Positions 1 to 64,000 of a stretch of DNA of 64,000 nt are shown here, piece after piece; positions within the stretch are counted from its first letter, which is position 1, and each line of letters opens with the position of its first letter. The DNA is taken from the NCBI GenBank assembly GCA_048772705.1, contig JBLWGC010000208.1:248001-312000 (forward strand), read 5' to 3'. This stretch comes from Leidyana gryllorum EB-2025a (Eukaryota; Protista; Apicomplexa). A model generated the notes under the pieces. The model saw only the letters and a list, made by a program, of their open reading frames with translations, did not search any database and was not told the DNA's origin. The position numbers and the translations under genes are program-made.

Positions 1-1
1 T

Positions 2-610
2 CAGACGCTTCCGCGGCCTCAACAGCCAACAACAAACTCGCAGCAGCTTCAGGCTGTGAGGAAGACTCAGACGCTTCAGCGGCTTCGAGAGCCAAGAAAT
101 GAAGACAAGCCTCAACAAGATTCCCGCTCGAGTTTAGACCCTCGAGGCGCTTCCCGTACATCTGTATCAGAAGTTCCGACTCCGACGAGAAGCGAGAACC
201 CACGCAACTCTGACGCCAACTCCCTTTACGGTTCCCTCTCCGCTCCCCCAGTTGCAGCAGCACCCCATCACCACCACGAGCCGATTTATTCCGGATGCTG
301 CGCCGCCCCCCATTCGCAGCTCGCACCCACCTACCTCCATCCGCCTCAATACCCCGCTGTCACCCCTCTCCTTTCCTACACACAGTCCGCTTATGTACCA
401 TTGCCACCCTTTCACCCGCATGGTGTCCCCCACCAGCATGGAAGCTGTTATGCGGCCCACTCACCAGCCACTCGACATCCTAATGGTGGCTGCTCGGTCA
501 CTTACGAAGCCATCCCTGAGAGTCCACCCCCCCGTCGGTCGAAGTCGTCCAAAAAGGGACTTGTGTCGCGAGTCATGTCGGCCATTCGTAATAAACCACC
601 CCGACGATGA
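2..610 (+). CDS. 5'-partial hypothetical low-complexity (Pro/Ser/His/Gln-rich) protein
   Basis: The frame is open from position 2 (QTLPRPQQPTT...) to TGA at 608-610. No recognisable domain. Confidence 0.5.
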   Translation, partial: QTLPRPQQPTTNSQQLQAVRKTQTLQRLREPRNEDKPQQDSRSSLDPRGASRTSVSEVPTPTRSENPRNSDANSLYGSLSAPPVAAAPHHHHEPIYSGCCAAPHSQLAPTYLHPPQYPAVTPLLSYTQSAYVPLPPFHPHGVPHQHGSCYAAHSPATRHPNGGCSVTYEAIPESPPPRRSKSSKKGLVSRVMSAIRNKPPRR

Positions 611-1268
611 GTCGAGTCTGTTACGGGAAACCAGAGTTCCACGCGATGGATCACGAAGAGAAATCCCGTCGAGGCCCCCACACCAGAAGTCCCTGAACCT
701 GAAGTCTCATCAGTCGTCTCACGGTGTGCGAAGTTTCGTCTGAGGGATCTCATTCCGACGTCGCTCGCAGGCTAAGACACTCCGGAGGAACAATTAGGTA
801 GCCTCTGCAATGATGGAAGATATAGGCTCCAAAACATCTCATGTCAAACTTCAAAACGAGTCTCTCTGTGTGAATGTGTAGCAACAAATCCGGCCGCAGG
901 GCTTGCGCCGCCGATAGATTTTTCTCCTTCACACAATGAAGAAGGCGTACTTACCACGGTTCCGAGACGGGTTCGGACGCGACAGGCCGGCCATGTGAGA
1001 AAAGGTCTGTGAGGTGATTAACGCCAGTGCGATGAATTAGTGGAGTGGGAGGTCCAACGGCGTGAGGGCATCACAAGATCATAGGCAGCTTCCTGAGTGA
1101 GTGTACGGTAGATGATGATGAGATAGGGATAGGTTGAGAGCGGGCGGGCGGGACTGTACGCCCCTCGGTCCAGATCCGGGAGAGAATTTGATTGGCACTA
1201 GTAATGATGGAGAAGTTCGCCATAGTCGGAGCGATAACGGAAAAATTACAGGACGCAGGGGAGCAATT

Positions 1269-2525
1269 CTAGTTCTTCTCGGAGAGGAAGGTGACGCCGG
1301 GCAGCTCTTTGCCTTCGAGGAGCTCCAAAGAAGCTCCACCACCAGTGGAGACATGAGAGATCTCGGATGCCTTGCCAGCGTTCTCAACCAAAGAAGCGGT
1401 ATCACCGCCACCAACGATTGAAACTGCACCAGCCTTGGTAGCCTCAATCACAGCGTCCAGGAAAGCAAGGGAGCCCTTGGCGAAGTTGGGGAACTCGAAA
1501 ACACCTTGGGGACCGTTCCAGCAGATGAGCTTGGATGACTTGATCATCTCAGCGGCCTTGGTGCGAGAGGCGGGACCGCAGTCAAGTCCTTGCCAGCCTT
1601 CTTCAATGCCCTCAGCATCAGTGACAGTCTTAAATTTAGCGTCTGGGTTAAAGTCATCAGCGACGATGAAGTCAGACGGGAAGAGCAGCTCAACGTTCTT
1701 GGCCTTGGCCTTCTCGATGAGCTTCGGGACGATCTCAGCACCCTCCTTGTCGAACAAAGAGTTACCGATGGCCATGTTGTCCATCACCTTCTTGAAAGTG
1801 TAGGCCATACCACCGCCGATGATCATCCGATCGACCTTGTCGAGCAAGTTCTCGATGAGCTGGATCTTGTCCTTGACCTTGGCTCCACCGAGGATGGCCA
1901 AGAAGGGACGAGGAGGGTTCTCCAGAGCCTTGCCGAAGTACTCCAGCTCCTTCTGCATCAGCAAACCAGCAGCCTTGACGGGTAATTCAACTCCCACCAT
2001 GGAGCTGTGGGCACGATGAGCGGTACCGAAGGCATCGTTCACAAAGATGTCACCCAATTTGCTCAGAGAAGCGCGGAACGCAGCGGTCGCCTCAGCGGTA
2101 GCCTTGAACGCAGATCCGTCTTCTTTCTTGCCCTTGCCTTCCTCTTCTACGTGGAAACGCAAGTTCTCCAGCAAGATGATGCTGCCCTCAGCGGGACTAG
2201 CGCAGGCCTTCTCAACCTCCTCACCCACACAGTCGCTCAGGAACTGAACATCCCGACCAAGGAACTCCTTGAGAAGGGGGACACAAGGCGAGAGAGAGTA
2301 CTTCTCTTGACGACGACCATCAGGACGACCACAATGAGACATAAGGATAAGAGCCTTGGCACCCTTCTCCATGATCAGCTTAATAGTCGGCAAAGTAGCC
2401 TTGATACGGGTGGCGTCAGTAACGATACCATCTTTCAACGGCACGTTGAAGTCGACACGCATGAGAACACGTTTGCCCTTAACGTCCACATCTTTAACAG
2501 ATACTTTGTTGGAGATCGACACCAT
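1269..2525 (-). CDS. PGK: Phosphoglycerate kinase
   Basis: Motifs [43 protein letters not shown] and [15 protein letters not shown]. The likely ATG is at 2525 (MVSISNK), and the CDS has no intron. Confidence 0.98.
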
Positions 2526-2699
2526 CTTGACTGAGGACAATGACACAAACGACCTGAATAATAAAAAAAAAGTGACAGTTCAATGTCGCTCGCACACAAA
2601 GTACCAACACCTGTCACACAGTGTGACTCGTGCGAGATAGAGTGTGAAAGTGTGACGTGTCCCAGCCTGGGGTGCGAGACGCGCGATCTATTTTTCAAT

Positions 2700-2723
2700 T
2701 GTGTGTGTGTGTGTGTGTGTGTG
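2700..2723. repeat. (TG)n microsatellite in the divergent intergenic region between PGK and the Gly-rich gene
   Basis: Direct read of about 12 TG units. Confidence 0.9.
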
Positions 2724-2812
2724 AGCTTCGACTGCGAATTATTCTATTCATCAGTAGCGCCTAAGTTTACTACTTTCGACCCCACTCCTTCTTACTACTT
2801 TCGATTGAAAAA

Positions 2813-3040
2813 ATGCACGGCGGTCGCGGCGGCTTCGGAGGTCCAGGCGGTATGGGTGGTGGCCACGGTGGTATGGGTGGCGGACCTGGTGGCCATGGCG
2901 GTATGGGAGGTAGCCACGGTGGTATGGGTGGCGGCCGCGGCGGTATGGGAGGAGGCCACGGCGGTATGGGTGGCGGTCCCGGCGGCCACGGAGGTATGGG
3001 AGGAGGACCTGGAGGCTTTGGAGGCCCCGGGCGTCGTTAA
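2813..3040 (+). CDS. Small Gly-rich protein (75 aa) made of GGHGGMG / GGPG repeats
   Basis: ATG follows an A-rich context (aaaaaATG). Third codon positions vary among the repeats while the peptide repeat is conserved. Confidence 0.7.
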   Translation: MHGGRGGFGGPGGMGGGHGGMGGGPGGHGGMGGSHGGMGGGRGGMGGGHGGMGGGPGGHGGMGGGPGGFGGPGRR

Positions 3041-3509
3041 TTCGAAGGAAGAGTTCCTGTTTGAGGTCGTGGGACGAAGCGAGATGTGGAGGTGTGCCAA
3101 CTTCTATGAGTGACTTTTGCTTTTCATCCCGATGCCTTTGATGAATTTGGTGTGTATGCGTCGTCTAAGCTCCCTGAAATCTTGGGGGTTTTGAATCTAA
3201 CATAATAGCGCATAACACGTTCAGATGATTACAGGAATTGTGTTGAGCTGTACTTGAAAGAACGGTCAAGAAGAAAGAGATCTCAATATCGCTCCGTCTC
3301 CCTCTCGTCATCGGATGTCAGTGGGCTATGTCTGATAGGTCAGTTGACGGAGACCGACGCGAGACACAAATTGAAGTAGTTTAACACTGTCTGTTGCTCA
3401 AATTTTGACCTGACGGGATCAGACTGCTGCGTCGGCCTCGGGGACACATTTGTTGTGGTCATTGATTGGCCTGGGCGGCAATTGTGTTGCTCAGGCAGCC
3501 GTGGGTGGC

Positions 3510-6500
3510 TCATTCATCATCTGCGAGGTCAGTAGTGGCTCTGCACATCGGGACCCGGTCGATCCAATCGGGGCACTGGAAAGCAGGCCCTTGAGCAGTT
3601 TTCGCCGTACTCTCGACGGTGATAACCGTCCAGGGTCTCCTCAACATTGAAGCAACTCGAGCGGCGTACTCCTCGTATTGTAATTCTCTGCGAGAAAGAA
3701 AAATGGACTCCTTCGCTGATGAACGACTTACTGGAGGAATTTGACTTGATGGTGGCGCACATCAAAGGCGTTCCGCTCGAACAGCAGTTCGCGCCTATAA
3801 TGAGACATTTCGGTCCGAAGATTGGTGGGCGGTTCTTGATACTGCAACAGGACAGAGTTTCTGAAATCGGAGAAGTCTTTGGGCGACAGTTGTGGCTCAT
3901 AGCTCAATCCATTCTCGTTCGTTCCCAATACGCGCTCTCGGATGAATCGCAACACCCTTTCCAGCACAGTGGATGCGTGCTTCTCGGACTGAACCAACAA
4001 TCCCACGCCAGTATTGGGGAGAACGGTGGAGAGAACAACGTATCCCAGACTCTCTTCGGTTCGGAGCTCGTCGTACATGATGCGATCCAACCACCGTCTG
4101 GTGATAGCTTCGAGTGTGCGTGTGAATGGCGACATGTCGTCCATCTGCCAAACGACAAAGACAGCGCTGTTCAAGGCGTCGGAAGTAGACGGCTCCGTCG
4201 AGATGTGGAATATTGTCTGTTGAGAGGCATCATCGGCATCCTGCTTGAGACTGGAGATATCCACAGGATAAACCAACGGCAGTCTCTGCTCCCTCGCAAT
4301 GGGATTGTAAAAAGGTCCCAGAACTTCTTTGCTCATGTACTTGGAGGTTGCGTCCTCGCGAGTGACATTACCAATGATGATCGACTTAATCTGGGCGCCT
4401 TGGATGAACTCCTCAGAAAGTTCTTCACCGTCTGGACTGCCGCACAGGAGATCGCGTACCTTTGGCACATCGAGAGCCGCCAACGCGTCGAGGACGTCGT
4501 CCTCCACCACATAGTCGGGATACCACACTCCATACAGAATGGGGAAAAGGTCGTCCAACGGCCTCCGTTGAGTGATTCTCTCTTTGATGGCGTCACTGTA
4601 GCGTTGCAGTGCCAAAATGATGTGCTCATCTCGCACTTTCCATTCACTGAGGTGCCGCATCATAATAGCGAACAGCTGAGGCGCCTTGTCAGACAAACCA
4701 CTGATGGCTATCTCGACTCCGGGCTCTCCCATACGATGGGTCTCGGCAGACGTCATACTGATACTACCCCTCAGCTCCGCTTCGATTGCGCATTGAAGAT
4801 CCTCATTTGCGGCCTCGAGCGCACTGTTGATGTAAACTCCCATAACAGCCACCTTCTCGACGTCGAGCATAGCCGACAGCACACCCGTCACAAGGGAGGG
4901 GAACCGTATGAACGCGCGGAGTTCTATCAGCGGCACATTGAAGACTGTCTCGAGTTTGTGAATCCACATAGGATCAGCGTCCAGCGGGGTGGGGAGGTCG
5001 TCCACGGTCGTGGCGATCGGCACTACGTCGAGCGACTCAGGTATGTAGGGATTGGGCCGAGGCAAATAAAGGTCCCACTCCTTCAATTGTCGCTTGAGGT
5101 CCCTCCACGGCATCTCCATCACATTTTTCCACTCTTTCATCCAAGCGGCGGGGACATTATCGACATTGTATCTTGTGCCAAAATGGTCGGCGATCTTAGG
5201 ACAGTCGTTTGCCGTAAACCCGACCGTTGAGGCAAAGATAAGTAGACTATCTAAGGTGAGACTTTTCAGCAACTCCACAACGGATCTATGATTAGTTTCA
5301 TAGTCCTCTTCAATTAGAACGTTTCCTGCCGTAAAGACTTCCTCGAGAGGGAAAGACGTCATTTGCAAATTGCAGCTCTCAATGAGCTCCGTAACTTCCC
5401 GAGTACTCTGATTATCCCATCGGACTTCGGCAGATCGGATCTTCTCTTTCACAAGAACGTCCGGAGGTCCTTCTTCCAGACAGAGTCGCAGATAGGCGAA
5501 TATCGCCTTTCCGGCTAATTTGATAATGTCCTCCGTAATCTCTGGCTTCACCAACTCCACTGAGACGTACAGTCGAGTGGCACCCACATCGGAATTCTTC
5601 AGACCCGCACACAGCCCGCTGGCAATCCCCGTCTTCTTGAAGTAAGCTGTCAGCGAGCCTGCATCTTCTTGACCGAGCAGTCCAGTGATGGCAAAGTGCG
5701 GCATTGATCTGTAGGTGTCCCGCACATCCTCAACGACAAACTCGAAGGACAATTCCTTTGTGCCTTCGCTAACGGGGATTACCTTCACGTATTTGTTCAG
5801 ATCCTCGGGACGATAAAGAGGTTCAGGATGACCAAACATTTTGCCGATAGGTCTCTCGGGACAGTTGCCAGAGCTCGGCTGAATTGTCAGTAGATGCGTC
5901 TCAAGAGTTTCGTACATCTCCGCCACGGGAAGATTGGAAACAGCCACGACGGACATCCGTTCAGGTTTGTAGTACGTCTGGTGGAACCTTCGCAATGCTT
6001 CTCCGACTCCCGGTTTGTTGAGAGTCGCGACATTTCCAATGGTGAAAATGTTCGAAGGATGACGGGGATTAGCCAGGACCCTCTCCAGATCGTCCCTTCT
6101 CCAGGCATCGTTCTTGTAGCGCATCTCGGCTTCCGAGTTCACGACATCAATGGTCTTCTCCAGATATTCTGGATTAAGCTCAGGAGCTCTGACAAAGTCA
6201 ACAATGCGCTCCGCAACTTCATACAACCTATCAGCTCCTACGGTGGCCCAGTAATGTGTAGCCCGAGGATGTGTCGACGCATTAGTCGCACTTCCATACG
6301 TATCAACGAAGGCTTGCCAGCTGTGTGGCCCAGGAAACTTCTCTGAGCCCAACAGCACCATGTGCTCCAGCAAGTGGGGAAGCCCTTCGTACTCTTTGTC
6401 GGAGTCATAAGCTCCGAACCCCACTGCCAAACCGAACCCCGACACAAGTACATCCTTTGATGACATAACGAGGACTTTGACACCATTTTTCAGTTGTCTG

Positions 6501-6583
6501 GCCAACACATCATACTTAGCCAAAGATCGAGGGATCTTCAAGTCCGCTTGACTCAAGACACCTTTCGGTAGGGTGGCGACCAT
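3510..6583 (-). CDS. Insulysin-like M16A zinc metallopeptidase (2 exons)
   Basis: Inverted zinc motif GLPHLLEHMVLLGSEKFP, plus NASTHP, VVNSE and ELRTEESLGY. A 44-nt GT-AG intron at 3688-3731 extends the frame to ...TDLADDE* ending at 3510. Confidence 0.92.
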
Positions 6584-6656
6584 GTGCAATGTGAATAAGT
6601 ACAAGAAAAAAAAAGAATTGACCAGACTCATCGTGTCTCTCTCTGTGTTTGTCACA

Positions 6657-8229
6657 CTAATGACGGGGTAGATAGTAGTGTGGTGGTGGGGGTGGGGCAG
6701 CAGGATTCTTGTGGTGGAATTGAGGGAACTGCTCCGGGGACCTGTACATATATACTGATGCTGCCACCATCAAGGCCACCATCAATAACTGGACCTCTAT
6801 GTCGTAACAACTCATGAAGACACAACTGCACACACGATGACACTCACTGCTCAGACGACGGCTGAAGTACAGCGCATCAGCGAAGTATGCGGCCCCGATC
6901 AACAGCAACTTGTCCACAACTGCCAATTGTAGAGCCCCCCCGAATTCACTGTTGGTCGTAGGCGATTGGGTAATATTTATGTCACTTAGGTCGCAGGCTC
7001 TTACATGGTGTAATCGTTAGCATCGGTCGAACACTCCCGAACAACTCCGCTCCAGTCCTGTCACCAATGAACAACAAGTTTACACTCGACACAGCTCACG
7101 TTAGTGATGCATCCAATCGGTTCGTCGCGTAGAGTTCGGATTGTGAAAGGCACACTCGAACAGGCTGAGACAGAGATTGAGAAAAGGCAGACTTGTAGAT
7201 AGCGGGACTCACGTCCGAAGGGAAGTTTCGTCAGTGCCATTCCCGGAGAGAGCTTTGATCCCTCGAGAATGTATCTTTCTCTCAACTGAATTTGCAGAGT
7301 GTCGTTTGGACAGTTGAGCATTGACACCAACGTACATTGTCACTGATCGTCATTTTGATTTTGAGACATCCAAATGCTGAGTGTATGTTGCCGACTCGCT
7401 TTCCCCGAGCGTCCGTGAGGTACATTGTCGATCTGAGGAGGGGTGCGCTGCGCAAATCGGACAGTCAGTCCTACCCGCAGCAGGATTTCTCGAAGCGACC
7501 AATTACAGTGGCTTCGCCATGTCGAGTAATTGACCGCAGTTCCGCCGTGGAGCCGCGAATGGCAGCACTACAGGGAGTGTTTGAGTTGAGTGCGCACGGC
7601 CTGAGGAGACTCACGGACAGCAGTTGCGGGCGATATAACCCACGTCTTCAGTGGTATAGAATATGGGGCCTCGTGAAGGGTCCAGGACCTCGAACTGTTT
7701 GGCACTTCCTCTGTTTAGCAGTTCAGCGAAAGCCTCGGCAATATTATTGCCTCTCTGCTCAATGAGTTGAACTGCTCTGGCGGCTGTGAGAGAGATGTGG
7801 TCCCTTGTGTGAGTTTATCGCGGTCATAGCAGTACCTTCGAGAGCAGGCAGTTCGAAATAGGAACCGTTAGAACCCATCAGCTTCTGCGGGCGACTCATC
7901 AGCGGCTCCTGTTCTCCCCCGTGATAGTCTCCACTGGCGTAGTTCCCCGACTGTTGTCCGTAGCCTTGATAGTCGTACGCACTGCCGCCGTGGCCGCCAC
8001 TCTGTTGGACATAGGCACCGGCGTAGCTGTCCCACACGGGTTGCGGAGGGGGACGAGGCGGCGAGGGCCTGTTGGGTCCGCCCGGATATATTGTCTCGGT
8101 GAGATTGACGGTCGAGACTGCTGCTGAGCCGCCAGCACGGTCCGAAGAGCGATATGGGACATTAGGTCCGGGGGCTAAAGTGGCTGTGAGGTTGAAAGCG
8201 TCATCGTTATCGTCTCGGTAGAGCCGCAT
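6657..8229 (-). CDS. Phospholipid scramblase (PLSCR / tubby-like fold), about 8 exons
   Basis: Manual splicing of GT-AG introns gives a Pro/Gly/Tyr-rich N-terminus, then YTTEDVGYIARNCCP ... IGCITNDWSGVVRECSTDANDYTIEFGGALQLAVVDKLLLIGAAYFADALYF. This matches the PLSCR C-terminal signature (WSG..E..TDAD.F...K..LLGA...D..YF). Confidence 0.85.
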
Positions 8230-8330
8230 CTGATAATCGCCCGTGTATGGTATTGGCTAAATAAGAGTTGTATTGTCGTTACGCACAAGTACGTGGACCT
8301 ACATCGGGCAACTTGTAGGCCATAGCTGCA

Positions 8331-10532
8331 ATGAAGCCCTTTCCTGATGACAAATTGGACCCTTCCCCCTCAATGACCCAGCCCAGTACGACCTCTCTGC
8401 TAAGAACACAGCGTGCCTCTTTGAAAATAATTCCTTCCCAATGTCCTCCGGCCGAGCACGACGACGGAACATCAACCAGGCAGAGTAACTCGGAGAGCTC
8501 AGGACACGAAGAACGACGAGTTCTCGAAATGCGCTCACAGATTCGCGCTGAACTCGCGCAGCCTCGCCAACGGCTTTCCTATCCTCCGCCCACAGAGCCA
8601 GTACCCAGCCCACCCAAACGACGGGTAGGGAAGGTTAGATACTGCTTTGGAGGACGATTCCTCTTCGGGCCTGACATGCGTCTGGCTTCGGTCGCCATAC
8701 TGATGATAGTGATCCCTTCCATCATCTATGATGGATGGAGTCTCCCTGTGAGCACCTGCCTGAATTATCGCTCGATATTGACTCCCTCTCAGTGGATGGT
8801 CAACCACTGGAAAGGCGGTTGGGTTCTGGCACTCTTTGCTGGGGTCCTGGAAGTCGTTGTACTCGGCCTGTTCCTGCGCACAGCCCTATCCGACCCGGGA
8901 ATAGTCCCAAGGGAGGCCGATCTTAGCGGCGCGGGCACTGGTGGGTGGTACGATCAGGTGAGCCTCCGCCGCCCTTTCGTTGCTAACGCCCCCCGCAGAT
9001 CCTCCCTCGCAATCCCCCAAAGCACCAAGACGTCGTCATACATGGTCACTTATTCAAAATGAAGTATTGTCTTAGCTGTGAGTCCCCGAACGACTGCTAC
9101 GACCAATCTTCTTCCCCCCAATTGACGTGACCTCCTCCATCCCGCGTCTCCACACGTGTGTGTGCGTGTGTGTGTTCAAGTTCAAGTCGACACGGCGCTC
9201 TGTAGGTAAATTCTACCGGCCTCCCCGGTGCGTTCACTGTTCAACTTGTGATAACTGTGTCGATAAGTTCGACCATCATTGCCCGTGGGTGGGGAATTGT
9301 GTTGGAAGACGCAATTACAGGTGAGTGCTGCGGGTGATAGTTTCGTCTTGGTACCACATTCTCTCTCCCTGTTGTGGCAGATCCTTCATACTTTTCATTT
9401 CCACAACCTCAATCTTCATTCTACTGGTTCTAAGCACGAGTCCGATAAAGTTTACACAGTGTTTCCAAGACCGCCATAAACAGGTGCGAGACGGTAGAGT
9501 TGTGTGCACCACTACTGAGTTGCCCGACAGAGCTTGGATGAGAATGGGGACGGTGAAGGCATGAGAACTGTGTGGCTTACCGCCTGGGATTCTGTGGTTC
9601 TCACATTGTTCTGTATCGGCATTCTGTGGTTCGTCTTAGGTCTCGCAGGTTATCATTTCTTCCTGGTAAGAGGGCTGGCTGTGGCGAGGACTAACCAAAT
9701 AATAATCAACCCATCCTTCGCGCGCGCAGATTACATCTAACCAGACCACGTACGAACAAATCAAAGGCTTTTACGAAGAGAAGATGAACCCATGGGATAG
9801 GTGAGTGAACGATTCGTGGAGTATCGACGAACACACACACACACTTCCGGCGGCAGGGGGCTTCGACGTAATTTGCGCGAGCTCCTTTGTAGACGCAGGA
9901 GACCCAAATTCACATTCCGCCCCAGAGGATCGATAATTTACGCTGACATGGCTCCAATATCGGCGTGTCCCAGCAGTGGAAGAGTGGAGAGTGGAGGAAT
10001 AGTTAGACGAAGCATTCAACTCCGACAGCAAGCTGCGGGAAGCGAGCTGGCTCGATCGTTGTCCTTGAAGAGCACTCACACCCCTGATCGCCAAAGCACA
10101 AATCCTCAACTGCCTCCCAGACTGCGAGGCGCTGTCTATCACGCCGCAGAACGGCCGAGCTCCGTTGGCAGTTTCGTTTCTGCTGACACTCCCGTTCGTG
10201 AGACAAACGAGCAGGAAACGCAAGAGGAGCCCCCTACTGCAACCCCAGGCTCCCAGAACTGTGCGGGATGCGGCGCTATCGACGGCGATTGCGTTTGTAC
10301 GAGACGATTAGTGGCCAACGACATTTTTTACCGAAGGCGATCAAATACAGAGGATGTGGTCATCGGGAAGTCGTGTGTCGAGACTGAGCCTGGTTGTGTG
10401 TTCGCGGAGCTTGACCGCCCGAGCTCCAGGGATGCAACCATTTTGAGTTGGCTGCGTAAAGCAGGGGAGTTCGGCCGGTTAATGAGCAAAACAGACTTGG
10501 GCCGCTGGACCTGTGTGCTTCCCGAAGACTGA
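8331..10532 (+). CDS. DHHC-type palmitoyltransferase (Erf2/ZDHHC9-like), multi-exon
   Basis: Motifs [52 protein letters not shown] and NQTTYEQIK, with transmembrane segments. Confidence 0.93.
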
Positions 10533-10587
10533 GATCAATCCACAAAAACCAGCTGAGGCTTAACCTCAGTCTGTTGCTCACTTAAAA

Positions 10588-12806
10588 CTACGCACGAAGA
10601 GGTCGCCGGCTCAATACGGGTCCGGGGGCCCGGAAGAAGGATTGGTGGTTAGCGTACGCAGACGGAGAGGAGCTAGTGGCTGTGGCCGAGAGATTGGGAT
10701 GGGTGGGGGCGAAAGGAACAGCAGGTGGGGAGGCCAGGGCCGCTGCTGAGGCACTCCAGACTGCAGGACGTTGTGGATACGCGGAAGTGTACGCCAAGAC
10801 ACCCGAAGGCTGACCAATCAGTCCTTGATGGGGTCCAGCTCGAGTTGCTGCCACTGGCGAGAGCAGTAGATGGGAGGGATAAGGAGGCGGCGAATATGGC
10901 GACATACTGGGCATGTACGGAGCTTGTGGCGCCGGCTGTTCACGAGCCGTCTGCTTCCACGGAAAATAAGAACCGTTGCCGGCCCAGGGGTCGCTGGCTG
11001 GATTCTCCAAACTCTCCTCATTCCCCTCAGTTGGTGTTTGCTGCCAATCCAAGGGGTCGTCGAGGGCAAAGTCCTGTCTGGAATCTCCAGGCCCACCAGA
11101 CCTCTTGAGCGAGACCTTCAGCCTCTTGATGCCCACTGACACACCATTCAACTCTGCCACCGCATCTCGTGCCGATTGGGTCTTGTCAAATGTAACGAAG
11201 CCGAAACCACGGCTTCTTCCGCGGGGGTCCCGCTGCACGGTCGCGGATAATACGCGCCCACAGTGGCTGAAAAACTGCAGCAAGTGTGTAGAGATTGCAG
11301 TGTGTGTGGATGTGTGTGTGCTCTGATGGAGACGCGGTGCATTCGAAGATCATATGTTGGTGCTCGAGAGAGCTACTCGGCGTAATTATGTGCATCGAAC
11401 ATCACTGATCGGAATCAAGGGCACACTGACAATCCTTTCCCCATTTTCCCAGTTCCCAGTGCTGTACGTACAATCGATCCACAACTATACACAAGACGGC
11501 GTCCGCATCGAGAGAGATTAAGTGCAGTGTATGGGACGGGGCGGTGCGGGATTTAGATCGGAGATGTCGAAGCTAATTACCTGTTTAAGAACGGAGTCTG
11601 TCCAGTCATTTGGGAGATGGAAGACGAAAACCGTGCAGTCGGGGCGCGGATGGGGGCCGTTCCCGACTTGTTTAGGCTGTACTTTCAGCCGTTTGTTACA
11701 TACTTCCAGTCCATTCAAGTGTAATATGGCCATTGCGGCAGCCCGAGGGTCCATGTAGGTGACAAAACCATATCCACGCGAGGTTCCGTCCTCTTTTCGT
11801 GACACTTTCGCAGCCACTACCGGGCCGAACGGCAAAAACTTGTCTCGCAAATCCTTGTCATCCCAATGGGGTGGTAAATGGAAGACGAAAAGTGAGCAGT
11901 CGCGATCACGGTCAAAAGCTTCGTTGTGTTCGGACATGCGTAACAGTTTCTGGACCTGGAGATGTAGACATTCTTCAGGGGTCTTTTTGAGGGAAACCTT
12001 CAGCCTCTTCCCTCCCACTGAGTATCCATTCATTCGTTCCACGGCAGCAATTGCAGCATCGCGCATGTCGTAACACACAAACCCATAACCTTTGCTGGAC
12101 CCATCGGGTCGCTTCACGACCTTCGCACTCAATATATTACCGAAAGGGCCGAACGCCTGTAGATCGAATCAAACTTGATATAAAGGAGGATCTTGCGTGT
12201 AAATGCAATACCAAAACACCGTAGATTGGAAGAGAGAAGGAGACTAAGTACACATTTCATTTCATTTCATGAAAGATAGAAGACACTATGAGAGGCCGCA
12301 GATAGCGTCTCGATGAGCACGAGCGACCCGGGGCGGAAGCGACTCCACGTTCGTAGGAAGCATCGAATGGACACATCAGATTGAGTCAAAGTTGAATGTA
12401 TGCGACACACCGCGTGAGCCCAGGATATACCCACCTGTTTTATATCAGCTTCGCGCCACTCAGAAGGAAGATGAAATATGAATAAGTTTTGGTCGCAGAG
12501 TTGGCGGCGCAAATCGAGGGCTGGTTGTGAATGTGTGGCTTCAGAAGGGATATCGGCAGGATCGGACGTGGTCCCGGGAGAAGTGGCCGCGCCATGGGGC
12601 GGGGTGGCTTGCGGGCCGGAATAACTAGGCGATGCTCCGAAGGAGGTAGCATCATCACTTAGGTCCACATTTTTGCCGGAGTCGTAGTATCTGGAGGCAC
12701 CGGAGGGGTCGCCGCCCGCATCGGCAGAGTTAGGCACGACAAAGTCGGCAGTCGCTCGAGCCGCGGGTGGGATCAATAGTCCTGCTCGGTGGGGTCGGTG
12801 CATCAT
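10588..12806 (-). CDS. RNA-binding protein with three RRMs of the CELF/Bruno RRM3 type (3 exons)
   Basis: RNP2-like NLFIFHLP / SLFVFHLP / TVFVFHLP and RNP1 KGYGFV / RGYGFV / RGFGFV, each domain ending in KRLKV. Introns at about 12157-12434 and 11275-11580. Confidence 0.88.
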
Positions 12807-13016
12807 GGTAGAAAGAAGAAGAGGAGCGTGTGTTGAAAGAGCGAGGGTAGTGGCCACAGTTGTATACAGGATGGGAAGGGAAGCGAACGAGCAACGACTA
12901 GTCTAATCAGCAGGAATAGGCATGTACAGGTAGCGAATTCCTATCAACAGAGACACTTCATTGCCACCTTCAACCTCGCCCTAGGGCTTCAAAAACAAAC
13001 TAATCTAAACCAAACC

Positions 13017-14521
13017 ATGGAGCAGGAGGACATTCGTGCCCTTGTCTCTCAACTACATCGCAAGAACTCGGATCTCCTCCGCACGCTCTACAGGAAGCAG
13101 ACTATCTTGGAAAATGCGCAAGCGGCTCTTTCCTCGTCAGCGGCAGCTGAGGGTCTGGTGCCTTACCCCGAATACGAAGGAAGAGTGGCCAAGGACTCCG
13201 AGAAGGAAAGATTAGCTCTAGCACGTCTCAAACGCCGACTGTATAGGATTCGAAGTAGACCGAAAGTCGACCACGATGTCATCAAACCACCCACGGGCTC
13301 CTTGGAGCCTCCGCCATCTCCTGCCTTTGCTATCGTCGCCGAAGTCGGCAAACTCATGCGCCCGCCGGGATCCTACCTTACAGACGTCATCTACTGCGAC
13401 TGCGAAAACTGCCTCCGGTCCATAGAGGAGGAGTTGAACGCAGATCGACTGTGGATAATGGGCCAGAAAGCCCGAGCGGCCTCCATCAATCGTCCAGAAT
13501 GCTTACTCGTCCTCCCAGCGCACTCCAGTGCCCTCAAACTCCGTAGTCTCAAACTTCGAGTTCCGAAAGGAGCCACCTACATGTCCAAGGCGCTGAGAGC
13601 CACCGCTCCTGCACAGCGCAGACAATTCCAAGAATGCGCAGTCGAAGACGCAGACAAAGACGAAGACCCCGCCTGGATCGAGATTGAGAGGGAAATAGAA
13701 AGGGTGGAGCGGGAAATTCGATCTCAAGTCGGCTCTGCTGACTGGAATGCTGAGGTACTGGCCACTTGATGTCTCACGAATATGGCTCCTGCAGGTAGTA
13801 GTGATCGTGACATCCCTCCAAGTCGCCTTCACATCCTATGCGACTTGTTTCCGCCTCCTCCGATTCCTGGAGGCGAAAGGTGTTGACCACTTTGCGATAG
13901 ATATCAACTCTGATACTGGCACAGGTGAGACCTATTTCTTCAACAAGACAACGATCTTTACATCACCCTAACAGATTCTTTGGACTATCGTCTGGTACGC
14001 AAATGGCTGGAGGCAGGGCGAATTCATCAAGACCCACGGAAGGTTGCAAGCAAGGTCAAAATGACAGCTTTGGCTCCGCAAGTGCTGGTCGATGGCGTAC
14101 CGTTGGGTACTTTTGAGGAAATTCTGACTATGGAGGACGAAGGAGATCTGGGTGAGATGCAGACCTCCCATTCGACCACTCCTTTGTCTCCTGCCCTGCA
14201 GATTATGTTTTGTCACGGAAAGCGTGTCCAAACTGCTTGTGCAATCGCAAACCGGGCGCTGATGATTGTTGGAAATGTGGGGCATCCTTCGCCCCATTGA
14301 TCTGTCGCGACTGGCTGACCAGCGAGGAGATCACCATTCTTCTACAGGCTAATGAGATCAACAGTTCGCGAATCAAAGCCCCCTCACCTCGCGACTTTGA
14401 GCGGCGCCGTCGCCATCTAGGCTTGGCCCGCATTGATGAGGACATTGCCGCTTGGTTCACCCCTGATCGCATGGCCAAGTTTGGAATTCCGAGTATTGGG
14501 TTCATGGTTGACTTTGATTGA
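13017..14521 (+). CDS. Glutaredoxin-like (GRXCR/SH3BGR-type) protein with an N-terminal helical region and C-terminal CxxC..CxxC (4 exons)
   Basis: Introns 13755-13794, 13925-13974 and 14152-14201 join the ORFs in frame: VVVIVTSLQ...TCFRLLRFLEAKGVDHFAIDI...APQVLVDGVPLGTFEEI...CPNC...CWKC. Confidence 0.7.
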
Positions 14522-14554
14522 GCTCAAGGAAAGTGTTCGAATGTGTGTGCGCTG

Positions 14555-15996
14555 ATGTCTCTGATGCTCCGTTTATGGTTCCCTCTCATGGTGCTATTCC
14601 CCATTTGGACTTCTTGCCATTCGGATCAGCACCAACCAGTTCCTGGGCATTTACGATTCCCAGCCGCTCCTGTGTGCCCATTCAAATCCACTTCACACGC
14701 TCGGTTCTATGATGCCGAACGAAATCTGTGCGTCCAGCTGGTGGAAGATGACCGAGTCGCCCCACTGTCAGCGCCTTGTCCGCCTGGATCGGGCAGACGG
14801 CAGGACGAGTTTTTATGTCGGGGTGAAATCATAACTGCGTGGGAAATCAAGTGTCGACATTCTTCTGATACACTCCCTACTCGCCCCTTTTACGCTAACC
14901 AGGACTACCAGTGCATCAAATCCTTGGTATACGTCCCAAGACCGAAACGTTGTCCTGAGGGTTTCGTCTTGAAGAAACTCGTGGATCGATGGGGAACAGC
15001 GATAGGAAAGCGTGGTACCCTGTGTGTTTCCATAGCCTCTCGCCCAGCAGACATAGTTGAGATTGATCCAATCACACTGGAATCCTGCAGGATGGTTCCT
15101 TACGTGCCCGGTCACGACGAGTTGATAGAATACGAAGAGAACACCTTTATTCCGGGCGGAGATCTCAGCTCACCTGAAAAGCACAAGCAGGTTTGTGCTC
15201 GAGTTTCCACCAACAAAGTCGTCCGTTGTCCATACGAAGGTCAATTGGTGCAAAAGGATGACAAGAGCTGGGAATGTGTGACAAGAGTACATGTTGGGGC
15301 AGAGCACGATCCTACAGGGTGCAAGAAGAAGTTCTGGTGGAGCTCAGAATTCCAGATGTGCGTCTTTTTGGAAGGTTATGCTCCTCCTCGCACGTGCCCC
15401 AACGGCGCAGACAAGCCCCCTGTCCGGCACAGCGGGGTTACGCGACGGAACCGCTTGGCTCCCAGATACTATGGAGACGAAGCCAACCCCGGCCGATGCG
15501 TGATCGACTCGGCATTACCCGATAATCCGTACTGTCCTGAAGGATACTGGTTACAAATGTACAGACCCAAAGACAAAGGGTTGCCTCAGTGTATACGGGA
15601 ATACACCACCAAGCCGACGTATACTTGCGAGTCCGTGAAAGACTCAATAATGGAGTAAGTTGAGACCTATCACGAGCACGGTCATACACATACACCTTCA
15701 TCAGAGATGATCCAGTGACAAGCAAACCCGTCTGCGTCGTGCGGTGGGATGAGTCTCTGTACATTGCCGGGCCCGCATTGCCATCAAAGAGACAGAAGAA
15801 GGACACGTGGGCTTTGCTTAAGAAACCTGTGGCAACACCAGCTGACATTATATGGGCATACGAAAACAGCGAGCAGTTGCACTCAGAAGCCGAGTTTGCC
15901 TCCACAGCCGAAGTTGCATGGGAAGAAACAATGCAGGCCGCTCTGGAGTTCTTGACACCAGTTGGGGCAAGCAACTTGACTGCAGTCACGAGCTAA
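14555..15996 (+). CDS. Secreted cysteine-rich protein, oocyst wall protein (COWP/OWP)-like (2 exons)
   Basis: Hydrophobic N-terminal signal and periodic CP.G(Y/F)...C modules (CPPGS, CPEGFVL, CPYEG, CPNG, CPEGYWL). Intron at 15655-15704. Confidence 0.65.
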
Positions 15997-16021
15997 GACC
16001 TTTTTCTAAATTTGGAGGAGG

Positions 16022-18870
16022 ATGTCCACATGCCCCAAAGAGGAGTTGGTGGAGGAGCAGCCCGGAACGGTCATTAGTAATGTCACTAACGATGTTCTCG
16101 ATGCTCTCTCATCGCGCCTCTTGAGTGCAATCATAGAAAAGAGCAGTCTTAGCTTCATTGAGGAGAACCACCTTAGGGACCTCTCAGCGGGCCTCGATGC
16201 CCTACAGCGGGAGATTGAAAACAGTCTGCCGCGCAAAGCTTCAACAGCGGCCCCTTCCAACCCATGCTCCACTTTGTGCGCGGACCTATCAACTCCTGCC
16301 TCATCGTTACCGGATGCCACAGATGGAACAAATCCGGGGAAACGTTCAGCCCCTCCTTCCCCCAGCCCCGCTGAGACTCTTACCCCCTGGTCTTATGATT
16401 GGTCTCAAGGTATCGAAGCCTTTGCGTACTCATCATGATTTTCTGTTCTCTGATTAGGTGGTGACATAGCTGTAGACAGCATATGCCGTCTATTGGAGCT
16501 GCTGATGCGGGCCATTCAGCTAGTTATTGGCACTACCACTCTGGAATGGCCCTCGCGAGGTGTTCACCTGGCAACAAGTGGTTCGATTGGGATTCGTTTG
16601 GGAGCTATTGAGGTGTTGAGAGGGGTCTTACGAATTTATGGATGGCTATCTCCAATCTTGGCCAAACTATTGGAAGGTTATCGAGCAACCAGACCCCCGC
16701 AGAAGAAGATCAAGCGGGAGCCGCAAGAACGATATGCTGACCGTGGGCGTGTAAGTCTACAGGATCTACGACCTCCGTCCACGAGTAAAGGAGTTTTCGA
16801 CAATGCTAACTTCCAAATCGTTCGCTGCCTTCACAACTTGTTCATGTGCGTAGGAGAAGCAGCCACCAACCACTTGGTGTTCTTCGTTGATGACTGGTCA
16901 GCGTTCGTTCGCCGTGAGGCCTTCGACGCACTCAAAGTAATATGGACCCCAATGGAGCTTCTGCATGAAACTGCCTCGTGGGAACTCGATGTCAGTTCTG
17001 CTTGGCCGTCTCCGCTGAAGCAGTGGAAGTGGCTCAGAACGGCCATCGAGCGGTTATCGGGCCCAACCGCCCTTGAAGTTACGGATGAATGGGAGACATT
17101 TATACCTCCCGCTCAATCATCAAGACATGAGCGGTTCAACCATTCTCTGGTGATGCAGAGGCGACTCGACGCTGAAGCAATGCCTCTCGAATCTGCTGCG
17201 ACTCTGGTGGATACGGGAAAATTCTGTCAAAACTCAACTCTGGGTCCTCATACTATACATGGGCACATGAAGTGCCTTGTAAGCAATGTCAGCGTACTTG
17301 CAGGAAGTACCAATCAACCTGGGTGAGACATTCCTCGATATTTCCAGCAAACTTGACGAATGATTGTTCAGCTGGCTGATCCGTGGGCTGGAAGATCCTG
17401 ATCCGGATTCTCGGTTTAGTGCTGCCCAATTCCTCAAATGTGTTTTTTCTCACGACCGTCACTCCTTGGCCAGTAAGTATCCACCACTTCAGCTCTGTGA
17501 CAGCATTGTTCTTTCTGCGCAGCGAAAGAGAAGTTCAATCTGCCAGTGATGGATCTGTTGTACGATGCATCCGACGGGGTGCGTGAGGCCATCACGGAGG
17601 TGAGTTCTTTACGTTGTTCAGTAGAGCTGTTGGATCCTTGTTGTGGTATCGTGGCCTTGTTGATCAAATCAATCTGTTTCTAAATTCCTCTTGTCGTTTC
17701 CAGGCCTCAATTCTATTGGCTAAGCAACAACCATTCAAAGACGGAGCTTTCAAGCGTTTCGAAATGCTGATCCACACACAACGGCGGAATCTCCGAACGA
17801 CCGCCTTCTGGTTATTGGGCAAATGCCCCGCCTTGAACATAAACGCTATAAAAGAAGGGTTCAAGGCCCTTCTCAATGCAGCAGAGCAATGTGCCACTGA
17901 TAGTGTCGCGGGTGTGGACTCATTGTACGACGTGATCAAGACAATGGTCGCACTGGTGGAAACTAATTCAGACAAAGTTATTGATTTAATGTCTGTGGCT
18001 ACAGAGTCTTTGCGAATCCGGTAAGGGTGTTGTTGTGACGGTGGAGCATTTTGCAACAGGTTTGCGGAGGAATCTTCAATGTCACCCGAATGCCCTCGCT
18101 TTCTTGCATTCGCTGCCTATGCAGCAGCTCTGGTAGAGCATTGTTCCGGTACTGCTCTAACAGGTCTCCCGATTTCGCTAATATTCTGGCACGGAGAACT
18201 CCGACGGAGATACCCGGAGCTGTTTCACCGAGACTTGCTGATAATTCCACAGCAAGACATTGCTATGGAACTGGGCATCAGGAACCCGCCTCTTTCCTTG
18301 ACAGCGTTCTCGATGCGTCAGAGTGGAACATCCACAAACTTTGATGTTACTCGCCGATTTGTTGAATTGCGACGCGAGGGTTTAGTGATGATAAGACCGC
18401 GCGGCGGCGAAGCAGTGGCGACAAAAATGGACGAAGATGAGGACAACATGGCTGACGATGGCATTGACTGGATCACAATTGACGCTAACCCGAATCCCAA
18501 TGAAGATGAAGATCAGGTATTTGTTGCACTGCTGGGATGGCAATCAGCGAAGGACTCCACACTGCCCCCCGCGACCGCCAAGATGGTGAGCAGCGGCCGG
18601 TTGCCCGACCACGATACCACTGGCAATATTGCCTCGACGCGTTTGAGACATCTCGAGGGCCCCCACTGGGAGTTGCGGGTTTTGCAAGAGGCAGGAACGA
18701 CGTACAGTTGCATTGAGATTCCCGCTGGTATGAGGACAGTGGAAGGCAATCTGACAGGGAAGGTGCTTCTGCGACCGTGGGAGTCCAACTGTGTTCCGCC
18801 TGGGGCAAAGTTTGAAGGATGCTTCTACAAGCCGATAGCAATCACCCTCGTTGAAACTGAGAAGTCTTGA
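16022..18870 (+). CDS. HEAT-repeat protein, Integrator complex subunit 4-like (multi-exon)
   Basis: The spliced product has GWLIRGLEDPDPDSRFSAAQFL, VMDLLYDASDGVREAI, LRTTAFWLLGKC and ELRRRYPELF. These are colinear with recalled INTS4 motifs, and the C-terminus is beta-rich. Confidence 0.6.
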
Positions 18871-18871
18871 C

Positions 18872-19895
18872 TTAGCTTTCAATGTCCTCCAAGTCGACAT
18901 CGTCGTCGAATAAGGCCTCGTCTTTCCAGAACACTTGATCTTTGGCCGCAGAGCTCGACGGAGGCTCCTCGAGATTGCTTGTGGTTGTGCCAGCGGCACC
19001 TTCCAAGCCGCGAGCTCGGAGGAATATATCCTTCCCTGTAGGTCGTGAGTCTATGAGGTCTTCATCTTTCCATATGCCAGCAGTGATCATCTCAAACCGG
19101 AAAGCGTGTCTCCATTTCTGGAACTGTTCCTCTGTCACTCGATGATCCTCGGCCACCAGATCTTTATCTGCGAGACGGCCAGCGCTGCTGTGGCTAGAAA
19201 CGGAATCGTCATCGTCGTCTTCGTCGCTTCCATAATCATCACGGAGACCGCCCCCAGGGCCTGTACAGGGGCTCCCGCCGGTCTGGTTCTTGGCAACTGT
19301 GTCGAAGAGAGAGCGCAGGGGCTCGTTATTCGCTTGCAGCCATTCCTATATGCAAAAAGTGACCGGGGGCTCAGAGGGGATGCCCCTGCTGCTTACTGTT
19401 ATCCGGGAGTAAAGGTCGAAGAGCACCTCAAACCCCGCGTTAGACGAGAGAGTGTCTTCAATAATCGCCTTGATGGCATTTTCCCGTGCACCATCAATGT
19501 TTTTCTCTGTGGACAGCAGAAAGTATATCATCGACGAGGCATTATTGAATCGGAGAAACTGCACGGGCGTGGAGGAGTGAATGGATGGATACGTCTGTCT
19601 GTCTGTCCGTCCGTCAGTCCGTCGGTCAGTCCAGTGGTGATGTTTTGCAGTGATAGGGGTTTTGTAGCTTACTCGATGTTATGAATACCTCGACTGGCGC
19701 CTCAGCAGGGTATTCGGGTGGGACAGAGAGTCTGAGGCCAATGGCGACTTGATTTTCGGTAGAGTCCATTGGAAGGCCTGGGGAGGGCAGGAGGAATATG
19801 TTGACATCGGTCCCATTGACTTGAATATCGGTGTCTGTGAATATGGACTGGAGGGCTTCGACTTCGTCAGCCTGATGTTGAAGGAGGGACGTCAT
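18872..19895 (-). CDS. RWD-domain protein (RWDD1/Gir2/DFRP2, partner of DRG GTPases), spliced
   Basis: Motifs QADEVEALQSIF, PPEYPAEAP, SMIYFL, VTEEQFQKWRHAF, RPTGKDIF and an acidic DEALFDDD tail. Confidence 0.85.
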
Positions 19896-19959
19896 CCTGA
19901 GGGCTTATTGGGGGCAAAAATTTCCGGAATTGATAGTTTGGTGATCTACAGTGAAGATA

Positions 19960-21477
19960 ATGGCGAATGCAGGGCGAGTGATAATGGTCATCGCAGAATT
20001 CGTTCTGTGGATGGCAAGCATTGGCATCGGCGCTAGGCTTGGCGGGATGTGCATAGGTTTCATGGGAGGTCTGGGTGTCGGAATATTGGTGTTTGGCTTT
20101 CAGGAGCCGGTTGGTACGATCCCTTTCGACGTGCTCCAGATCCTGATGGCTGTGGTATGTGCTACGGCGGCTCTTGAGACGGCGGGCGGTCTTAACGTAT
20201 TAGTGGACTGGTGCCGGAAATTGTTGCAGAGGCACCCGAAATGGATTACACTTGTGGCTCCCTTGGTGACGTGGATAATGACAGTCGCTAGCGGCACGGG
20301 ATACGTCTTTCTGGCACTGATGCCTGTGGTGGCGGAGGTGTCGAGGACATCTGGCGTCCGGCCTTCCAAGCCTTTGGCGGTGTCAGTCTTAGCTTCAATG
20401 TATGGAGTGATCGCGTCGCCTATCTCTGCGGCTATTGTGTATATGGCTGAACTGTTTGAAGAGTTTGACCGTCCGGTATCGTACGCCGACTTGCTGATAA
20501 TTATGATACCTTCGACACTGATTGGATTGATAGTCACGTCCGTCTGTACAATGAAAATTGGCAGCGACACGGCCTGGGCCGCAAATGTAGCCACAGGCGA
20601 TAAGGAAGCCCCCATCGATTCGCCTCTGCTCAAATCGCATTCGGCGGTGTTGAATTCGCTGAGATCTCACTCCCTCAACATCGACGATAAAGTCCCCTAC
20701 CAGAGTAATGGAGGTATCGCTGACCTCGAAGGACAGCGAGCGATTGGCACCCCGACGACAGAGCCTCGGACGAGTTTGGCCCCCTCCCTTGGCGGAGAGG
20801 GGACCACTACCAGCGGGGAAGTGTTGGTCACTCACAATGATCGTCGCGCTGTGTACGCGGTGATCATCTTCTTCTTTTCGATTGTGGTGTCCATTGTGAT
20901 CTCTATTCTATCTGCGAGCATAGACCTGAAAGCGGGGGCAGCGGATGCGATTATTATCTCTCTGTTTGCCGGAGCTGCCGCCATTGTGTGGATTTCGGGC
21001 GCGGATGCGGCTCAGATACCGAGAACTAGTGTGTTTGCGAGTGGTATGACTGCGGCAATGTGTATTTTGGGAGTGGCGTGGATGGGTGGTACCTTTATGG
21101 GTGCTCATATGAAAGATATCAATGGGCTGACAGGTGACCTACTCACATCGCAACCTTGGGTTCTCATGGTGCTCGTCTGGTTGTTCGCCAGTCTACTCTT
21201 TGGACAGGCTGCCACCTGCCGGGCCATGTTGCCCCCGGCGATGGCACTTAACCTCGGCACCTATTACGCCCTCCTCTGTTTCGCCTGTTCCGCAACTCTG
21301 TGGCTGCTCTCGAGCGCCCCAGCAATCATCGCTGCCGCACAGATGGACACAACCGGATCCTTCAGACTGGGCAAATACCTCATCGACCACTCATGTGCCC
21401 TCCCCGGTCTGATTTTCTCCGCCACCACCATTGCCACCACCGCTGGGATCGGATACTTTGTCATTGGCACAGATTGA
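19960..21477 (+). CDS. Anaerobic C4-dicarboxylate transporter, DcuA/DcuB family (bacterial type, intronless)
   Basis: Motifs IGARLGGMCIGFMGGLGV, AALETAGGL, HPKWITLVAP, GTG...PVVAEVS...RPSKPL, ASPISAA, GMTAAMCILGVAWMGGTF, QAAT and QMDTTGSFRLGKYLIDH, with about 10-12 hydrophobic segments. Confidence 0.9.
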   Translation: MANAGRVIMVIAEFVLWMASIGIGARLGGMCIGFMGGLGVGILVFGFQEPVGTIPFDVLQILMAVVCATAALETAGGLNVLVDWCRKLLQRHPKWITLVAPLVTWIMTVASGTGYVFLALMPVVAEVSRTSGVRPSKPLAVSVLASMYGVIASPISAAIVYMAELFEEFDRPVSYADLLIIMIPSTLIGLIVTSVCTMKIGSDTAWAANVATGDKEAPIDSPLLKSHSAVLNSLRSHSLNIDDKVPYQSNGGIADLEGQRAIGTPTTEPRTSLAPSLGGEGTTTSGEVLVTHNDRRAVYAVIIFFFSIVVSIVISILSASIDLKAGAADAIIISLFAGAAAIVWISGADAAQIPRTSVFASGMTAAMCILGVAWMGGTFMGAHMKDINGLTGDLLTSQPWVLMVLVWLFASLLFGQAATCRAMLPPAMALNLGTYYALLCFACSATLWLLSSAPAIIAAAQMDTTGSFRLGKYLIDHSCALPGLIFSATTIATTAGIGYFVIGTD

Positions 21478-21509
21478 TCGATTGATCACTCCGTCTGGAG
21501 GAGAGAGAA

Positions 21510-21570
21510 ATCTGTCTATCTCTCTCTCTTTCTGTCTGTCTGTCTGTCCGTCCATCCACCCATCCAACCC
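21510..21570. repeat. Degenerate microsatellite tract (TC / TCTG / TCCA)
   Basis: Direct read: tctgtctatctctctctctttctgtctgtctgtctgtccgtccatccacccatcc. Confidence 0.75.
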
Positions 21571-23007
21571 CTTTCATCCCATAATATCGTCAGAGCCACG
21601 CTCTCCGCCCAGCACATCCCCCGCCCTTTCCCACCATCATATTCCTTCCGAGTCGCGTTGTTCGTGAACTATCGACTACAATAGAATCGACTTCGGACCA
21701 CTGACTGACTGATCAATTGTATTGGAACGTCTCATAGCATTCGAGAATGCAAATATTGCCACCACAATCCACCCCTCCGGTACTGTTAAGCCGTTTGCGC
21801 TACTTACCTGCACTACTAACTCAAACCCTCATCCGCCCTCACTCTTTACATATATATACTTCTTCACGTTCACCGCTTTTGATGGTGTAACACAGAGGTC
21901 CTCCTGTCTGACGTACGGCGACGAGTTTCCACGTACGCAAGAAATATACTTCTTCTGGAGGCTCACTGCCCCACCACGACGATCACTTTACGTCATCTGG
22001 ACCCTAAAACTCCGCATAAAATAACCAAACCTCGCTCCTGGGACAGTCCATCACCCAAATGCTTGGATTGTTCCAAACTTTGTAGATAAGTCTCATATGC
22101 GATTGCGATTGCGAGTGCACGAGCGGTGTAATACCCCGTCTCTTTGTGTCTATAAGAGTGTGTGTGTGTGCGCGCCCCAAATGTATGTGTGTAAGGTCCG
22201 TGCCCAGGGAGGTCATTGATACTGTCTTATACCAACATCGAACGCTTATTCAATGTCACAGGTCTCGGGCCACACCATACAATGCTATGCTCCTATACGC
22301 TTCACTCAGATGCACACACTGAGTATATTTACACCAGTTGCAGTGCTATATGCACAGAAAAAGAAATTCAGCTGGAGGAGACCTGTCCAATCAGGATGTG
22401 AACGAGGCCGATCGCACGTCTTGAAATCAGTTGGATGGTCCCCGGCTGTGTGTGTGTCCATACAGCGCGGGATGCTTTGCCTGGAATGCATATGGACCAC
22501 ACTTTGGGCTTCAAGGGCGACCGGACCATATTTTGGTCTTTTCATCTTTCATCTAACTACTGTGTCCTTAGCTCATCGGTAGTTTTTCCCGGCACCTGGA
22601 CTACAAGAGGCCCCGTGCTGATCAACTCGGAGACTCGATGTTCTAATTTTCGGTTTGACGAACGGAAGGAGTCTCCAGATTCATCAAAGAATCTGACATT
22701 ACCTCACAGTGAACCCGACGACATTTGCGCATTCTGCTCTCAGAGCCTTTCTTCTAATTTTCGGTGACTGGTCGAGCGAGCTCTCCCACAATCAGAGACC
22801 GACTGCCTATATTGGGATGATGAGTCGATTGAGTGTACCGCATTTGATGGTGGTATATCAGTCAGCCCATTGGACACTGCAATTAAAGGATGTTGTTGTC
22901 CCCTCAAGTTTTCGTTCTCGTAGGCGAACTTGCGTAAGCTCTCTTGATATACCCCAAGGACCGTGTATTGGTTCCTCTGGTACTCCGTATCCCACGCCCG
23001 AAGATCT

Positions 23008-23090
23008 GGTCGGTCGGTCGGTCGGTCGATCCGCGGGCTCGTGCCCCAAAAGGGGAGAATGATTGATTGATTGACTGACTGACTGGCTGG
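23008..23090. repeat. Tetranucleotide repeats (GGTC)n and (GATT/GACT/GGCT)n
   Basis: Direct read. Confidence 0.75.
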
Positions 23091-23383
23091 CCTTGACGAC
23101 TCAAGTAGCATCTCGGGTCACTCACTCACTGTCTATGAAGCGAAGGTTGGAATTCTGTTGATCGGGAGCACAAGTTTTATGAAGGATCGCTCGTCAAACG
23201 GCACTATCTCCAGCGTCAACCCATCAATTTTGATCTGCTTCATCCTTTGACTGTGCTGCTTAGCTGAGAAATAGTTCTGTGCGCGCGTGTGTCCTTCCAA
23301 CCCATTTCCGTTTCATTATCAGCTCATACCGTTGGCTGGCGGCCGGCTGGCTGGATCGATCGATCGATATGTTTCTGTGTCAC

Positions 23384-24133
23384 TTATTGCCCGTAGCAAT
23401 GATGGATGCACCCTGGAGGGGCGGGGGTTGGTTCAGAAGATTCACGTCGCAGTTTGCTGAGCAGCCCTTCCAACTCACTGGCCCTATCTATCAAGAATGA
23501 ACACTCGTTAAGTCCTAAAGTCTTAGGCTGACCGCGATGTCCGCAATCACTGGCTGGCTGAGAGGTCGCTTCGTCGCTGCCAAGTCGAAGGTCATTCACA
23601 CCAATGGTCATTCTTCCATCTTCGAGATCCGATGCGCCGACAAAGCATGGGGGTGTCCGGCCCATAAGAGGCCCGCTGCAGGTCGATCTGAGCATATAGT
23701 TGCAGCTAGTTGCGGTGGAAGAATTACTATCGTGAGGAAGAACACTCATTTCCACCAGCGGCGGTAAGTATCTTGTGGCACCAAAAACACTTGTGTCCAT
23801 TGGTGGTTCCTGGTGGTAGCCACCTCGGCAACATATTCTGGGTAGACACCTGGCGAGGCCTAAAATCCTTTGCACACTAAAGTCTTGGATTACTCGAATT
23901 GGGTCCTCGAACCGGTAACCTTTCTCCCCTTCCAAGCCTGAGCTGCCGCCTTGGGGTCCCGCACCCTCAGGTTGTTGTTGATCAGCCGCAGTCGGCGGCA
24001 TACAACCCCAGTGAAGGATTTCTTCCACTCTCATTCCCCCCGTGTTAGGGCACAGTGCCATCAAATGCGCCATAAATCTTCCGCCAGCTGCTGTGCTGTT
24101 GCGCCACCTCGACACTCGGACAACCGCCGACAT
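23384..24133 (-). CDS. Hypothetical protein (about 250 aa)
   Basis: Long ORF with no recognised domain. The start is uncertain. Confidence 0.4.
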   Translation of the reverse strand: MSAVVRVSRWRNSTAAGGRFMAHLMALCPNTGGMRVEEILHWGCMPPTAADQQQPEGAGPQGGSSGLEGEKGYRFEDPIRVIQDFSVQRILGLARCLPRICCRGGYHQEPPMDTSVFGATRYLPPLVEMSVLPHDSNSSTATSCNYMLRSTCSGPLMGRTPPCFVGASDLEDGRMTIGVNDLRLGSDEATSQPASDCGHRGQPKTLGLNECSFLIDRASELEGLLSKLRRESSEPTPAPPGCIHHCYGQ

Positions 24134-24221
24134 TGAGAGCAGCGTCAAGTCCGAACCGACTTTTTTGAGTTTTCGACTTCCCGCCCTTTCATACCTCTCT
24201 TATTTTCGGCCACATTTCATT

Positions 24222-25652
24222 CTAAAGTCTCGTGGCCTGATGTCGAGCGCTGATCAAAACGATTGGATTCGAATCCAACACCACCACCACTCCACTCTCC
24301 TCCACTTCGCAGTCGTCAGTACAACAACCATCTCTCAGCCAGTTTGAGACTTCTGCTTTGGAGGGCTGCGGTCTACGATCTGGTGCTCGCCCAGGAGCAC
24401 CCCTTGCGTTCAGGATGTCGAGTCTAAACGATCCCGCTGCTTCACGAGTGGAACTCACAAACGCCGCCCCCCAGTCTCTCATCACCACCTGCGCGGCCAC
24501 ATCGGGATTCCCTTCATGCCAGGTTCTCGGGAAGGCCAGGTACACTTTACCAATCTGACGTGGCTCGATGATGGAACCTGTCAGCAGCCAAAGCAAGTCC
24601 GCCACTTCAACGTTCCAAGGCGAATAGCAATCCCATTGAGTGGCCCACGTGGACTTCCTTTCCGTATTGAAGACCCGAACCATTGGGACGGAATAGCAGA
24701 AGCGGCCAGAGAAAGGTTCAGCATCCAACAGTACTGCTGTCTTGGAGATTGCATCGTACCAAACAATGTGTGCAGGCGGACGCTCCTCTGGAATCACTCG
24801 TACCTCCTCGGGCGTTTGCGACTCGGCAGCTGCAGAGACCGATTGCCATTCGATTCCCGTCTCCGAGTTGACGTCGGCAACGGAAACTCGTTCAATGGCC
24901 GTCTGCGGGTTGAGAGCTGCAAGTGTGACCCTTTCGATCACCGACTGCGGATTGGGAGCGACTGCCTCCCATTCAGTTGCCGTCTCCGAGTTGACAGCTA
25001 CAGCTGATACCCATTGCACAGCTGCTTCGAGCTGCGAGAGTCTCGCATTCACACCCGCCATCCCGTCCACAGTCGGCTCAACTCGGCCTGGCAAGCTGTT
25101 CCCCGCATCGGAGTCTGTGATCGCAAGCACACGAGCCGAAGCTTGGCCATCCTCCGGTAGCGAAGAGCTTCTATCACCTTCGAACCGATCAATACTATTT
25201 TCGCTCAACTGTGCATCACCTCCAGACTGACTTTCACCTGTTGAGCGCCCCGAACCGGTTTTCGGGGGAGTTCTGATCACCGCAATAACTTCGTCTCGTG
25301 CCGATCCTTTGGGAGTACGATAGAATAGGACTTGTGGGGAGCGTGGTGAGAATTTATGGTCATTCATGTGGGAGGATAGGCCGTCTATCACCAAAGACCG
25401 ATAGGCTCTGTGCATGGTCGGGTAGTGCATATCGAGGGTCGCGACCATATCTTGGACCGTGGCGTCATCAAGTATCGGAAGTGCTTCTGTTGGGCCACAA
25501 TCCCGTGTTATGTGGATGCTGGGGAATTCCTCCGTACGCGGCCACCATGAGAGACACCACGGAGCCGAGGCCACGTGACCGAAGAAAGTCAAAGTTTGTG
25601 GGTGGCCTCTTCGTCGAGACTTTGGTGTGGAGGGGTATAGAATACTTCTCAT
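24222..25652 (-). CDS. Hypothetical protein (476 aa) with a short internal repeat
   Basis: Uninterrupted ORF containing the repeats VNSETATEW/VNSETGIEW and NPQSVIERV/NPQTAIERV. Confidence 0.6.
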   Translation of the reverse strand: MRSILYPSTPKSRRRGHPQTLTFFGHVASAPWCLSWWPRTEEFPSIHITRDCGPTEALPILDDATVQDMVATLDMHYPTMHRAYRSLVIDGLSSHMNDHKFSPRSPQVLFYRTPKGSARDEVIAVIRTPPKTGSGRSTGESQSGGDAQLSENSIDRFEGDRSSSLPEDGQASARVLAITDSDAGNSLPGRVEPTVDGMAGVNARLSQLEAAVQWVSAVAVNSETATEWEAVAPNPQSVIERVTLAALNPQTAIERVSVADVNSETGIEWQSVSAAAESQTPEEVRVIPEERPPAHIVWYDAISKTAVLLDAEPFSGRFCYSVPMVRVFNTERKSTWATQWDCYSPWNVEVADLLWLLTGSIIEPRQIGKVYLAFPRTWHEGNPDVAAQVVMRDWGAAFVSSTREAAGSFRLDILNARGAPGRAPDRRPQPSKAEVSNWLRDGCCTDDCEVEESGVVVVLDSNPIVLISARHQATRL

Positions 25653-25988
25653 CTAACATGGACTCAGCAGCGCCCAAAATGTGTGGTCAACAGCAATGGC
25701 AATAGTACTGAGAAAATCTTGTGAGAAACTCAATGCCACCTGTAAGTGATCCAAATTTCGGCTAATTGCGTTCATGGAAACAGTGCATCAAATTCGCATG
25801 TCTCCCGGCCGCGCCCTCGAGCACACACACTCGTTCGTCTGTTGGTTCACTGAATACTGAGTCCACACGAGTGTGAAAGCAGTGCGATTAGTACCTTCCT
25901 CTTCTATGGAACATTCCAAATCAGCTGTTGATCGGCAACAGTAGCACGAAATTTGGACAAATTACGAACGGTTCAGTGCCCTGCCCAT

Positions 25989-28094
25989 ATGGACAATTTG
26001 ATTGACCAGCCATTGCTCGCCGCAACAGAGACGCAGGGATGGCTGAAGGTTCAAGAGAGCGTCCCCTTCTCTTTTGAGTATGTGCGAGACCAGACGAAGA
26101 TCTCGTGTGAAGGGCAGCGCGTGGTGGCCATCGAGGGCGAGCCAATTTTCTCTTTCGACATCCGGCACGGGTTCCGGTGGGTCGGGGATGAGAGTGTCGA
26201 CGCCTCCATCCTCGAGGACATCCAGAGGCTGCAGTGGCGAAAACATTTAGTCACTGGAGGCGTATTACTCCGGCTGGAGGGCGCCGCTGGGGCTCGGATC
26301 AGCTGCCGGCGGCTGGGTGAGATGAGCAGATACCTCAAAGAGCAACATGAAATGGTCGTGTCACTCGAGATGTTGGCCGATGGTTACGATTTCAGCGAGG
26401 CAGTGGTCTTTGTCCTTCCCGTGGAGCTACGGGCTCGCGGCTCCGACCCGCTAGAGATTATAGCCGCGATCAAGGCGGACGCTGGACTGCACATCGAAAC
26501 CGAACACAGTGATATGATGGTCCGGGCACCGATTATTTCGGAAGGGGGAGCGATCACTTTGGAGAGCGGTCACTTAATCCGGAACAGCAGCCGCATTTCA
26601 GCCTCGAGGGTTCACATTCGGGTGCCAAAGTTTGTCAACGAGGCATCGGTGACACGACACGTCAAAGTGGAGGCAGTGGGCATAGATGGGTTTTCAGCAG
26701 CAGACTCTTCCTCCTCTTCGTACCTTCGAATTGAGGCTCTGGAAGTACAAAACTATTCCTTGTTGAAGTGCACAGGCGACATGTGGATTGGCAGCAGTTG
26801 GACTTCCACTGACTTCTCGGCGGGAGAGGGACTTTCACGGGCTCGTTTGATCAACAGCGGAGCCATAGATTGTGGTCAAAATCTGGTTTTGGGGGTGGGA
26901 GAGATACAGCAGGTACAGCGATTGGATACAGCAAAGTGGAGGGGTTCCTGGGGTAGAGTTTCGGGGATAAGCGTGGATCACATGGCGCTCGCCGATCTGC
27001 CAGTGGTATCTTCAGTCTGCCCGATAGGAGCAGATTTGAGGAAGGCGCTCCAACTTGAGACCTTCGTGCGGTTCCATTCGTCGGTCAGCAACCCGATGAA
27101 ATGGTATCGAATCAGAGATGAGGTCCACCAACTCAAAGGCGATTTCGCCAAGCTGGTTCGGTTGCAGCGTGTGCCGCTCCAGCTCGAAATCAGTGAACGG
27201 AACGTCACGCGGAGAGAGTTTAACCAGAAGCTCGAGAGGCGAGAGATAACGGCAGCGCCGCAGTACTATGACATCGTGGAGCCGATGCTCGAAAACCTCA
27301 GCATCAGTGATGGGACTGGGGAGGACGAGATTGGACTGATAGCGAGGACAAAGACCAATGAGTATCTCTGGGCACCCATGAGACTCTGTAGATTTGTACC
27401 GGCCCGCTACATGCGGTGCTGTGGGAAGAGGAAGTGTTATCGCCTTAAGCCCTATGAGGAACTTGATGATTGCGACAGAGAACAGGTGGAGGAAATATTG
27501 TACGAAGAAAACTATGAGTGGCGGGACTACTACCACTTCGCCCCGGCGATACGGTCCTTAGCAGCGGTCGAAGATTACTGTCATCCCCAACCGTCCATCA
27601 GTGTTAAGGGTGCCATCTTTGACGTCTTTAAGGCGAGGAGACTGGAGTGCATTGGGGTCCCCGTACATGTTCACATTAAGACGGGATGGAAAAAGTCGAG
27701 TTGTCGCCATTATCCTCGGAGGCCGGAGGAGGTGGTCGAGAGCATTTCTGAAGTATGGTGGTACCTTTTTCTCCTCCTTTGCTGGCTGAACAGCTTGAGG
27801 GGGTTGAGTGTGTGGCACTTCCTCTTCAGGTTCTTTTTTGATCCGCTCATCACCGTGCTGCTGGCCACCGTCCTCGAGAACCTCGAATACTTGCCGTATC
27901 CATTGCTGCTGGCCGTCGTCCGCGGCACCCTCAAAGAATTCCCGTATCCCTCCCGAAGGCCCAACTTTGAGAACGCACAGAGTACCGAGTACACAATTCT
28001 GCTGCCGAAAGACCTTTTGCCGACGAAAGCTCCGCTCAGCATCGAACTCGAGGACCACTTGCCGCGATGGCACGACCACGTGTGGTACTATTGA
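25989..28094 (+). CDS. Intronless membrane protein with filamentous-haemagglutinin-like repeats (paralogue A, about 700 aa)
   Basis: Motifs GGAITLESGHLIRNSSRISASRVHI, LEVQNYSLLKCTGDMWIG and LINSGAIDCGQNLVL, plus a hydrophobic C-terminal region. Colinear with the gene at 28142-31489. Confidence 0.7.
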   Translation: MDNLIDQPLLAATETQGWLKVQESVPFSFEYVRDQTKISCEGQRVVAIEGEPIFSFDIRHGFRWVGDESVDASILEDIQRLQWRKHLVTGGVLLRLEGAAGARISCRRLGEMSRYLKEQHEMVVSLEMLADGYDFSEAVVFVLPVELRARGSDPLEIIAAIKADAGLHIETEHSDMMVRAPIISEGGAITLESGHLIRNSSRISASRVHIRVPKFVNEASVTRHVKVEAVGIDGFSAADSSSSSYLRIEALEVQNYSLLKCTGDMWIGSSWTSTDFSAGEGLSRARLINSGAIDCGQNLVLGVGEIQQVQRLDTAKWRGSWGRVSGISVDHMALADLPVVSSVCPIGADLRKALQLETFVRFHSSVSNPMKWYRIRDEVHQLKGDFAKLVRLQRVPLQLEISERNVTRREFNQKLERREITAAPQYYDIVEPMLENLSISDGTGEDEIGLIARTKTNEYLWAPMRLCRFVPARYMRCCGKRKCYRLKPYEELDDCDREQVEEILYEENYEWRDYYHFAPAIRSLAAVEDYCHPQPSISVKGAIFDVFKARRLECIGVPVHVHIKTGWKKSSCRHYPRRPEEVVESISEVWWYLFLLLCWLNSLRGLSVWHFLFRFFFDPLITVLLATVLENLEYLPYPLLLAVVRGTLKEFPYPSRRPNFENAQSTEYTILLPKDLLPTKAPLSIELEDHLPRWHDHVWYY

Positions 28095-28141
28095 GAGATT
28101 ATCATTGTGTGTCTGTTGCTTCTTCTTCAAAACCAATTTCA

Positions 28142-31100
28142 TTATTTAGCGAGACCTGGACATAAAACACCCCAAAACCGCTCATGCGCATCGGTCAATT
28201 GCTGTTTGTGCGTCCAGAGACAGATCAGAGCCGTTTCTGAGCAATGCGTTGGCTCGCGGCACATCTTGAAGGAGATGGTCGCTGGCGAGTCTCTGAGTCC
28301 CAGAGACGACGCCCCTTGCGTGCACACAGCCACCAATCGCTTGAGACCCGCAAAGCACACTGAACCCGCGACAGCGTATCGGAGATATATTGTGAAGAAG
28401 GCAGAGAGAATCGTCACTCTATCGGCTGGCCGATACTGTTGGAATTGATTATTGAAGGCCGTCTCGTTCTCCCACGAGAAACTCTGGAACGGCTTCTGAA
28501 TCAGAGACACCGCTTCGGACATTTTAAATTCCGCAGTCGGGAAGCCGAATACCATTGCCGACAGCCGCTCGACCACGTGGTGTTGCATATTCGTTAGTAT
28601 CTCTCGCAGAGCCGACAGTTCATACTTGTCCAAACACGAGGGATCGAACAGGCCGACTGACGGGGGATGTCTGGCATTCGGGCCTTTCCAACACAACCTG
28701 TGACACTGTTTCAATTGTGATCCCAAAAGTTGCCTCGATAGCGGCTTTGGGAGCAAATCTCGGAGCGGGAAGTACACCTTTCCGCCTTCGACGATATGAG
28801 TCGATGTCCGGCTAGTGACTCCGAGCTCTCCTCCGTTCGGTGTGGCGCCACTCACCAACGATGCCCTCAACGGCGCTTCCAAGCGACACAAAGACATCTC
28901 TCGAGCCGAGCTGCCACGGAGCAGTGCATAAAAGAGAGAGACGTAGAATAAGAGTCCGACCAAACCGCTCAGAAGGCCCCAAGTGGCGGTTCCAGCCAGC
29001 AGGACTAAAACAGCCCCAACTACTCCGGCCCAGAACGGTCGCATAGCTGTGGGGGCAAAGTGTGAGTCGTCTCGATGAGACTCGTTTGTACTTTGCTGCT
29101 GCGGTCTGAGGTTATGGGTGCAGCCGGAGTAGAGTTTCTCAGAACAACATCGACGCAGGGGGACCCCCACTGACGAGATGTCCACCTCTTTCATTCCCGC
29201 TATGGCTATCATCTCGTGACGCCCGTGCATGAAACCCGCTTGATGGATGAGAGGGGTATATAGGTACAGATCACCGCCAGCGAATATAGTTGGCGTCTCG
29301 CTTTGCTGCAGACTCCTCCAAAGAACCTCTCGTTGAGCTTCTGTGGCTACCTCGAAATGGGGTACCTGATACCGATACTCGTGGACTGAGTACTGTGCAT
29401 ACCAAGGCGCCACTAACTGCCTCTCCAGATGCCACCACACCTCAGCTTTTGGTCGCAGCCAACGACACAGCCCCGGACATTTGTCCGCTTTGTGGAGATT
29501 ACTGAGGACTGCTGGGACCCAGAAGGTTGTTCCTGTCGAAGTCTGGCACACATAACCGACAGTGTCACGGGGCCACATGAGTAACGCAGCGACCATCTTC
29601 TCCTCTTCCCGGGCTTTACGGTATGTTGTGTACTCTTCCAGGTATTGGTGGTACTTTACATCCGAGGCGAGGCAAACGTAGGAGCGGCCGTGACTCGGGT
29701 CGCCATTGATGGTTATCCACTCCACTGCTCCGACGGCTGGGCTTTGGCACACCTCCAACTCCTCGAGACGGTAGCCTCTGCGAGGATCGACGATGGACTT
29801 TGGGAACGAGTACATAAGACCGTCCGTTTGTTGACGGAGAGATGCCGGGACCATTGTCTCCGCTTCGCCCCGCCGCAGGTCCCTCCAGGCATCGCGCCAC
29901 AAGTTGTGGTCAAAGTGAAAGTCACTCTGAAGCCTCTCATAACAATTGGTCACTTTTTGTCCATAAAGCGCAATGTCGTGGTCGCATCCAATGTAACCCG
30001 AGTTGTAGATATGAGAGCGAATCGGTGGCGCCATTCTCTCAGCGGGGGGCATTGATACTGCCGAAGGCGGGGATCCCTCGCGGGAAGGAGACGCCTCGGG
30101 AGGCGGCGGGGGCGGCACAGGATTTCCAATTGTCAGCGATCCTTGAGAGTATATCGTAGCTTCTCTGTTGATGATGAAATCTGCCACAATCTCGATGTCG
30201 ACTGCCTTTGTGTCGCACTCGTCTTTGATAAACGCGAGGATCTCCGGGCGGGGCTCTGAGCGTTCAGTTTGCTGTTGCGCCCACGTCTGCGGATTCACCG
30301 CCGAGTTCTCAACAGTGGGCGCCCGGAAGGCTATTCGTGTTGCCCGAATACTCGAGTGATTCTTAATCCCACAGGAACTCGCGATCTTAAGTGAAGGCGT
30401 AGATATCGGTGCCTTTATGACCACAGCAGACTTCTCAGACGCCAGAGTAAACTCGCAAGGCGTATCTATCGGCTGTTCCAGGACAACATCCTGATTCGTC
30501 TTGGCAACCAGACAAACCCGCAGGCCAAAGGTCAGTGGAGGGGGATTGGGGGTCTCGAAAGTATTGAAGTGATCGGAGAGGACGTGAAGCGTCGTTAAGC
30601 GATTAGAAGCGCGATGGTAAAGGAGTTTGAGGACAGTCTGCTGGAGCTGATGAAGAGGCAGTGACAACTTGGGCTTGGCCTCCAGAATCAAGTGGTGGCC
30701 GTCGGGCAATGTTGTCCATCGGACAGACGCCCAGGACTGGTAGAAATGGTCCCGTTTGACATTGTCGGAGTCGAGGAAGTATAACGCAGTGGGGCTCACA
30801 AACGAAGCAGTGAACAGCTCGCTGTACAGATCGCTATACACAGAGAAGCTATTATGAGCACCGACGAAACACTGCGCGATAGTCGCGAGGGAGAGCACAT
30901 CAACTCGAGTGGCTTTCCGCGCCGTCAGAATCACATGAGTCCGCTTTACTCCTTCTTCATCTTCTGCGGGCTCAATACAGATCGACTCGAAAGGGTTTGG
31001 GTGCCGCATACAAGTCAGGATGGTCGTCGGTAACTCAAAACGGAGACCATTTCCCCATATGATGCCGTCTGCCTCCACAGACACTCGACCCGTCACTTCT

Positions 31101-31489
31101 TTGGGTTTCGCAGCAGCAACAAGTGACGTAACCTTTGCGATCTCCGCCAGCTCCAACTGTCGCGTCCGAGGGTGAGCTCGGAGTAGCAGGTCAAAAGAAC
31201 TCAAGTCCCCCTTAAACTCCCACTCTGCGGAATTGTACCGCTTAGTGATCAACTTGAATGAGACATCTATGTTCTCCACCCATTCGGCGGCATCGCTCTC
31301 AGTCGTCGACACCTCTCTCGCCGTTATCTCCCCAGGGGTACAGTCCGTTGACTGTTTGATTGTGTCTGCTCCAGGCAGATGTTCATCGCTCTGCAGATCT
31401 TCATCGCTCTGAGTGACTTGATGGCCGCTTAGCCATGACTTACCGCGAGTGCTGAACCTATGTGTCTTCCACATCTCGTTGTCGATCAT
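28142..31489 (-). CDS. Intronless membrane protein with filamentous-haemagglutinin/CdiA-like repeats (paralogue B, about 1115 aa)
   Basis: Motifs IKNHSSIRATRIAF, FIINREATIYSQGSLTIG, IYNSGYIGCDHDIALYGQKVTN and PTIFAGGDLYL, plus a TM hairpin FWAGVVGAVLVLLAG...LLFYVSLFYALL. Confidence 0.75.
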   Translation of the reverse strand: MIDNEMWKTHRFSTRGKSWLSGHQVTQSDEDLQSDEHLPGADTIKQSTDCTPGEITAREVSTTESDAAEWVENIDVSFKLITKRYNSAEWEFKGDLSSFDLLLRAHPRTRQLELAEIAKVTSLVAAAKPKEVTGRVSVEADGIIWGNGLRFELPTTILTCMRHPNPFESICIEPAEDEEGVKRTHVILTARKATRVDVLSLATIAQCFVGAHNSFSVYSDLYSELFTASFVSPTALYFLDSDNVKRDHFYQSWASVRWTTLPDGHHLILEAKPKLSLPLHQLQQTVLKLLYHRASNRLTTLHVLSDHFNTFETPNPPPLTFGLRVCLVAKTNQDVVLEQPIDTPCEFTLASEKSAVVIKAPISTPSLKIASSCGIKNHSSIRATRIAFRAPTVENSAVNPQTWAQQQTERSEPRPEILAFIKDECDTKAVDIEIVADFIINREATIYSQGSLTIGNPVPPPPPPEASPSREGSPPSAVSMPPAERMAPPIRSHIYNSGYIGCDHDIALYGQKVTNCYERLQSDFHFDHNLWRDAWRDLRRGEAETMVPASLRQQTDGLMYSFPKSIVDPRRGYRLEELEVCQSPAVGAVEWITINGDPSHGRSYVCLASDVKYHQYLEEYTTYRKAREEEKMVAALLMWPRDTVGYVCQTSTGTTFWVPAVLSNLHKADKCPGLCRWLRPKAEVWWHLERQLVAPWYAQYSVHEYRYQVPHFEVATEAQREVLWRSLQQSETPTIFAGGDLYLYTPLIHQAGFMHGRHEMIAIAGMKEVDISSVGVPLRRCCSEKLYSGCTHNLRPQQQSTNESHRDDSHFAPTAMRPFWAGVVGAVLVLLAGTATWGLLSGLVGLLFYVSLFYALLRGSSAREMSLCRLEAPLRASLVSGATPNGGELGVTSRTSTHIVEGGKVYFPLRDLLPKPLSRQLLGSQLKQCHRLCWKGPNARHPPSVGLFDPSCLDKYELSALREILTNMQHHVVERLSAMVFGFPTAEFKMSEAVSLIQKPFQSFSWENETAFNNQFQQYRPADRVTILSAFFTIYLRYAVAGSVCFAGLKRLVAVCTQGASSLGLRDSPATISFKMCREPTHCSETALICLWTHKQQLTDAHERFWGVLCPGLAK

Positions 31490-31915
31490 CACTTCAGGGG
31501 TCAATAGTTGCGGAAAATAAAACTTGATGACGAGATTGGCCGTACTTTAAAAACTAACACTCTTAAAGCCTTCAAGCCCAAAGGCGCGCCAAACTGTCTC
31601 CAATCCCAAGATGGCAACGTAAGAACACTGATAGCCTCAACTGTGGCTGCAACTGATATATCGACGCCGAGATCCCAATAGTTGCCGTGCACACCTCCCC
31701 CCCGGCATGACATATCACACACACACACCCCCTCCCCGAACCCACGGACTCATTCTCTGTGACCCATCCACAGTGGCCTAATCGAAAGTCTCACTACACA
31801 CGTCCACCTGAGACTACAGCAACATAAATCGAATGACGGGATTGAAGTGACTTGATCGCGTTGAACAGTGGTTCTTACAATGTGTGTTGTATCTATCCCC
31901 TCGATCTGGAATTTG

Positions 31916-33499
31916 TCAGAAGAAAATGGCCACAGACAGAGACCAAATTAAGGGAGGAGTTGTGCTATCTATCGGTTTGGGTGGAAACAGTGGCGAGACA
32001 TTGGACGACTTCTTCCCACGAGTCGCCGAGCGCCTTGCAGCGATTCGCAAACTTAGGCGTCTGACTTTCTGACGCAAGCGCTCGCGGCGCCCCATCGAAC
32101 AGTCTCCTTGTGAAACGGGAAGGAGGAGAGCTTCAGCGATTGCTCGAGTGGCCGTCTCACTCGATGGAATGAGTGTGATCTCCCCCAAGGGCCCATCGAG
32201 TAGAGATCCTCCCAACCCGCAACTGAGAAGATTGATCATGTCTTTGGCGCCTTCAATGAGAACGAATTCAAGAGACCTCTCCTGGCGATAGTAACGGTAC
32301 ATTCCTTTGCCAACGATGAAAAGGAGATGGCACCCCAATACATAGGGGAAGGCTGCCGATGAGATGACAGACGCCGCCAGACACACTTCAACGCCCCCGG
32401 GAAACAGAGATAAGGTGAATTCGAGGGCAGTGACAGCTGTATGAACTGTGGCTGCCTGAATCATCCCACGCTTGAAACTCTTACTTACACTACTCCAATC
32501 GAATGTGGCGTCTCGGGTGAGAACCAGTTGCTGCTGATTCGCGCCGGGCCTCAACAAAGGACCGTTGGAGACTGATGGACTGTCGTGCACATTTCCGAGT
32601 GTTGGAGAGCGACTGTATGATATGGCCAGCGCCGCTTCCACCAAAGGGCACCCGTTCAGATCGTGGTGACCTCCACCGCTGGAAGGTATCTCTTGGCCCC
32701 GGTCTCCGCTGCCTACACTCGAGTTCTTGGAACTCGGCATTCTGACCCTCTCGAACCACTTTTGTGGCGTCGTTCGCGACGTCACAGTGTCGTCTGTCAG
32801 GACGCAGAGCTCCGACTTTTCGGATGGGCAGTGAGTAACTGTGTGGCCGGGCGGTCTGGCATCCACCGAACTGACGCGACCACCAGCGAGGAGTGACCTG
32901 TGTCGACATTGATCGACGGCACTCTTGAGCCTTCCAGCGCCACTCGATCGGCACTTTCGTCGCCTGTGGCCCCTCGAGTTCGATATACTCCCCGCCGACT
33001 CGTCGTCAAATGAGAGTACTATAGTTTCTAAGCAGAGGGAGAGTTGGATCCTCGGGCTTTCTAACGCCTTTATCCGGAAACGCCGAGTGGGAGGAGAGAG
33101 CATTGCCAGCGGCGTTTCACCGTCGCTCGGAGAGGAGATGCATTGGGCTCGAAGTGCAACTGGAGAGGTGGGCCGAAGTATTGGTCTTCTGTCCTGGTAG
33201 GCTAAGAGGGCATCGTTGTCAATGTGTGAGTTGGAGGGGGTATGGGATGGCGTGGGTTCGTTGAAACAGTGAATAATAACGGAGAGACGGTCGTCGAACA
33301 GACGGTCAGCGTAAGCGAGTGATCCCTGGGGTGGCCAGGGAGTGTGGATTCGCACAGAAGTAGACTTGGTGGGTGTTCTGGTATCGTCGGTCGCATAGAG
33401 TTTGGGTTTGGAATGAGACAGCTCAGCCGCCGCCTGTAATATGGGGTGGCGGGAGTTGTGCGGCCGTGATGAATGGATTGATGATCGAGTAGGCACCAT
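31916..33499 (-). CDS. Hypothetical protein (527 aa) with a disordered N-terminus and hydrophobic C-terminal helices
   Basis: Long uninterrupted ORF with hydrophobic segments such as VCLAASVISSAAFPYVLGCHLLFIVG. Confidence 0.55.
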   Translation of the reverse strand: MVPTRSSIHSSRPHNSRHPILQAAAELSHSKPKLYATDDTRTPTKSTSVRIHTPWPPQGSLAYADRLFDDRLSVIIHCFNEPTPSHTPSNSHIDNDALLAYQDRRPILRPTSPVALRAQCISSPSDGETPLAMLSPPTRRFRIKALESPRIQLSLCLETIVLSFDDESAGSISNSRGHRRRKCRSSGAGRLKSAVDQCRHRSLLAGGRVSSVDARPPGHTVTHCPSEKSELCVLTDDTVTSRTTPQKWFERVRMPSSKNSSVGSGDRGQEIPSSGGGHHDLNGCPLVEAALAISYSRSPTLGNVHDSPSVSNGPLLRPGANQQQLVLTRDATFDWSSVSKSFKRGMIQAATVHTAVTALEFTLSLFPGGVEVCLAASVISSAAFPYVLGCHLLFIVGKGMYRYYRQERSLEFVLIEGAKDMINLLSCGLGGSLLDGPLGEITLIPSSETATRAIAEALLLPVSQGDCSMGRRERLRQKVRRLSLRIAARRSATRGKKSSNVSPLFPPKPIDSTTPPLIWSLSVAIFF

Positions 33500-33620
33500 T
33501 GTTGAAAAAAGTGTATTTCACGCGATCTGTGGAGTGGATCTACCGGAGTTGGGTACCAATTCCTCTTCCTTTTGGGGCACACTGGTGTTGATTAGGGGGA
33601 AAGAATTGTATAAACTACAT

Positions 33621-34307
33621 TCAGCACAGGCTACTGAGAAGGCGGGACTTGGCTTGGACAAACTCGACTTCAGACAGATATCCAGATTGGTAAAGATTCA
33701 CGACCTTCTCGAGTTGTGTGGCAATGTCACCCCGCAGCGATGTACCAGTCGCAGCAGACCAGGCAGTGGGGTCATTCTCATCCCCAATGAAGGATCTGCG
33801 CGGTGTATTGCGATCATAGCAGAAATCGGCAGCGTGTGGTCGTTCGGCAGCGCCAGAGACAGGTTGCGGAGTGGACGCTACTGTGGCTGGTGTATGCTGT
33901 GTAGTCGGTGAGGTGGAGTTGAGTGCTGGGCTTCTTGGCAGATGTGTGTGACTGTTATTAGCGCTCTTGTTATTAGGTAAGCGATAATTGCGGAGTTGAT
34001 CGCAGTTAGCGCACGAAGGCGAGCAGGGCACGATGAAATCGACATTCCATTCACTCGAAATAGTGATCGAGGGCGAAGACGCCTCTGCACTTGTAGCTGG
34101 TAAACTTAGGACTCGTTTGTCAAGGAGCTTTTGGCTCAACTCGGATTGGCGGACAAAGAATCGCAGTCGGCAAATTGAACTGACGCCTTTGTCTCTATGG
34201 GAGGTCTCCAGAAAAGCCCGGATAAGCTGCCCAATAGTGACTTCACGGTCCAGCTCCAAGGACCATACTCTATTATTAATATCAGGATCTTTGACTAGAA
34301 AGCGCAT
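33621..34307 (-). CDS. Protein with a ubiquitin-like N-terminus and a C-terminal SHOCT domain
   Basis: MRFLVKD...SLELDREVTIGQL...LRFFVRQSEL fits a beta-grasp pattern. DIATQLEKVVNLYQSGYLSEVEFVQAKSRLL fits the SHOCT pattern. Confidence 0.65.
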   Translation of the reverse strand: MRFLVKDPDINNRVWSLELDREVTIGQLIRAFLETSHRDKGVSSICRLRFFVRQSELSQKLLDKRVLSLPATSAEASSPSITISSEWNVDFIVPCSPSCANCDQLRNYRLPNNKSANNSHTHLPRSPALNSTSPTTQHTPATVASTPQPVSGAAERPHAADFCYDRNTPRRSFIGDENDPTAWSAATGTSLRGDIATQLEKVVNLYQSGYLSEVEFVQAKSRLLSSLC

Positions 34308-34403
34308 ACTGTTGTTCGACTGGCAGTGAAATTGACACCTCCTGCTTCCATAATGCACACACCAACCCTCAAAAAGACACCCCAATAAAACTCTCAGCCA
34401 CCC

Positions 34404-35676
34404 ATGAAGGTCAACATACACAAGCGAAACCAACGCTTCCTGGGGCAGGTCGAAGTCGACCCAGAAGCCACAGTCGAGGAGTTCAAGTTGGCCTTCTACC
34501 ACCAGTGTACGTGAAATACCTCTACCGTTCCCACATCGAGTTTTCTGCAGTCCACTACTATCCAGAACGTCAACGTTTCACCACCAAAGACCGTAAGTCG
34601 TCTCAACACACACGTTTCGCACGAGAAATCACACTTTAGCACGAGGTCCGGTCGTGTGCGATGGGCGATTGAAGGACTATGCTATAGAGGAAGGGTCCGT
34701 TCTGTACTTCAAGGATCTCGGAGTGCAAATCAGTTGGCGACTGGTCTTCGTCCTCGAGTATCTCGGACCCCTTCTGTTATTCCCCATATTCTATGGACTC
34801 CCCCAACTAGTTTACAACCAGCCGGTGACGCACAACCTCACTCAAAAGTAGGTGTATCACACCGCAGCGTTGATCTTGCTGCTCACTCACTGGACACTGT
34901 GCAGACTGGCCTTCTCAATGGTCATGGGACACTTCCTGAAGCGCGAGTTTGAAACCCTGTTCATCCACCGCTTTTCAAACGCCACTATGCCGATCATTCG
35001 TCTTCCTGTGAACTGTTTCCACTACTGGTGAGTGTATTGTGTGTTGTGTCGGCGGCACTGGCATCCAGGATCCTTTGTGGGCTTGCGATTGGATACTTTG
35101 TATTCCACCCCAAGTATATGGCACCTATTGATTCTCCACTGGTCAACTTTGCTCTGCTCGGCCTATTCGTGGTAAGGCTGGACGACTGCTCTCTTTGGTC
35201 TGTCAAGTCGCTTTCAGCTCTTTGAAGTCCTCAACTTGCAAACGCACGTAGTTCTCCGAGAATTGCGCCCACGCGGCACTCGCCAGCGCGGGATCCCAAG
35301 AGTAAGGAACTCTATACACATCGCTCTCTCCCTTTTCCCAGTCGGGGGCGCTCTTATACCGACACCTTTCACTCTTCCGCCCCCTCCCCTTTCCAGTATC
35401 AACATTTTGTCACAGGGCTGGGGTTTCGATCTGGTATCATGTGCAAACTATTTCTGGGAGTCCCTTGTGTGGTTGACCTTTGCTATTATGGCGGGAACTT
35501 TGACAGCCTGGGTCTTCTTGGTTGTGGCTGTTGGACAGATGACTCAATGGGCTCTCAAGAAACACGGCTCTTATCGCAAAACGTTCGCGGACTATCCCAA
35601 GTAAGTTTCGAGCAGACCCTCTGTGTACTGCAACTCTGACAGGTCACGAAAAGCCATATTCCCGTATATACTGTAA
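34404..35676 (+). CDS. TECR: Very-long-chain enoyl-CoA reductase (TECR/Tsc13), multi-exon
   Basis: Motifs YPERQRF, FKDLGVQISWRLVFVLEYLGP, HFLKREFETLFIHRFSNATMP, FDLVSCANYFWE, QWALKKH and RKAIFPY. Confidence 0.93.
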
Positions 35677-35712
35677 TTTTACTAGCTTTTTTCCGCTTCA
35701 AAACCCATCAAC

Positions 35713-36214
35713 ATGTCCTCCAATATTCAGTTCTGCAAGGAATGGTGAGCTTCTATAGAGTCATTCATCACTCCTACCTACCAGCCGCAATGTCCTGCAG
35801 CCCAAGGAAGATAAGCAGGCGCGCATGCTGATGCTTCTGTGCCGTACCTGCAATAATGTCACCTACGCCAACCAGTCTGACCACAGTCAGAATTGTATTG
35901 AAGTCCAGAATTTCAATTTCAGCTCGGTGTAAGTGTGGCACAGCCTGCGTCGCTCATTTCCCATCTCGCACAGAGAGGATGTCAACTCTCATATTCTGCC
36001 CGGACTGGACAAAGATCCCACACTCCCACGTCACGCCGATTGGGAATGTCCCAGCTGCGGCAAGAAGGGCGCTGTCTACTTTCAACTGCCCGAGAGAGTG
36101 GCTGACGATGCCATGACATTAGTCTACGTCTGTATCCATTGCACGTTCTATGAGGTGAAGGGCAAAGTTACCGAGGAGGACGATGATGATGGCATGGAGG
36201 ATACCGGAATGTGA
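35713..36214 (+). CDS. RPB9: RNA polymerase II subunit RPB9 (3 exons)
   Basis: Motifs FCKECRNVLQPKEDK, CRTC, DPTLPR, CPSC...AVYFQ and MTLVYVCIHC. Confidence 0.92.
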
Positions 36215-36518
36215 CACACAAAGTACAATGAACCACTCGTGGTGGGGACGTTGATATCTACCATATGACGGAAGCAACGGAGAACGGGGGGATTCTTCGG
36301 ATATTCGGACGACTGCGTCCGTCCGTCAGTCCGTCTGCATCCCTCCTTCTCCCATCTCCCAATCTCCCAATCGCCCAATCGCCCCCTCACCCCTCCCGCG
36401 CACTCAAATCGGATCTACAGCGCCCGCGATATAAGAAAGGCTGGCTCAGAACGACGAATTAGGCGTCGGCTACCGATTGGACTGCGCCCTGCTGCTGGCT
36501 GGCCAGCCCATCTCAACA

Positions 36519-38668
36519 TCACTCGCTGGCGCTGTCAATCATAGCAGCCTCTGTGTAGTTGAAGGCAGGAAGGACATCGTAGTGAGCTACCCAGTCGAAC
36601 AAACTATTGATCTGGCCTCTCTGAAGGTTTTGCCATAGCCATGGCTCTCCAACGTTGACTACTCCCACTTCTTCATATTCCTCCACTGGCAATGAGAGCA
36701 TTGGAAAGTCTTTGGGGATGGCCGCGACGATTTGTTGATGCAATGTTGCGAACCGTTGGCGAGAATGGGGACCCAGCGAGTTGAGCGCGAATCGCTGGGG
36801 AAGCTTTCCGCACGCCGTCTCGTCTCTCGATATGTACCACGCCTGAGGATCGGGCTCCGCTGTGCAAAGCTGCATCGGTAAACAGGGCTGAGGATCGTCG
36901 ACGGCAACGCAGAGGGCCGAAAGTGTGGCCATGGAGTATGTTCCTGTGGCCATCTCCAGCATGGCGTCTGCCCAGAGCCAGCCGTAGTACGAGAGGTGCC
37001 ATGGGATCACTTTGACGAGTGTTTGGTACTCGCGGAACACTGTGAAAGCCGTTAGATAAACCCTCAGTATATCAGCTGATTGCCATAAAGTGCGGCTCAG
37101 AATGATATATTGGATCTGCATTCTTTTGATCACTTTGACCAGATCGCATCCCGCCAAATCATCATCTGGACACAAAATCATTGTCCGGCGACAGTGACTC
37201 GGCCATCGCAATCTTTCTCCTTCTCGATCCCACGTGATGGGAACTCGAGGCTCCACTCTCCGATACCCGCGCAGTCCATTGGTCAAATCGAGCCATTCTT
37301 CGTATTTGAGAACAATCTCTTTCAAGTCGGAACACGCGAGCAGAGACAAAGGCAGCTCGTCAGCCAAATAGTCATCCCGATGAACGCAACGGTCTGCGCC
37401 GCCCGGGTATTTTCCGCGTAAATGGAACCGACGTGTTCGGGTGACGGCAGTCTGGAGAGCCATCGGAAACCCAAAGGACCCGTCGAGTTTGACAAATCGA
37501 CGCCGCAGTCTCTCTTCGACTTCAACGCTCTCGAGGGTGGGGAGGACTGGAACGCATTGAATGCTCGGCACAAACTGCAAATGTCGACTCAGGTCGCTCG
37601 TTTGCCGCAGGCGTTCGTACGCCTCCGTCCCGGCATACAGCTGCTGCACATCGGTCCATCGGGACAGACACCATTTGATTAGGGGTGGAACGTGTTGATT
37701 CAAGTAGGCCTGTAGAGTCTTGACTCCCTCAGATAGCTGTTGCACAGAATCGGCGTCCCTGCAGACAGCGAGTGTGGAGACGGGGTTCGATGGTACATGT
37801 TGAGTGCTTACCACACACTGCGGTTGTCGTAGAAGGATATGGATCCATGCTGCTCGAATCCCAAGACTTGACAAACCTCGTGCCACACTTGGATATCGCC
37901 GACGTAGAAACAGTATGGGATACAGCATACAGTCTCCTCTCTTTCATCGACGTCGGCGTCGCATTCGTCACCCTCAGCGGAGTTTGGATCCGACGGCGGA
38001 CATTGCAGCGGGACCGTCTTGATCTTCTCCAGGAGTTGGATAACTTCGGAGGAGGACCGGAAGCGTATGTGTCCCATGATGGCCCAATTGGCGAGTTTGA
38101 TGTCTTTGACGAGCATTTCTTCCTCAAAATCCTTCTTTGATGAGAGAGGGGTGCGATCCTCCCAACCGCCATTGCAGATAAGCTGCGCTTTATTTCGGTC
38201 GAATCCCGTGATGTTGAGGTCAGTGTGTAAAGGACAGATGAGAAACTCGAGTTTGGGGACAATGAATTGGGTTTTGGGGACGAGGAACGTTCCAATTCTG
38301 AGTACAGTGAGGGACGGGAGAGTGATAGTGAGGGGTAAATTCAACAAAGCAGCCACTGAGAGGTTGAGTATGGTGAGATAGGGCGGTTGTGTGGTTAGAA
38401 TTTCGGTGACGATCGTTAGAATAGGCCATCGCAGTGAGGGTGAGGATACACTGATATATGTTGCCCCTTTGATGGAACGTTTCAATAAACTCCGACCATA
38501 GGGAAGCGCTTTGACGAAAGATGGGATTGGGTCATTATCGTCGATGGTGATGTGTCTTCGCACATAGTGATGCGCTATCCGGTCGCGTATGGCCTTGTTG
38601 AGGAGCGTGAGTCGGGGGAACTCGTGCCAGGAGAGAAAGTCGAGCACTCCATCTATAAATTGCTCCAT
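36519..38668 (-). CDS. Hypothetical protein with a possible N-terminal F-box-like motif and Leu-rich segment (2 exons)
   Basis: A 53-nt GT-AG intron at 37759-37811 joins the 286-aa and 469-aa ORFs in frame (RSVW/DADSV). The N-terminus reads IDGVLDFLSWHEFPRLTLLNK. Confidence 0.55.
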
Positions 38669-38845
38669 TTTCGGGGTGAAACTTGATAGCCATGATGGTC
38701 ACCACGTCATTGGTACCGCTTCGGCAGGGTTGGAGGCCAGAATAGTGTTAGGGGTTCGGTCTCCGCTTCAAGAGTGAGGGACCACAATGGTTTTTTGGGT
38801 GTGAATGGAGAGTTTGAGAGTGACGGCCTATAGTGATTAGATAGC

Positions 38846-41236
38846 ATGTTGGCGGCGGCGGCTTCTGAGACTGCGGAGCCTTCCAACACCAGTCAACCAC
38901 CCAGCCTCCTTCCTGGAGATTCGACACGACAAAGCCCCTCATTGGTAAGATCCTCCGAGTGAGAGCGAGAGAACGACTTGTACACACACACGGCGGTCTC
39001 CAGATCGGAATACAGCAGCAGCAGCCGAAGGCGCGGTACAATGAAGCTATCGCGTTTTCCTACAAGAACTATCTGCGAGCGGTCTCGTGTGCATTGGTCA
39101 ATATGCTGCCCTTTCAATGGAGAGCTCGACAGTCTAAATGCGTCATGTTGGGGCGACAATATGATATTGCCTGCCAAAAGGACTATCAAGAATTCATCAG
39201 TGACTTTACATCTCGACTTCTTCTGACGTATCGCTGCAAGTTCTCACCTCTACCGTGCACTGACCATCAGAATGCCGGCGGCGAACTCTCCAATGTACCT
39301 TCTCCGAATGAACCTTCCAACATTATGAACCCTCCCCCTCCCCAACGGCGCAAGACATTCGCGGTTTTTCGCACTCGCTCCACCAGCACTGGGGGCGGCG
39401 GCACCGTCCCCGAACCAACGACGACGTCTCTCCCGTTAACCTCAGATGAAGGATGGGGATGTATGATTCGAGTATTTCAAATGGCTGTCGCTCAGATTGT
39501 CATGACACTGACACTCGGACGCAACTGGCGACGGCCCTCTCAGCGGTACATTCTGGGTTACGGCCCGCCGTCTCTGCAAGAAGCCACCTCCAGTGCCCCC
39601 GACAATCGCAGTGTGGACCGACACAGCCAGACCACCAACCCTCCTCCTCCTCCGCCCACTAAACGCTCCCGATCTCTCCTCTTTGGAGGCTTTCGACTCA
39701 ACAGACACCCACCCCCGCCTCCGGCATCGTCAGACCCGCCCCCAACTGATCAAGAGCAGGAGCAGTCGCAGTCGCACACACAAGAGCCTCCGCCACCCGC
39801 ACAACCCGGCCACTGCACACCTTCACCACGCACATTAGAACCCTCAGTCCTACTCAAAGGACTCGAGACCTCTTTCTTGGACACCAGTATATATCCTTGG
39901 AACATCGTCCCAGCCCTCTCACTGGTTCGAGACGACCCCTCAGCTCGTTTCAGTGTACACCGAGTGGTTTGGTTTGGGCATAATGTACTCGGAATAAAGG
40001 CAGGCGAGTGGTTTGGGCCCACGAGCTGCGCTCAGTGTATCACACATCTCATCAATGGCTATGAAATCATTCATCATTCCATCACATCGCCGCCTGAGCT
40101 CGTGTACCCCTTGAAGCTTCACGCTCGCGAAGTACATGCTGTCCATTCCGAGGATGGTATCCTCCCGAGATATCAGGTAAAGCCCAAACAAATCCACTTT
40201 CCCCCGCGTCAGAGCTGCCCGAGCCCCCCTTGCACCCCCACATGTGTCTTTCTCAGTTGATACCGCTTTTGGAGAGTTTGTTACCCCGAGAACGGTACAT
40301 CGATCGGCTGCGATCGATAGCCAAATCGCGGAATGGGGCCGTTGACTCTAATCCGTGCTCCCCCGGCGACGTTGCTGAAGAGCTGCCTGGAGACTGTGTG
40401 CAGCGAATGAAGAGTGTTGACGACGCCGGCGCGGGAGACGAGACAAGTTCGGGAGAAGAAGCTGCGGGGCGGACCGCTTTTGACAATACTGAGACTGAAG
40501 ATACGAGTGGGAGGGCTGTTGTACTCTTTATCAGCCTACGGCTTGGATTAACATACTTTAACCTGCGATATCAAAAGATGCTGCAATCGTGTTTTCAAAT
40601 GGAGTGCTTTCAAGGTCTCGCAGGAGGAGGACCCCTCACCAGTGCCTATTGGTTTGTGGCGTGCACTGACGAACATTTGTACTATTTGGACCCCCACAGT
40701 CCCGTGCAGGTGAGTCAGGGAGAGAAGAGGGGGGAGCCCAATCTTTGTGTGTGCAGCCGGCCATGCTGAGTGTGTCAGCGGACGCTGAGGTTGAAGTGGT
40801 GGACAGCAAGACGTCGGTGTGCAGTGAAGGAGATCTCGACACGGAAATTGATGATCGGCATCATCAACGATCGTGTGCTGTTGCCTGTTTGAGATTCAAT
40901 GACCGAATTTGTCCCAAAGGCGAGGTCGATAACATGTTCTTCCCGCGTTCACCTCACCAACTGCCCTGGCATTCCCTAAATCCGTCAATGACTCTCGTAT
41001 TCCTCGTCAAGGTAAACCAATAACGGGTTAGCCATTTGTGTCATTCTCCCTCCTTCCCTGACCTCTCAATACTCCTTTCTTTGGTGCAGTCGGTGGCAGA
41101 GTTCGAAACGCTGTTGGGGGATCTGGAGAGAGTGGACACGGAGCACTGCCTGGACATACAGAACGACCCCCCGTTTTCTCGACCAGAGGTGGATTCCTCC
41201 AAACCATATGAGGATGACGGATTCTTCGTACTCTAG
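38846..41236 (+). CDS. ATG4: Autophagy cysteine protease ATG4 (peptidase C54), multi-exon
   Basis: Motifs LLLTYRCKF, SDEGWGCMIR, GEWFGP, GLAGGGP..AYWFV, YYLDPH and LNPSM, with an acidic C-terminus EDDGFFVL. Confidence 0.92.
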
Positions 41237-41379
41237 CGAGAGAGGCGAGCGAAAGAGAGACATACACAAAGAAGGAACTGACTCCTTCGACGACCATCCC
41301 TTCCACCCCTCACCCTTTCCTTCCTCAAAGCCTTTTCCCCTCCTTCCTCCTCCTGTGGTAGTTAGTAAAATTCGTGAAT

Positions 41380-42474
41380 ATGACTGTTAACAACGACTCT
41401 AGAAGAGGCAGTGTTGCATCGTCGACAACGTATGCCTCGTCGATTGGACGACGCTGTAATGTAAACTATAAGGTCGGTGATACCGTTACAGTGAGAGCTC
41501 CAGCTACAACGGCGAATCTTGGGTGCGGGTTCGATGTGTTCGGTTTGGCCTTGGATCTGTGGCTGACATTGACGGTCAAAGTGGTTTCTCATGACTTCCA
41601 GTTTGCGTTCATCGGCCAAGACATTGACCCGCATCTGCCAACTGATGACAGCAATGCCATCGTTCTCGCATTTTTGGTCGGTCTGCGGCATCTACGTGCC
41701 TCACCCCCAGGGGGTGTGAATTTTGACTTCATCTGTGCCAATGACGTGCCGGTTGGTCGTGGACTCGGAAGCTCTGCGACCGCCATTGTGGCTGGACTGG
41801 GTGCCGCCTTTGTGCTGTGCGGGCGTCAACTGGAAGACCTACGCACTCTACAGGAAATATCAATTCTCGCTTGCCGTCGGGAGGGACATCCTGACAATGT
41901 TCTTCCAGCAATCTTCGGCAACATGCAGATAGGAGTAATCAGAACAACGGACGACGTTCGCCTCTGCTTGGAGTCGGACGAGTGTGGAATTGGCGACTAC
42001 ATCATGCAGAAGGTGCCCTTCCCTTCCGACGATCTGGAGTGTTTGATCTACGTACCCAAGAGCAAGTTGAGCACTCAGCAGGCGCGCAAGCTGCTACCTG
42101 ATACTTATGACAAAACCCACGTTGTGAGTAATGTCGGACGGGCCAGCATTCTCGTTGCTGCTCTGCTGCTTAAGGACTACGGGAATCTTAAGTTTGCGAT
42201 GGAAGACAAGATGCATCAACCATACCGAAAAGATATGTGTCCCGGCTACGAGATTTTGAAGAATGCCAGTGGGGTAACGGATGCACTGGCACTATATATA
42301 TCTGGAGCTGGACCTTCCATCGTGACACTTTGCCGTCAACAAGACACCCAAACCGTCTTGGAGGATTACATGACACTCTGCAGCTCCTACCTGGAGGACG
42401 AGGGAAAGTTTATGGTATGCAAGGTTTCAGACCGGGGAGTGGAGGCCTGTTCTAAACATTTGAGCCGGCTTTGA
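41380..42474 (+). CDS. thrB: Homoserine kinase (GHMP family), intronless
   Basis: Motifs VRAPATTANLGCGFDVFGLAL, PVGRGLGSSA, EGHPDNV, DKMHQPYR and ISGAGPS. Confidence 0.92.
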   Translation: MTVNNDSRRGSVASSTTYASSIGRRCNVNYKVGDTVTVRAPATTANLGCGFDVFGLALDLWLTLTVKVVSHDFQFAFIGQDIDPHLPTDDSNAIVLAFLVGLRHLRASPPGGVNFDFICANDVPVGRGLGSSATAIVAGLGAAFVLCGRQLEDLRTLQEISILACRREGHPDNVLPAIFGNMQIGVIRTTDDVRLCLESDECGIGDYIMQKVPFPSDDLECLIYVPKSKLSTQQARKLLPDTYDKTHVVSNVGRASILVAALLLKDYGNLKFAMEDKMHQPYRKDMCPGYEILKNASGVTDALALYISGAGPSIVTLCRQQDTQTVLEDYMTLCSSYLEDEGKFMVCKVSDRGVEACSKHLSRL

Positions 42475-42612
42475 TTTCGTAGAACAGAGACTTTGCGCGT
42501 GTAAATAACTCAGCTCATTCGCGGGCACTTCAGTCACTCAGACACAGAGAGGTTCAACCTCCACCAACTGACGAACAACAGATACGCTGCTCCACAGGAA
42601 AAACAACTCGCT

Positions 42613-44017
<1,405 letters not shown>

Positions 44018-44242
44018 TGTTGGGCCCTGCGATGTAATAGACAAAATTAAGCCCGCGAGCCCAAATAATTCTCACCAGACTACCCTGCCGAACTGAGCCT
44101 TCTGTACAGCTTTTTGGGGTGTGCGCAACCTAACTTGGACTTCGACAGTAGTGGAGCAATCGGGGGAACACTCTCCCATATAGAACAAACAAATGTGCCT
44201 TTCGATAGATGTACATGCCCAAGTTTGTGTACCAAATAAATC

Positions 44243-45967
44243 ATGAATAATCGGCTCCCATCGGACCCGATGGATATCCGAGTGCCGCGTAAGAAGCCAC
44301 AGCCACCGCCCAAGACCCCCCCACAGTCTGCAGCGGACCCTGAAGCTTCTTTTCTGCTGCGTGCGTTGGACACACTTGCCTTGGACCCCAGCCACGAAGA
44401 CACTATAGCTGTGGAGAATGTTTGGAAGAAAGGGCAGGCGATGACCACACAGTCGGTTCCCTCTGTGGTCCAAGTAACAGCCTTTGTGGGGCAGATGTTC
44501 GTGCTGCACTTTCGCAAGGTGGACCATCATGAGTACCTGAATTGGGACTTCAGAGCCCCCGAGCACCGGCGCATCAATAAGAGCCGTCTTCTAAACGTTC
44601 TGCCACCCCCCCTTCCCGCGATGCTCAAGTATGGAGCTGTTCGCAAATGCGTAGAGGACTACTTTGACTTAAACCTGACTCATATGAGTTCGGCTGTACG
44701 TAAGCTGGTGTGTGCAGTACACTCGAGAATGTTTGAACTGAAACTGGTGCGCGACGAAGACCTTCAGTTCCAGAACGAGTCGGCACACGACACACAGCAG
44801 CTGCCGTGTGCGTCAACGCAGCCAGCGGCGCAAGCGTCTTCATCCACGTTGTCGCAACAACAAGCGTCATCCCAGCAGCAGCAACCTCCCTCATCATCCC
44901 GCTCGTCTACGAACGCCCCTCAAGCGCCCCTTACATGGTACGACAACCGTATTGCACGTCGGAGAGAGGCTGAGCAACAACAACAACTATTGCAACAAGA
45001 AGATATGAATTCACTGTCTCAACGGTCATCCAAGACCGCGCCCAATGATACAGGAGGTGTCCGCCGGTCTCCGGGGGACCGAAGAGGTCCGCCACCTACC
45101 ATCGAGCCTCGTCGCAGTGTCTGGGACGACCGACGACGCACCATGGTGCCTTTGTCGTCATCGGGTAAAAACGGTAATGATTCCGGGCTAACGTCGGAGG
45201 ACGATGGACGTCGGCCGAAACGGCAGACGTCCAAGATGAATTTAGGAGTGCTGGATGGTACGGTTCCCAGCGGTACGAGAGTGATTGGCGATAAGCGGGA
45301 GACGAGTTTCGCTGGGCTGGGCGTTAAACGCGTTGTACGTAATGGACACAATGGATGGCTGGCGACCTTCGAGTTAGACGACGACGATTTGAGCGACGAC
45401 GAGGTTCCGGAGCGACGGAACATCATGACCACGAAACGAGTGGAATTCACCCCTGCACAGTACGGCTCCGAAGATGCTGCAAAGATCGCAGCTGAAGCCT
45501 TTGTCTTCAAGGTCGAGAAGGGGTGCCAGACCGAGACTGCTGCCGACGACCGACCTCCTTCCAGCCGCATCAAGCGAGAAGTGAAACCAAACAGTAATGT
45601 CCCAACGACGACAACGACTGCCAACTGGAGGCCTAACCCAATCTGGAATCCTGTGGCGCACTGTAGCACCTGTTCGTGCACGGACTCGACTGACATTCAT
45701 TGTCGTACGTGCTGTTGTAGCAAGTGGAAGGGGACTAACGGTCCCTCGAGGCGTCAAATACGTAATGGACCCGACTTGATCACCAAGGTCGCGCTCAGAC
45801 GAGCTTCTCCATATTGGGATAGTTGGTTTGAGAGCCTTTGGCGCTCCAGTCCGCCGCCAGCTCCTCCGCCGGCTGCGGACTCCGCCTCTTCCACTACCTT
45901 TCCTTCCTTTGACCTTCTCACCACTCAAGTGTCGACTGCTGACATCGACAATGCCCTACTCAACTAA
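44243..45967 (+). CDS. ApiAP2-type DNA-binding protein (one AP2-like domain), intronless
   Basis: GVKRVVRNGHNGWLATF...RVEFTPAQYGSEDAAKIAAEAF fits the AP2 pattern GV...W.A...F...YG..A...A, and the linkers are Q/S/P-rich. Confidence 0.7.
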   Translation: MNNRLPSDPMDIRVPRKKPQPPPKTPPQSAADPEASFLLRALDTLALDPSHEDTIAVENVWKKGQAMTTQSVPSVVQVTAFVGQMFVLHFRKVDHHEYLNWDFRAPEHRRINKSRLLNVLPPPLPAMLKYGAVRKCVEDYFDLNLTHMSSAVRKLVCAVHSRMFELKLVRDEDLQFQNESAHDTQQLPCASTQPAAQASSSTLSQQQASSQQQQPPSSSRSSTNAPQAPLTWYDNRIARRREAEQQQQLLQQEDMNSLSQRSSKTAPNDTGGVRRSPGDRRGPPPTIEPRRSVWDDRRRTMVPLSSSGKNGNDSGLTSEDDGRRPKRQTSKMNLGVLDGTVPSGTRVIGDKRETSFAGLGVKRVVRNGHNGWLATFELDDDDLSDDEVPERRNIMTTKRVEFTPAQYGSEDAAKIAAEAFVFKVEKGCQTETAADDRPPSSRIKREVKPNSNVPTTTTTANWRPNPIWNPVAHCSTCSCTDSTDIHCRTCCCSKWKGTNGPSRRQIRNGPDLITKVALRRASPYWDSWFESLWRSSPPPAPPPAADSASSTTFPSFDLLTTQVSTADIDNALLN

Positions 45968-48087
45968 CTAAGTAGAAGAAGTATGAGGCTTCTTTCGGTA
46001 GTCATTCTTTGGTTTGATAGTCACAGCTCCGCTGGAACTGTCACTTGATGGAGTCCTAGATAGTTTCTCCTTTGTTTTCTTTTGTTGCTCTGGGATGAGT
46101 GCTATTGGTGGTGATGACGAGATAGCAGGTTCGGGTGGCAAATCCCACCCTTGTGCTGGCTGTGCCCATCCCACCACCATCTTGCCACTCGCAGTGTCCG
46201 ACGAAGACGGTAGTGACTGTGCCGGCGCCACCTCCCTCTGTTGTGCCCCCTTCCGCTTCTTCTTCTTAGTTAGATTGTTTTGAGGAACCGGTGTGGTCGC
46301 AATCTCCCCTCTCCGACTTGCGTCCACACCTGGCCCGATGTACCAGTCTTCCACACCCTTCGCCAACTTCCATTTCCTCCGCGGTCGATTTGATCCCAAA
46401 ATCATTCGCGACCGCACCAGAAATTCATCCAATCGAGACTCGTAATTCTCCTGGGACTCCGGCCCAATGCGCCGATGACACCACTTGGACCACGCCGATG
46501 GATCACTTGGACTCGGGGCTTTGGTTTCGTAACTAGACTTCTTGTCCATACGATGCTCGAGCTCGGCTCGGGCTATCAATGTCATGAACACGTCCGTAGA
46601 CGCATACTCCTTTTGATCTTCACTCAACTTCACGGCGTCCCAAGACGACATCCGAACGCTCTTCACGTCGGCAGAGTCTTTCCGAAGCTTAAAGTCAAAA
46701 TACTCTTTCAGTAAGTCAATCGCTGGCTTTTGATCAGCGAGATTTCGTAACTCTTCGGCCCTCTGCACAACAGACAAACTCATCCTTAGCGAGCGAGCGA
46801 GCCCTTACCTCTATTCGAGTGAAATAATGCCCCTCGATGGCCCGTAAATCATTAGAAATTCCGTCTCCAACTTTACAAATCTCCGGATTCACGAGGAAAT
46901 CCAATAGCAGTGGGCATTGTCGTAGATCCAGAAACTTCAGATACGGGTCGCGAGCCCTCAACTTCATGAGATCAAAAGATGTGGGCTCCACGGGGCTCTG
47001 AGGAAGCGCAAACAATGACGATCAATTACAGCACACTTAACATCGAAACAACAACAACACACGCGAGTTCGACGTAGCATCGGAAGACACACCAAGCAGC
47101 GACAGACGCATATAAGAGGAGTCAGGGGCACAAAATAGTGGAGCAGTGACATTCTTACGCTGTAGCCCGGAGTCGGTACATTGCAAATGGGTATATGTGG
47201 CTGTTGGCTGTGCCCCGCCTTCCGATACAAGCGAATAAGAGCAATCTCCTGGTGGTCAGCGACTTGCAGAAGAGAAGGCGGTGTCGAACTGTGTGCTGTT
47301 CTAAACAAATCGGCTCGAACTGGGCCCTATTAAATTGCATCTCTCTAATTGATTCGCCATGACATCAGATTCTCACCTTACTGGGCCACTCACAGTCAAA
47401 CGCCACTCGAACCTTCGGAGGACTTCCCAATTTCTCTTTGAAATCCACACCCTTCCAATGCTTGCTCTCAGCACGGCTCGGCGGTCTGCGCCCTGCTCTC
47501 CTTGCTAACACCATCTCCTGACACCTGACTAATGATCCGGACGAGGGAGGCTCTGAGGGAGGTTCAGATGCCGGCTCAGAGGCACTAGCGACTTCATGCT
47601 CAAACGCATTCGGGACGTTCCGCTCAGAAGTAGTTGGGACTTCCCGCTCTTCGTCCCTTTGATCGAAGTCACACACAGATTCCTCCTGCAGTGACGCTTC
47701 CACTCCGTCAGTGGCTGGATATTCCATCACATCGGACACTGGCGTACTGAGGTTGACATAAAGAGGATCAGAGTCCTCTTTGAAACCGGAAGGTCCGGTC
47801 TCCAAGTCGTCAACTGGCGACATCACTTGTTTCTCCGTACTTGGTGTGGGCTCCACCTCATACCGCACGACGCCAATTCGCTGAAAGCTCCGAGGCCTTG
47901 GTCCTTGCTCACGGTGAAGGTCGTCTAGATGCTGCAACCCGAGCTCAGAGGGGTTGACTCTGTACTTTACGTATATCTTCTCTCGCAACCACTGCTCAAC
48001 AGCGATTTCCGTATCCAAAACTCGCACGGTAGGCGGGGGGAGTCCAACACAATTACTGAAGTCCTTCAGTAGCCCTTCTAACCCCAT
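45968..48087 (-). CDS. DEDDy 3'-5' exonuclease (WRN/EXD2-like), multi-exon
   Basis: ExoI VAFDCEW, SLLQVA, ExoII KVGDGISNDL, and ExoIII RMSSWDAVKLSEDQKEYASTDV. The start is uncertain. Confidence 0.85.
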
Positions 48088-48190
48088 AACTTCCCAATTT
48101 TTGACCGCGGCCCACAACGTGCCGGCCTGCACCCCGTGTCTCCCACACACAATGCCCACACGCCGTCTGTCTACCATCAGCTCCACTGAA

Positions 48191-49252
48191 ATGTCGGTTG
48201 CAGAGCGTCTATCATCGTTACGAACACCCCTAACAAGGTCACGAACTCGTCAATTGCGCCATGAAGGCTACACGCGCCGGCTTAGTCCGCAGAGAACTCA
48301 GTCTACGGGTCTAAGCTCGTCAGGAGGCGAAGAAAGTACAATTAAGGCTAAAGAGGCGACTGCCGCCCGCCGGCGAAGAACGGTGCAGCGGAGTCGAGAA
48401 GCTACGACCAAAAGATCTGCCGTGATAAATCCTCAGCCGCTTGAATGGAATTCTGGTGGTGTTGATGATGTACCACGCCCTGTGCCACATGTGGAGGCTG
48501 CAGAAATACCAAGCAAACCTTCTAGCCCTGTGTCTACGTGTCGATACAACCCGCCTGAGTGCTGGGTGAAGCCGACTTTATGGCAGCAGGCGCAGGAAAA
48601 GCTGATTTCTATGCCCAATAGCGATCTATACTGGGTGGGGTCGCAGATGTTGACATGCTTGGTCGTTCGATGGTTTTTGAGGAACCTGGAACAGACGGTA
48701 CAGCTGATAGTGGACTGGTCTGAGACGACTGTGTATCAAAGGATGACTATTCAATGTGGACTGATGTCCACAGCCTGTGGTCTTGCGGTTGTTATTTCAG
48801 GCCTTGTATCAAGGGCTTGCTGTCATGTGATGTGGAGGCATGAGCGTCGTCAACCGTGGCGAGTATTAACCAGCACCGGGGAGCCGTTCATTGACCTTGG
48901 GAATATCATTGGCAGTGGTGTTGGTCGCACAGGACAAACGTTATACATTCTAGGCCAGTTAGTGTTAATTATCTGGGACCATAGCGTGGGTGGTCAGCAC
49001 AAAATGGCAGCAGTTTTGCGGACGACGACATTGCCACATTTGCCGAGGCATGCAGCGATCGATTTGGCTCCAATACTCCTGCTATTCCCAATGATGTGGC
49101 TAAATTACGCTGTTCGTTTGTCATTGGGAAGAGGGTGGCGTGAAGTTGTTTGTGGCTTATGCCTCGGAGTTGTGCTTGGATTTATGTATCAATGGATAAT
49201 GTGGGCGCAACGCGTCACTCACGCGTTTTACACTGGAGTTTTAGATAGTTAG
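48191..49252 (+). CDS. Multi-pass membrane protein, possibly a degenerate PAP2-family member
   Basis: Several TM segments. AVRLSLGRGWREVVCGLCLG resembles the PAP2 C3 region but lacks the catalytic His. Confidence 0.45.
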   Translation: MSVAERLSSLRTPLTRSRTRQLRHEGYTRRLSPQRTQSTGLSSSGGEESTIKAKEATAARRRRTVQRSREATTKRSAVINPQPLEWNSGGVDDVPRPVPHVEAAEIPSKPSSPVSTCRYNPPECWVKPTLWQQAQEKLISMPNSDLYWVGSQMLTCLVVRWFLRNLEQTVQLIVDWSETTVYQRMTIQCGLMSTACGLAVVISGLVSRACCHVMWRHERRQPWRVLTSTGEPFIDLGNIIGSGVGRTGQTLYILGQLVLIIWDHSVGGQHKMAAVLRTTTLPHLPRHAAIDLAPILLLFPMMWLNYAVRLSLGRGWREVVCGLCLGVVLGFMYQWIMWAQRVTHAFYTGVLDS

Positions 49253-49349
49253 AAGAAGGGTTCTATTCCCTGTCGGATTTTCGAGTTTATATATATATTG
49301 GTATTTATATGATGGCTGCCTTTTCTGAGGCATCCACATACACACCCTA

Positions 49350-50300
49350 ATGGTTCGCAAACGGCCTCAAGTGGTACCCCCAACTTTGACCATTCTTCGC
49401 CAACAGGAAAACGACACGATATCACCAGAAGCGTCTGGGACACGGAGTCATTTCCAGCAGCACCATTTGGGCAGCGGTTCCCTGCCGGTTGCCCAAGTGC
49501 AGGAAAATGTGACGTGCTATCGCGATCCTTCCCGGTCCACGACTGCGATTGTGCAGCCATCGCCCTCGGAACGGTCTCCGCCCACTTCGCAATCGCGCGT
49601 TTGGGCTCCCGATGATCGGGAAGTCGACGAATCGGAGTCGATGTTTGGGGCTCCTTCTGTGGAGGAGCGCGCGGGTGGGTGTCACCAGCCTTTAGGAATT
49701 CTGGCTCCTCTTTGGGCGAAAGCAAAGCCATTTTGTGCCATGGCGATCTTGTACAGTGCTTCCAGTGTGCTCGCTACCTGGCTACAAGGGCCTCCGATAA
49801 AAGTCTGGGACGATCTGGGACATCTACATCGAATGGACAGATTGGCTGACGTGGGAAGAAGCATGGCGATAGGATTATTGCTTGAATTAGTGGTGATCAT
49901 CTGCCCGTGTATGCAACCCTATTTGTCCCGATGTACCCTGTGTGGGGATCCCTTCCTGGACATCTTTGGTGCTCGGGGTACCTTGGGATTAGATTCTCGG
50001 ATACTGTACACTTTACTTCAATCGTTCCGTGGTGACAGCGTTCTCTTCAGAACCTCGCCCGGTTTTTGGACAATCAGCAGTTCTGTGGTCCTTGGATTGA
50101 GTTGGTATTGGCATCCAATGACAAAAACAATTCCAACTCCATCTCGTTTTGGTGTCATTTCGACTTACATCCTTGTTTTATTCGAGCATTTCACATGGTC
50201 GCTCATCTTTATATATTATCCACTTTGGCTGGAGTTCGCAGTCCCCTATATGATCTTTCCGTCCATTAACGAACGTGTATTGAACCTCATACGCAAATAG
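49350..50300 (+). CDS. Multi-pass membrane hypothetical protein (weak CPBP/Abi-like pattern)
   Basis: Disordered N-terminus followed by 5-6 hydrophobic segments, including DSVLFR and ISSSVVLGLSW. Confidence 0.5.
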   Translation: MVRKRPQVVPPTLTILRQQENDTISPEASGTRSHFQQHHLGSGSLPVAQVQENVTCYRDPSRSTTAIVQPSPSERSPPTSQSRVWAPDDREVDESESMFGAPSVEERAGGCHQPLGILAPLWAKAKPFCAMAILYSASSVLATWLQGPPIKVWDDLGHLHRMDRLADVGRSMAIGLLLELVVIICPCMQPYLSRCTLCGDPFLDIFGARGTLGLDSRILYTLLQSFRGDSVLFRTSPGFWTISSSVVLGLSWYWHPMTKTIPTPSRFGVISTYILVLFEHFTWSLIFIYYPLWLEFAVPYMIFPSINERVLNLIRK

Positions 50301-50365
50301 CGAGAAGGGTCTTCATCCCCTCTTGCTCTTTATATGTCATCATGTACGGTAAAATTCACCCCCAG

Positions 50366-51049
50366 TCAATATGCCGCATACTCGGTCAGCCGCTTCAGTA
50401 ATTTCCCCTTCGGCAGACGGTCCGAATAGACAACATTTGGCTTATGGATATATCTCAAGTTTCGCAGCTCATGACCTCTTCTCCTGCCATTGAGACGCTT
50501 CCGTATGAAAGACTTTGTCAGCTCGAAAGTCTGCAAGTTACTGCCTCTCGCCTCATAGCCTCGGCTTTCCAACCACGAGTCGATCCACTCGACGTATCCA
50601 GTCCATGTGCCTTTGGCATACGGCCAGGGCTCCCCAGCCACAGCATTCGGGATGGGAACGATGGTGTACGAACAGAAAGGAGCTCGGCTGTAATGTGCGT
50701 AACCGTACTGCACGATCCGGTCTAGATTCAGAGTTCGCAGTATCAGCTCCTCCCCTTCCGCGGACACTATCCCTAGAAACCCATCATGGTTGTCGCGCGT
50801 CGAAGCAAACTCGTTGACCGAATTGGCGCATCCTCGAAAGTACCTTGAACGCCCCGTAATAGTCCCTTCCAATGGGTGCCATTGCTTTACCAAAAAGAAT
50901 AGGACTTCTGGCTCATTGGCACGAATAAGAACATGAGCTCGATCGTAGCTCTCAATAGCCAAGTAAAGGTCTATGGTCGCGAGCAGCATTGAGGTAATAA
51001 GGCTTGGGCTCCGCTTCACCAGATATCTCCTCGTCAGTGGAACTCGCAT
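50366..51049 (-). CDS. Hypothetical protein (about 200 aa), start uncertain
   Basis: 227-codon ORF with globular-looking composition. Its 5' end overlaps the 3' end of the upstream gene. Confidence 0.4.
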   Translation of the reverse strand: MRVPLTRRYLVKRSPSLITSMLLATIDLYLAIESYDRAHVLIRANEPEVLFFLVKQWHPLEGTITGRSRYFRGCANSVNEFASTRDNHDGFLGIVSAEGEELILRTLNLDRIVQYGYAHYSRAPFCSYTIVPIPNAVAGEPWPYAKGTWTGYVEWIDSWLESRGYEARGSNLQTFELTKSFIRKRLNGRRRGHELRNLRYIHKPNVVYSDRLPKGKLLKRLTEYAAY

Positions 51050-53848
51050 TCGCCTCTATCCACAACCTAGCCCGCGCGAAATTTCTGCTAGCACTTTCAG
51101 CCAAGGCGGGGTTGGGCCCCCGTGCATGGCTAGCCAGACCGTTTAGCAGCTCCGCAACTTTCCCTTTGCTGACCAATCTCTGCGTAGCAGGCCCAACAGC
51201 GTGAACGATGCTCGTCATCAAACAACTCTGCGCATAGCTGAGCGGAGAAATCAATGAAATGCCACACACGTGTGCAACCGGACTTACTCTTGGATTTGGG
51301 CAGCAGAACCATCCAGTCGTACGCTTCCGAAGGTACTGAGCAATCGGAACCCCTCTTCCAGCGCGTCTACTGCGTCAATATTGTTGCCAACCACAGCTAG
51401 CAAGAGTCCAGCGGCTTGCACAGCTGCTTGCACCGGCCCAATATCAAATTCAGGCTGTTTCATTGATACCAGCCAATCTCCGGCGGTGACAAACAAATGA
51501 GCGACTAGCCCTGCACCCGAGGTCTGCAGCACTCGCTGAGCAGCTTGTTCTGGCATATACTTCATTGACTTGGATCTCAACACCGAGACTCGAGCCAGCT
51601 TCCTGAAAGGAGAGCTCTAGGTGGTGTCAAGGAGATGAGCGACTCACAGAAAAGCTCGCTGGAGAGATCCGCAGATAATCAAGCGAGTCCCACATGTTGC
51701 TCGGTTCATATAGGCCCACCACTTCTTCGAGATCGGCAGGCTGAAGGAGTGTCAGTAACGTCGAAAGTTTAAACCAGGTGGTTACTTACAGGGGATTGGA
51801 GTGGTTCTCTCCGAGTGCATTGCCCGTCAATATGGCTAGCCACCATAGACTAAGGCATTCCTCGGTTGCGACTCGTAATTGATGGGTGGTGCCGCCAGTT
51901 GGCTCACAAACCGCGGTGAATGCCTCCTCGGCAACAGCTTGCAGCTGCACGATAGCGGAGCGGAAAAAAGCGGTATGTTCGCGTGTTTTGCTCTCGAGGC
52001 AGGCGGAGGGGGCGAGTCGGTCAAGAATCAGTTCCTCAAGTTTAGCTGGCATTTCGTGGGTGATCACTGTCGCAACAGTCCACTGACTTGCTGCGGAATC
52101 CATTTTGATTCGCAGTCCCGGAGTTTGCATTGCTCCAGTGAGCTCCAGGCTGGCGCCTAACGTATTGATTTCCCCCGCTTTGACACGTTGCCTGAGCCGT
52201 TCAACGCAGTGGTAGAGAGAAAGCGAGGGATAGAGAGGCTCAGTCGCTTTTCTGTACGCCTCCTTGATGCTGTCATTGAGGTTGAGTTGCCGTGGAGGCG
52301 CAGAGTCGATGCGTTCAGCCTCCTCGAAGAATGCATCATCTGCGGTCTTCTTCCCAAAGCCGATACAAACGATATCATTCTCTTCATCGGGCACGTTGGT
52401 GTCTGCGGTCGGTGATGGGTCATCACCAGCCACGGTACTTTGTGCAGTCGACTTGTTGATCGGAGCGAGTTGCGGTGCCGCTGACACAGTTTGAGTGTCA
52501 TCCGGTGGCTCAACGAAACCCAAAATCTCGGCGGCACTTTGATCTGAGGGTAGCTGAAACTGGTCGTGAGGTGACATCCGGACGATTCCACAGGCAACAG
52601 CCAGAAAGTAGACTAAGAGACGGCTGTTGCGGTCCCACTCAATCCATAGCAGTTCTCCTCTGGGCACAGTTGCCATCTCTTTGTCCCAATAATCACCGAG
52701 GACCCTCTCGGGGACCTCCGCCTTGGCGGAGGAAGATGTCTTGAGATCCCGCAACTGGGCCATGCGCCAGGCAAAGTAGGATTCTGCCACGGGTGCAGAC
52801 ACGTAGCGGGGCAGCGGGAGGTAAGATGCCGATCTGAGGGCCAGACCTGCCTCGATCTGAGGCAACATCAAAGCAGTGAGGGGAGTAATGTATTGTTTAC
52901 CTGGTCGGGGGTGGCGACTGGCGGGCTCAGTTTGGTGTCGGGAAGTCGGAAGTACATTCCCAAAGCAGTGGCTATAGAGATCTCGGTAGTGACAACAGCC
53001 GAGACAGTGCCGGCCCATATGTTGGCTGCCCATTCGGCAGTGCGATTTTGAAGTTCCTTAGGGGCATAGAGCATTATGACCATCGTCAGAATGGGTTGGC
53101 TCAGAACACCGACTGAGGGATCACTAAGCCAAGCTCGCTCGTGGACTCCAAGTTGTGATTCCCATAGATCTCGCTTCTGAGTGAAGTCGAAGAAGTGTTT
53201 GACGAGAGATATGGGACCGGAGAGGAGAGCCTGGGAGTTGGACTCGGTGATGATTTTGAAGGCCCCAGCCACCACACGTAGAACAGCAAAAACAAGGCGT
53301 ACACGATGGTGGCCCCGAACACTGCATGTTACGTCCAAAATCTGGGTCAGTTGGTGTTGAGTGGATTCCATGGATCCGCTTGCAGAGGTCAATGTGGAGA
53401 TCAGGTAATGGTGAAATCCAATTAGACCGCATCGAACACTCAAACGATTGACTGCCGCTGAGTTCTTAGAGTGAAAGGCAGCGAGCCACAGTCTGTTTTC
53501 GACCAATGGCAGGCGATGGAGCGGCAAAGTCAATATATCCTCAGTGATCTCCGCGAGTCGGCAACTACTTGTTGACTCGGACAAGATGGCAGAGTGAAGG
53601 CTCTCAAAGAAATCGGGACTCTCGTCGGTATGACGGCCACGCAGTAAAGCAAAGCCGTGACGGCGAGCTCTCTCATCACACTCATTGGCCGTGTCCTCGT
53701 CCTCTTGAGTGATTGATGGGTGCAGAAGGTAGTGCAAAGTCGCACACACTTCCGACTCGTTCCACGCGTTTGGTGATATGTGACCGCACACCTTATGTAC
53801 ATGGCAGTCACACAAGAAGGCTCGCAGTTCCCCACTCAAAGGAGACAT
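50952..53848 (-). CDS. Large alpha-helical hypothetical protein (about 5 exons)
   Basis: GT-AG introns join ORFs 52868-53851, 51786-53033, 51284-51583 and 50952-51269 in frame, with an extra small exon at about 51647-51741. Confidence 0.6.
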
Positions 53849-53915
53849 CACACACCATTCCTAAGCCAACGGAAAGTTTTGTATAATCGAAAGCGACGAC
53901 GAAAGTTCAGATATA

Positions 53916-54112
53916 ATGGGTGACCTTCAACATGACTTGGATCGTGAAGCCCGCAAGGCCAAGCGCAACATCCGCAAATGTGGCAACGACTTTGAGGACA
54001 CTTTCTGCGGCTGCTTCAAACAGAGCCGTACTAGCAGTAAGCCAAACACACCCACACACACACTGTGCAATCTGTTGACGTCACAGAGATCGAGAGAGCT
54101 TTCAAGCGCTGA
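53916..54112 (+). CDS. Micro-protein 1 (48 aa, 2 exons), Cys-containing
   Basis: MGDLQHDLDREARKAKRNIRKCGNDFEDTFCGCFKQSRTS/KIERAFKR*, with an intron at 54037-54086. Paralogous to 54401-54588. Confidence 0.7.
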
Positions 54113-54400
54113 GTGATCTGTTATTGTTGGAGTGGGCGGCGAGAGACTTGTGTGAGGTTATGTTTACGATTCGTTAATTCAGTTTGTGTCGGCACGGCTA
54201 AGCCTGGCCGGTGGTCATTTTTCGTGTCTCTGTGTAACCGAACACCAACTCTCGCGCGCGCGTTGAGCGGATTCCCTTTTTCTATCACTCGCTACTGTAT
54301 CAGATTGGTTGTGTGCGACCGTTTTCGAGTGGTGAAGAGATCGCATGCGAGGTGAATAGTTAGGGTGTACCTATTTTTTGGGTGCGAACAGTCCTCAAAG

Positions 54401-54588
54401 ATGGAGAAGTTGGTGAAAGACGTTGAGAAGCACAGCAAGAAGGGCACACGGACGCTCGGACAGTGTCTGGGCGACATTAGTGATGCGATCTTTGGTTGCT
54501 GCAAATCGACTGGCCGGGGTGAGTGAGAGTCCAATTGTGTGATCCGTCATTTTGGTCCCGTGCAGCTATCGACAAAGCGGTCAAGTAA
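54401..54588 (+). CDS. Micro-protein 2 (46 aa, 2 exons), Cys-containing; absent from the ORF track
   Basis: MEKLVKDVEKHSKKGTRTLGQCLGDISDAIFGCCKSTGR/AIDKAVK*, with an intron at 54519-54565 in the same phase and position as in micro-protein 1. Confidence 0.7.
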
Positions 54589-54690
54589 CTGCAGCTGGAG
54601 AGCGCCGCGTAGTGTGTGTCTACTTTATTTTTGAGAGTGTGTTGTTAGTTCTCACACAAGTCCATCACAAAACCGACAGAATTAACTTGT

Positions 54691-56595
54691 TCACATTCCT
54701 TCCCGTCTTCTGGGAGCGCAACGGATGACGTTATCTACGCGAATGATCTAAAAATGGGAGGGGGGTGTCTGATTCTGCAGCCGAATCCAAATAACAATAT
54801 TACCTGTTCTGCAGCTTCAGCAGCCGCGACAAGTTGTGAGAGCTTGGCTTTGTAACTTTCGAAAACACCCAATTCCTTCATGTTTCCGACCTCCCCAGCA
54901 TTCATATCTGAAAGAGGACCGACCAATGGAGCATCGTGCAGCAGCCCATACTTACCGACACCCATCTGCTTGGAACCGCTGGCATGGAGTGCGCGGAGCT
55001 TAGCCACAATCTCAGCAGAGTCGAACCCGCCATTATCGAGCAGCACTGTCGGGATTTGGAGGAGAGCCTCACCGAAAGCTTCGATGGCCAAAGACTTCTT
55101 GCCTTCGACTGTGCGTGCGAGACGCACCACCGCGTCGGCCATGGCCATCTCGGCTGCTCCACCGCCGAACACGATGAGAGGCTCCTGACAGGTCTGAGAC
55201 AGAATGGCCAAAGCGTCGTGGAGAGATCTCTCGGCCTCATCCAAGACGTGTTCGGAGGCACCGCGCAGGACGATAGTGCACGCCTCAGATCTGGCGCATC
55301 CCGTGAAACGGATGGCTTTATCCTCTCCAATCAGAATCTCTTCAATCTTGTCACAGTGGCCGAGCTTAGTCTCGTCGGGGTGGTCAAAAGTAGACACAAT
55401 CTCTCCACCCAAAGCGGCAGCCAGCCGCTCCATACCGTCAAAGTCGGAGTGCTCGATGGCCATGACACCTGATGAGACGACACAAAGAGTTGGCATAGAA
55501 AGCGGCGGCCACGACTCACCTGCATCTTTGAACAGCTGATCGGGATAGTTATAGATCAGTTGACGGTTGATAAAGACATTGCATTTATGAGCCAAGATTT
55601 TCTCAACTTTGGCCTTCATCTTATCCCTCTCAGCCTGCTCGATGGAAGCGACAGTGTCAAAGTCCTCAGCCGCGACCTTAGCGCCGAAAATCTGGAGTGA
55701 TGCAGAGAAATAGAGGGTCTGATGGACAAAGCGGACACCTCACCTTGATTTTGTCAGAGTCCATAGGGGTGTTAGCGATCATAATGTTGCAGTCGGTGAG
55801 GACCTTAGGTTGGCCAACACCAATGCGCTTCTCGAGGATGAAACCCTCTTCCAAAGCTGACTCTCGGAGGGAACCGCCCTTCTTTTTGATGATTTGGATC
55901 AGATCCAAGTTGTTCTTGTATTTGAGACGAAGAATCGCGTTGACGGCTAAATCAGCAAAATGCTCCTTCTCGTGGTGAAGCAGTTTACTCGAGAGTGTAG
56001 TCATCGCAATCTTCTTCAAGTTGGCCTTGAAAGCCTCCTCGTCACCCTCGTGATCAAACGCAATGTCATTGAGACGATCCCGGGCAACTTTTGCGGCCAT
56101 TCGATATCCCTCGATGATGGCCTGCGGGTGAATGCGACGGTCCACCAGCTTCTCAGCTTGACGCAACATCTCGGCAGCCAGTACCACAACTCCAGTGGTG
56201 CCGTCACCACACTGAGCATCCTGACGCTTCGAGACATCTGATACACAAACAGCCGTTTTCCCAAACACACTCTGCCTCTCGCAAGACTCTTACCTACGAG
56301 GATCTTGGCAGCAGGATTGTCGAGCCAAATGCTGTTGAGGATAGTGGCTCCGTCGTTGGTTACATTGGTCTTGCGTAAATGGGCGCCCTCGCCTCCCATG
56401 GGCTGCAAGATCTTGTCCATTCCTTTCGGACCGAGTGTGCTTTTCATGAGGTCGCCAACACCAATGGCTCCAATGAAGCATTGCATCCGCGCATTCTCTC
56501 CGCGGTCTTCATGACCTCCTTGCTGGAGAATTTGGGGAACGACCTGTCAGTTTACAATGTCAACACATCACTTTCCTTTCCACACTTACATTCAT
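54691..56595 (-). CDS. CCT2: T-complex protein 1 subunit beta (chaperonin CCT2), multi-exon
   Basis: Motifs [48 protein letters not shown] and [11 protein letters not shown]. Ends CAPRRREGM*. Confidence 0.96.
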
Positions 56596-56761
56596 AGCTG
56601 CAAAAGACCCGCAAAATTTCCCACCCCATTTTCGATTCCTAAACCATTCATTCACTCACTCAATCATCCAACAACTGACCAAATTATCTCTACGTTTCAA
56701 GTTTATACGGGAAGTTCAGCGTCAACAACGGCTAACTGTGTAATGTTTAACAACATTTAAA

Positions 56762-57884
56762 TCACAAATATGTGATGCAGCCTGCAATCCACTCAGAGAA
56801 CTCCCGCTCGTTGATGCCCGCTTTACTGCAAACCCACACACAAATCAAACCAAACCCACTCTATCAAAACGCACCTGTGGGTATCCAGGCAATTATAGAT
56901 GAGTGCCAAGTCGGCGCAAGTGAACTCGCATCGACCGCCCGAAAAGTCCGCGCATAGCCGGTTAAACTCCTCTGCAAAGGGGAGAGACGTCAGTCACAGC
57001 ACACGCACACACGAATTGAGGGAACTCACCAGGCTTCATTCCATGGGGGGGATCCAAGACAGCGTATTTGGCAAACAACTCCGGTGCGTTCCCTTTGTAC
57101 TGCACCCGCATTTGCTTCCGCGCACGCTCCAATTTGAGCGACTTTTGTACCCCCTGATAGCGAACACCATAGATTGTCACCCTGAAATCGTCCATCGGCC
57201 AACTTACGATTGCAAACCCCACCACTGCCACCGTAATCACGAACATTGAACAGATGAGCGATACCAAAGTCCAGAATCCCGACGCGCGAGAACCTTGAGT
57301 AGGCCACAAAGATCCAGCGATCATCGTACCTGACCGGACCTCTATCGACCCCCCAAGATTTGCGATACACGCACCCAGAAAGAACAGCCACAAGGATTTC
57401 CCAGTCAGTCTTGTGATGAAAAGAAAGTGAATTCGGATCATACGTCTATACCGCGCAGCCCATACAGGCGCCCCCGGCACATCCAACACCATCACGATGC
57501 AGCCAAAGATCCTGCAAAGCATCAAATACAAAGACCTCCACTTTAAGCTTACAGCAAGAACACCCCCAACAAAAGCCCAGCAAAGCTCAACCTCAGTATG
57601 CTCGCGAAGATGGAGGCAAAGGCAGATAGTATCGTTACCCATCCAGCCATGAAGAATAACGTTGTATGTCTGCAATTTAAGCGACCAAGACTCCTCTCAA
57701 TCCTCTCGCCTGCAGCCTCCATACGATCTGCTACGTGGGCACCCGAGGTTGGAGGTGCCGTAAAACGCCCTTGGATTAGCAGCTGCTGCTGCTGTTCCAC
57801 CGCAGCACCTGCCACCCAGACGCATACAACACAAATACACTTCGAGATTCAATTACCTTCCCCTTCATCGTAGTGGGGCATCAT
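56762..57884 (-). CDS. COPI-associated (TVP15-like) membrane protein with a C-terminal EF-hand-like pair, multi-exon
   Basis: Four TM segments including HFLFITRLTGKSLWLFFLG. The spliced tail reads LFAKYAVLD..MKPEEFNRLC...IYNCLDTHSKAGINEREFSEWI. Confidence 0.65.
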
Positions 57885-57984
57885 TGAGCTAGCTAGAGAT
57901 GATGACGGCGAAAAATATATATTCCAAGTCGCTACTGCACCACGCGATACTTCGTCACCAACCCTCTCAAACCCCTTTTTTTTC

Positions 57985-60900
57985 TTATGCCGTCTTCGTA
58001 GGACTAATTGGCGTGGTCGCCGCCCGTCCTTTCATCTCCTTCGGCGATAACTCAGTACTATAACTCGCCGCCTCCGCTGGCACAGCTGCTGTATGGGCAG
58101 TCTGCAGCCGGAACCGATTGATCACGCTCTCTTCCAATTCTGCAGTCAACCCAGCTGCATCCAAGATAGAATCAGCTGATACTATCAATGTGCTCTTGCT
58201 CACCAAACTCGTCGTTCGGGACGTCGTCGTCACTTATCAGCTCCGGAACAAAACGTTGCGGCCGTGCAACACGCTTCGTCCGGCCATCACACGTGACCCG
58301 ACGACGACGATGACGATTCGAATGAGCTCTCAAGTTGCCCCACAGCCGGTCCTCCTCACCACCTGGGCCCCCCACAGACTTCCGGAGCGAAGTTGAACAG
58401 GCGCGACGACGACTCCCTGCAAATGCTTCTTCAAACTCCTCCTCCGGACGTGGTTCGGGCTGATCCGTTCGACAACTCTCGAGCGTATTCTGCGATGACA
58501 GGGAAACCGGGTGCTCGTTCTTGCTGTTGTTCGGCAGAGGCGGTAGATTGAATGAGTGCTTCCGCATCACCGAGGACCTGCATAAGCAATCCATCATGAC
58601 GGCGACGTGCGGACAAGATCGGTTGTGTACAAGCTGTGAGGGTAAAACTGTTGCTACCGTTGTCGTCTTCTCGCAACAACGACAACGATGAGGGACGACG
58701 CCCCATTCTTATCGATCGATTCAAAATGCCAACCGAGCCTTCTTGCCCAACATCCTCGCAATGTCTGTGTAGGGAGGGACAACCCTGGCTGCCAGCGTGT
58801 TGTGGCTTACCGGTCGGTAGCTGCTGCCTCGCTGCCTTGATCCATCCGGATATGTTCCACTGTACTGCTCGCGGGACTGCCCAAATGATGCATACGGCGA
58901 GCTGCAACACTGCCGTCAGTACTCGGGTCGTGATATCCTGGCCTCAGACAATTAGGGAGGAAAGGCGGTAACTCAAATCCATCCAATTTCATATTAACAA
59001 AATGAACCGCCAATGCGTATTCGTACAAATCCAGGAAACCGTCCTTTGACACATCCGCCAAATTCCATATTCTAACAAGAGAAGGCCTATGATCCGATCC
59101 CATGGTGCTGCACTCACCTATGAAGGACTGATGTTGGTAATTTACACTTCTCCAGAAACGGCTTAGCTTGGCTACCACTAACAAGATTGGTGCTTGGGTC
59201 AGGACCCATGGCTTCAAATTCCGCTTTGTGTATCATTGGGTTGGGAGGCGTCATTAAGTACTTCTTGAACGCCCATGGTGGAAGGTCCAGTTGCTGGAGC
59301 TCCTTCTCCAAAATCTCCACTGCGTCTTTGGGAATAGATCGGCCAGCTGTATCTATCTCGGTAAAGAATGGCGAACGAGCCAGCCCAGTCAAATGGGGTG
59401 GTGGTCGAGAAGCGGAAAATCCCTGAGCCTGAATCAAGAAGGAACAGGTCAACAGTTAGCGTATAGCGCAAAGAGGACGTGAAAACAGCCTTATCGGTAG
59501 CATCTCGCCGTCGGGCAGATCAGTGCTGCCGCTTGACACAGGCGCTTCGAAAAACTTGTGTCTGATGGGTCTGTGGCACACCCCTTAGATGTGCGAGGAA
59601 GTGGTAGTGTCAGCGCTTCGGCGACGGTGGTGCCACAGAGACGGTGTGAGGGGAGCGTTCGTGTCGGGGATCTTGCCTAATAGTTCAGGTATGCGGCAAC
59701 TGACCTCTTCTTTGGGGATCATACGAGTGAGGGCTGCGATTTTGGTCTGAAGCATTTGGTCTAGCTGACGGATCCGTCTGAGCTCTAGTTTAGGGAATTT
59801 GTGGAAATCTCCGATTTTGGACAGGGCTTCGCGGACCTCCGCCTCAGGAGGGAAATCTGATATTGGGAGCTGATGCTGTTTGGCTAAGGTCTGATATATT
59901 TCAGTGAGATTGTTGAGAAGCTGATTCTGCTTCGATTGGCGCCCTATAATCGGCATTTGCTTCCGCAAATGGTCCATCAGGAGGCAATGGACGCGGCAAA
60001 GTCGTACGCGCTTCAAGAAGTCATCAATCTTCCGAGCGGCAGATCTCGCTGGGAGAGCAAAGATCATTTTGAAAAGATCATCAGACTGCAGAACCGGAGA
60101 AAACAATACTTGGCTGGACAATTCGGTGTGATAGTCTCACCTCCGCCTCGAACAGTTTGCGTGAGTCTTCATTCTGTAGTGGTTGATCCCAAAATGATCC
60201 AATGTGGATTTTGGGTACTTCTGGTGCTGGCATTACTTTGCCCAAACTCCACATCAAGGCTCCGTATACACGCATAAGCTGTTGTGCCGACACGCTATCT
60301 GCTTTGTTGAGCAGTATGCAGACTTTGGAGTCATTGCCTCTGAAGAAAAAATCACCCCAAGCCGTCATGGTCTCACTCACTTTAGCGCCTGGATACAGCG
60401 ACGGAACTCGTCACTGATATCAAGTTTGTGCGCGTCGAAGAACAACAACACCAAGTCAACGCGCTCGGCAAACCATTTGATGACACCCTCGAAGTCGTAT
60501 CCTCTTTCCCATTGCTTGTTTCCAGCAAGCACACCAGGCGTGTCGATCAGCGTAACCCCTTCGAGATGTATGCGTTCAGCTGAGCACACGGTTGGAGCTT
60601 CCTACCTTTGAACACCGAGGAGTGAACATGGACTACCTCGAACCTCGACAGGAAACCTGGACCGAAGTTCTCTAACTGGGACCATGGCAGGCTTCGATCT
60701 ACCACAGCCGCATGGCCGGGTAGCACCTGCGCCGGCACGCAACTAGGCGTGTGCGTCTCGCAGTCGCCGTTGATTCCATCGCCAGCGGTACCAGTGGCTG
60801 TTTTATTGGTGTGGCAGACAGCCACAAATTTGTCAGTGGTAGGTTCAGGTCCGATGCGTAGGCCAGGATAGTCCTTTTCCAACAGGTGGCGCACAAATGT

Positions 60901-61163
60901 TGTCTACCAGAAGCTATGCTATCGTTTTGCAGTGGGCTCACCTTGCCGGTGGAATATTGACCTAGCAACAGAACCATAGGCGTGGCCTTGAAGTCGCCAT
61001 CAGTCATGACAGGCGAATAGAACTGCGCGTAGCGGAAGTCACGTTCCAAGGGTAGTAAATGCATTTTGTACATCTCCGCCAGCCCGGCTGTGATCGAGCT
61101 GAAGGATTCGACTGGCGGAGCATTGCTAGCGCCCTTGGCTACGGCCTTTTTCCAGATTGACAT
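57985..61163 (-). CDS. EHD: EH-domain-containing dynamin-like ATPase (EHD/RME-1), multi-exon
   Basis: Motifs [44 protein letters not shown] and IGSFWD, with EH domain [14 protein letters not shown]. The 3' end is uncertain. Confidence 0.92.
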
Positions 61164-61241
61164 TGGTCGCGTCGGTGTGCGCACCGTGTTTGGTGGACGC
61201 TTTTCACTGCCGGCGGGTAGGGTAGTGCCAAAATTGTGAGA

Positions 61242-63456
61242 ATGATGGACGAGGTCCAACGTGCGTCCATTGTGGAGCAGGAGGGCAACAAAGCGCAATG
61301 GTGGTTAGCCAACATTGCTCGCTCCGTAGAGGAGGCGCTCCCAGTGTCGGAACAAACGCGTGAGAAGATCCGTGAGCGGCAAACGGTTCTACGGGTTCTG
61401 AGTAATTGCGTTGTTCTGCTACTCGTTATTTGGGGTCTCGTTGGCCTCTTCTTCCTTCTGCGCCTCGCTGGTCGAGCGGCCGGAGTGGATGAAGAAGCTG
61501 GGGTGGGCGGGATAACGTTGCGCAGAGCCAATAGTCTGAGCCTGCGAGCTATGCAAGGTTGGAAGCCCACGAATACATCAGCGGAGTTCCTGCACGGGCC
61601 GCTTGGACGAAGTCTCGACGGCCGCCCACACGAGTTCGAGTCTCGACTACGTTTCCCTCTGGATAGAGAGGTCCTGGACCATAGGGATCAAGAATGCCGG
61701 AACAAGGACTTCGGAAAGAAGTTTCCTTCCACGTCTGTGGTCATCATCTTCTGCAATGAGCCATTCGAGACTTTGATGCGATCTGTCCACTCTGTATTCA
61801 ACCGTTCACCGCCCAAGATCCTCAAGGAGATCATTTTGGTAGACGACGGAAGCGATGCTGATCATATAAAACCACGGGAAGAGGGAGGCTCTGGTCTGCT
61901 GGAAGACTACCTCAAGATTTTGCCACCCAAGATCAAACTCCTGCGTACCGGGCGCAGGTCAGGTATTGTGTCGGCTCGTCTGGTTGGTATTCGCGCTGCG
62001 GAAGGCGAGGCATTTGTAATGCTGGATAGTCACATCGAGACTCAGCCTGGATGGCTCGAAGCCCTGGTCGCTCCCATAGCTGAAGATTCTAAGACTGTGG
62101 TCATGCCCCATATTGACGGCATCGACAAGCATACATTCGAGCCACGCAAAGGTGGTGTTGGCTGTACTTTGGGTATGATCTGGAAGGTCATGGAGCACGC
62201 CTTCCAGCCAGATCAGTACTCCCCCTCGGAACGAAGGAACGCTCGTCCAAGCGACTACGTCACCAGCCCTACCATGGCAGGAGGCCTTTTTGCTGCTCAT
62301 CGAGACTTCTTCCTCTCGATAGGCGGATATGACGAGGCAATGACAGGGTGGGGAGCCGAGAACGTTGAATTCAGCTTCAGGTGGGTTAGGTGCCAATGTT
62401 TATTGCGTTCGACTCTATGCGATTTCTGTGTGTGTGTGGCCAATCTGATTATGGATCTTTCTTAACTCGTGTTGTTGGCGCAGGTTATGGCAGTGTGGCG
62501 GCCGGCTGCTTTGTACGGCCTGTTCCCGCGTGTTCCACATGTTCGGAGGCGGCAAGCATTATACCACAAAGGGTCACTCGACCACAGCGAATCGAATGCG
62601 GACAGTGGCTGCGTGGGCGGACGAATACGCCGACTTGGCTTGGCATGTCTTGGGAACTCCTCCATTGAGCGAAATCGGAGATATAAGTGAAATGTTGAAG
62701 CTACGGCGGCAGAAGAAATGCAAGGATTTCAATTGGTTCCTCAAGAACGTATGGCCGGAAAGCGAAGTCCAGAACATTCCTGAGGACGTTCCGTTCATGG
62801 GTGAGTGCACAGATTCACATAGATCAGTCGTCAAAATCAACATTGATTGTCACAGGTATTATAAAGAGTGCCGCTGGTAATCTTTGCTTCCCACGGGTGG
62901 CCAGAGGCGAGCGGCGTCTCACTCTCACCGATTGTAGCAGCCACCCAGGCAAATTCATTTACTGGCGGTGAGTGACAAGTTTTGGTTACCGATTTATTGA
63001 CTGACTGTTTATCTTGTTGTTGCGCAGACGAGAAGGTCGGATTACACCCGAATCGAATGACGAAACGTGTTTACTAACCACAAACAAATGGGATTGGTGT
63101 TATTATGACGACATGCGGAGATGGCAACTCGAGGATGTTACAGGTGAGTGAAATCAAATTGCCCCCATTTTCATTCCTCATATCCTCCCACCCCGACAGC
63201 GGACAAGAAGCAACTCTTGATTTCTCAAATGGTGGAAATTGGAGACATGGATCTGTGGGCTGGCCAGGGCGATGTTAAAGTTGTGCGAATTCGTGATGAC
63301 AAGACTGAACACTGTGTCACTGCTGCCCCAGGAGGAAATGACGACAGCCACATTGTTGACTTGGCTCCTTGTGAAGATGAAGAGGACTTGAGCCAGCTTT
63401 GGCTATGGAGCAAGTACAAGATCAATCCAGTGTGGAAGTCCCTCCACGACAATTAA
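61242..63456 (+). CDS. GALNT: Polypeptide N-acetylgalactosaminyltransferase (GT27), multi-exon
   Basis: Type II TM anchor, motifs SVVIIFCNE, EIILVDDGS, LDSHIE, PTMAGGLF and WGAENVEFSFR, and a ricin-like C-terminus. Confidence 0.94.
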
Positions 63457-63506
63457 AAGCACAAGTTTATTCTGTAGTCCCCCCATATGCACGCTCCATC
63501 TCGGAT

Positions 63507-64000
63507 TCAAAAGCACCTGCATAGGCCACACCTATCATATTGCATCGTCGAAAGGAAGCTTCGGCAGCACTCCGCGCTGCCTGCTCCAGCCCTGCCAGAA
63601 TCTGAGATAGACAAGAGTGCAGTCAATAGCCATATTTCCTCGGTCAGGTGCTCGCCTACCCTCCAGATGGCTTGAACCACCTCCTCCGCGCTACTGCAGC
63701 TCATGTGAATCGGCAAGATCAATATCGATAGATCAAACCCAGGTATCGGCTGCTTGCGGAAGAGGGTCGCAGCCAGCCAGTCACGCACAGCGACACGCGG
63801 TGGCTCCGTGGCCAGAGCATCGGACCACGCTGTAATGAACTCTACGTCACCTGGAAGCCCACTGGCTCCAGCCAAGTGGCCAGATATTTCACCAGCTGCC
63901 CCAGGTGCCAACGGACGCAGTGTAAATGTACGCGAGACGTGACTATGAAGAACCTTCAAAAGGGCTGCCAACGCAGACCGCAATGCTATGTGGGACGCCG
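63507..64000 (-). CDS. 5'-partial hypothetical protein
   Basis: Open frame running in from the window edge. No domain recognised. Confidence 0.4.
   Translation of the reverse strand, partial: ASHIALRSALAALLKVLHSHVSRTFTLRPLAPGAAGEISGHLAGASGLPGDVEFITAWSDALATEPPRVAVRDWLAATLFRKQPIPGFDLSILILPIHMSCSSAEEVVQAIWRVGEHLTEEIWLLTALLSISDSGRAGAGSAECCRSFLSTMQYDRCGLCRCF

Follow-up and report, generated by a model that had tools for sequence, protein, structure and literature searches.

A candidate DcuA-type exchanger of probable bacterial descent in the genome of a gregarine-like apicomplexan

Our analysis supports a model in which a gene of a gregarine, here called DcuW, is a DcuA-type member of the Dcu family that descends from an old transfer of bacterial dcuA. 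Its product is predicted to be an exchanger that takes C4-dicarboxylates or aspartate in and lets succinate out, a combined reading that we favor on balance. The gene lies in a window (the whole stretch of DNA analyzed, 64,000 nucleotides long) whose contig is 312 kb or longer, in a host genome of 15.5 Mb. The features discussed below are as follows.

18872..19895, minus strand: divergent RWD-domain gene with at least three exons (Pfam RWD match, frame change, splice sites)
19896..19959, no strand: spacer of 64 nt between the divergent ATGs (read directly from the sequence)
19960..21477, plus strand: coding sequence of the DcuA-type transporter DcuW (open reading frame, PF03605, NF006927, TIGR00770, AlphaFold model)
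20569..20841, plus strand: part encoding the enlarged hydrophilic loop in the center of the protein, about residues 204–294 (alignment, pLDDT, split Pfam match)
21301..21375, plus strand: region coding for altered C-terminal conserved motifs, approximately residues 448–472 (alignments against bacterial rows)

A Dcu-family gene among eukaryotic neighbors

The open reading frame spans 19951–21477 on the plus strand and closes with a TGA at 21475–21477. Translation from the ATG at 19960, which lines up with the starts of the paralogues in the alignment, gives 505 amino acids plus the stop, intact and with neither intron nor frameshift. The protein matches Pfam PF03605 (DcuA_DcuB) with an E value of 2.3e-97 (326.7 bits; cut-off 27). 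The match falls into two stretches, profile positions 1–190 and 221–366, which are in order and within one stop-free open frame of 510 amino acids. Both NCBIfam Dcu models also score above their cut-offs (NF006927, 373.1 bits versus 369; TIGR00770, 345.5 bits versus 331.35). Chance cannot account for a 505-codon open frame that scores this highly against the family.

The neighboring RWD gene starts with an ATG at 19895–19893 on the minus strand, leaving 64 nt between the two start codons. Its exons were analyzed singly and not as a joined model. Exon 1, from 19895, matches Pfam RWD (E value 5.9e-9), and the shifts in reading frame, together with in-frame stops that need removal, call for at least two introns. 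One of these is a phase-consistent intron of 51 nt at 19396–19346 (GTAAGC...TAG), between a middle exon that ends at 19397 and a last exon at 19345–18872; the other lies roughly between 19559 and 19688, its junction being approximate. Donor-like GTAAGC sites occur at 19672 and 19396. The two genes presumably share a bidirectional promoter within the spacer, which would also contain both 5′ UTRs. An earlier note, made from the sequence of this DNA, had described a full-length, intronless Dcu-family gene beginning about 64 nt from a divergent, intron-containing RWD gene, and had argued from this arrangement against simple contamination. Each of these points is borne out, the last by the eukaryotic neighbors on a contig of more than 300 kb and by a host-like base composition.

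The identity of the host is indicated by other genes in the window, which also holds a phosphoglycerate kinase (PGK), an M16 peptidase and an ATG4-type peptidase. The PGK is 71–74% identical to those of Blabericola, Gregarina sp. Pseudo and G. niphandrodes (72% for G. niphandrodes, too low for that species, which we considered, to be the host). From this we infer a gregarine-like host and, from that affinity, a gut habitat. With respect to composition, the GC3 of DcuW is 0.61, inside the host range of 0.53–0.65. GC3 was used as the measure of foreignness here, RSCU correlation being not discriminating (0.47–0.77 for host genes, 0.50–0.74 for Dcu genes, 0.39–0.62 for bacterial genes).

A bacterial contaminant or a chimeric assembly, with the Dcu frame of a gut bacterium joined to protist DNA, would be in keeping with the overwhelmingly bacterial distribution of the family, with the lack of introns in DcuW and with junctions supported by the assembly only. 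We nonetheless regard it as extremely improbable. DcuW starts 64 nt from an intron-bearing gene on a long contig with apicomplexan-type genes, it is equal to the host in composition, and no bacterial protein among the matches listed is more than approximately 40% identical to it, the highest value being for Enterobacterales DcuA. Moreover, three more paralogues lie on other large contigs, homologues in independent assemblies adjoin PRP3 and an alveolin gene, and the eukaryotic copies have in common a long loop that is missing from the Enterobacterales DcuA proteins. We therefore take DcuW to be a genuine nuclear gene of a gregarine-like apicomplexan, its linkage to eukaryotic genes being confirmed at the level of the assembly.

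Eukaryotic relatives and probable bacterial descent

The host genome contains four intact Dcu frames on four contigs (C205, C230, C208 and C51), and no match to the DcuC family. DcuW is the most divergent of the three well-conserved copies, with 33–35% identity to the other two, and the C51 copy is strongly degenerate (Pfam 63.5 bits; approximately 19% identity). An exhaustive HMMER search across 1.84 billion representatives gave a transcript of Gregarina sp. Poly1 as the best match to DcuW. Further relatives are a Protomagalhaensia transcript and a contig from locust tissue RNA-seq. Among the matches listed, the traceable eukaryotic ones all come from gregarine transcriptomes, from insect tissue RNA-seq or from contigs with eukaryotic neighbors. 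Two homologues are of the last kind: P0130 is flanked by a WD40 gene and PRP3, and P0291 adjoins an alveolin (IMCp) gene. Two long Dcu proteins, P0123 and P0181, were considered as extra eukaryotic members and rejected, as their Lyase_1 neighbors form a bacterial-style arrangement. Plasmodium, Toxoplasma and Cryptosporidium were absent from the named matches in the best 120–150 rows, most of which are nameless.

Among the relatives of DcuW and its paralogues, the highest scores go to the Dcu proteins of Gregarina sp. Poly1 (EukProt EP01054) and Protomagalhaensia sp. Gyna, which likewise carry the expanded loop and group with DcuW in the eukaryotic clade of the best tree. Both were found in RNA data, indicating that those genes are expressed. 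However, they are just 34–38% identical to DcuW, form a subclade of their own (100/100) and stand nearer the bacterial consensus, with 2–5 departures from conserved positions versus 14 in DcuW; they are not DcuW orthologues.

Several lines of evidence point to a bacterial source. The ESM Atlas clusters nearest to DcuW are all 100% Bacteria, and its closest non-gregarine relatives lie in bacterial aspA-dcuA operons, in agreement with the premise of the earlier note that the family is essentially prokaryotic. A careful maximum-likelihood tree groups the eight eukaryotic rows into a single clade (UFboot 76, SH-aLRT 95.8), a moderate level of support for monophyly. This clade is nested in the bacterial DcuA clade (100/99), beside the Enterobacterales cluster of Leclercia, Enterobacter, Klebsiella, Erwinia and Pantoea and far from DcuB. 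By phylogenetic placement, then, DcuW is a member of the DcuA subfamily. Because the eukaryotic copies are nested among bacterial DcuA proteins, origin by transfer from bacteria is the best reading, and the homologues in other gregarines and on two more eukaryotic contigs suggest that the transfer was old and was followed by inheritance within gregarines.

These results refine the proposal of horizontal transfer from gut bacteria. Bacterial origin stands, but a single recent acquisition does not, given four paralogues, identities of approximately 40% at most and the gregarine homologues. The family tree that the earlier note had called for reveals other eukaryotic members (gregarines, P0130 and P0291) and suggests an Enterobacterales-like donor, although the bacterial sister group of the eukaryotic clade, which includes long-branch insect endosymbionts, is weakly resolved. 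Orthologues following a vertical pattern, which the note had named as evidence against its proposal, are found within gregarines and are not shown for other alveolates.

An alternative is that DcuW itself is a species-level acquisition from a gammaproteobacterium of the gut, with an origin separate from that of the other gregarine Dcu genes. Its top identity to Enterobacterales DcuA (40%) is slightly higher than that to its own paralogues, an AU test did not reject its grouping with Enterobacterales DcuA (p 0.30), and in one quick tree it dropped outside the other eukaryotic copies. Set against these points, both the best maximum-likelihood tree and a 91-row tree join DcuW to the eukaryotic copies (SH-aLRT 95 and 95.8 across the two), and DcuW has the same expanded loop as they do. 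The branch of DcuW is also the longest of the tree (2.17 versus 0.63–0.80 for the paralogues, or approximately three times longer), which explains its unstable placement, and 40% identity with a fully host-like composition would make any transfer ancient rather than recent. We thus consider a separate acquisition improbable.

In our preferred account, one old transfer of bacterial dcuA into the gregarine lineage would have given rise to all four Dcu copies, the donor most likely being an Enterobacterales-like gammaproteobacterium. After the transfer, the gene would have lost its operon partner aspA, acquired the base composition of the host, gained a long disordered loop and been duplicated. 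Anaerobic gut protists such as Blastocystis, Entamoeba and Trichomonas have acquired transporter and metabolic genes of bacterial origin. The gregarine case follows the same pattern, in which a bacterial gene for a membrane protein or for anaerobic metabolism is fixed in a gut eukaryote, but differs in that the gregarine Dcu gene became a family of four. A literature search for Dcu in apicomplexans, gregarines and eukaryotes found no report of a eukaryotic Dcu-family gene. With its linkage, host-like composition, paralogue expansion and added eukaryote-style loop, DcuW would represent a clean case of bacterium-to-eukaryote transfer.

Central loop, conserved motifs and predicted fold

The expanded loop divides the Pfam match of DcuW into its two stretches. 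It is 93 amino acids long, versus a median of 31 (range 17–81) in 64 bacterial rows, and in the alignment all eight eukaryotic homologues have loops of 83–167 amino acids. Serine, threonine, glycine and alanine are abundant in the DcuW loop, which is not strictly low-complexity; the description of an extended low-complexity loop in the earlier note is therefore right as to length and only loosely so as to composition. AlphaFold confidence falls below 50 at residues 221–228 and 236–290, and the loop is predicted to be disordered.

Outside the loop, the AlphaFold model has a confident core fold (mean pLDDT 86.2, pTM 0.84), a prediction that agrees with the polytopic, all-helical fold of the ion-transporter superfamily. 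Against solved folds, Foldseek matched the model to elevator transporters of the DASS/INDY, NaS1, Pho90, TRAP-QM, ArsB and AbgT types, with TM scores of 0.4–0.56. The closest were DASS/INDY proteins (VcINDY, LaINDY and NaCT) and other elevator proteins of the superfamily, at a Foldseek probability of 1.0. DASS/INDY-type proteins work as elevators for di- and tricarboxylates, but they constitute a separate family without detectable sequence similarity to DcuW (11–14% identity). A profile search of the PDB with the DcuW sequence gave no match, and according to this search and the literature no Dcu structure has been solved to date.

Among characterized proteins, the DcuA of Escherichia coli and other Enterobacterales (TC 2.A.13; PF03605) is of the same family and subfamily clade as DcuW. 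The approximately 40% identity extends across the whole core, and the two have in common a two-half architecture, the first motif block and, by prediction, an elevator-type fold. DcuW differs in being a eukaryotic nuclear gene without an aspA partner, in its greater length (505 versus 433 amino acids), in a central loop three times longer and predicted to be disordered, and in an altered second motif block. DcuB of E. coli, which exchanges malate or fumarate for succinate, is in the same Pfam family and presumably has the same fold and antiport principle, but DcuW lies in the DcuA clade, distant from the DcuB group (P0108 and its relatives; 28–30% identity).

The conserved motifs of DcuW are only partly preserved. 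Of the 59 columns with at least 80% conservation across the 64 bacterial rows, the protein keeps 45. Departures at these columns thus number 14, versus 9 and 6 in the well-conserved paralogues and 2 in Gregarina sp. Poly1. The first motif block, SPISAA, is intact, whereas the bacterial LPTYPT motif reads LSSAPA (P451S) and a phenylalanine (T468F) stands within the D-x-TG-(S/T)-T motif, part of the D-x-TG-T-T-R-x-GK block. A further change, S415G in the SQAAT motif, is encoded upstream of the C-terminal motif region, at approximately 21202–21204. The altered motifs are probably those of the substrate site. Canonical activity of DcuW is thus uncertain, and the changes in LPTYPT and at residues 415 and 468 suggest that its substrate preference may differ from that of the paralogues.

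It is therefore worth weighing a model in which DcuW has been neofunctionalized or is decaying, transporting another substrate, acting in a sensor-like way or being lost, while the C205 and C230 copies do the canonical job. The excess of departures in DcuW, including S415G, P451S and T468F, and its threefold longer branch would fit this view, and the C51 copy indicates that the family can degenerate strongly. However, the frame of 505 codons has neither frameshift nor internal stop, 45 of the 59 conserved columns and the SPISAA block are retained, and the core fold is confidently predicted, and we judge this model unlikely. DcuW and its paralogues supply natural variants of the Dcu motifs for structure-function work in a family that has no solved structure.

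Metabolic setting and proposed function

In DcuA-type proteins, L-aspartate from outside is exchanged for succinate or fumarate from inside (PMC10634366). By extension, DcuW likely exchanges a C4-dicarboxylate or aspartate for succinate, although we infer substrate, direction and membrane alike. Mechanistically, it would be a secondary exchanger that belongs to the ion-transporter superfamily and works as an elevator, swapping external C4-dicarboxylate or L-aspartate for internal succinate. The succinate would derive from a reductive branch encoded in the host genome, which begins with an aspartate-type transaminase or with PEP carboxylation, followed in turn by malate dehydrogenase, class II fumarase and a soluble fumarate reductase.

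The gene content of the host bears on this scheme in several ways. Linkage to aspA, a trait of the DcuA subfamily, is seen in the bacterial relatives P0001, P0004, P0290, P0123 and P0181, all of which adjoin a Lyase_1 gene, but not in DcuW. Aspartase, which the earlier note had suggested seeking, was searched for and is absent from the host genome: the sole full Lyase_1 gene is on another contig and encodes a class II fumarase (TIGR00979, 652.8 bits; aspA model, 427 bits versus a cut-off of 681). A search for traces of a co-transferred aspA-dcuA operon likewise led to this fumarase gene alone. The DcuA-AspA pathway of bacteria thus cannot run in its original form, for lack of an aspartase. The companion search for a fumarate reductase was positive, yielding a soluble enzyme of the flavocytochrome-c type (317 bits; cut-off 285). 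Malate dehydrogenase and a transaminase of the aspartate/aromatic type are present along with the class II fumarase, and an SDHA-like gene is still found.

With regard to location, DcuW has no N-terminal extension, and the plasma membrane is our default assumption. Eugregarine metabolism is anaerobe-like, and the mitochondria are remodeled, with reduced electron transport (PMC8051059); such mitochondria would also suit an organellar exchanger. Here DcuW would sit in the inner membrane of a reduced mitochondrion and move malate, fumarate or succinate between organelle and cytosol, with no part in uptake from or excretion into the host gut. Four paralogues could serve different membranes, and retention of the SDHA-like gene would likewise be compatible. 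However, DcuW has no presequence, as its start and that of the bacterial proteins differ by no more than a few residues in the alignment, and the fumarate reductase found is of the soluble type. We consider an organellar role rather unlikely. As a separate observation, the paper on gregarine metabolism (PMC8051059) makes no mention of dicarboxylate transporters.

No large branch of the apicomplexans is less well known than the gregarines, whose anaerobe-like metabolism has so far been pieced together chiefly from enzymes and not from transporters. The Dcu family, which occurs in several gregarines and has four copies here, provides a concrete candidate for the exit of succinate and the entry of aspartate or C4-acids. 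A bolder version, which we put forward tentatively and consider doubtful as a whole, is that an early eugregarine captured dcuA once from an Enterobacterales-like bacterium of an insect or other invertebrate gut. The gene would then have spread and expanded to four copies as the main route for succinate export and for uptake of aspartate and C4-acids from the host gut, with DcuW taking on a new specificity. If true, an antiporter of bacterial fumarate respiration would stand at the core of energy metabolism in gregarines and help to define the lineage. The host genome also encodes SatP-family channels, which could offer an alternative exit for succinate or acetate.

Gene structure, host and contamination

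The window carries an intact gene of the DcuA/DcuB family, transcribed away from an RWD-domain gene, the two start codons being exactly 64 nt apart. The open frame, the family match and the spacing bear out the earlier note, which had described a full-length, intronless Dcu gene about 64 nt from a divergent RWD gene. The 505-residue product matches Pfam DcuA_DcuB with an E-value of 2.3e-97, and two NCBIfam Dcu models score it above their curated cut-offs. A long insert divides the Pfam match into profile positions 1-190 and about 221-366 (the latter from a six-frame genome search). Reading through the RWD gene requires splicing, as its frame shifts and then runs into stops. When its exons were inspected singly, donor-like GTAAGC sites and a 51-nt intron were identified, so that the neighbor contains introns, as had been proposed; its first splice junction lies at about 19559-19688 and is ambiguous from DNA alone.

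Features of the Dcu gene and its divergent neighbor, read from the sequence (RWD domain from Pfam)
19951-21477, + strand: open frame of the Dcu gene
19960, + strand: ATG start codon of the Dcu gene, aligned with the paralogue starts
21475-21477, + strand: TGA stop codon of the Dcu gene
19895, - strand: ATG of the RWD-domain frame
19672 and 19396, - strand: donor-like GTAAGC sites in the RWD gene
19396-19346, - strand: phase-consistent 51-nt RWD intron, ending in TAG

Similar short ctgt/ccgt/ccat tetranucleotide-like runs in the region of the first RWD intron (19585-19635) and immediately after the Dcu stop codon (21505-21575) look like common non-coding filler of this genome. Downstream of the Dcu gene, within 21500-34500, large open reading frames at 24222-25652, 25953-28094, 28142-31504 and 31916-33499 have no Pfam match.

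The assembly comprises 15.5 Mb in 237 contigs, the window (C208:248001-312000) has an even base composition (GC 48-58%), and it also encodes M16 and ATG4-type peptidases. The closest solved relative of its phosphoglycerate kinase (PGK) is Plasmodium PGK, and the closest sequences are those of Blabericola migrator (74% identity), Gregarina niphandrodes (72%) and Gregarina sp. Pseudo (71%), followed by Vitrella and Chromera. Because its PGK is closest to gregarine PGKs, the host is, by sequence, a gregarine-like apicomplexan; with a PGK identity of 72%, G. niphandrodes itself was rejected as the source. None of the host proteins tried in exact look-ups was present in a collection of 15 billion proteins.

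Contamination is a very unlikely source of the Dcu gene, and the earlier argument from the intron-bearing neighbor now has company. The GC3 of the gene (0.61) lies inside the host-gene range (0.53-0.65), and the best matches listed in database searches included no bacterial protein more than about 40% identical to its product. Three further Dcu frames occur in this genome, on contigs C205, C230 (more than 1.2 Mb long and also bearing a malate dehydrogenase gene) and C51. In independent assemblies, two homologues are linked to eukaryotic genes: P0130 is flanked by a large WD40 gene and PRP3, and P0291 adjoins a gene whose product has an alveolin IMCp domain.

Probable bacterial origin and eukaryotic relatives

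An exhaustive HMMER search gave 1263 representatives, the best match being a 522-residue Gregarina sp. Poly1 protein from a EukProt transcriptome (38% identity). A profile search added three eukaryotic candidates, namely a Protomagalhaensia sp. Gyna transcript, P0291 and P0288, the last derived from locust midgut and fat-body RNA-seq (runs SRR5171257 and SRR5171258; PMC7643970). Behind these came hundreds of 433-residue Enterobacterales DcuA proteins, and the nearest ESM Atlas clusters were all bacterial. The bacterial relatives are encoded in aspA-dcuA arrangements, of which the classical fxsA-aspA-dcuA-cutA/dsbD locus is one. The window's protein belongs to the DcuA branch by both sequence and phylogeny; linkage to aspA, the contextual mark of DcuA, is absent from its gene.

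A quick 91-row maximum-likelihood tree placed the window's copy with the C205 and C230 paralogues, P0291 and P0130 (SH-aLRT 95). In a more careful 38-row tree (LG+C20+F+G4 PMSF), the eight eukaryotic rows formed one clade (UFboot 76, SH-aLRT 95.8), comprising a cockroach/locust-gregarine subclade (100/100) and the group {window copy, P0130, (P0291, (C205, C230))}. This clade is nested within DcuA (100/99), far from DcuB, and its neighbors are Enterobacterales: an insect endosymbiont, then Leclercia, Erwinia and Pantoea DcuA. The window's copy has the longest branch in the tree (2.17), and joining it to Enterobacterales DcuA was not rejected by the AU test (p 0.30). A bacterial, DcuA-type origin of the gene is thus well supported by these sequence comparisons, as the proposal of horizontal transfer had held; a lone acquisition is unlikely given the four paralogues and the gregarine homologues. 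On the best reading, which has moderate support, the gene entered gregarines once, long ago, and was then duplicated; an Enterobacterales-like donor is a reasonable guess.

The central loop of the window's protein measures 93 residues, against a bacterial median of 31, and is predicted to be disordered (AlphaFold pLDDT below 50 at residues 221-228 and 236-290). The earlier description of an extended loop therefore stands, but "low-complexity" does not quite apply, since the loop is rich in Ser, Thr, Gly and Ala rather than strictly of low complexity. A loop of 83-167 residues is common to all eukaryotic Dcu members, which is compatible with common ancestry, although loop growth is frequent in eukaryotic proteins anyway. 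Expansion of the loop or of overall length also occurs in an insect-associated bacterium, Serratia entomophila, whose DcuA (locus L023:6001-7539, GCA_946226865.1) has 512 residues rather than 433 and sits at the canonical fxsA-aspA-dcuA-cutA-dsbD locus. In another assembly (locus L025:4839-9054; GCA_037975565.1, JBBCBH010012557.1), a 518-residue Dcu gene follows a Lyase_1 gene that is split between two frames, and an IS-type transposase comes after it. One frame on the same 27.8-kb contig encodes an animal haem-peroxidase domain. Either a bacterial insertion or contamination of a eukaryotic assembly may explain this arrangement.

Gut protists are well known to have acquired bacterial genes for transporters and anaerobic metabolism; we found, however, no literature report of a Dcu-family gene in any eukaryote.

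Divergence among the paralogues

Departures were counted over the 59 alignment columns in which 64 bacterial rows show at least 80% conservation.

Departures from conserved bacterial positions
Window's protein (C208): 14/59
C205 paralogue: 9/59
C230 paralogue: 6/59
Cockroach/locust gregarine proteins: 2-5/59

The first motif block, SPISAA, is intact in the window's protein, and altered motif residues include S415G in SQAAT, P451S in LPTYPT (here LSSAPA) and T468F in D-x-TG-T-T. Together with the long branch, these departures suggest relaxed constraint or a shift in specificity, while the intact frame and the 45 positions kept speak against loss of function through decay. Degeneration has gone much further in the fourth copy, on C51, which shares about 19% identity with that of the window. 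It lies 31 nt downstream of a bacterial-type mscL in the same orientation, so that two bacterial-type membrane protein genes are immediate neighbors in this eukaryotic genome.

The mscL-Dcu pair on contig C51 (about 204039-206235; locus L007 is part of this contig)
L007:786-1436, + strand: MscL mechanosensitive channel gene (Pfam E 5.6e-29)
L007:1468-2982, + strand: degenerate Dcu paralogue (Pfam 63.5 bits)

Fold and proposed transport role

An AlphaFold model based on an alignment of 72 sequences has high confidence except in the loop (pLDDT 86.2, pTM 0.84). No Dcu-family structure has been solved; the nearest solved folds are DASS/INDY, NaS1, Pho90, TRAP-QM, ArsB and AbgT (TM 0.4-0.56), all elevator proteins of the ion-transporter superfamily and several of them dicarboxylate carriers. 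Characterized DcuA exchanges external L-aspartate for internal succinate or fumarate, working with aspartase (PMC10634366). In contrast to this bacterial pairing, we found no aspartase in this genome, where the single full Lyase_1 gene encodes a class II fumarase; of the two enzymes that the earlier note had proposed to look for, only fumarate reductase is encoded, as a soluble flavocytochrome-c-type gene. The genome also encodes one LDH-like malate dehydrogenase, an aspartate/aromatic-type transaminase, an SDHA-like gene and SatP-family channels, and lacks DcuC. Given the fumarase, fumarate reductase, malate dehydrogenase and transaminase genes, a reductive route to succinate appears to be encoded, which would run from aspartate or PEP through oxaloacetate, malate and fumarate. 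The Dcu exchanger could then let succinate leave in return for incoming aspartate or another C4 acid. A succinate/C4-acid exchanger would fit this gene content, and we infer its substrate, direction and membrane alike. The proposed role would also match the reduced electron-transport chain and anaerobe-like metabolism of eugregarines (PMC8051059).

Two SatP/Gpr1_Fun34_YaaH acetate/succinate channel loci lie on contig C194, at 129711-130184 (L031) and 213041-213658 (L032, broken by stops that reflect introns or decay), as does the soluble fumarate reductase gene (53242-54636). A class I/II aminotransferase match at C205 143658-144371 (L028) is some 7 kb upstream of that contig's Dcu paralogue, a proximity that is probably coincidental.

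Follow-up and report, generated by a model that had tools for sequence, protein, structure and literature searches.

The filamentous haemagglutinin (FHA)/TpsA-type beta-helix counts as a hallmark of secretion in Gram-negative bacteria, and the question raised by this locus is whether a scaffold of that kind has become the core of a eukaryotic protein family. The locus lies in a 64,000 nt window of the genome of the gregarine Leidyana gryllorum, the whole stretch of DNA that was analysed. An initial annotation had interpreted its two long convergent genes, here called A and B, as proteins built on a bacterial filamentous-haemagglutinin/CdiA-like scaffold.

The A/B gene pair and its paralogues

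Both genes are intact, and the ORF coordinates agree with the convergent arrangement first described, with stop codons 47 nt apart:

25989..28094 including stop, + strand: gene A, 701 aa, intact ORF
28095..28141, no strand: 47 nt spacer separating the stop codons of the convergent genes A and B
28142..31489 including stop, - strand: gene B, 1115 aa, intact ORF

The open frame of A spans 25953..28094 on the plus strand, with its first ATG at 25989, and that of B spans 28142..31504 on the minus strand, with its first ATG at 31489. The neighbourhood consists of eukaryotic genes, such as an ATG4-type peptidase C54 and an M16 peptidase, and GC is uniform across the pair and its surroundings. Both genes directly flanking A/B are orphans, for which we found no relationship to the A/B family or to the neighbours of its paralogues.

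A and B are diverged paralogues, as had been suggested, and their kinship is real but weak (~20 % identity). Every peptide motif by which the two had been compared was found, in the same order in both proteins (residues 178, 253, 287, 554 and 675 of A; residues 358, 439, 494, 773 and 911 of B), and BLASTP aligned ~100 aa at 26 % identity (E 5e-6). An HMM of the five other long members of the family, built without A, aligned A 141-525 colinearly (23.9 bits; E 3.4e-6 in a search space of 10,000 proteins), and the leave-one-out HMM for B gave 254.7 bits (E 6.5e-76).

The idea of a simple local duplication was not supported; the pair sits among at least eleven related genes. Genome-wide searching returned exactly six full-length matches (A, B, C1, C2, C3 and D), and five shorter genes have the N-terminal module in common with B (HMM E 1e-22 to 1e-42). 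Four long paralogues are carried by contig C104, and paralogues occur on large contigs other than that of A/B; besides A/B, the tail-to-tail arrangement is seen in C2/C3 and in one pair on contig C140. All six long ORFs are uninterrupted (701-1473 codons) and keep the same invariant positions at ~20 % identity. Pairwise identity between them is 17-33 %, except for C1/C3 (49 %), and both A and B sit on long branches of the family tree, A being the shortest and most diverged long member. The alignment of the six proteins has 20 invariant columns, and the core is colinear throughout, running from N/N/D/N/I/N-G positions in the rung region through W, F, G..FW, C, P, Y and P in an inserted domain to a final C-x-H. 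The long proteins are also rich in cysteine (14-37 Cys each).

A and B, extremely divergent as they are, belong to a multigene family known solely from this gregarine genome. Sequence and profile searches found no relatives in other eukaryotes or metagenomes; word-seeded searches for homologues were blank whether A, the core of B or a gene on contig C7 of the same genome served as the query, and a scan of metagenome contigs with B alone gave no match. In the literature, we found no paper tying gregarines to filamentous haemagglutinin, and none on such a gregarine family.

A predicted beta-helix with a domain between its rungs

The domain map of gene B, from the N to the C terminus, is as follows:

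30536..31309, - strand: family-specific N-terminal domain of two alpha/beta modules (B 61-318), defined by HMM and found in five shorter genes too
29930..30535, - strand: predicted right-handed beta-helix rungs of FHA/TpsA type (B 319-520), from the model, VIA-align, the ESM Atlas and profile matches
30020..30124, - strand: proline-rich, low-confidence loop between rungs (B 456-490; pLDDT <50 at model residues 160-188)
29303..29887, - strand: predicted alpha/beta domain between rungs (B 535-729, ~195 aa; model residues 236-430), with invariant columns
29207..29290, - strand: predicted resumption of the rungs past the insert (B 734-761, PTIFAGGDLYLY...), as short strands at model residues 435-462
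29105..29173, - strand: GVPL... C-x-H motif (B 773-795), with C790 and H792 invariant in 6/6 paralogues
28919..29026, - strand: strongly hydrophobic pair of neighbouring helices that probably form a membrane hairpin (B 822-857; Kyte-Doolittle 1.96 and 2.17)
28145..28912, - strand: C-terminal domain (B 860-1115), conserved in B, C1, C2, C3 and D, with a CF[VA]GLKRL motif

The AlphaFold model of B 300-812, which rests on six sequences and has a mean pLDDT of 69, predicts about 8-9 rungs broken by the ~195 aa alpha/beta domain. The rungs are modelled at B 319-399, 416-455 and 493-515, the first of these stretches with a pLDDT of 84-93. When the model was compared with solved structures by VIA-align, the top six matches were all TpsA proteins (Z 13.7-17.6; rmsd 2.8-5.3 Å), led by HxuA (4i84; Z 17.6, rmsd 2.8 Å over 189 aa) and followed by 4rt6 (Z 16.6), EtpA (8cpk; 15.9), HMW1 (2odl; 15.8), a second EtpA structure (8vba; 15.6) and FHA (1rwr; 13.7). 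The highest-scoring beta-helix outside the TpsA group reached Z 13.3, and left-handed helices fitted only at an rmsd of 12-16 Å. Identity within the structural alignments was 11-18 % for TpsA, against 4-10 % for most other beta-helices and 16 % for Awp1, and the TpsA alignments extended to model residue ~475. A search of the ESM Atlas by shape returned TPS/Fil_haemagg clusters, including one of Fil_haemagg type (TM 0.78 by target; 181 aa superposed at an rmsd of 2.3 Å), and protein language-model features (ESM) likewise pointed to Fil_haemagg clusters, at 0.91.

Sequence profiles gave a fainter signal of the same kind. Scanned against Pfam and NCBIfam, the six long members showed no significant family even at E 10 (a match to BimA at E 0.08 was dismissed as meaningless), A and B contained no PF05594 or PF13332 repeat (Fil_haemagg and Fil_haemagg_2) above the Pfam threshold, and a sequence-profile search of the PDB gave chance matches only (E 0.85 or worse). 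An exhaustive hmmsearch of 1.84 billion representative proteins with the family profile, by comparison, yielded three matches at E<=1e-3 (E 7.4e-6, 1.8e-4 and 5.7e-4), all of them bacterial TpsA exoproteins with a TPS domain and Fil_haemagg repeats, one of which (P0001, CdiA-like) carries a deaminase toxin tip. These matches are confined to the rung region of the family, and each is the sum of 5-10 repeats scoring 5-16 bits. The repeats of P0001 are near-identical copies, and hhalign of the family against the P0001 repeat gave a probability of 7.7 %. Reversing, shuffling or shuffling in 10 aa blocks reduced the scores of the three bacterial proteins from 34-40 bits to 2.2 bits or less.

Three partly independent lines, namely the profile search, the fold matches of the AlphaFold model and the language-model features, support an FHA/TpsA-type beta-helix in B, and with it the initial proposal of a right-handed helix that accommodates a large domain between its rungs. 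The checks proposed at the outset, HMMER profiles and AlphaFold with Foldseek, were divided: Pfam was silent and Foldseek found no significant PDB match for the B 300-812 model or for the N-terminal model, and the family profile, the beta-helix model and VIA-align spoke for the proposal. The predicted right-handed parallel geometry applies to the modelled region, B 300-812. In A, alignment to this model suggests that residues 140-310 would form the equivalent rungs, and the features of gene A are:

26013..26405, + strand: truncated N-terminal module, first half only (A 9-139), from family alignments
26406..26918, + strand: putative beta-helix rung region (A ~140-310), with the invariant N/N/D/N/I/N-G columns and a BLASTP block against B
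26919..27608, + strand: putative domain inserted in the beta-helix, diverged (A ~311-540), from the leave-one-out HMM (to A 525) and alignment
27756..27875, + strand: hydrophobic segments, a possible marginal membrane hairpin (A 590-629; Kyte-Doolittle 1.5-1.9)
28008..28040, + strand: KDLLPTKAPLS motif (A 674-684), from a motif search over the six paralogues

The invariant Asn positions of A ~140-310 are common to all paralogues. The DLLP motif reported for A and B is real and longer than described ([KR]DLLP, 1-3 residues, PLS); it lies ~50 aa past the hairpin and, among the six paralogues, in A and B only. In B, it stands as RDLLPKPLS (28736-28762) at the opening of the C-terminal domain, of which A retains just the beginning.

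The domains around the helix appear to be new. The N-terminal domain of B was modelled from 10 sequences as alpha/beta, not beta-helix (pLDDT 66), and its best structural Z of 6.1 is at background level. The C-terminal domain of B has no Pfam or PDB match. The inserted domain of B, in which W, F, G-x-x-F-W, C, P, Y and P are conserved, was modelled at a pLDDT of mostly 71-90 per 10-residue block, with dips to ~45-66 at its start and in places. It contains a predicted SH3-like small barrel with weak matches (Z 4-5) at model residues 286-373; its language-model neighbours were sub-threshold (0.88), and no relative was found in the searched sequences or solved structures.

Likeness to bacterial exoproteins, export and membrane anchoring

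In common with TpsA proteins (FHA/FhaB, HxuA, HMW1 and EtpA), which are both the best structural and the sole profile matches, the gregarine proteins would have a right-handed parallel beta-helix with ~20-residue rungs and Asn-rich turns, and some TpsA proteins also bear extra-helical elements. In contrast to TpsA, they are encoded on a eukaryotic chromosome, have ~8-9 predicted rungs rather than hundreds of repeat residues, lack a TPS domain, an ESPR/Sec signal and a TpsB partner gene, and carry the N-terminal alpha/beta modules, the 195 aa insert, the hydrophobic hairpin and the C-terminal domain as new parts. No TPS domain (PF05860) was found in the six long members at E<=10 or genome-wide, where the control genomes were silent too. 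TpsB (ShlB/FhaC; PF03865) likewise gave no match in the genome, an absence that is soft as the control genomes were again silent. The N-terminal domain was excluded as a disguised TPS domain by its alpha/beta model and background Z.

In CdiA, too, a non-repeat domain breaks up the repeats of an FHA-type helix, and a specific kinship to CdiA, with FHA-1 rungs flanking a receptor-binding domain, had been inferred from this order of elements. This part of the interpretation was not supported: the pretoxin VENN motif is absent from all six long proteins, Pfam detects no toxin domain in them, no immunity gene lies beside A/B (the flanking ORFs being unrelated orphans), nothing like a YP domain was recognized and no relative of the insert could be detected. 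The layout differs as well. In work of 2017-2018 attributed to Ruhe and colleagues, the receptor-binding domain of CdiA reportedly precedes the YP domain and not further FHA-1 rungs, whereas in the gregarine model the helix continues past the insert. The expectation that A and B would lack a TPS domain, a toxin tip and a signal peptide was correct; by hydrophobicity windows, all six long proteins lack an N-terminal signal peptide, and the sequence upstream of A and B shows no candidate exon. As the search for a TPS domain, a signal peptide, a TpsB partner, a VENN motif and a toxin tip came up empty, A and B are not members of TpsA or CdiA.

Membrane anchoring proved uneven. The proposed transmembrane hairpin is well supported in B, with Kyte-Doolittle values of 2.0-2.2 at 822-857; that of A is marginal, as 19-residue windows at 590-629 reach 1.5-1.9 and the segments include charged R and D residues. 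As a feature of the family, re-anchoring by transmembrane helices was not upheld: only the hairpin of B is convincing, those of A, C1 and C3 are marginal, and in C2 and D the position is without one.

Origin and possible role of the family

Our overall best explanation, which we hold with somewhat more belief than doubt, is a gregarine family whose proteins carry an FHA/TpsA-type beta-helix, which would be of bacterial descent and may serve as a stalk. From the N to the C terminus, the long proteins would comprise a pair of alpha/beta modules, a short and rigid beta-helix of ~8-9 rungs and an insert of ~195 aa projecting between two rungs, followed by the Cys/His motif, a hydrophobic hairpin that is clear in B and no more than marginal in A, C1 and C3, and the C-terminal domain. 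Fold-level and marginal profile similarity make horizontal acquisition from bacteria plausible, and the chances are about even, or slightly better, that the helix module descends from a bacterial TPS exoprotein acquired in the distant past, with loss or replacement of the TPS domain and the toxin end.

An appreciable though smaller probability attaches to a lineage-specific invention without bacterial ancestry, in which ~20-residue rungs and Asn turns would have produced the likeness to TpsA by convergence. The lack of any Pfam match in the family, the insignificance of single bacterial repeats scored one by one, the low hhalign probability, the absence of bacterial or other relatives of the N-terminal, inserted and C-terminal domains and a gene GC equal to that of the surrounding genome all speak for invention. 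Convergence would not lead one to expect that 3/3 matches among 1.84 billion proteins are TpsA, with no other common beta-helix family represented, and that they vanish on scrambling, nor that TpsA structures head the structural ranking with a margin of over 2 Z units and align at 11-18 % identity. Bacterial descent is also favoured by a second family in the genome. The gene on contig C7 has a Fil_haemagg repeat past the Pfam threshold (26.1 bits; E 1.4e-5), and hhalign connects its small family to the rung region of A/B (44 % probability; E 2.3e-4; 114 columns). We consider it very improbable that the ORFs are non-functional decaying copies, assembly artefacts or bacterial contamination. The orphan status of both flanking genes would suit such an origin, but six open ORFs with invariant positions kept at ~20 % identity speak against decay or artefact, as do the paralogues on other large contigs. 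Contamination is excluded as the source by these paralogues, the eukaryotic neighbours and the uniform GC, and the closest bacterial proteins are marginal repeat matches.

The protein may, tentatively, form a membrane- or pellicle-associated stalk that presents the fast-evolving inserted domain for adhesion or recognition. A cytosolic or cortex-associated scaffold, e.g. of the pellicle or inner membrane complex, with the beta-helix as a rigid spacer and no exposed adhesin, has a somewhat lower but appreciable probability. In its favour, 0/6 long proteins have a signal peptide, A and B have no evident upstream exon, a hairpin positioned after ~820 residues would keep both large ends cytosolic, and the hairpin position is not hydrophobic in C2 and D. 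Against the scaffold stand the cysteine richness of the proteins and the extracellular location of known proteins of this fold; the extreme divergence of the paralogues, with variability in the insert and in a proline-rich loop, is probably more typical of interface proteins. The Candida glabrata Awp1/Awp3b A-domains are also right-handed beta-helices of eukaryotic proteins, and matched the model at Z 12.8-13.2, below TpsA; they have no sequence or domain relationship to A or B. Awp1 and Awp3b carry signal peptides and are secreted to the wall, where they are GPI-anchored.

A bolder version of the stalk reading is improbable on present evidence: a captured TpsA/CdiA-type exoprotein would have been rebuilt as a membrane-anchored, fast-diversifying eukaryotic system for recognition or adhesion, by the addition of new N-terminal modules, the placement of a new binding domain in the helix and an expansion of the genes as tail-to-tail pairs whose products possibly cooperate. 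Animal teneurins, which arose from bacterial YD-repeat toxins, would offer a parallel to such a history.

As the central part of each protein is predicted to take on the rod-like beta-helix shape of secreted bacterial adhesins and toxins and the remainder is new, a bacterial part may have been reused in a eukaryote. A eukaryotic family of at least eleven genes on such a scaffold would give apicomplexan biology a new candidate class of surface or cortex proteins and a concrete example of a domesticated bacterial structural module, and would serve to test how a stalk of this fold copes with a large domain between its rungs.

The genome contains several FHA-like families that differ in their stage of divergence. 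The C7-like family resembles A/B in its intronless ORFs, haemagglutinin-type rungs and lack of export signals, and differs in having no N-terminal module, insert or C-terminal domain of the A/B kind; the C7 gene lies above the Pfam Fil_haemagg threshold, whereas A and B lie below it.

Genes A and B and their family

The initial annotation described two convergent genes, A and B, as diverged paralogues with stop codons 47 nt apart. The ORF coordinates give exactly that spacing, all of the peptides listed as colinear are present in both genes in identical order, and BLASTP aligns approximately 100 residues of A and B (E 5e-6). The window covers positions 248001-312000 of contig C208 in a 15.5 Mb assembly, and the locus contains the following features.

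Features at the A/B locus (window positions)
19951-21477, +, intact DcuA/DcuB-type anaerobic C4-dicarboxylate transporter gene (Pfam E 2.4e-97), 4.5 kb upstream of the A/B pair
24222-25652, -, flanking long ORF, 476 aa
25989-28094, +, gene A, ORF of 701 aa counted from the first ATG
28142-31489, -, gene B, ORF of 1115 aa
31916-33499, -, flanking long ORF, 527 aa, with hydrophobic segments close to the C-terminus

GC content is even across the window (0.50-0.55), without a step at the A/B locus. The nameable genes (peptidase C54/ATG4, an M16 peptidase, a GT2 glycosyltransferase and the Dcu transporter) fit a eukaryote, apart from the bacterial-type transporter. Neither flanking ORF has a Pfam family or resembles the genes neighbouring the paralogues.

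Used as a six-frame query against the assembly, B revealed four additional long intact ORFs on contig C104, and the N-terminal module (approximately 290 aa) with the first beta-helix turns (rungs) recurs (E 1e-22 to 1e-42) in five shorter genes of 474-672 aa, carried by contigs C204 and C140.

Paralogues of A and B
C1, contig C104, 1248 aa, head-to-head with C2
C2, C104:1118027-1122445, + on extracted stretch L011, 1473 aa
C3, contig C104, 1151 aa, tail-to-tail with C2, as in A/B
D, contig C104, 1105 aa
Convergent short-gene pair, C140, ~307.4-311.7 kb, L035:703-2589:+ and L036:1045-3060:-
Remaining three short genes, L034 and L037 on C204, L038 on C140

Two of the five shorter genes thus form another tail-to-tail pair, with stops approximately 0.4 kb apart. 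In four of the five, the first ~90 residues of the N-terminal module are repeated afterwards. C2 carries an additional N-terminal block of approximately 300 aa, around C104:1118792-1119028, which includes a second copy of the first rungs (E 1.9e-11 against core positions 2-77).

A search with a profile of the core (rung region, inserted domain and C-x-H motif) matched exactly six genes over their full length: A, B, C1, C2, C3 and D. These share 20 invariant columns at pairwise identities of only 17-33%, C1/C3 (49%) excepted. An HMM built without A aligns A 141-525 colinearly (E 3.4e-6, proteome-sized search space); by this alignment A, though an outlier, does belong to the family. A [KR]DLLP..PLS motif approximately 50 residues past the hydrophobic segment is common to A and B only, and hints that the two may be sister genes; the family tree does not settle this, because both sit on long branches.

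Predicted fold

The AlphaFold2 model of B 300-812 was built from a shallow alignment of six sequences (mean pLDDT 69).

Segments of the B core model
319-399, short strands in a solenoid pattern, pLDDT 84-93
416-455 and 493-515, additional rungs
456-490, proline-rich disordered loop
535-729, mixed alpha/beta (inserted) domain, pLDDT mostly 71-90 but falling to ~45-66 in places
734-761, rungs start again

Foldseek, which the initial annotation had proposed, found no match for this model in the PDB. VIA-align, an independent search of 48,161 chains, placed bacterial two-partner-secretion (TpsA) structures in all of the top six positions.

Top VIA-align matches
4i84, HxuA secretion domain, Z 17.6, 2.8 A / 189 aa
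4rt6, HxuA, Z 16.6, 3.6 A / 199 aa
8cpk, EtpA secretion domain, Z 15.9, 3.5 A / 201 aa
2odl, HMW1 secretion domain, Z 15.8, 5.3 A / 188 aa
8vba, EtpA, Z 15.6, 3.1 A / 199 aa
1rwr, FHA secretion domain, Z 13.7, 3.4 A / 185 aa

Next, at Z 10-13.3 and mostly lower identity, came generic right-handed beta-helices: those of adhesins, autotransporters, tailspikes and pectate lyases. Left-handed helices reached comparable Z but only at rmsd 12-16 A, and the B model is therefore right-handed, as had been anticipated. An ESM Atlas shape search likewise ranked TPS/Fil_haemagg clusters first, with a TM of 0.78 by target for one of them. By language-model features, B 319-806 was closest to Fil_haemagg clusters (0.91), which serves as a lead only. 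An FHA/TpsA-type beta-helix is thus well supported for B as modelled, and by alignment to B alone A would carry one too.

The N-terminal domain of B (30536-31309, -) models as two similar beta-beta-beta-alpha-beta modules (pLDDT 66, shallow alignment), in agreement with a second, weak BLASTP match between A 124-179 and B 136-191. We rejected its identification as the N-terminal secretion (TPS) domain of TpsA proteins: the modules are alpha/beta, with structural matches at background level only. A PDB sequence-profile search and language-model neighbours gave no assignable relative for the inserted domain, a portion of which resembles an SH3-type barrel (Z 4-5).

Class, function and ancestry

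Pfam and NCBIfam scans of the six long members, word-seeded homology searches and a metagenome contig scan with B returned nothing. When the family profile was run by exhaustive hmmsearch against 1.84 billion representative proteins (E<=1e-3), three proteins matched and no others. All are bacterial exoproteins of two-partner secretion that carry a TPS domain and Fil_haemagg repeats, and one also has a deaminase toxin tip. The matches are confined to the rung region (profile positions ~250-470), each summing 5-10 repeats of 5-16 bits apiece, and the profile E-value exaggerates the independence of these repeats, since in the CdiA-like protein P0001 they are almost identical copies. Composition does not cause the match, because the three proteins, once reversed, shuffled or shuffled in blocks of 10 residues, scored <=2.2 bits against 34-40 bits for the native sequences. 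By hhalign, the core matches the P0001 repeat weakly (7.7% probability, 20% identity, 130 columns).

The initial annotation saw no TPS domain, toxin tip or signal peptide; Pfam, motif and hydrophobicity searches of the six long proteins likewise detected none of these, nor a VENN motif. TPS domains, Fil_haemagg_2 repeats and ShlB-type transporters were not found genome-wide, an absence that is soft because control genomes were equally silent. Lacking the TPS domain and export parts of TpsA, and the VENN motif and toxin of CdiA, the A/B family belongs to neither class, yet has its beta-helix scaffold in common with both.

The family protein is modular, with a short rigid beta-helix and a domain of conserved fold and fast evolution that projects from it. 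Bacterial beta-helix adhesins combine a stalk with a binding head, and we infer that the A/B family may follow the same design, anchored in a membrane. The proposed transmembrane re-anchoring would suit B, which has a strong hydrophobic hairpin, but not C2 or D, which have none. Because the hairpin is not conserved and none of the six long proteins has a signal peptide, a cytosolic or cortical scaffold is a serious rival to the membrane-anchored design. A role in binding or adhesion is a tentative reading, somewhat on the improbable side, and the case for bacterial ancestry of the helix is evenly poised.

A further gene on contig C7 (C7:410-1756, L014:413-1756, -; intronless ORF, 448 aa) matches Pfam Fil_haemagg significantly (PF05594; 26.1 bits, E 1.4e-5); its paralogues lie on C33 and C133. 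Short fragments at 60-80% identity, on C71, C215 and C62, resemble degraded copies. By hhalign, this small family aligns to the A/B rung region (44% probability, E 2.3e-4, 114 columns), and the FHA-like genes of the genome thus differ in how far they have diverged.
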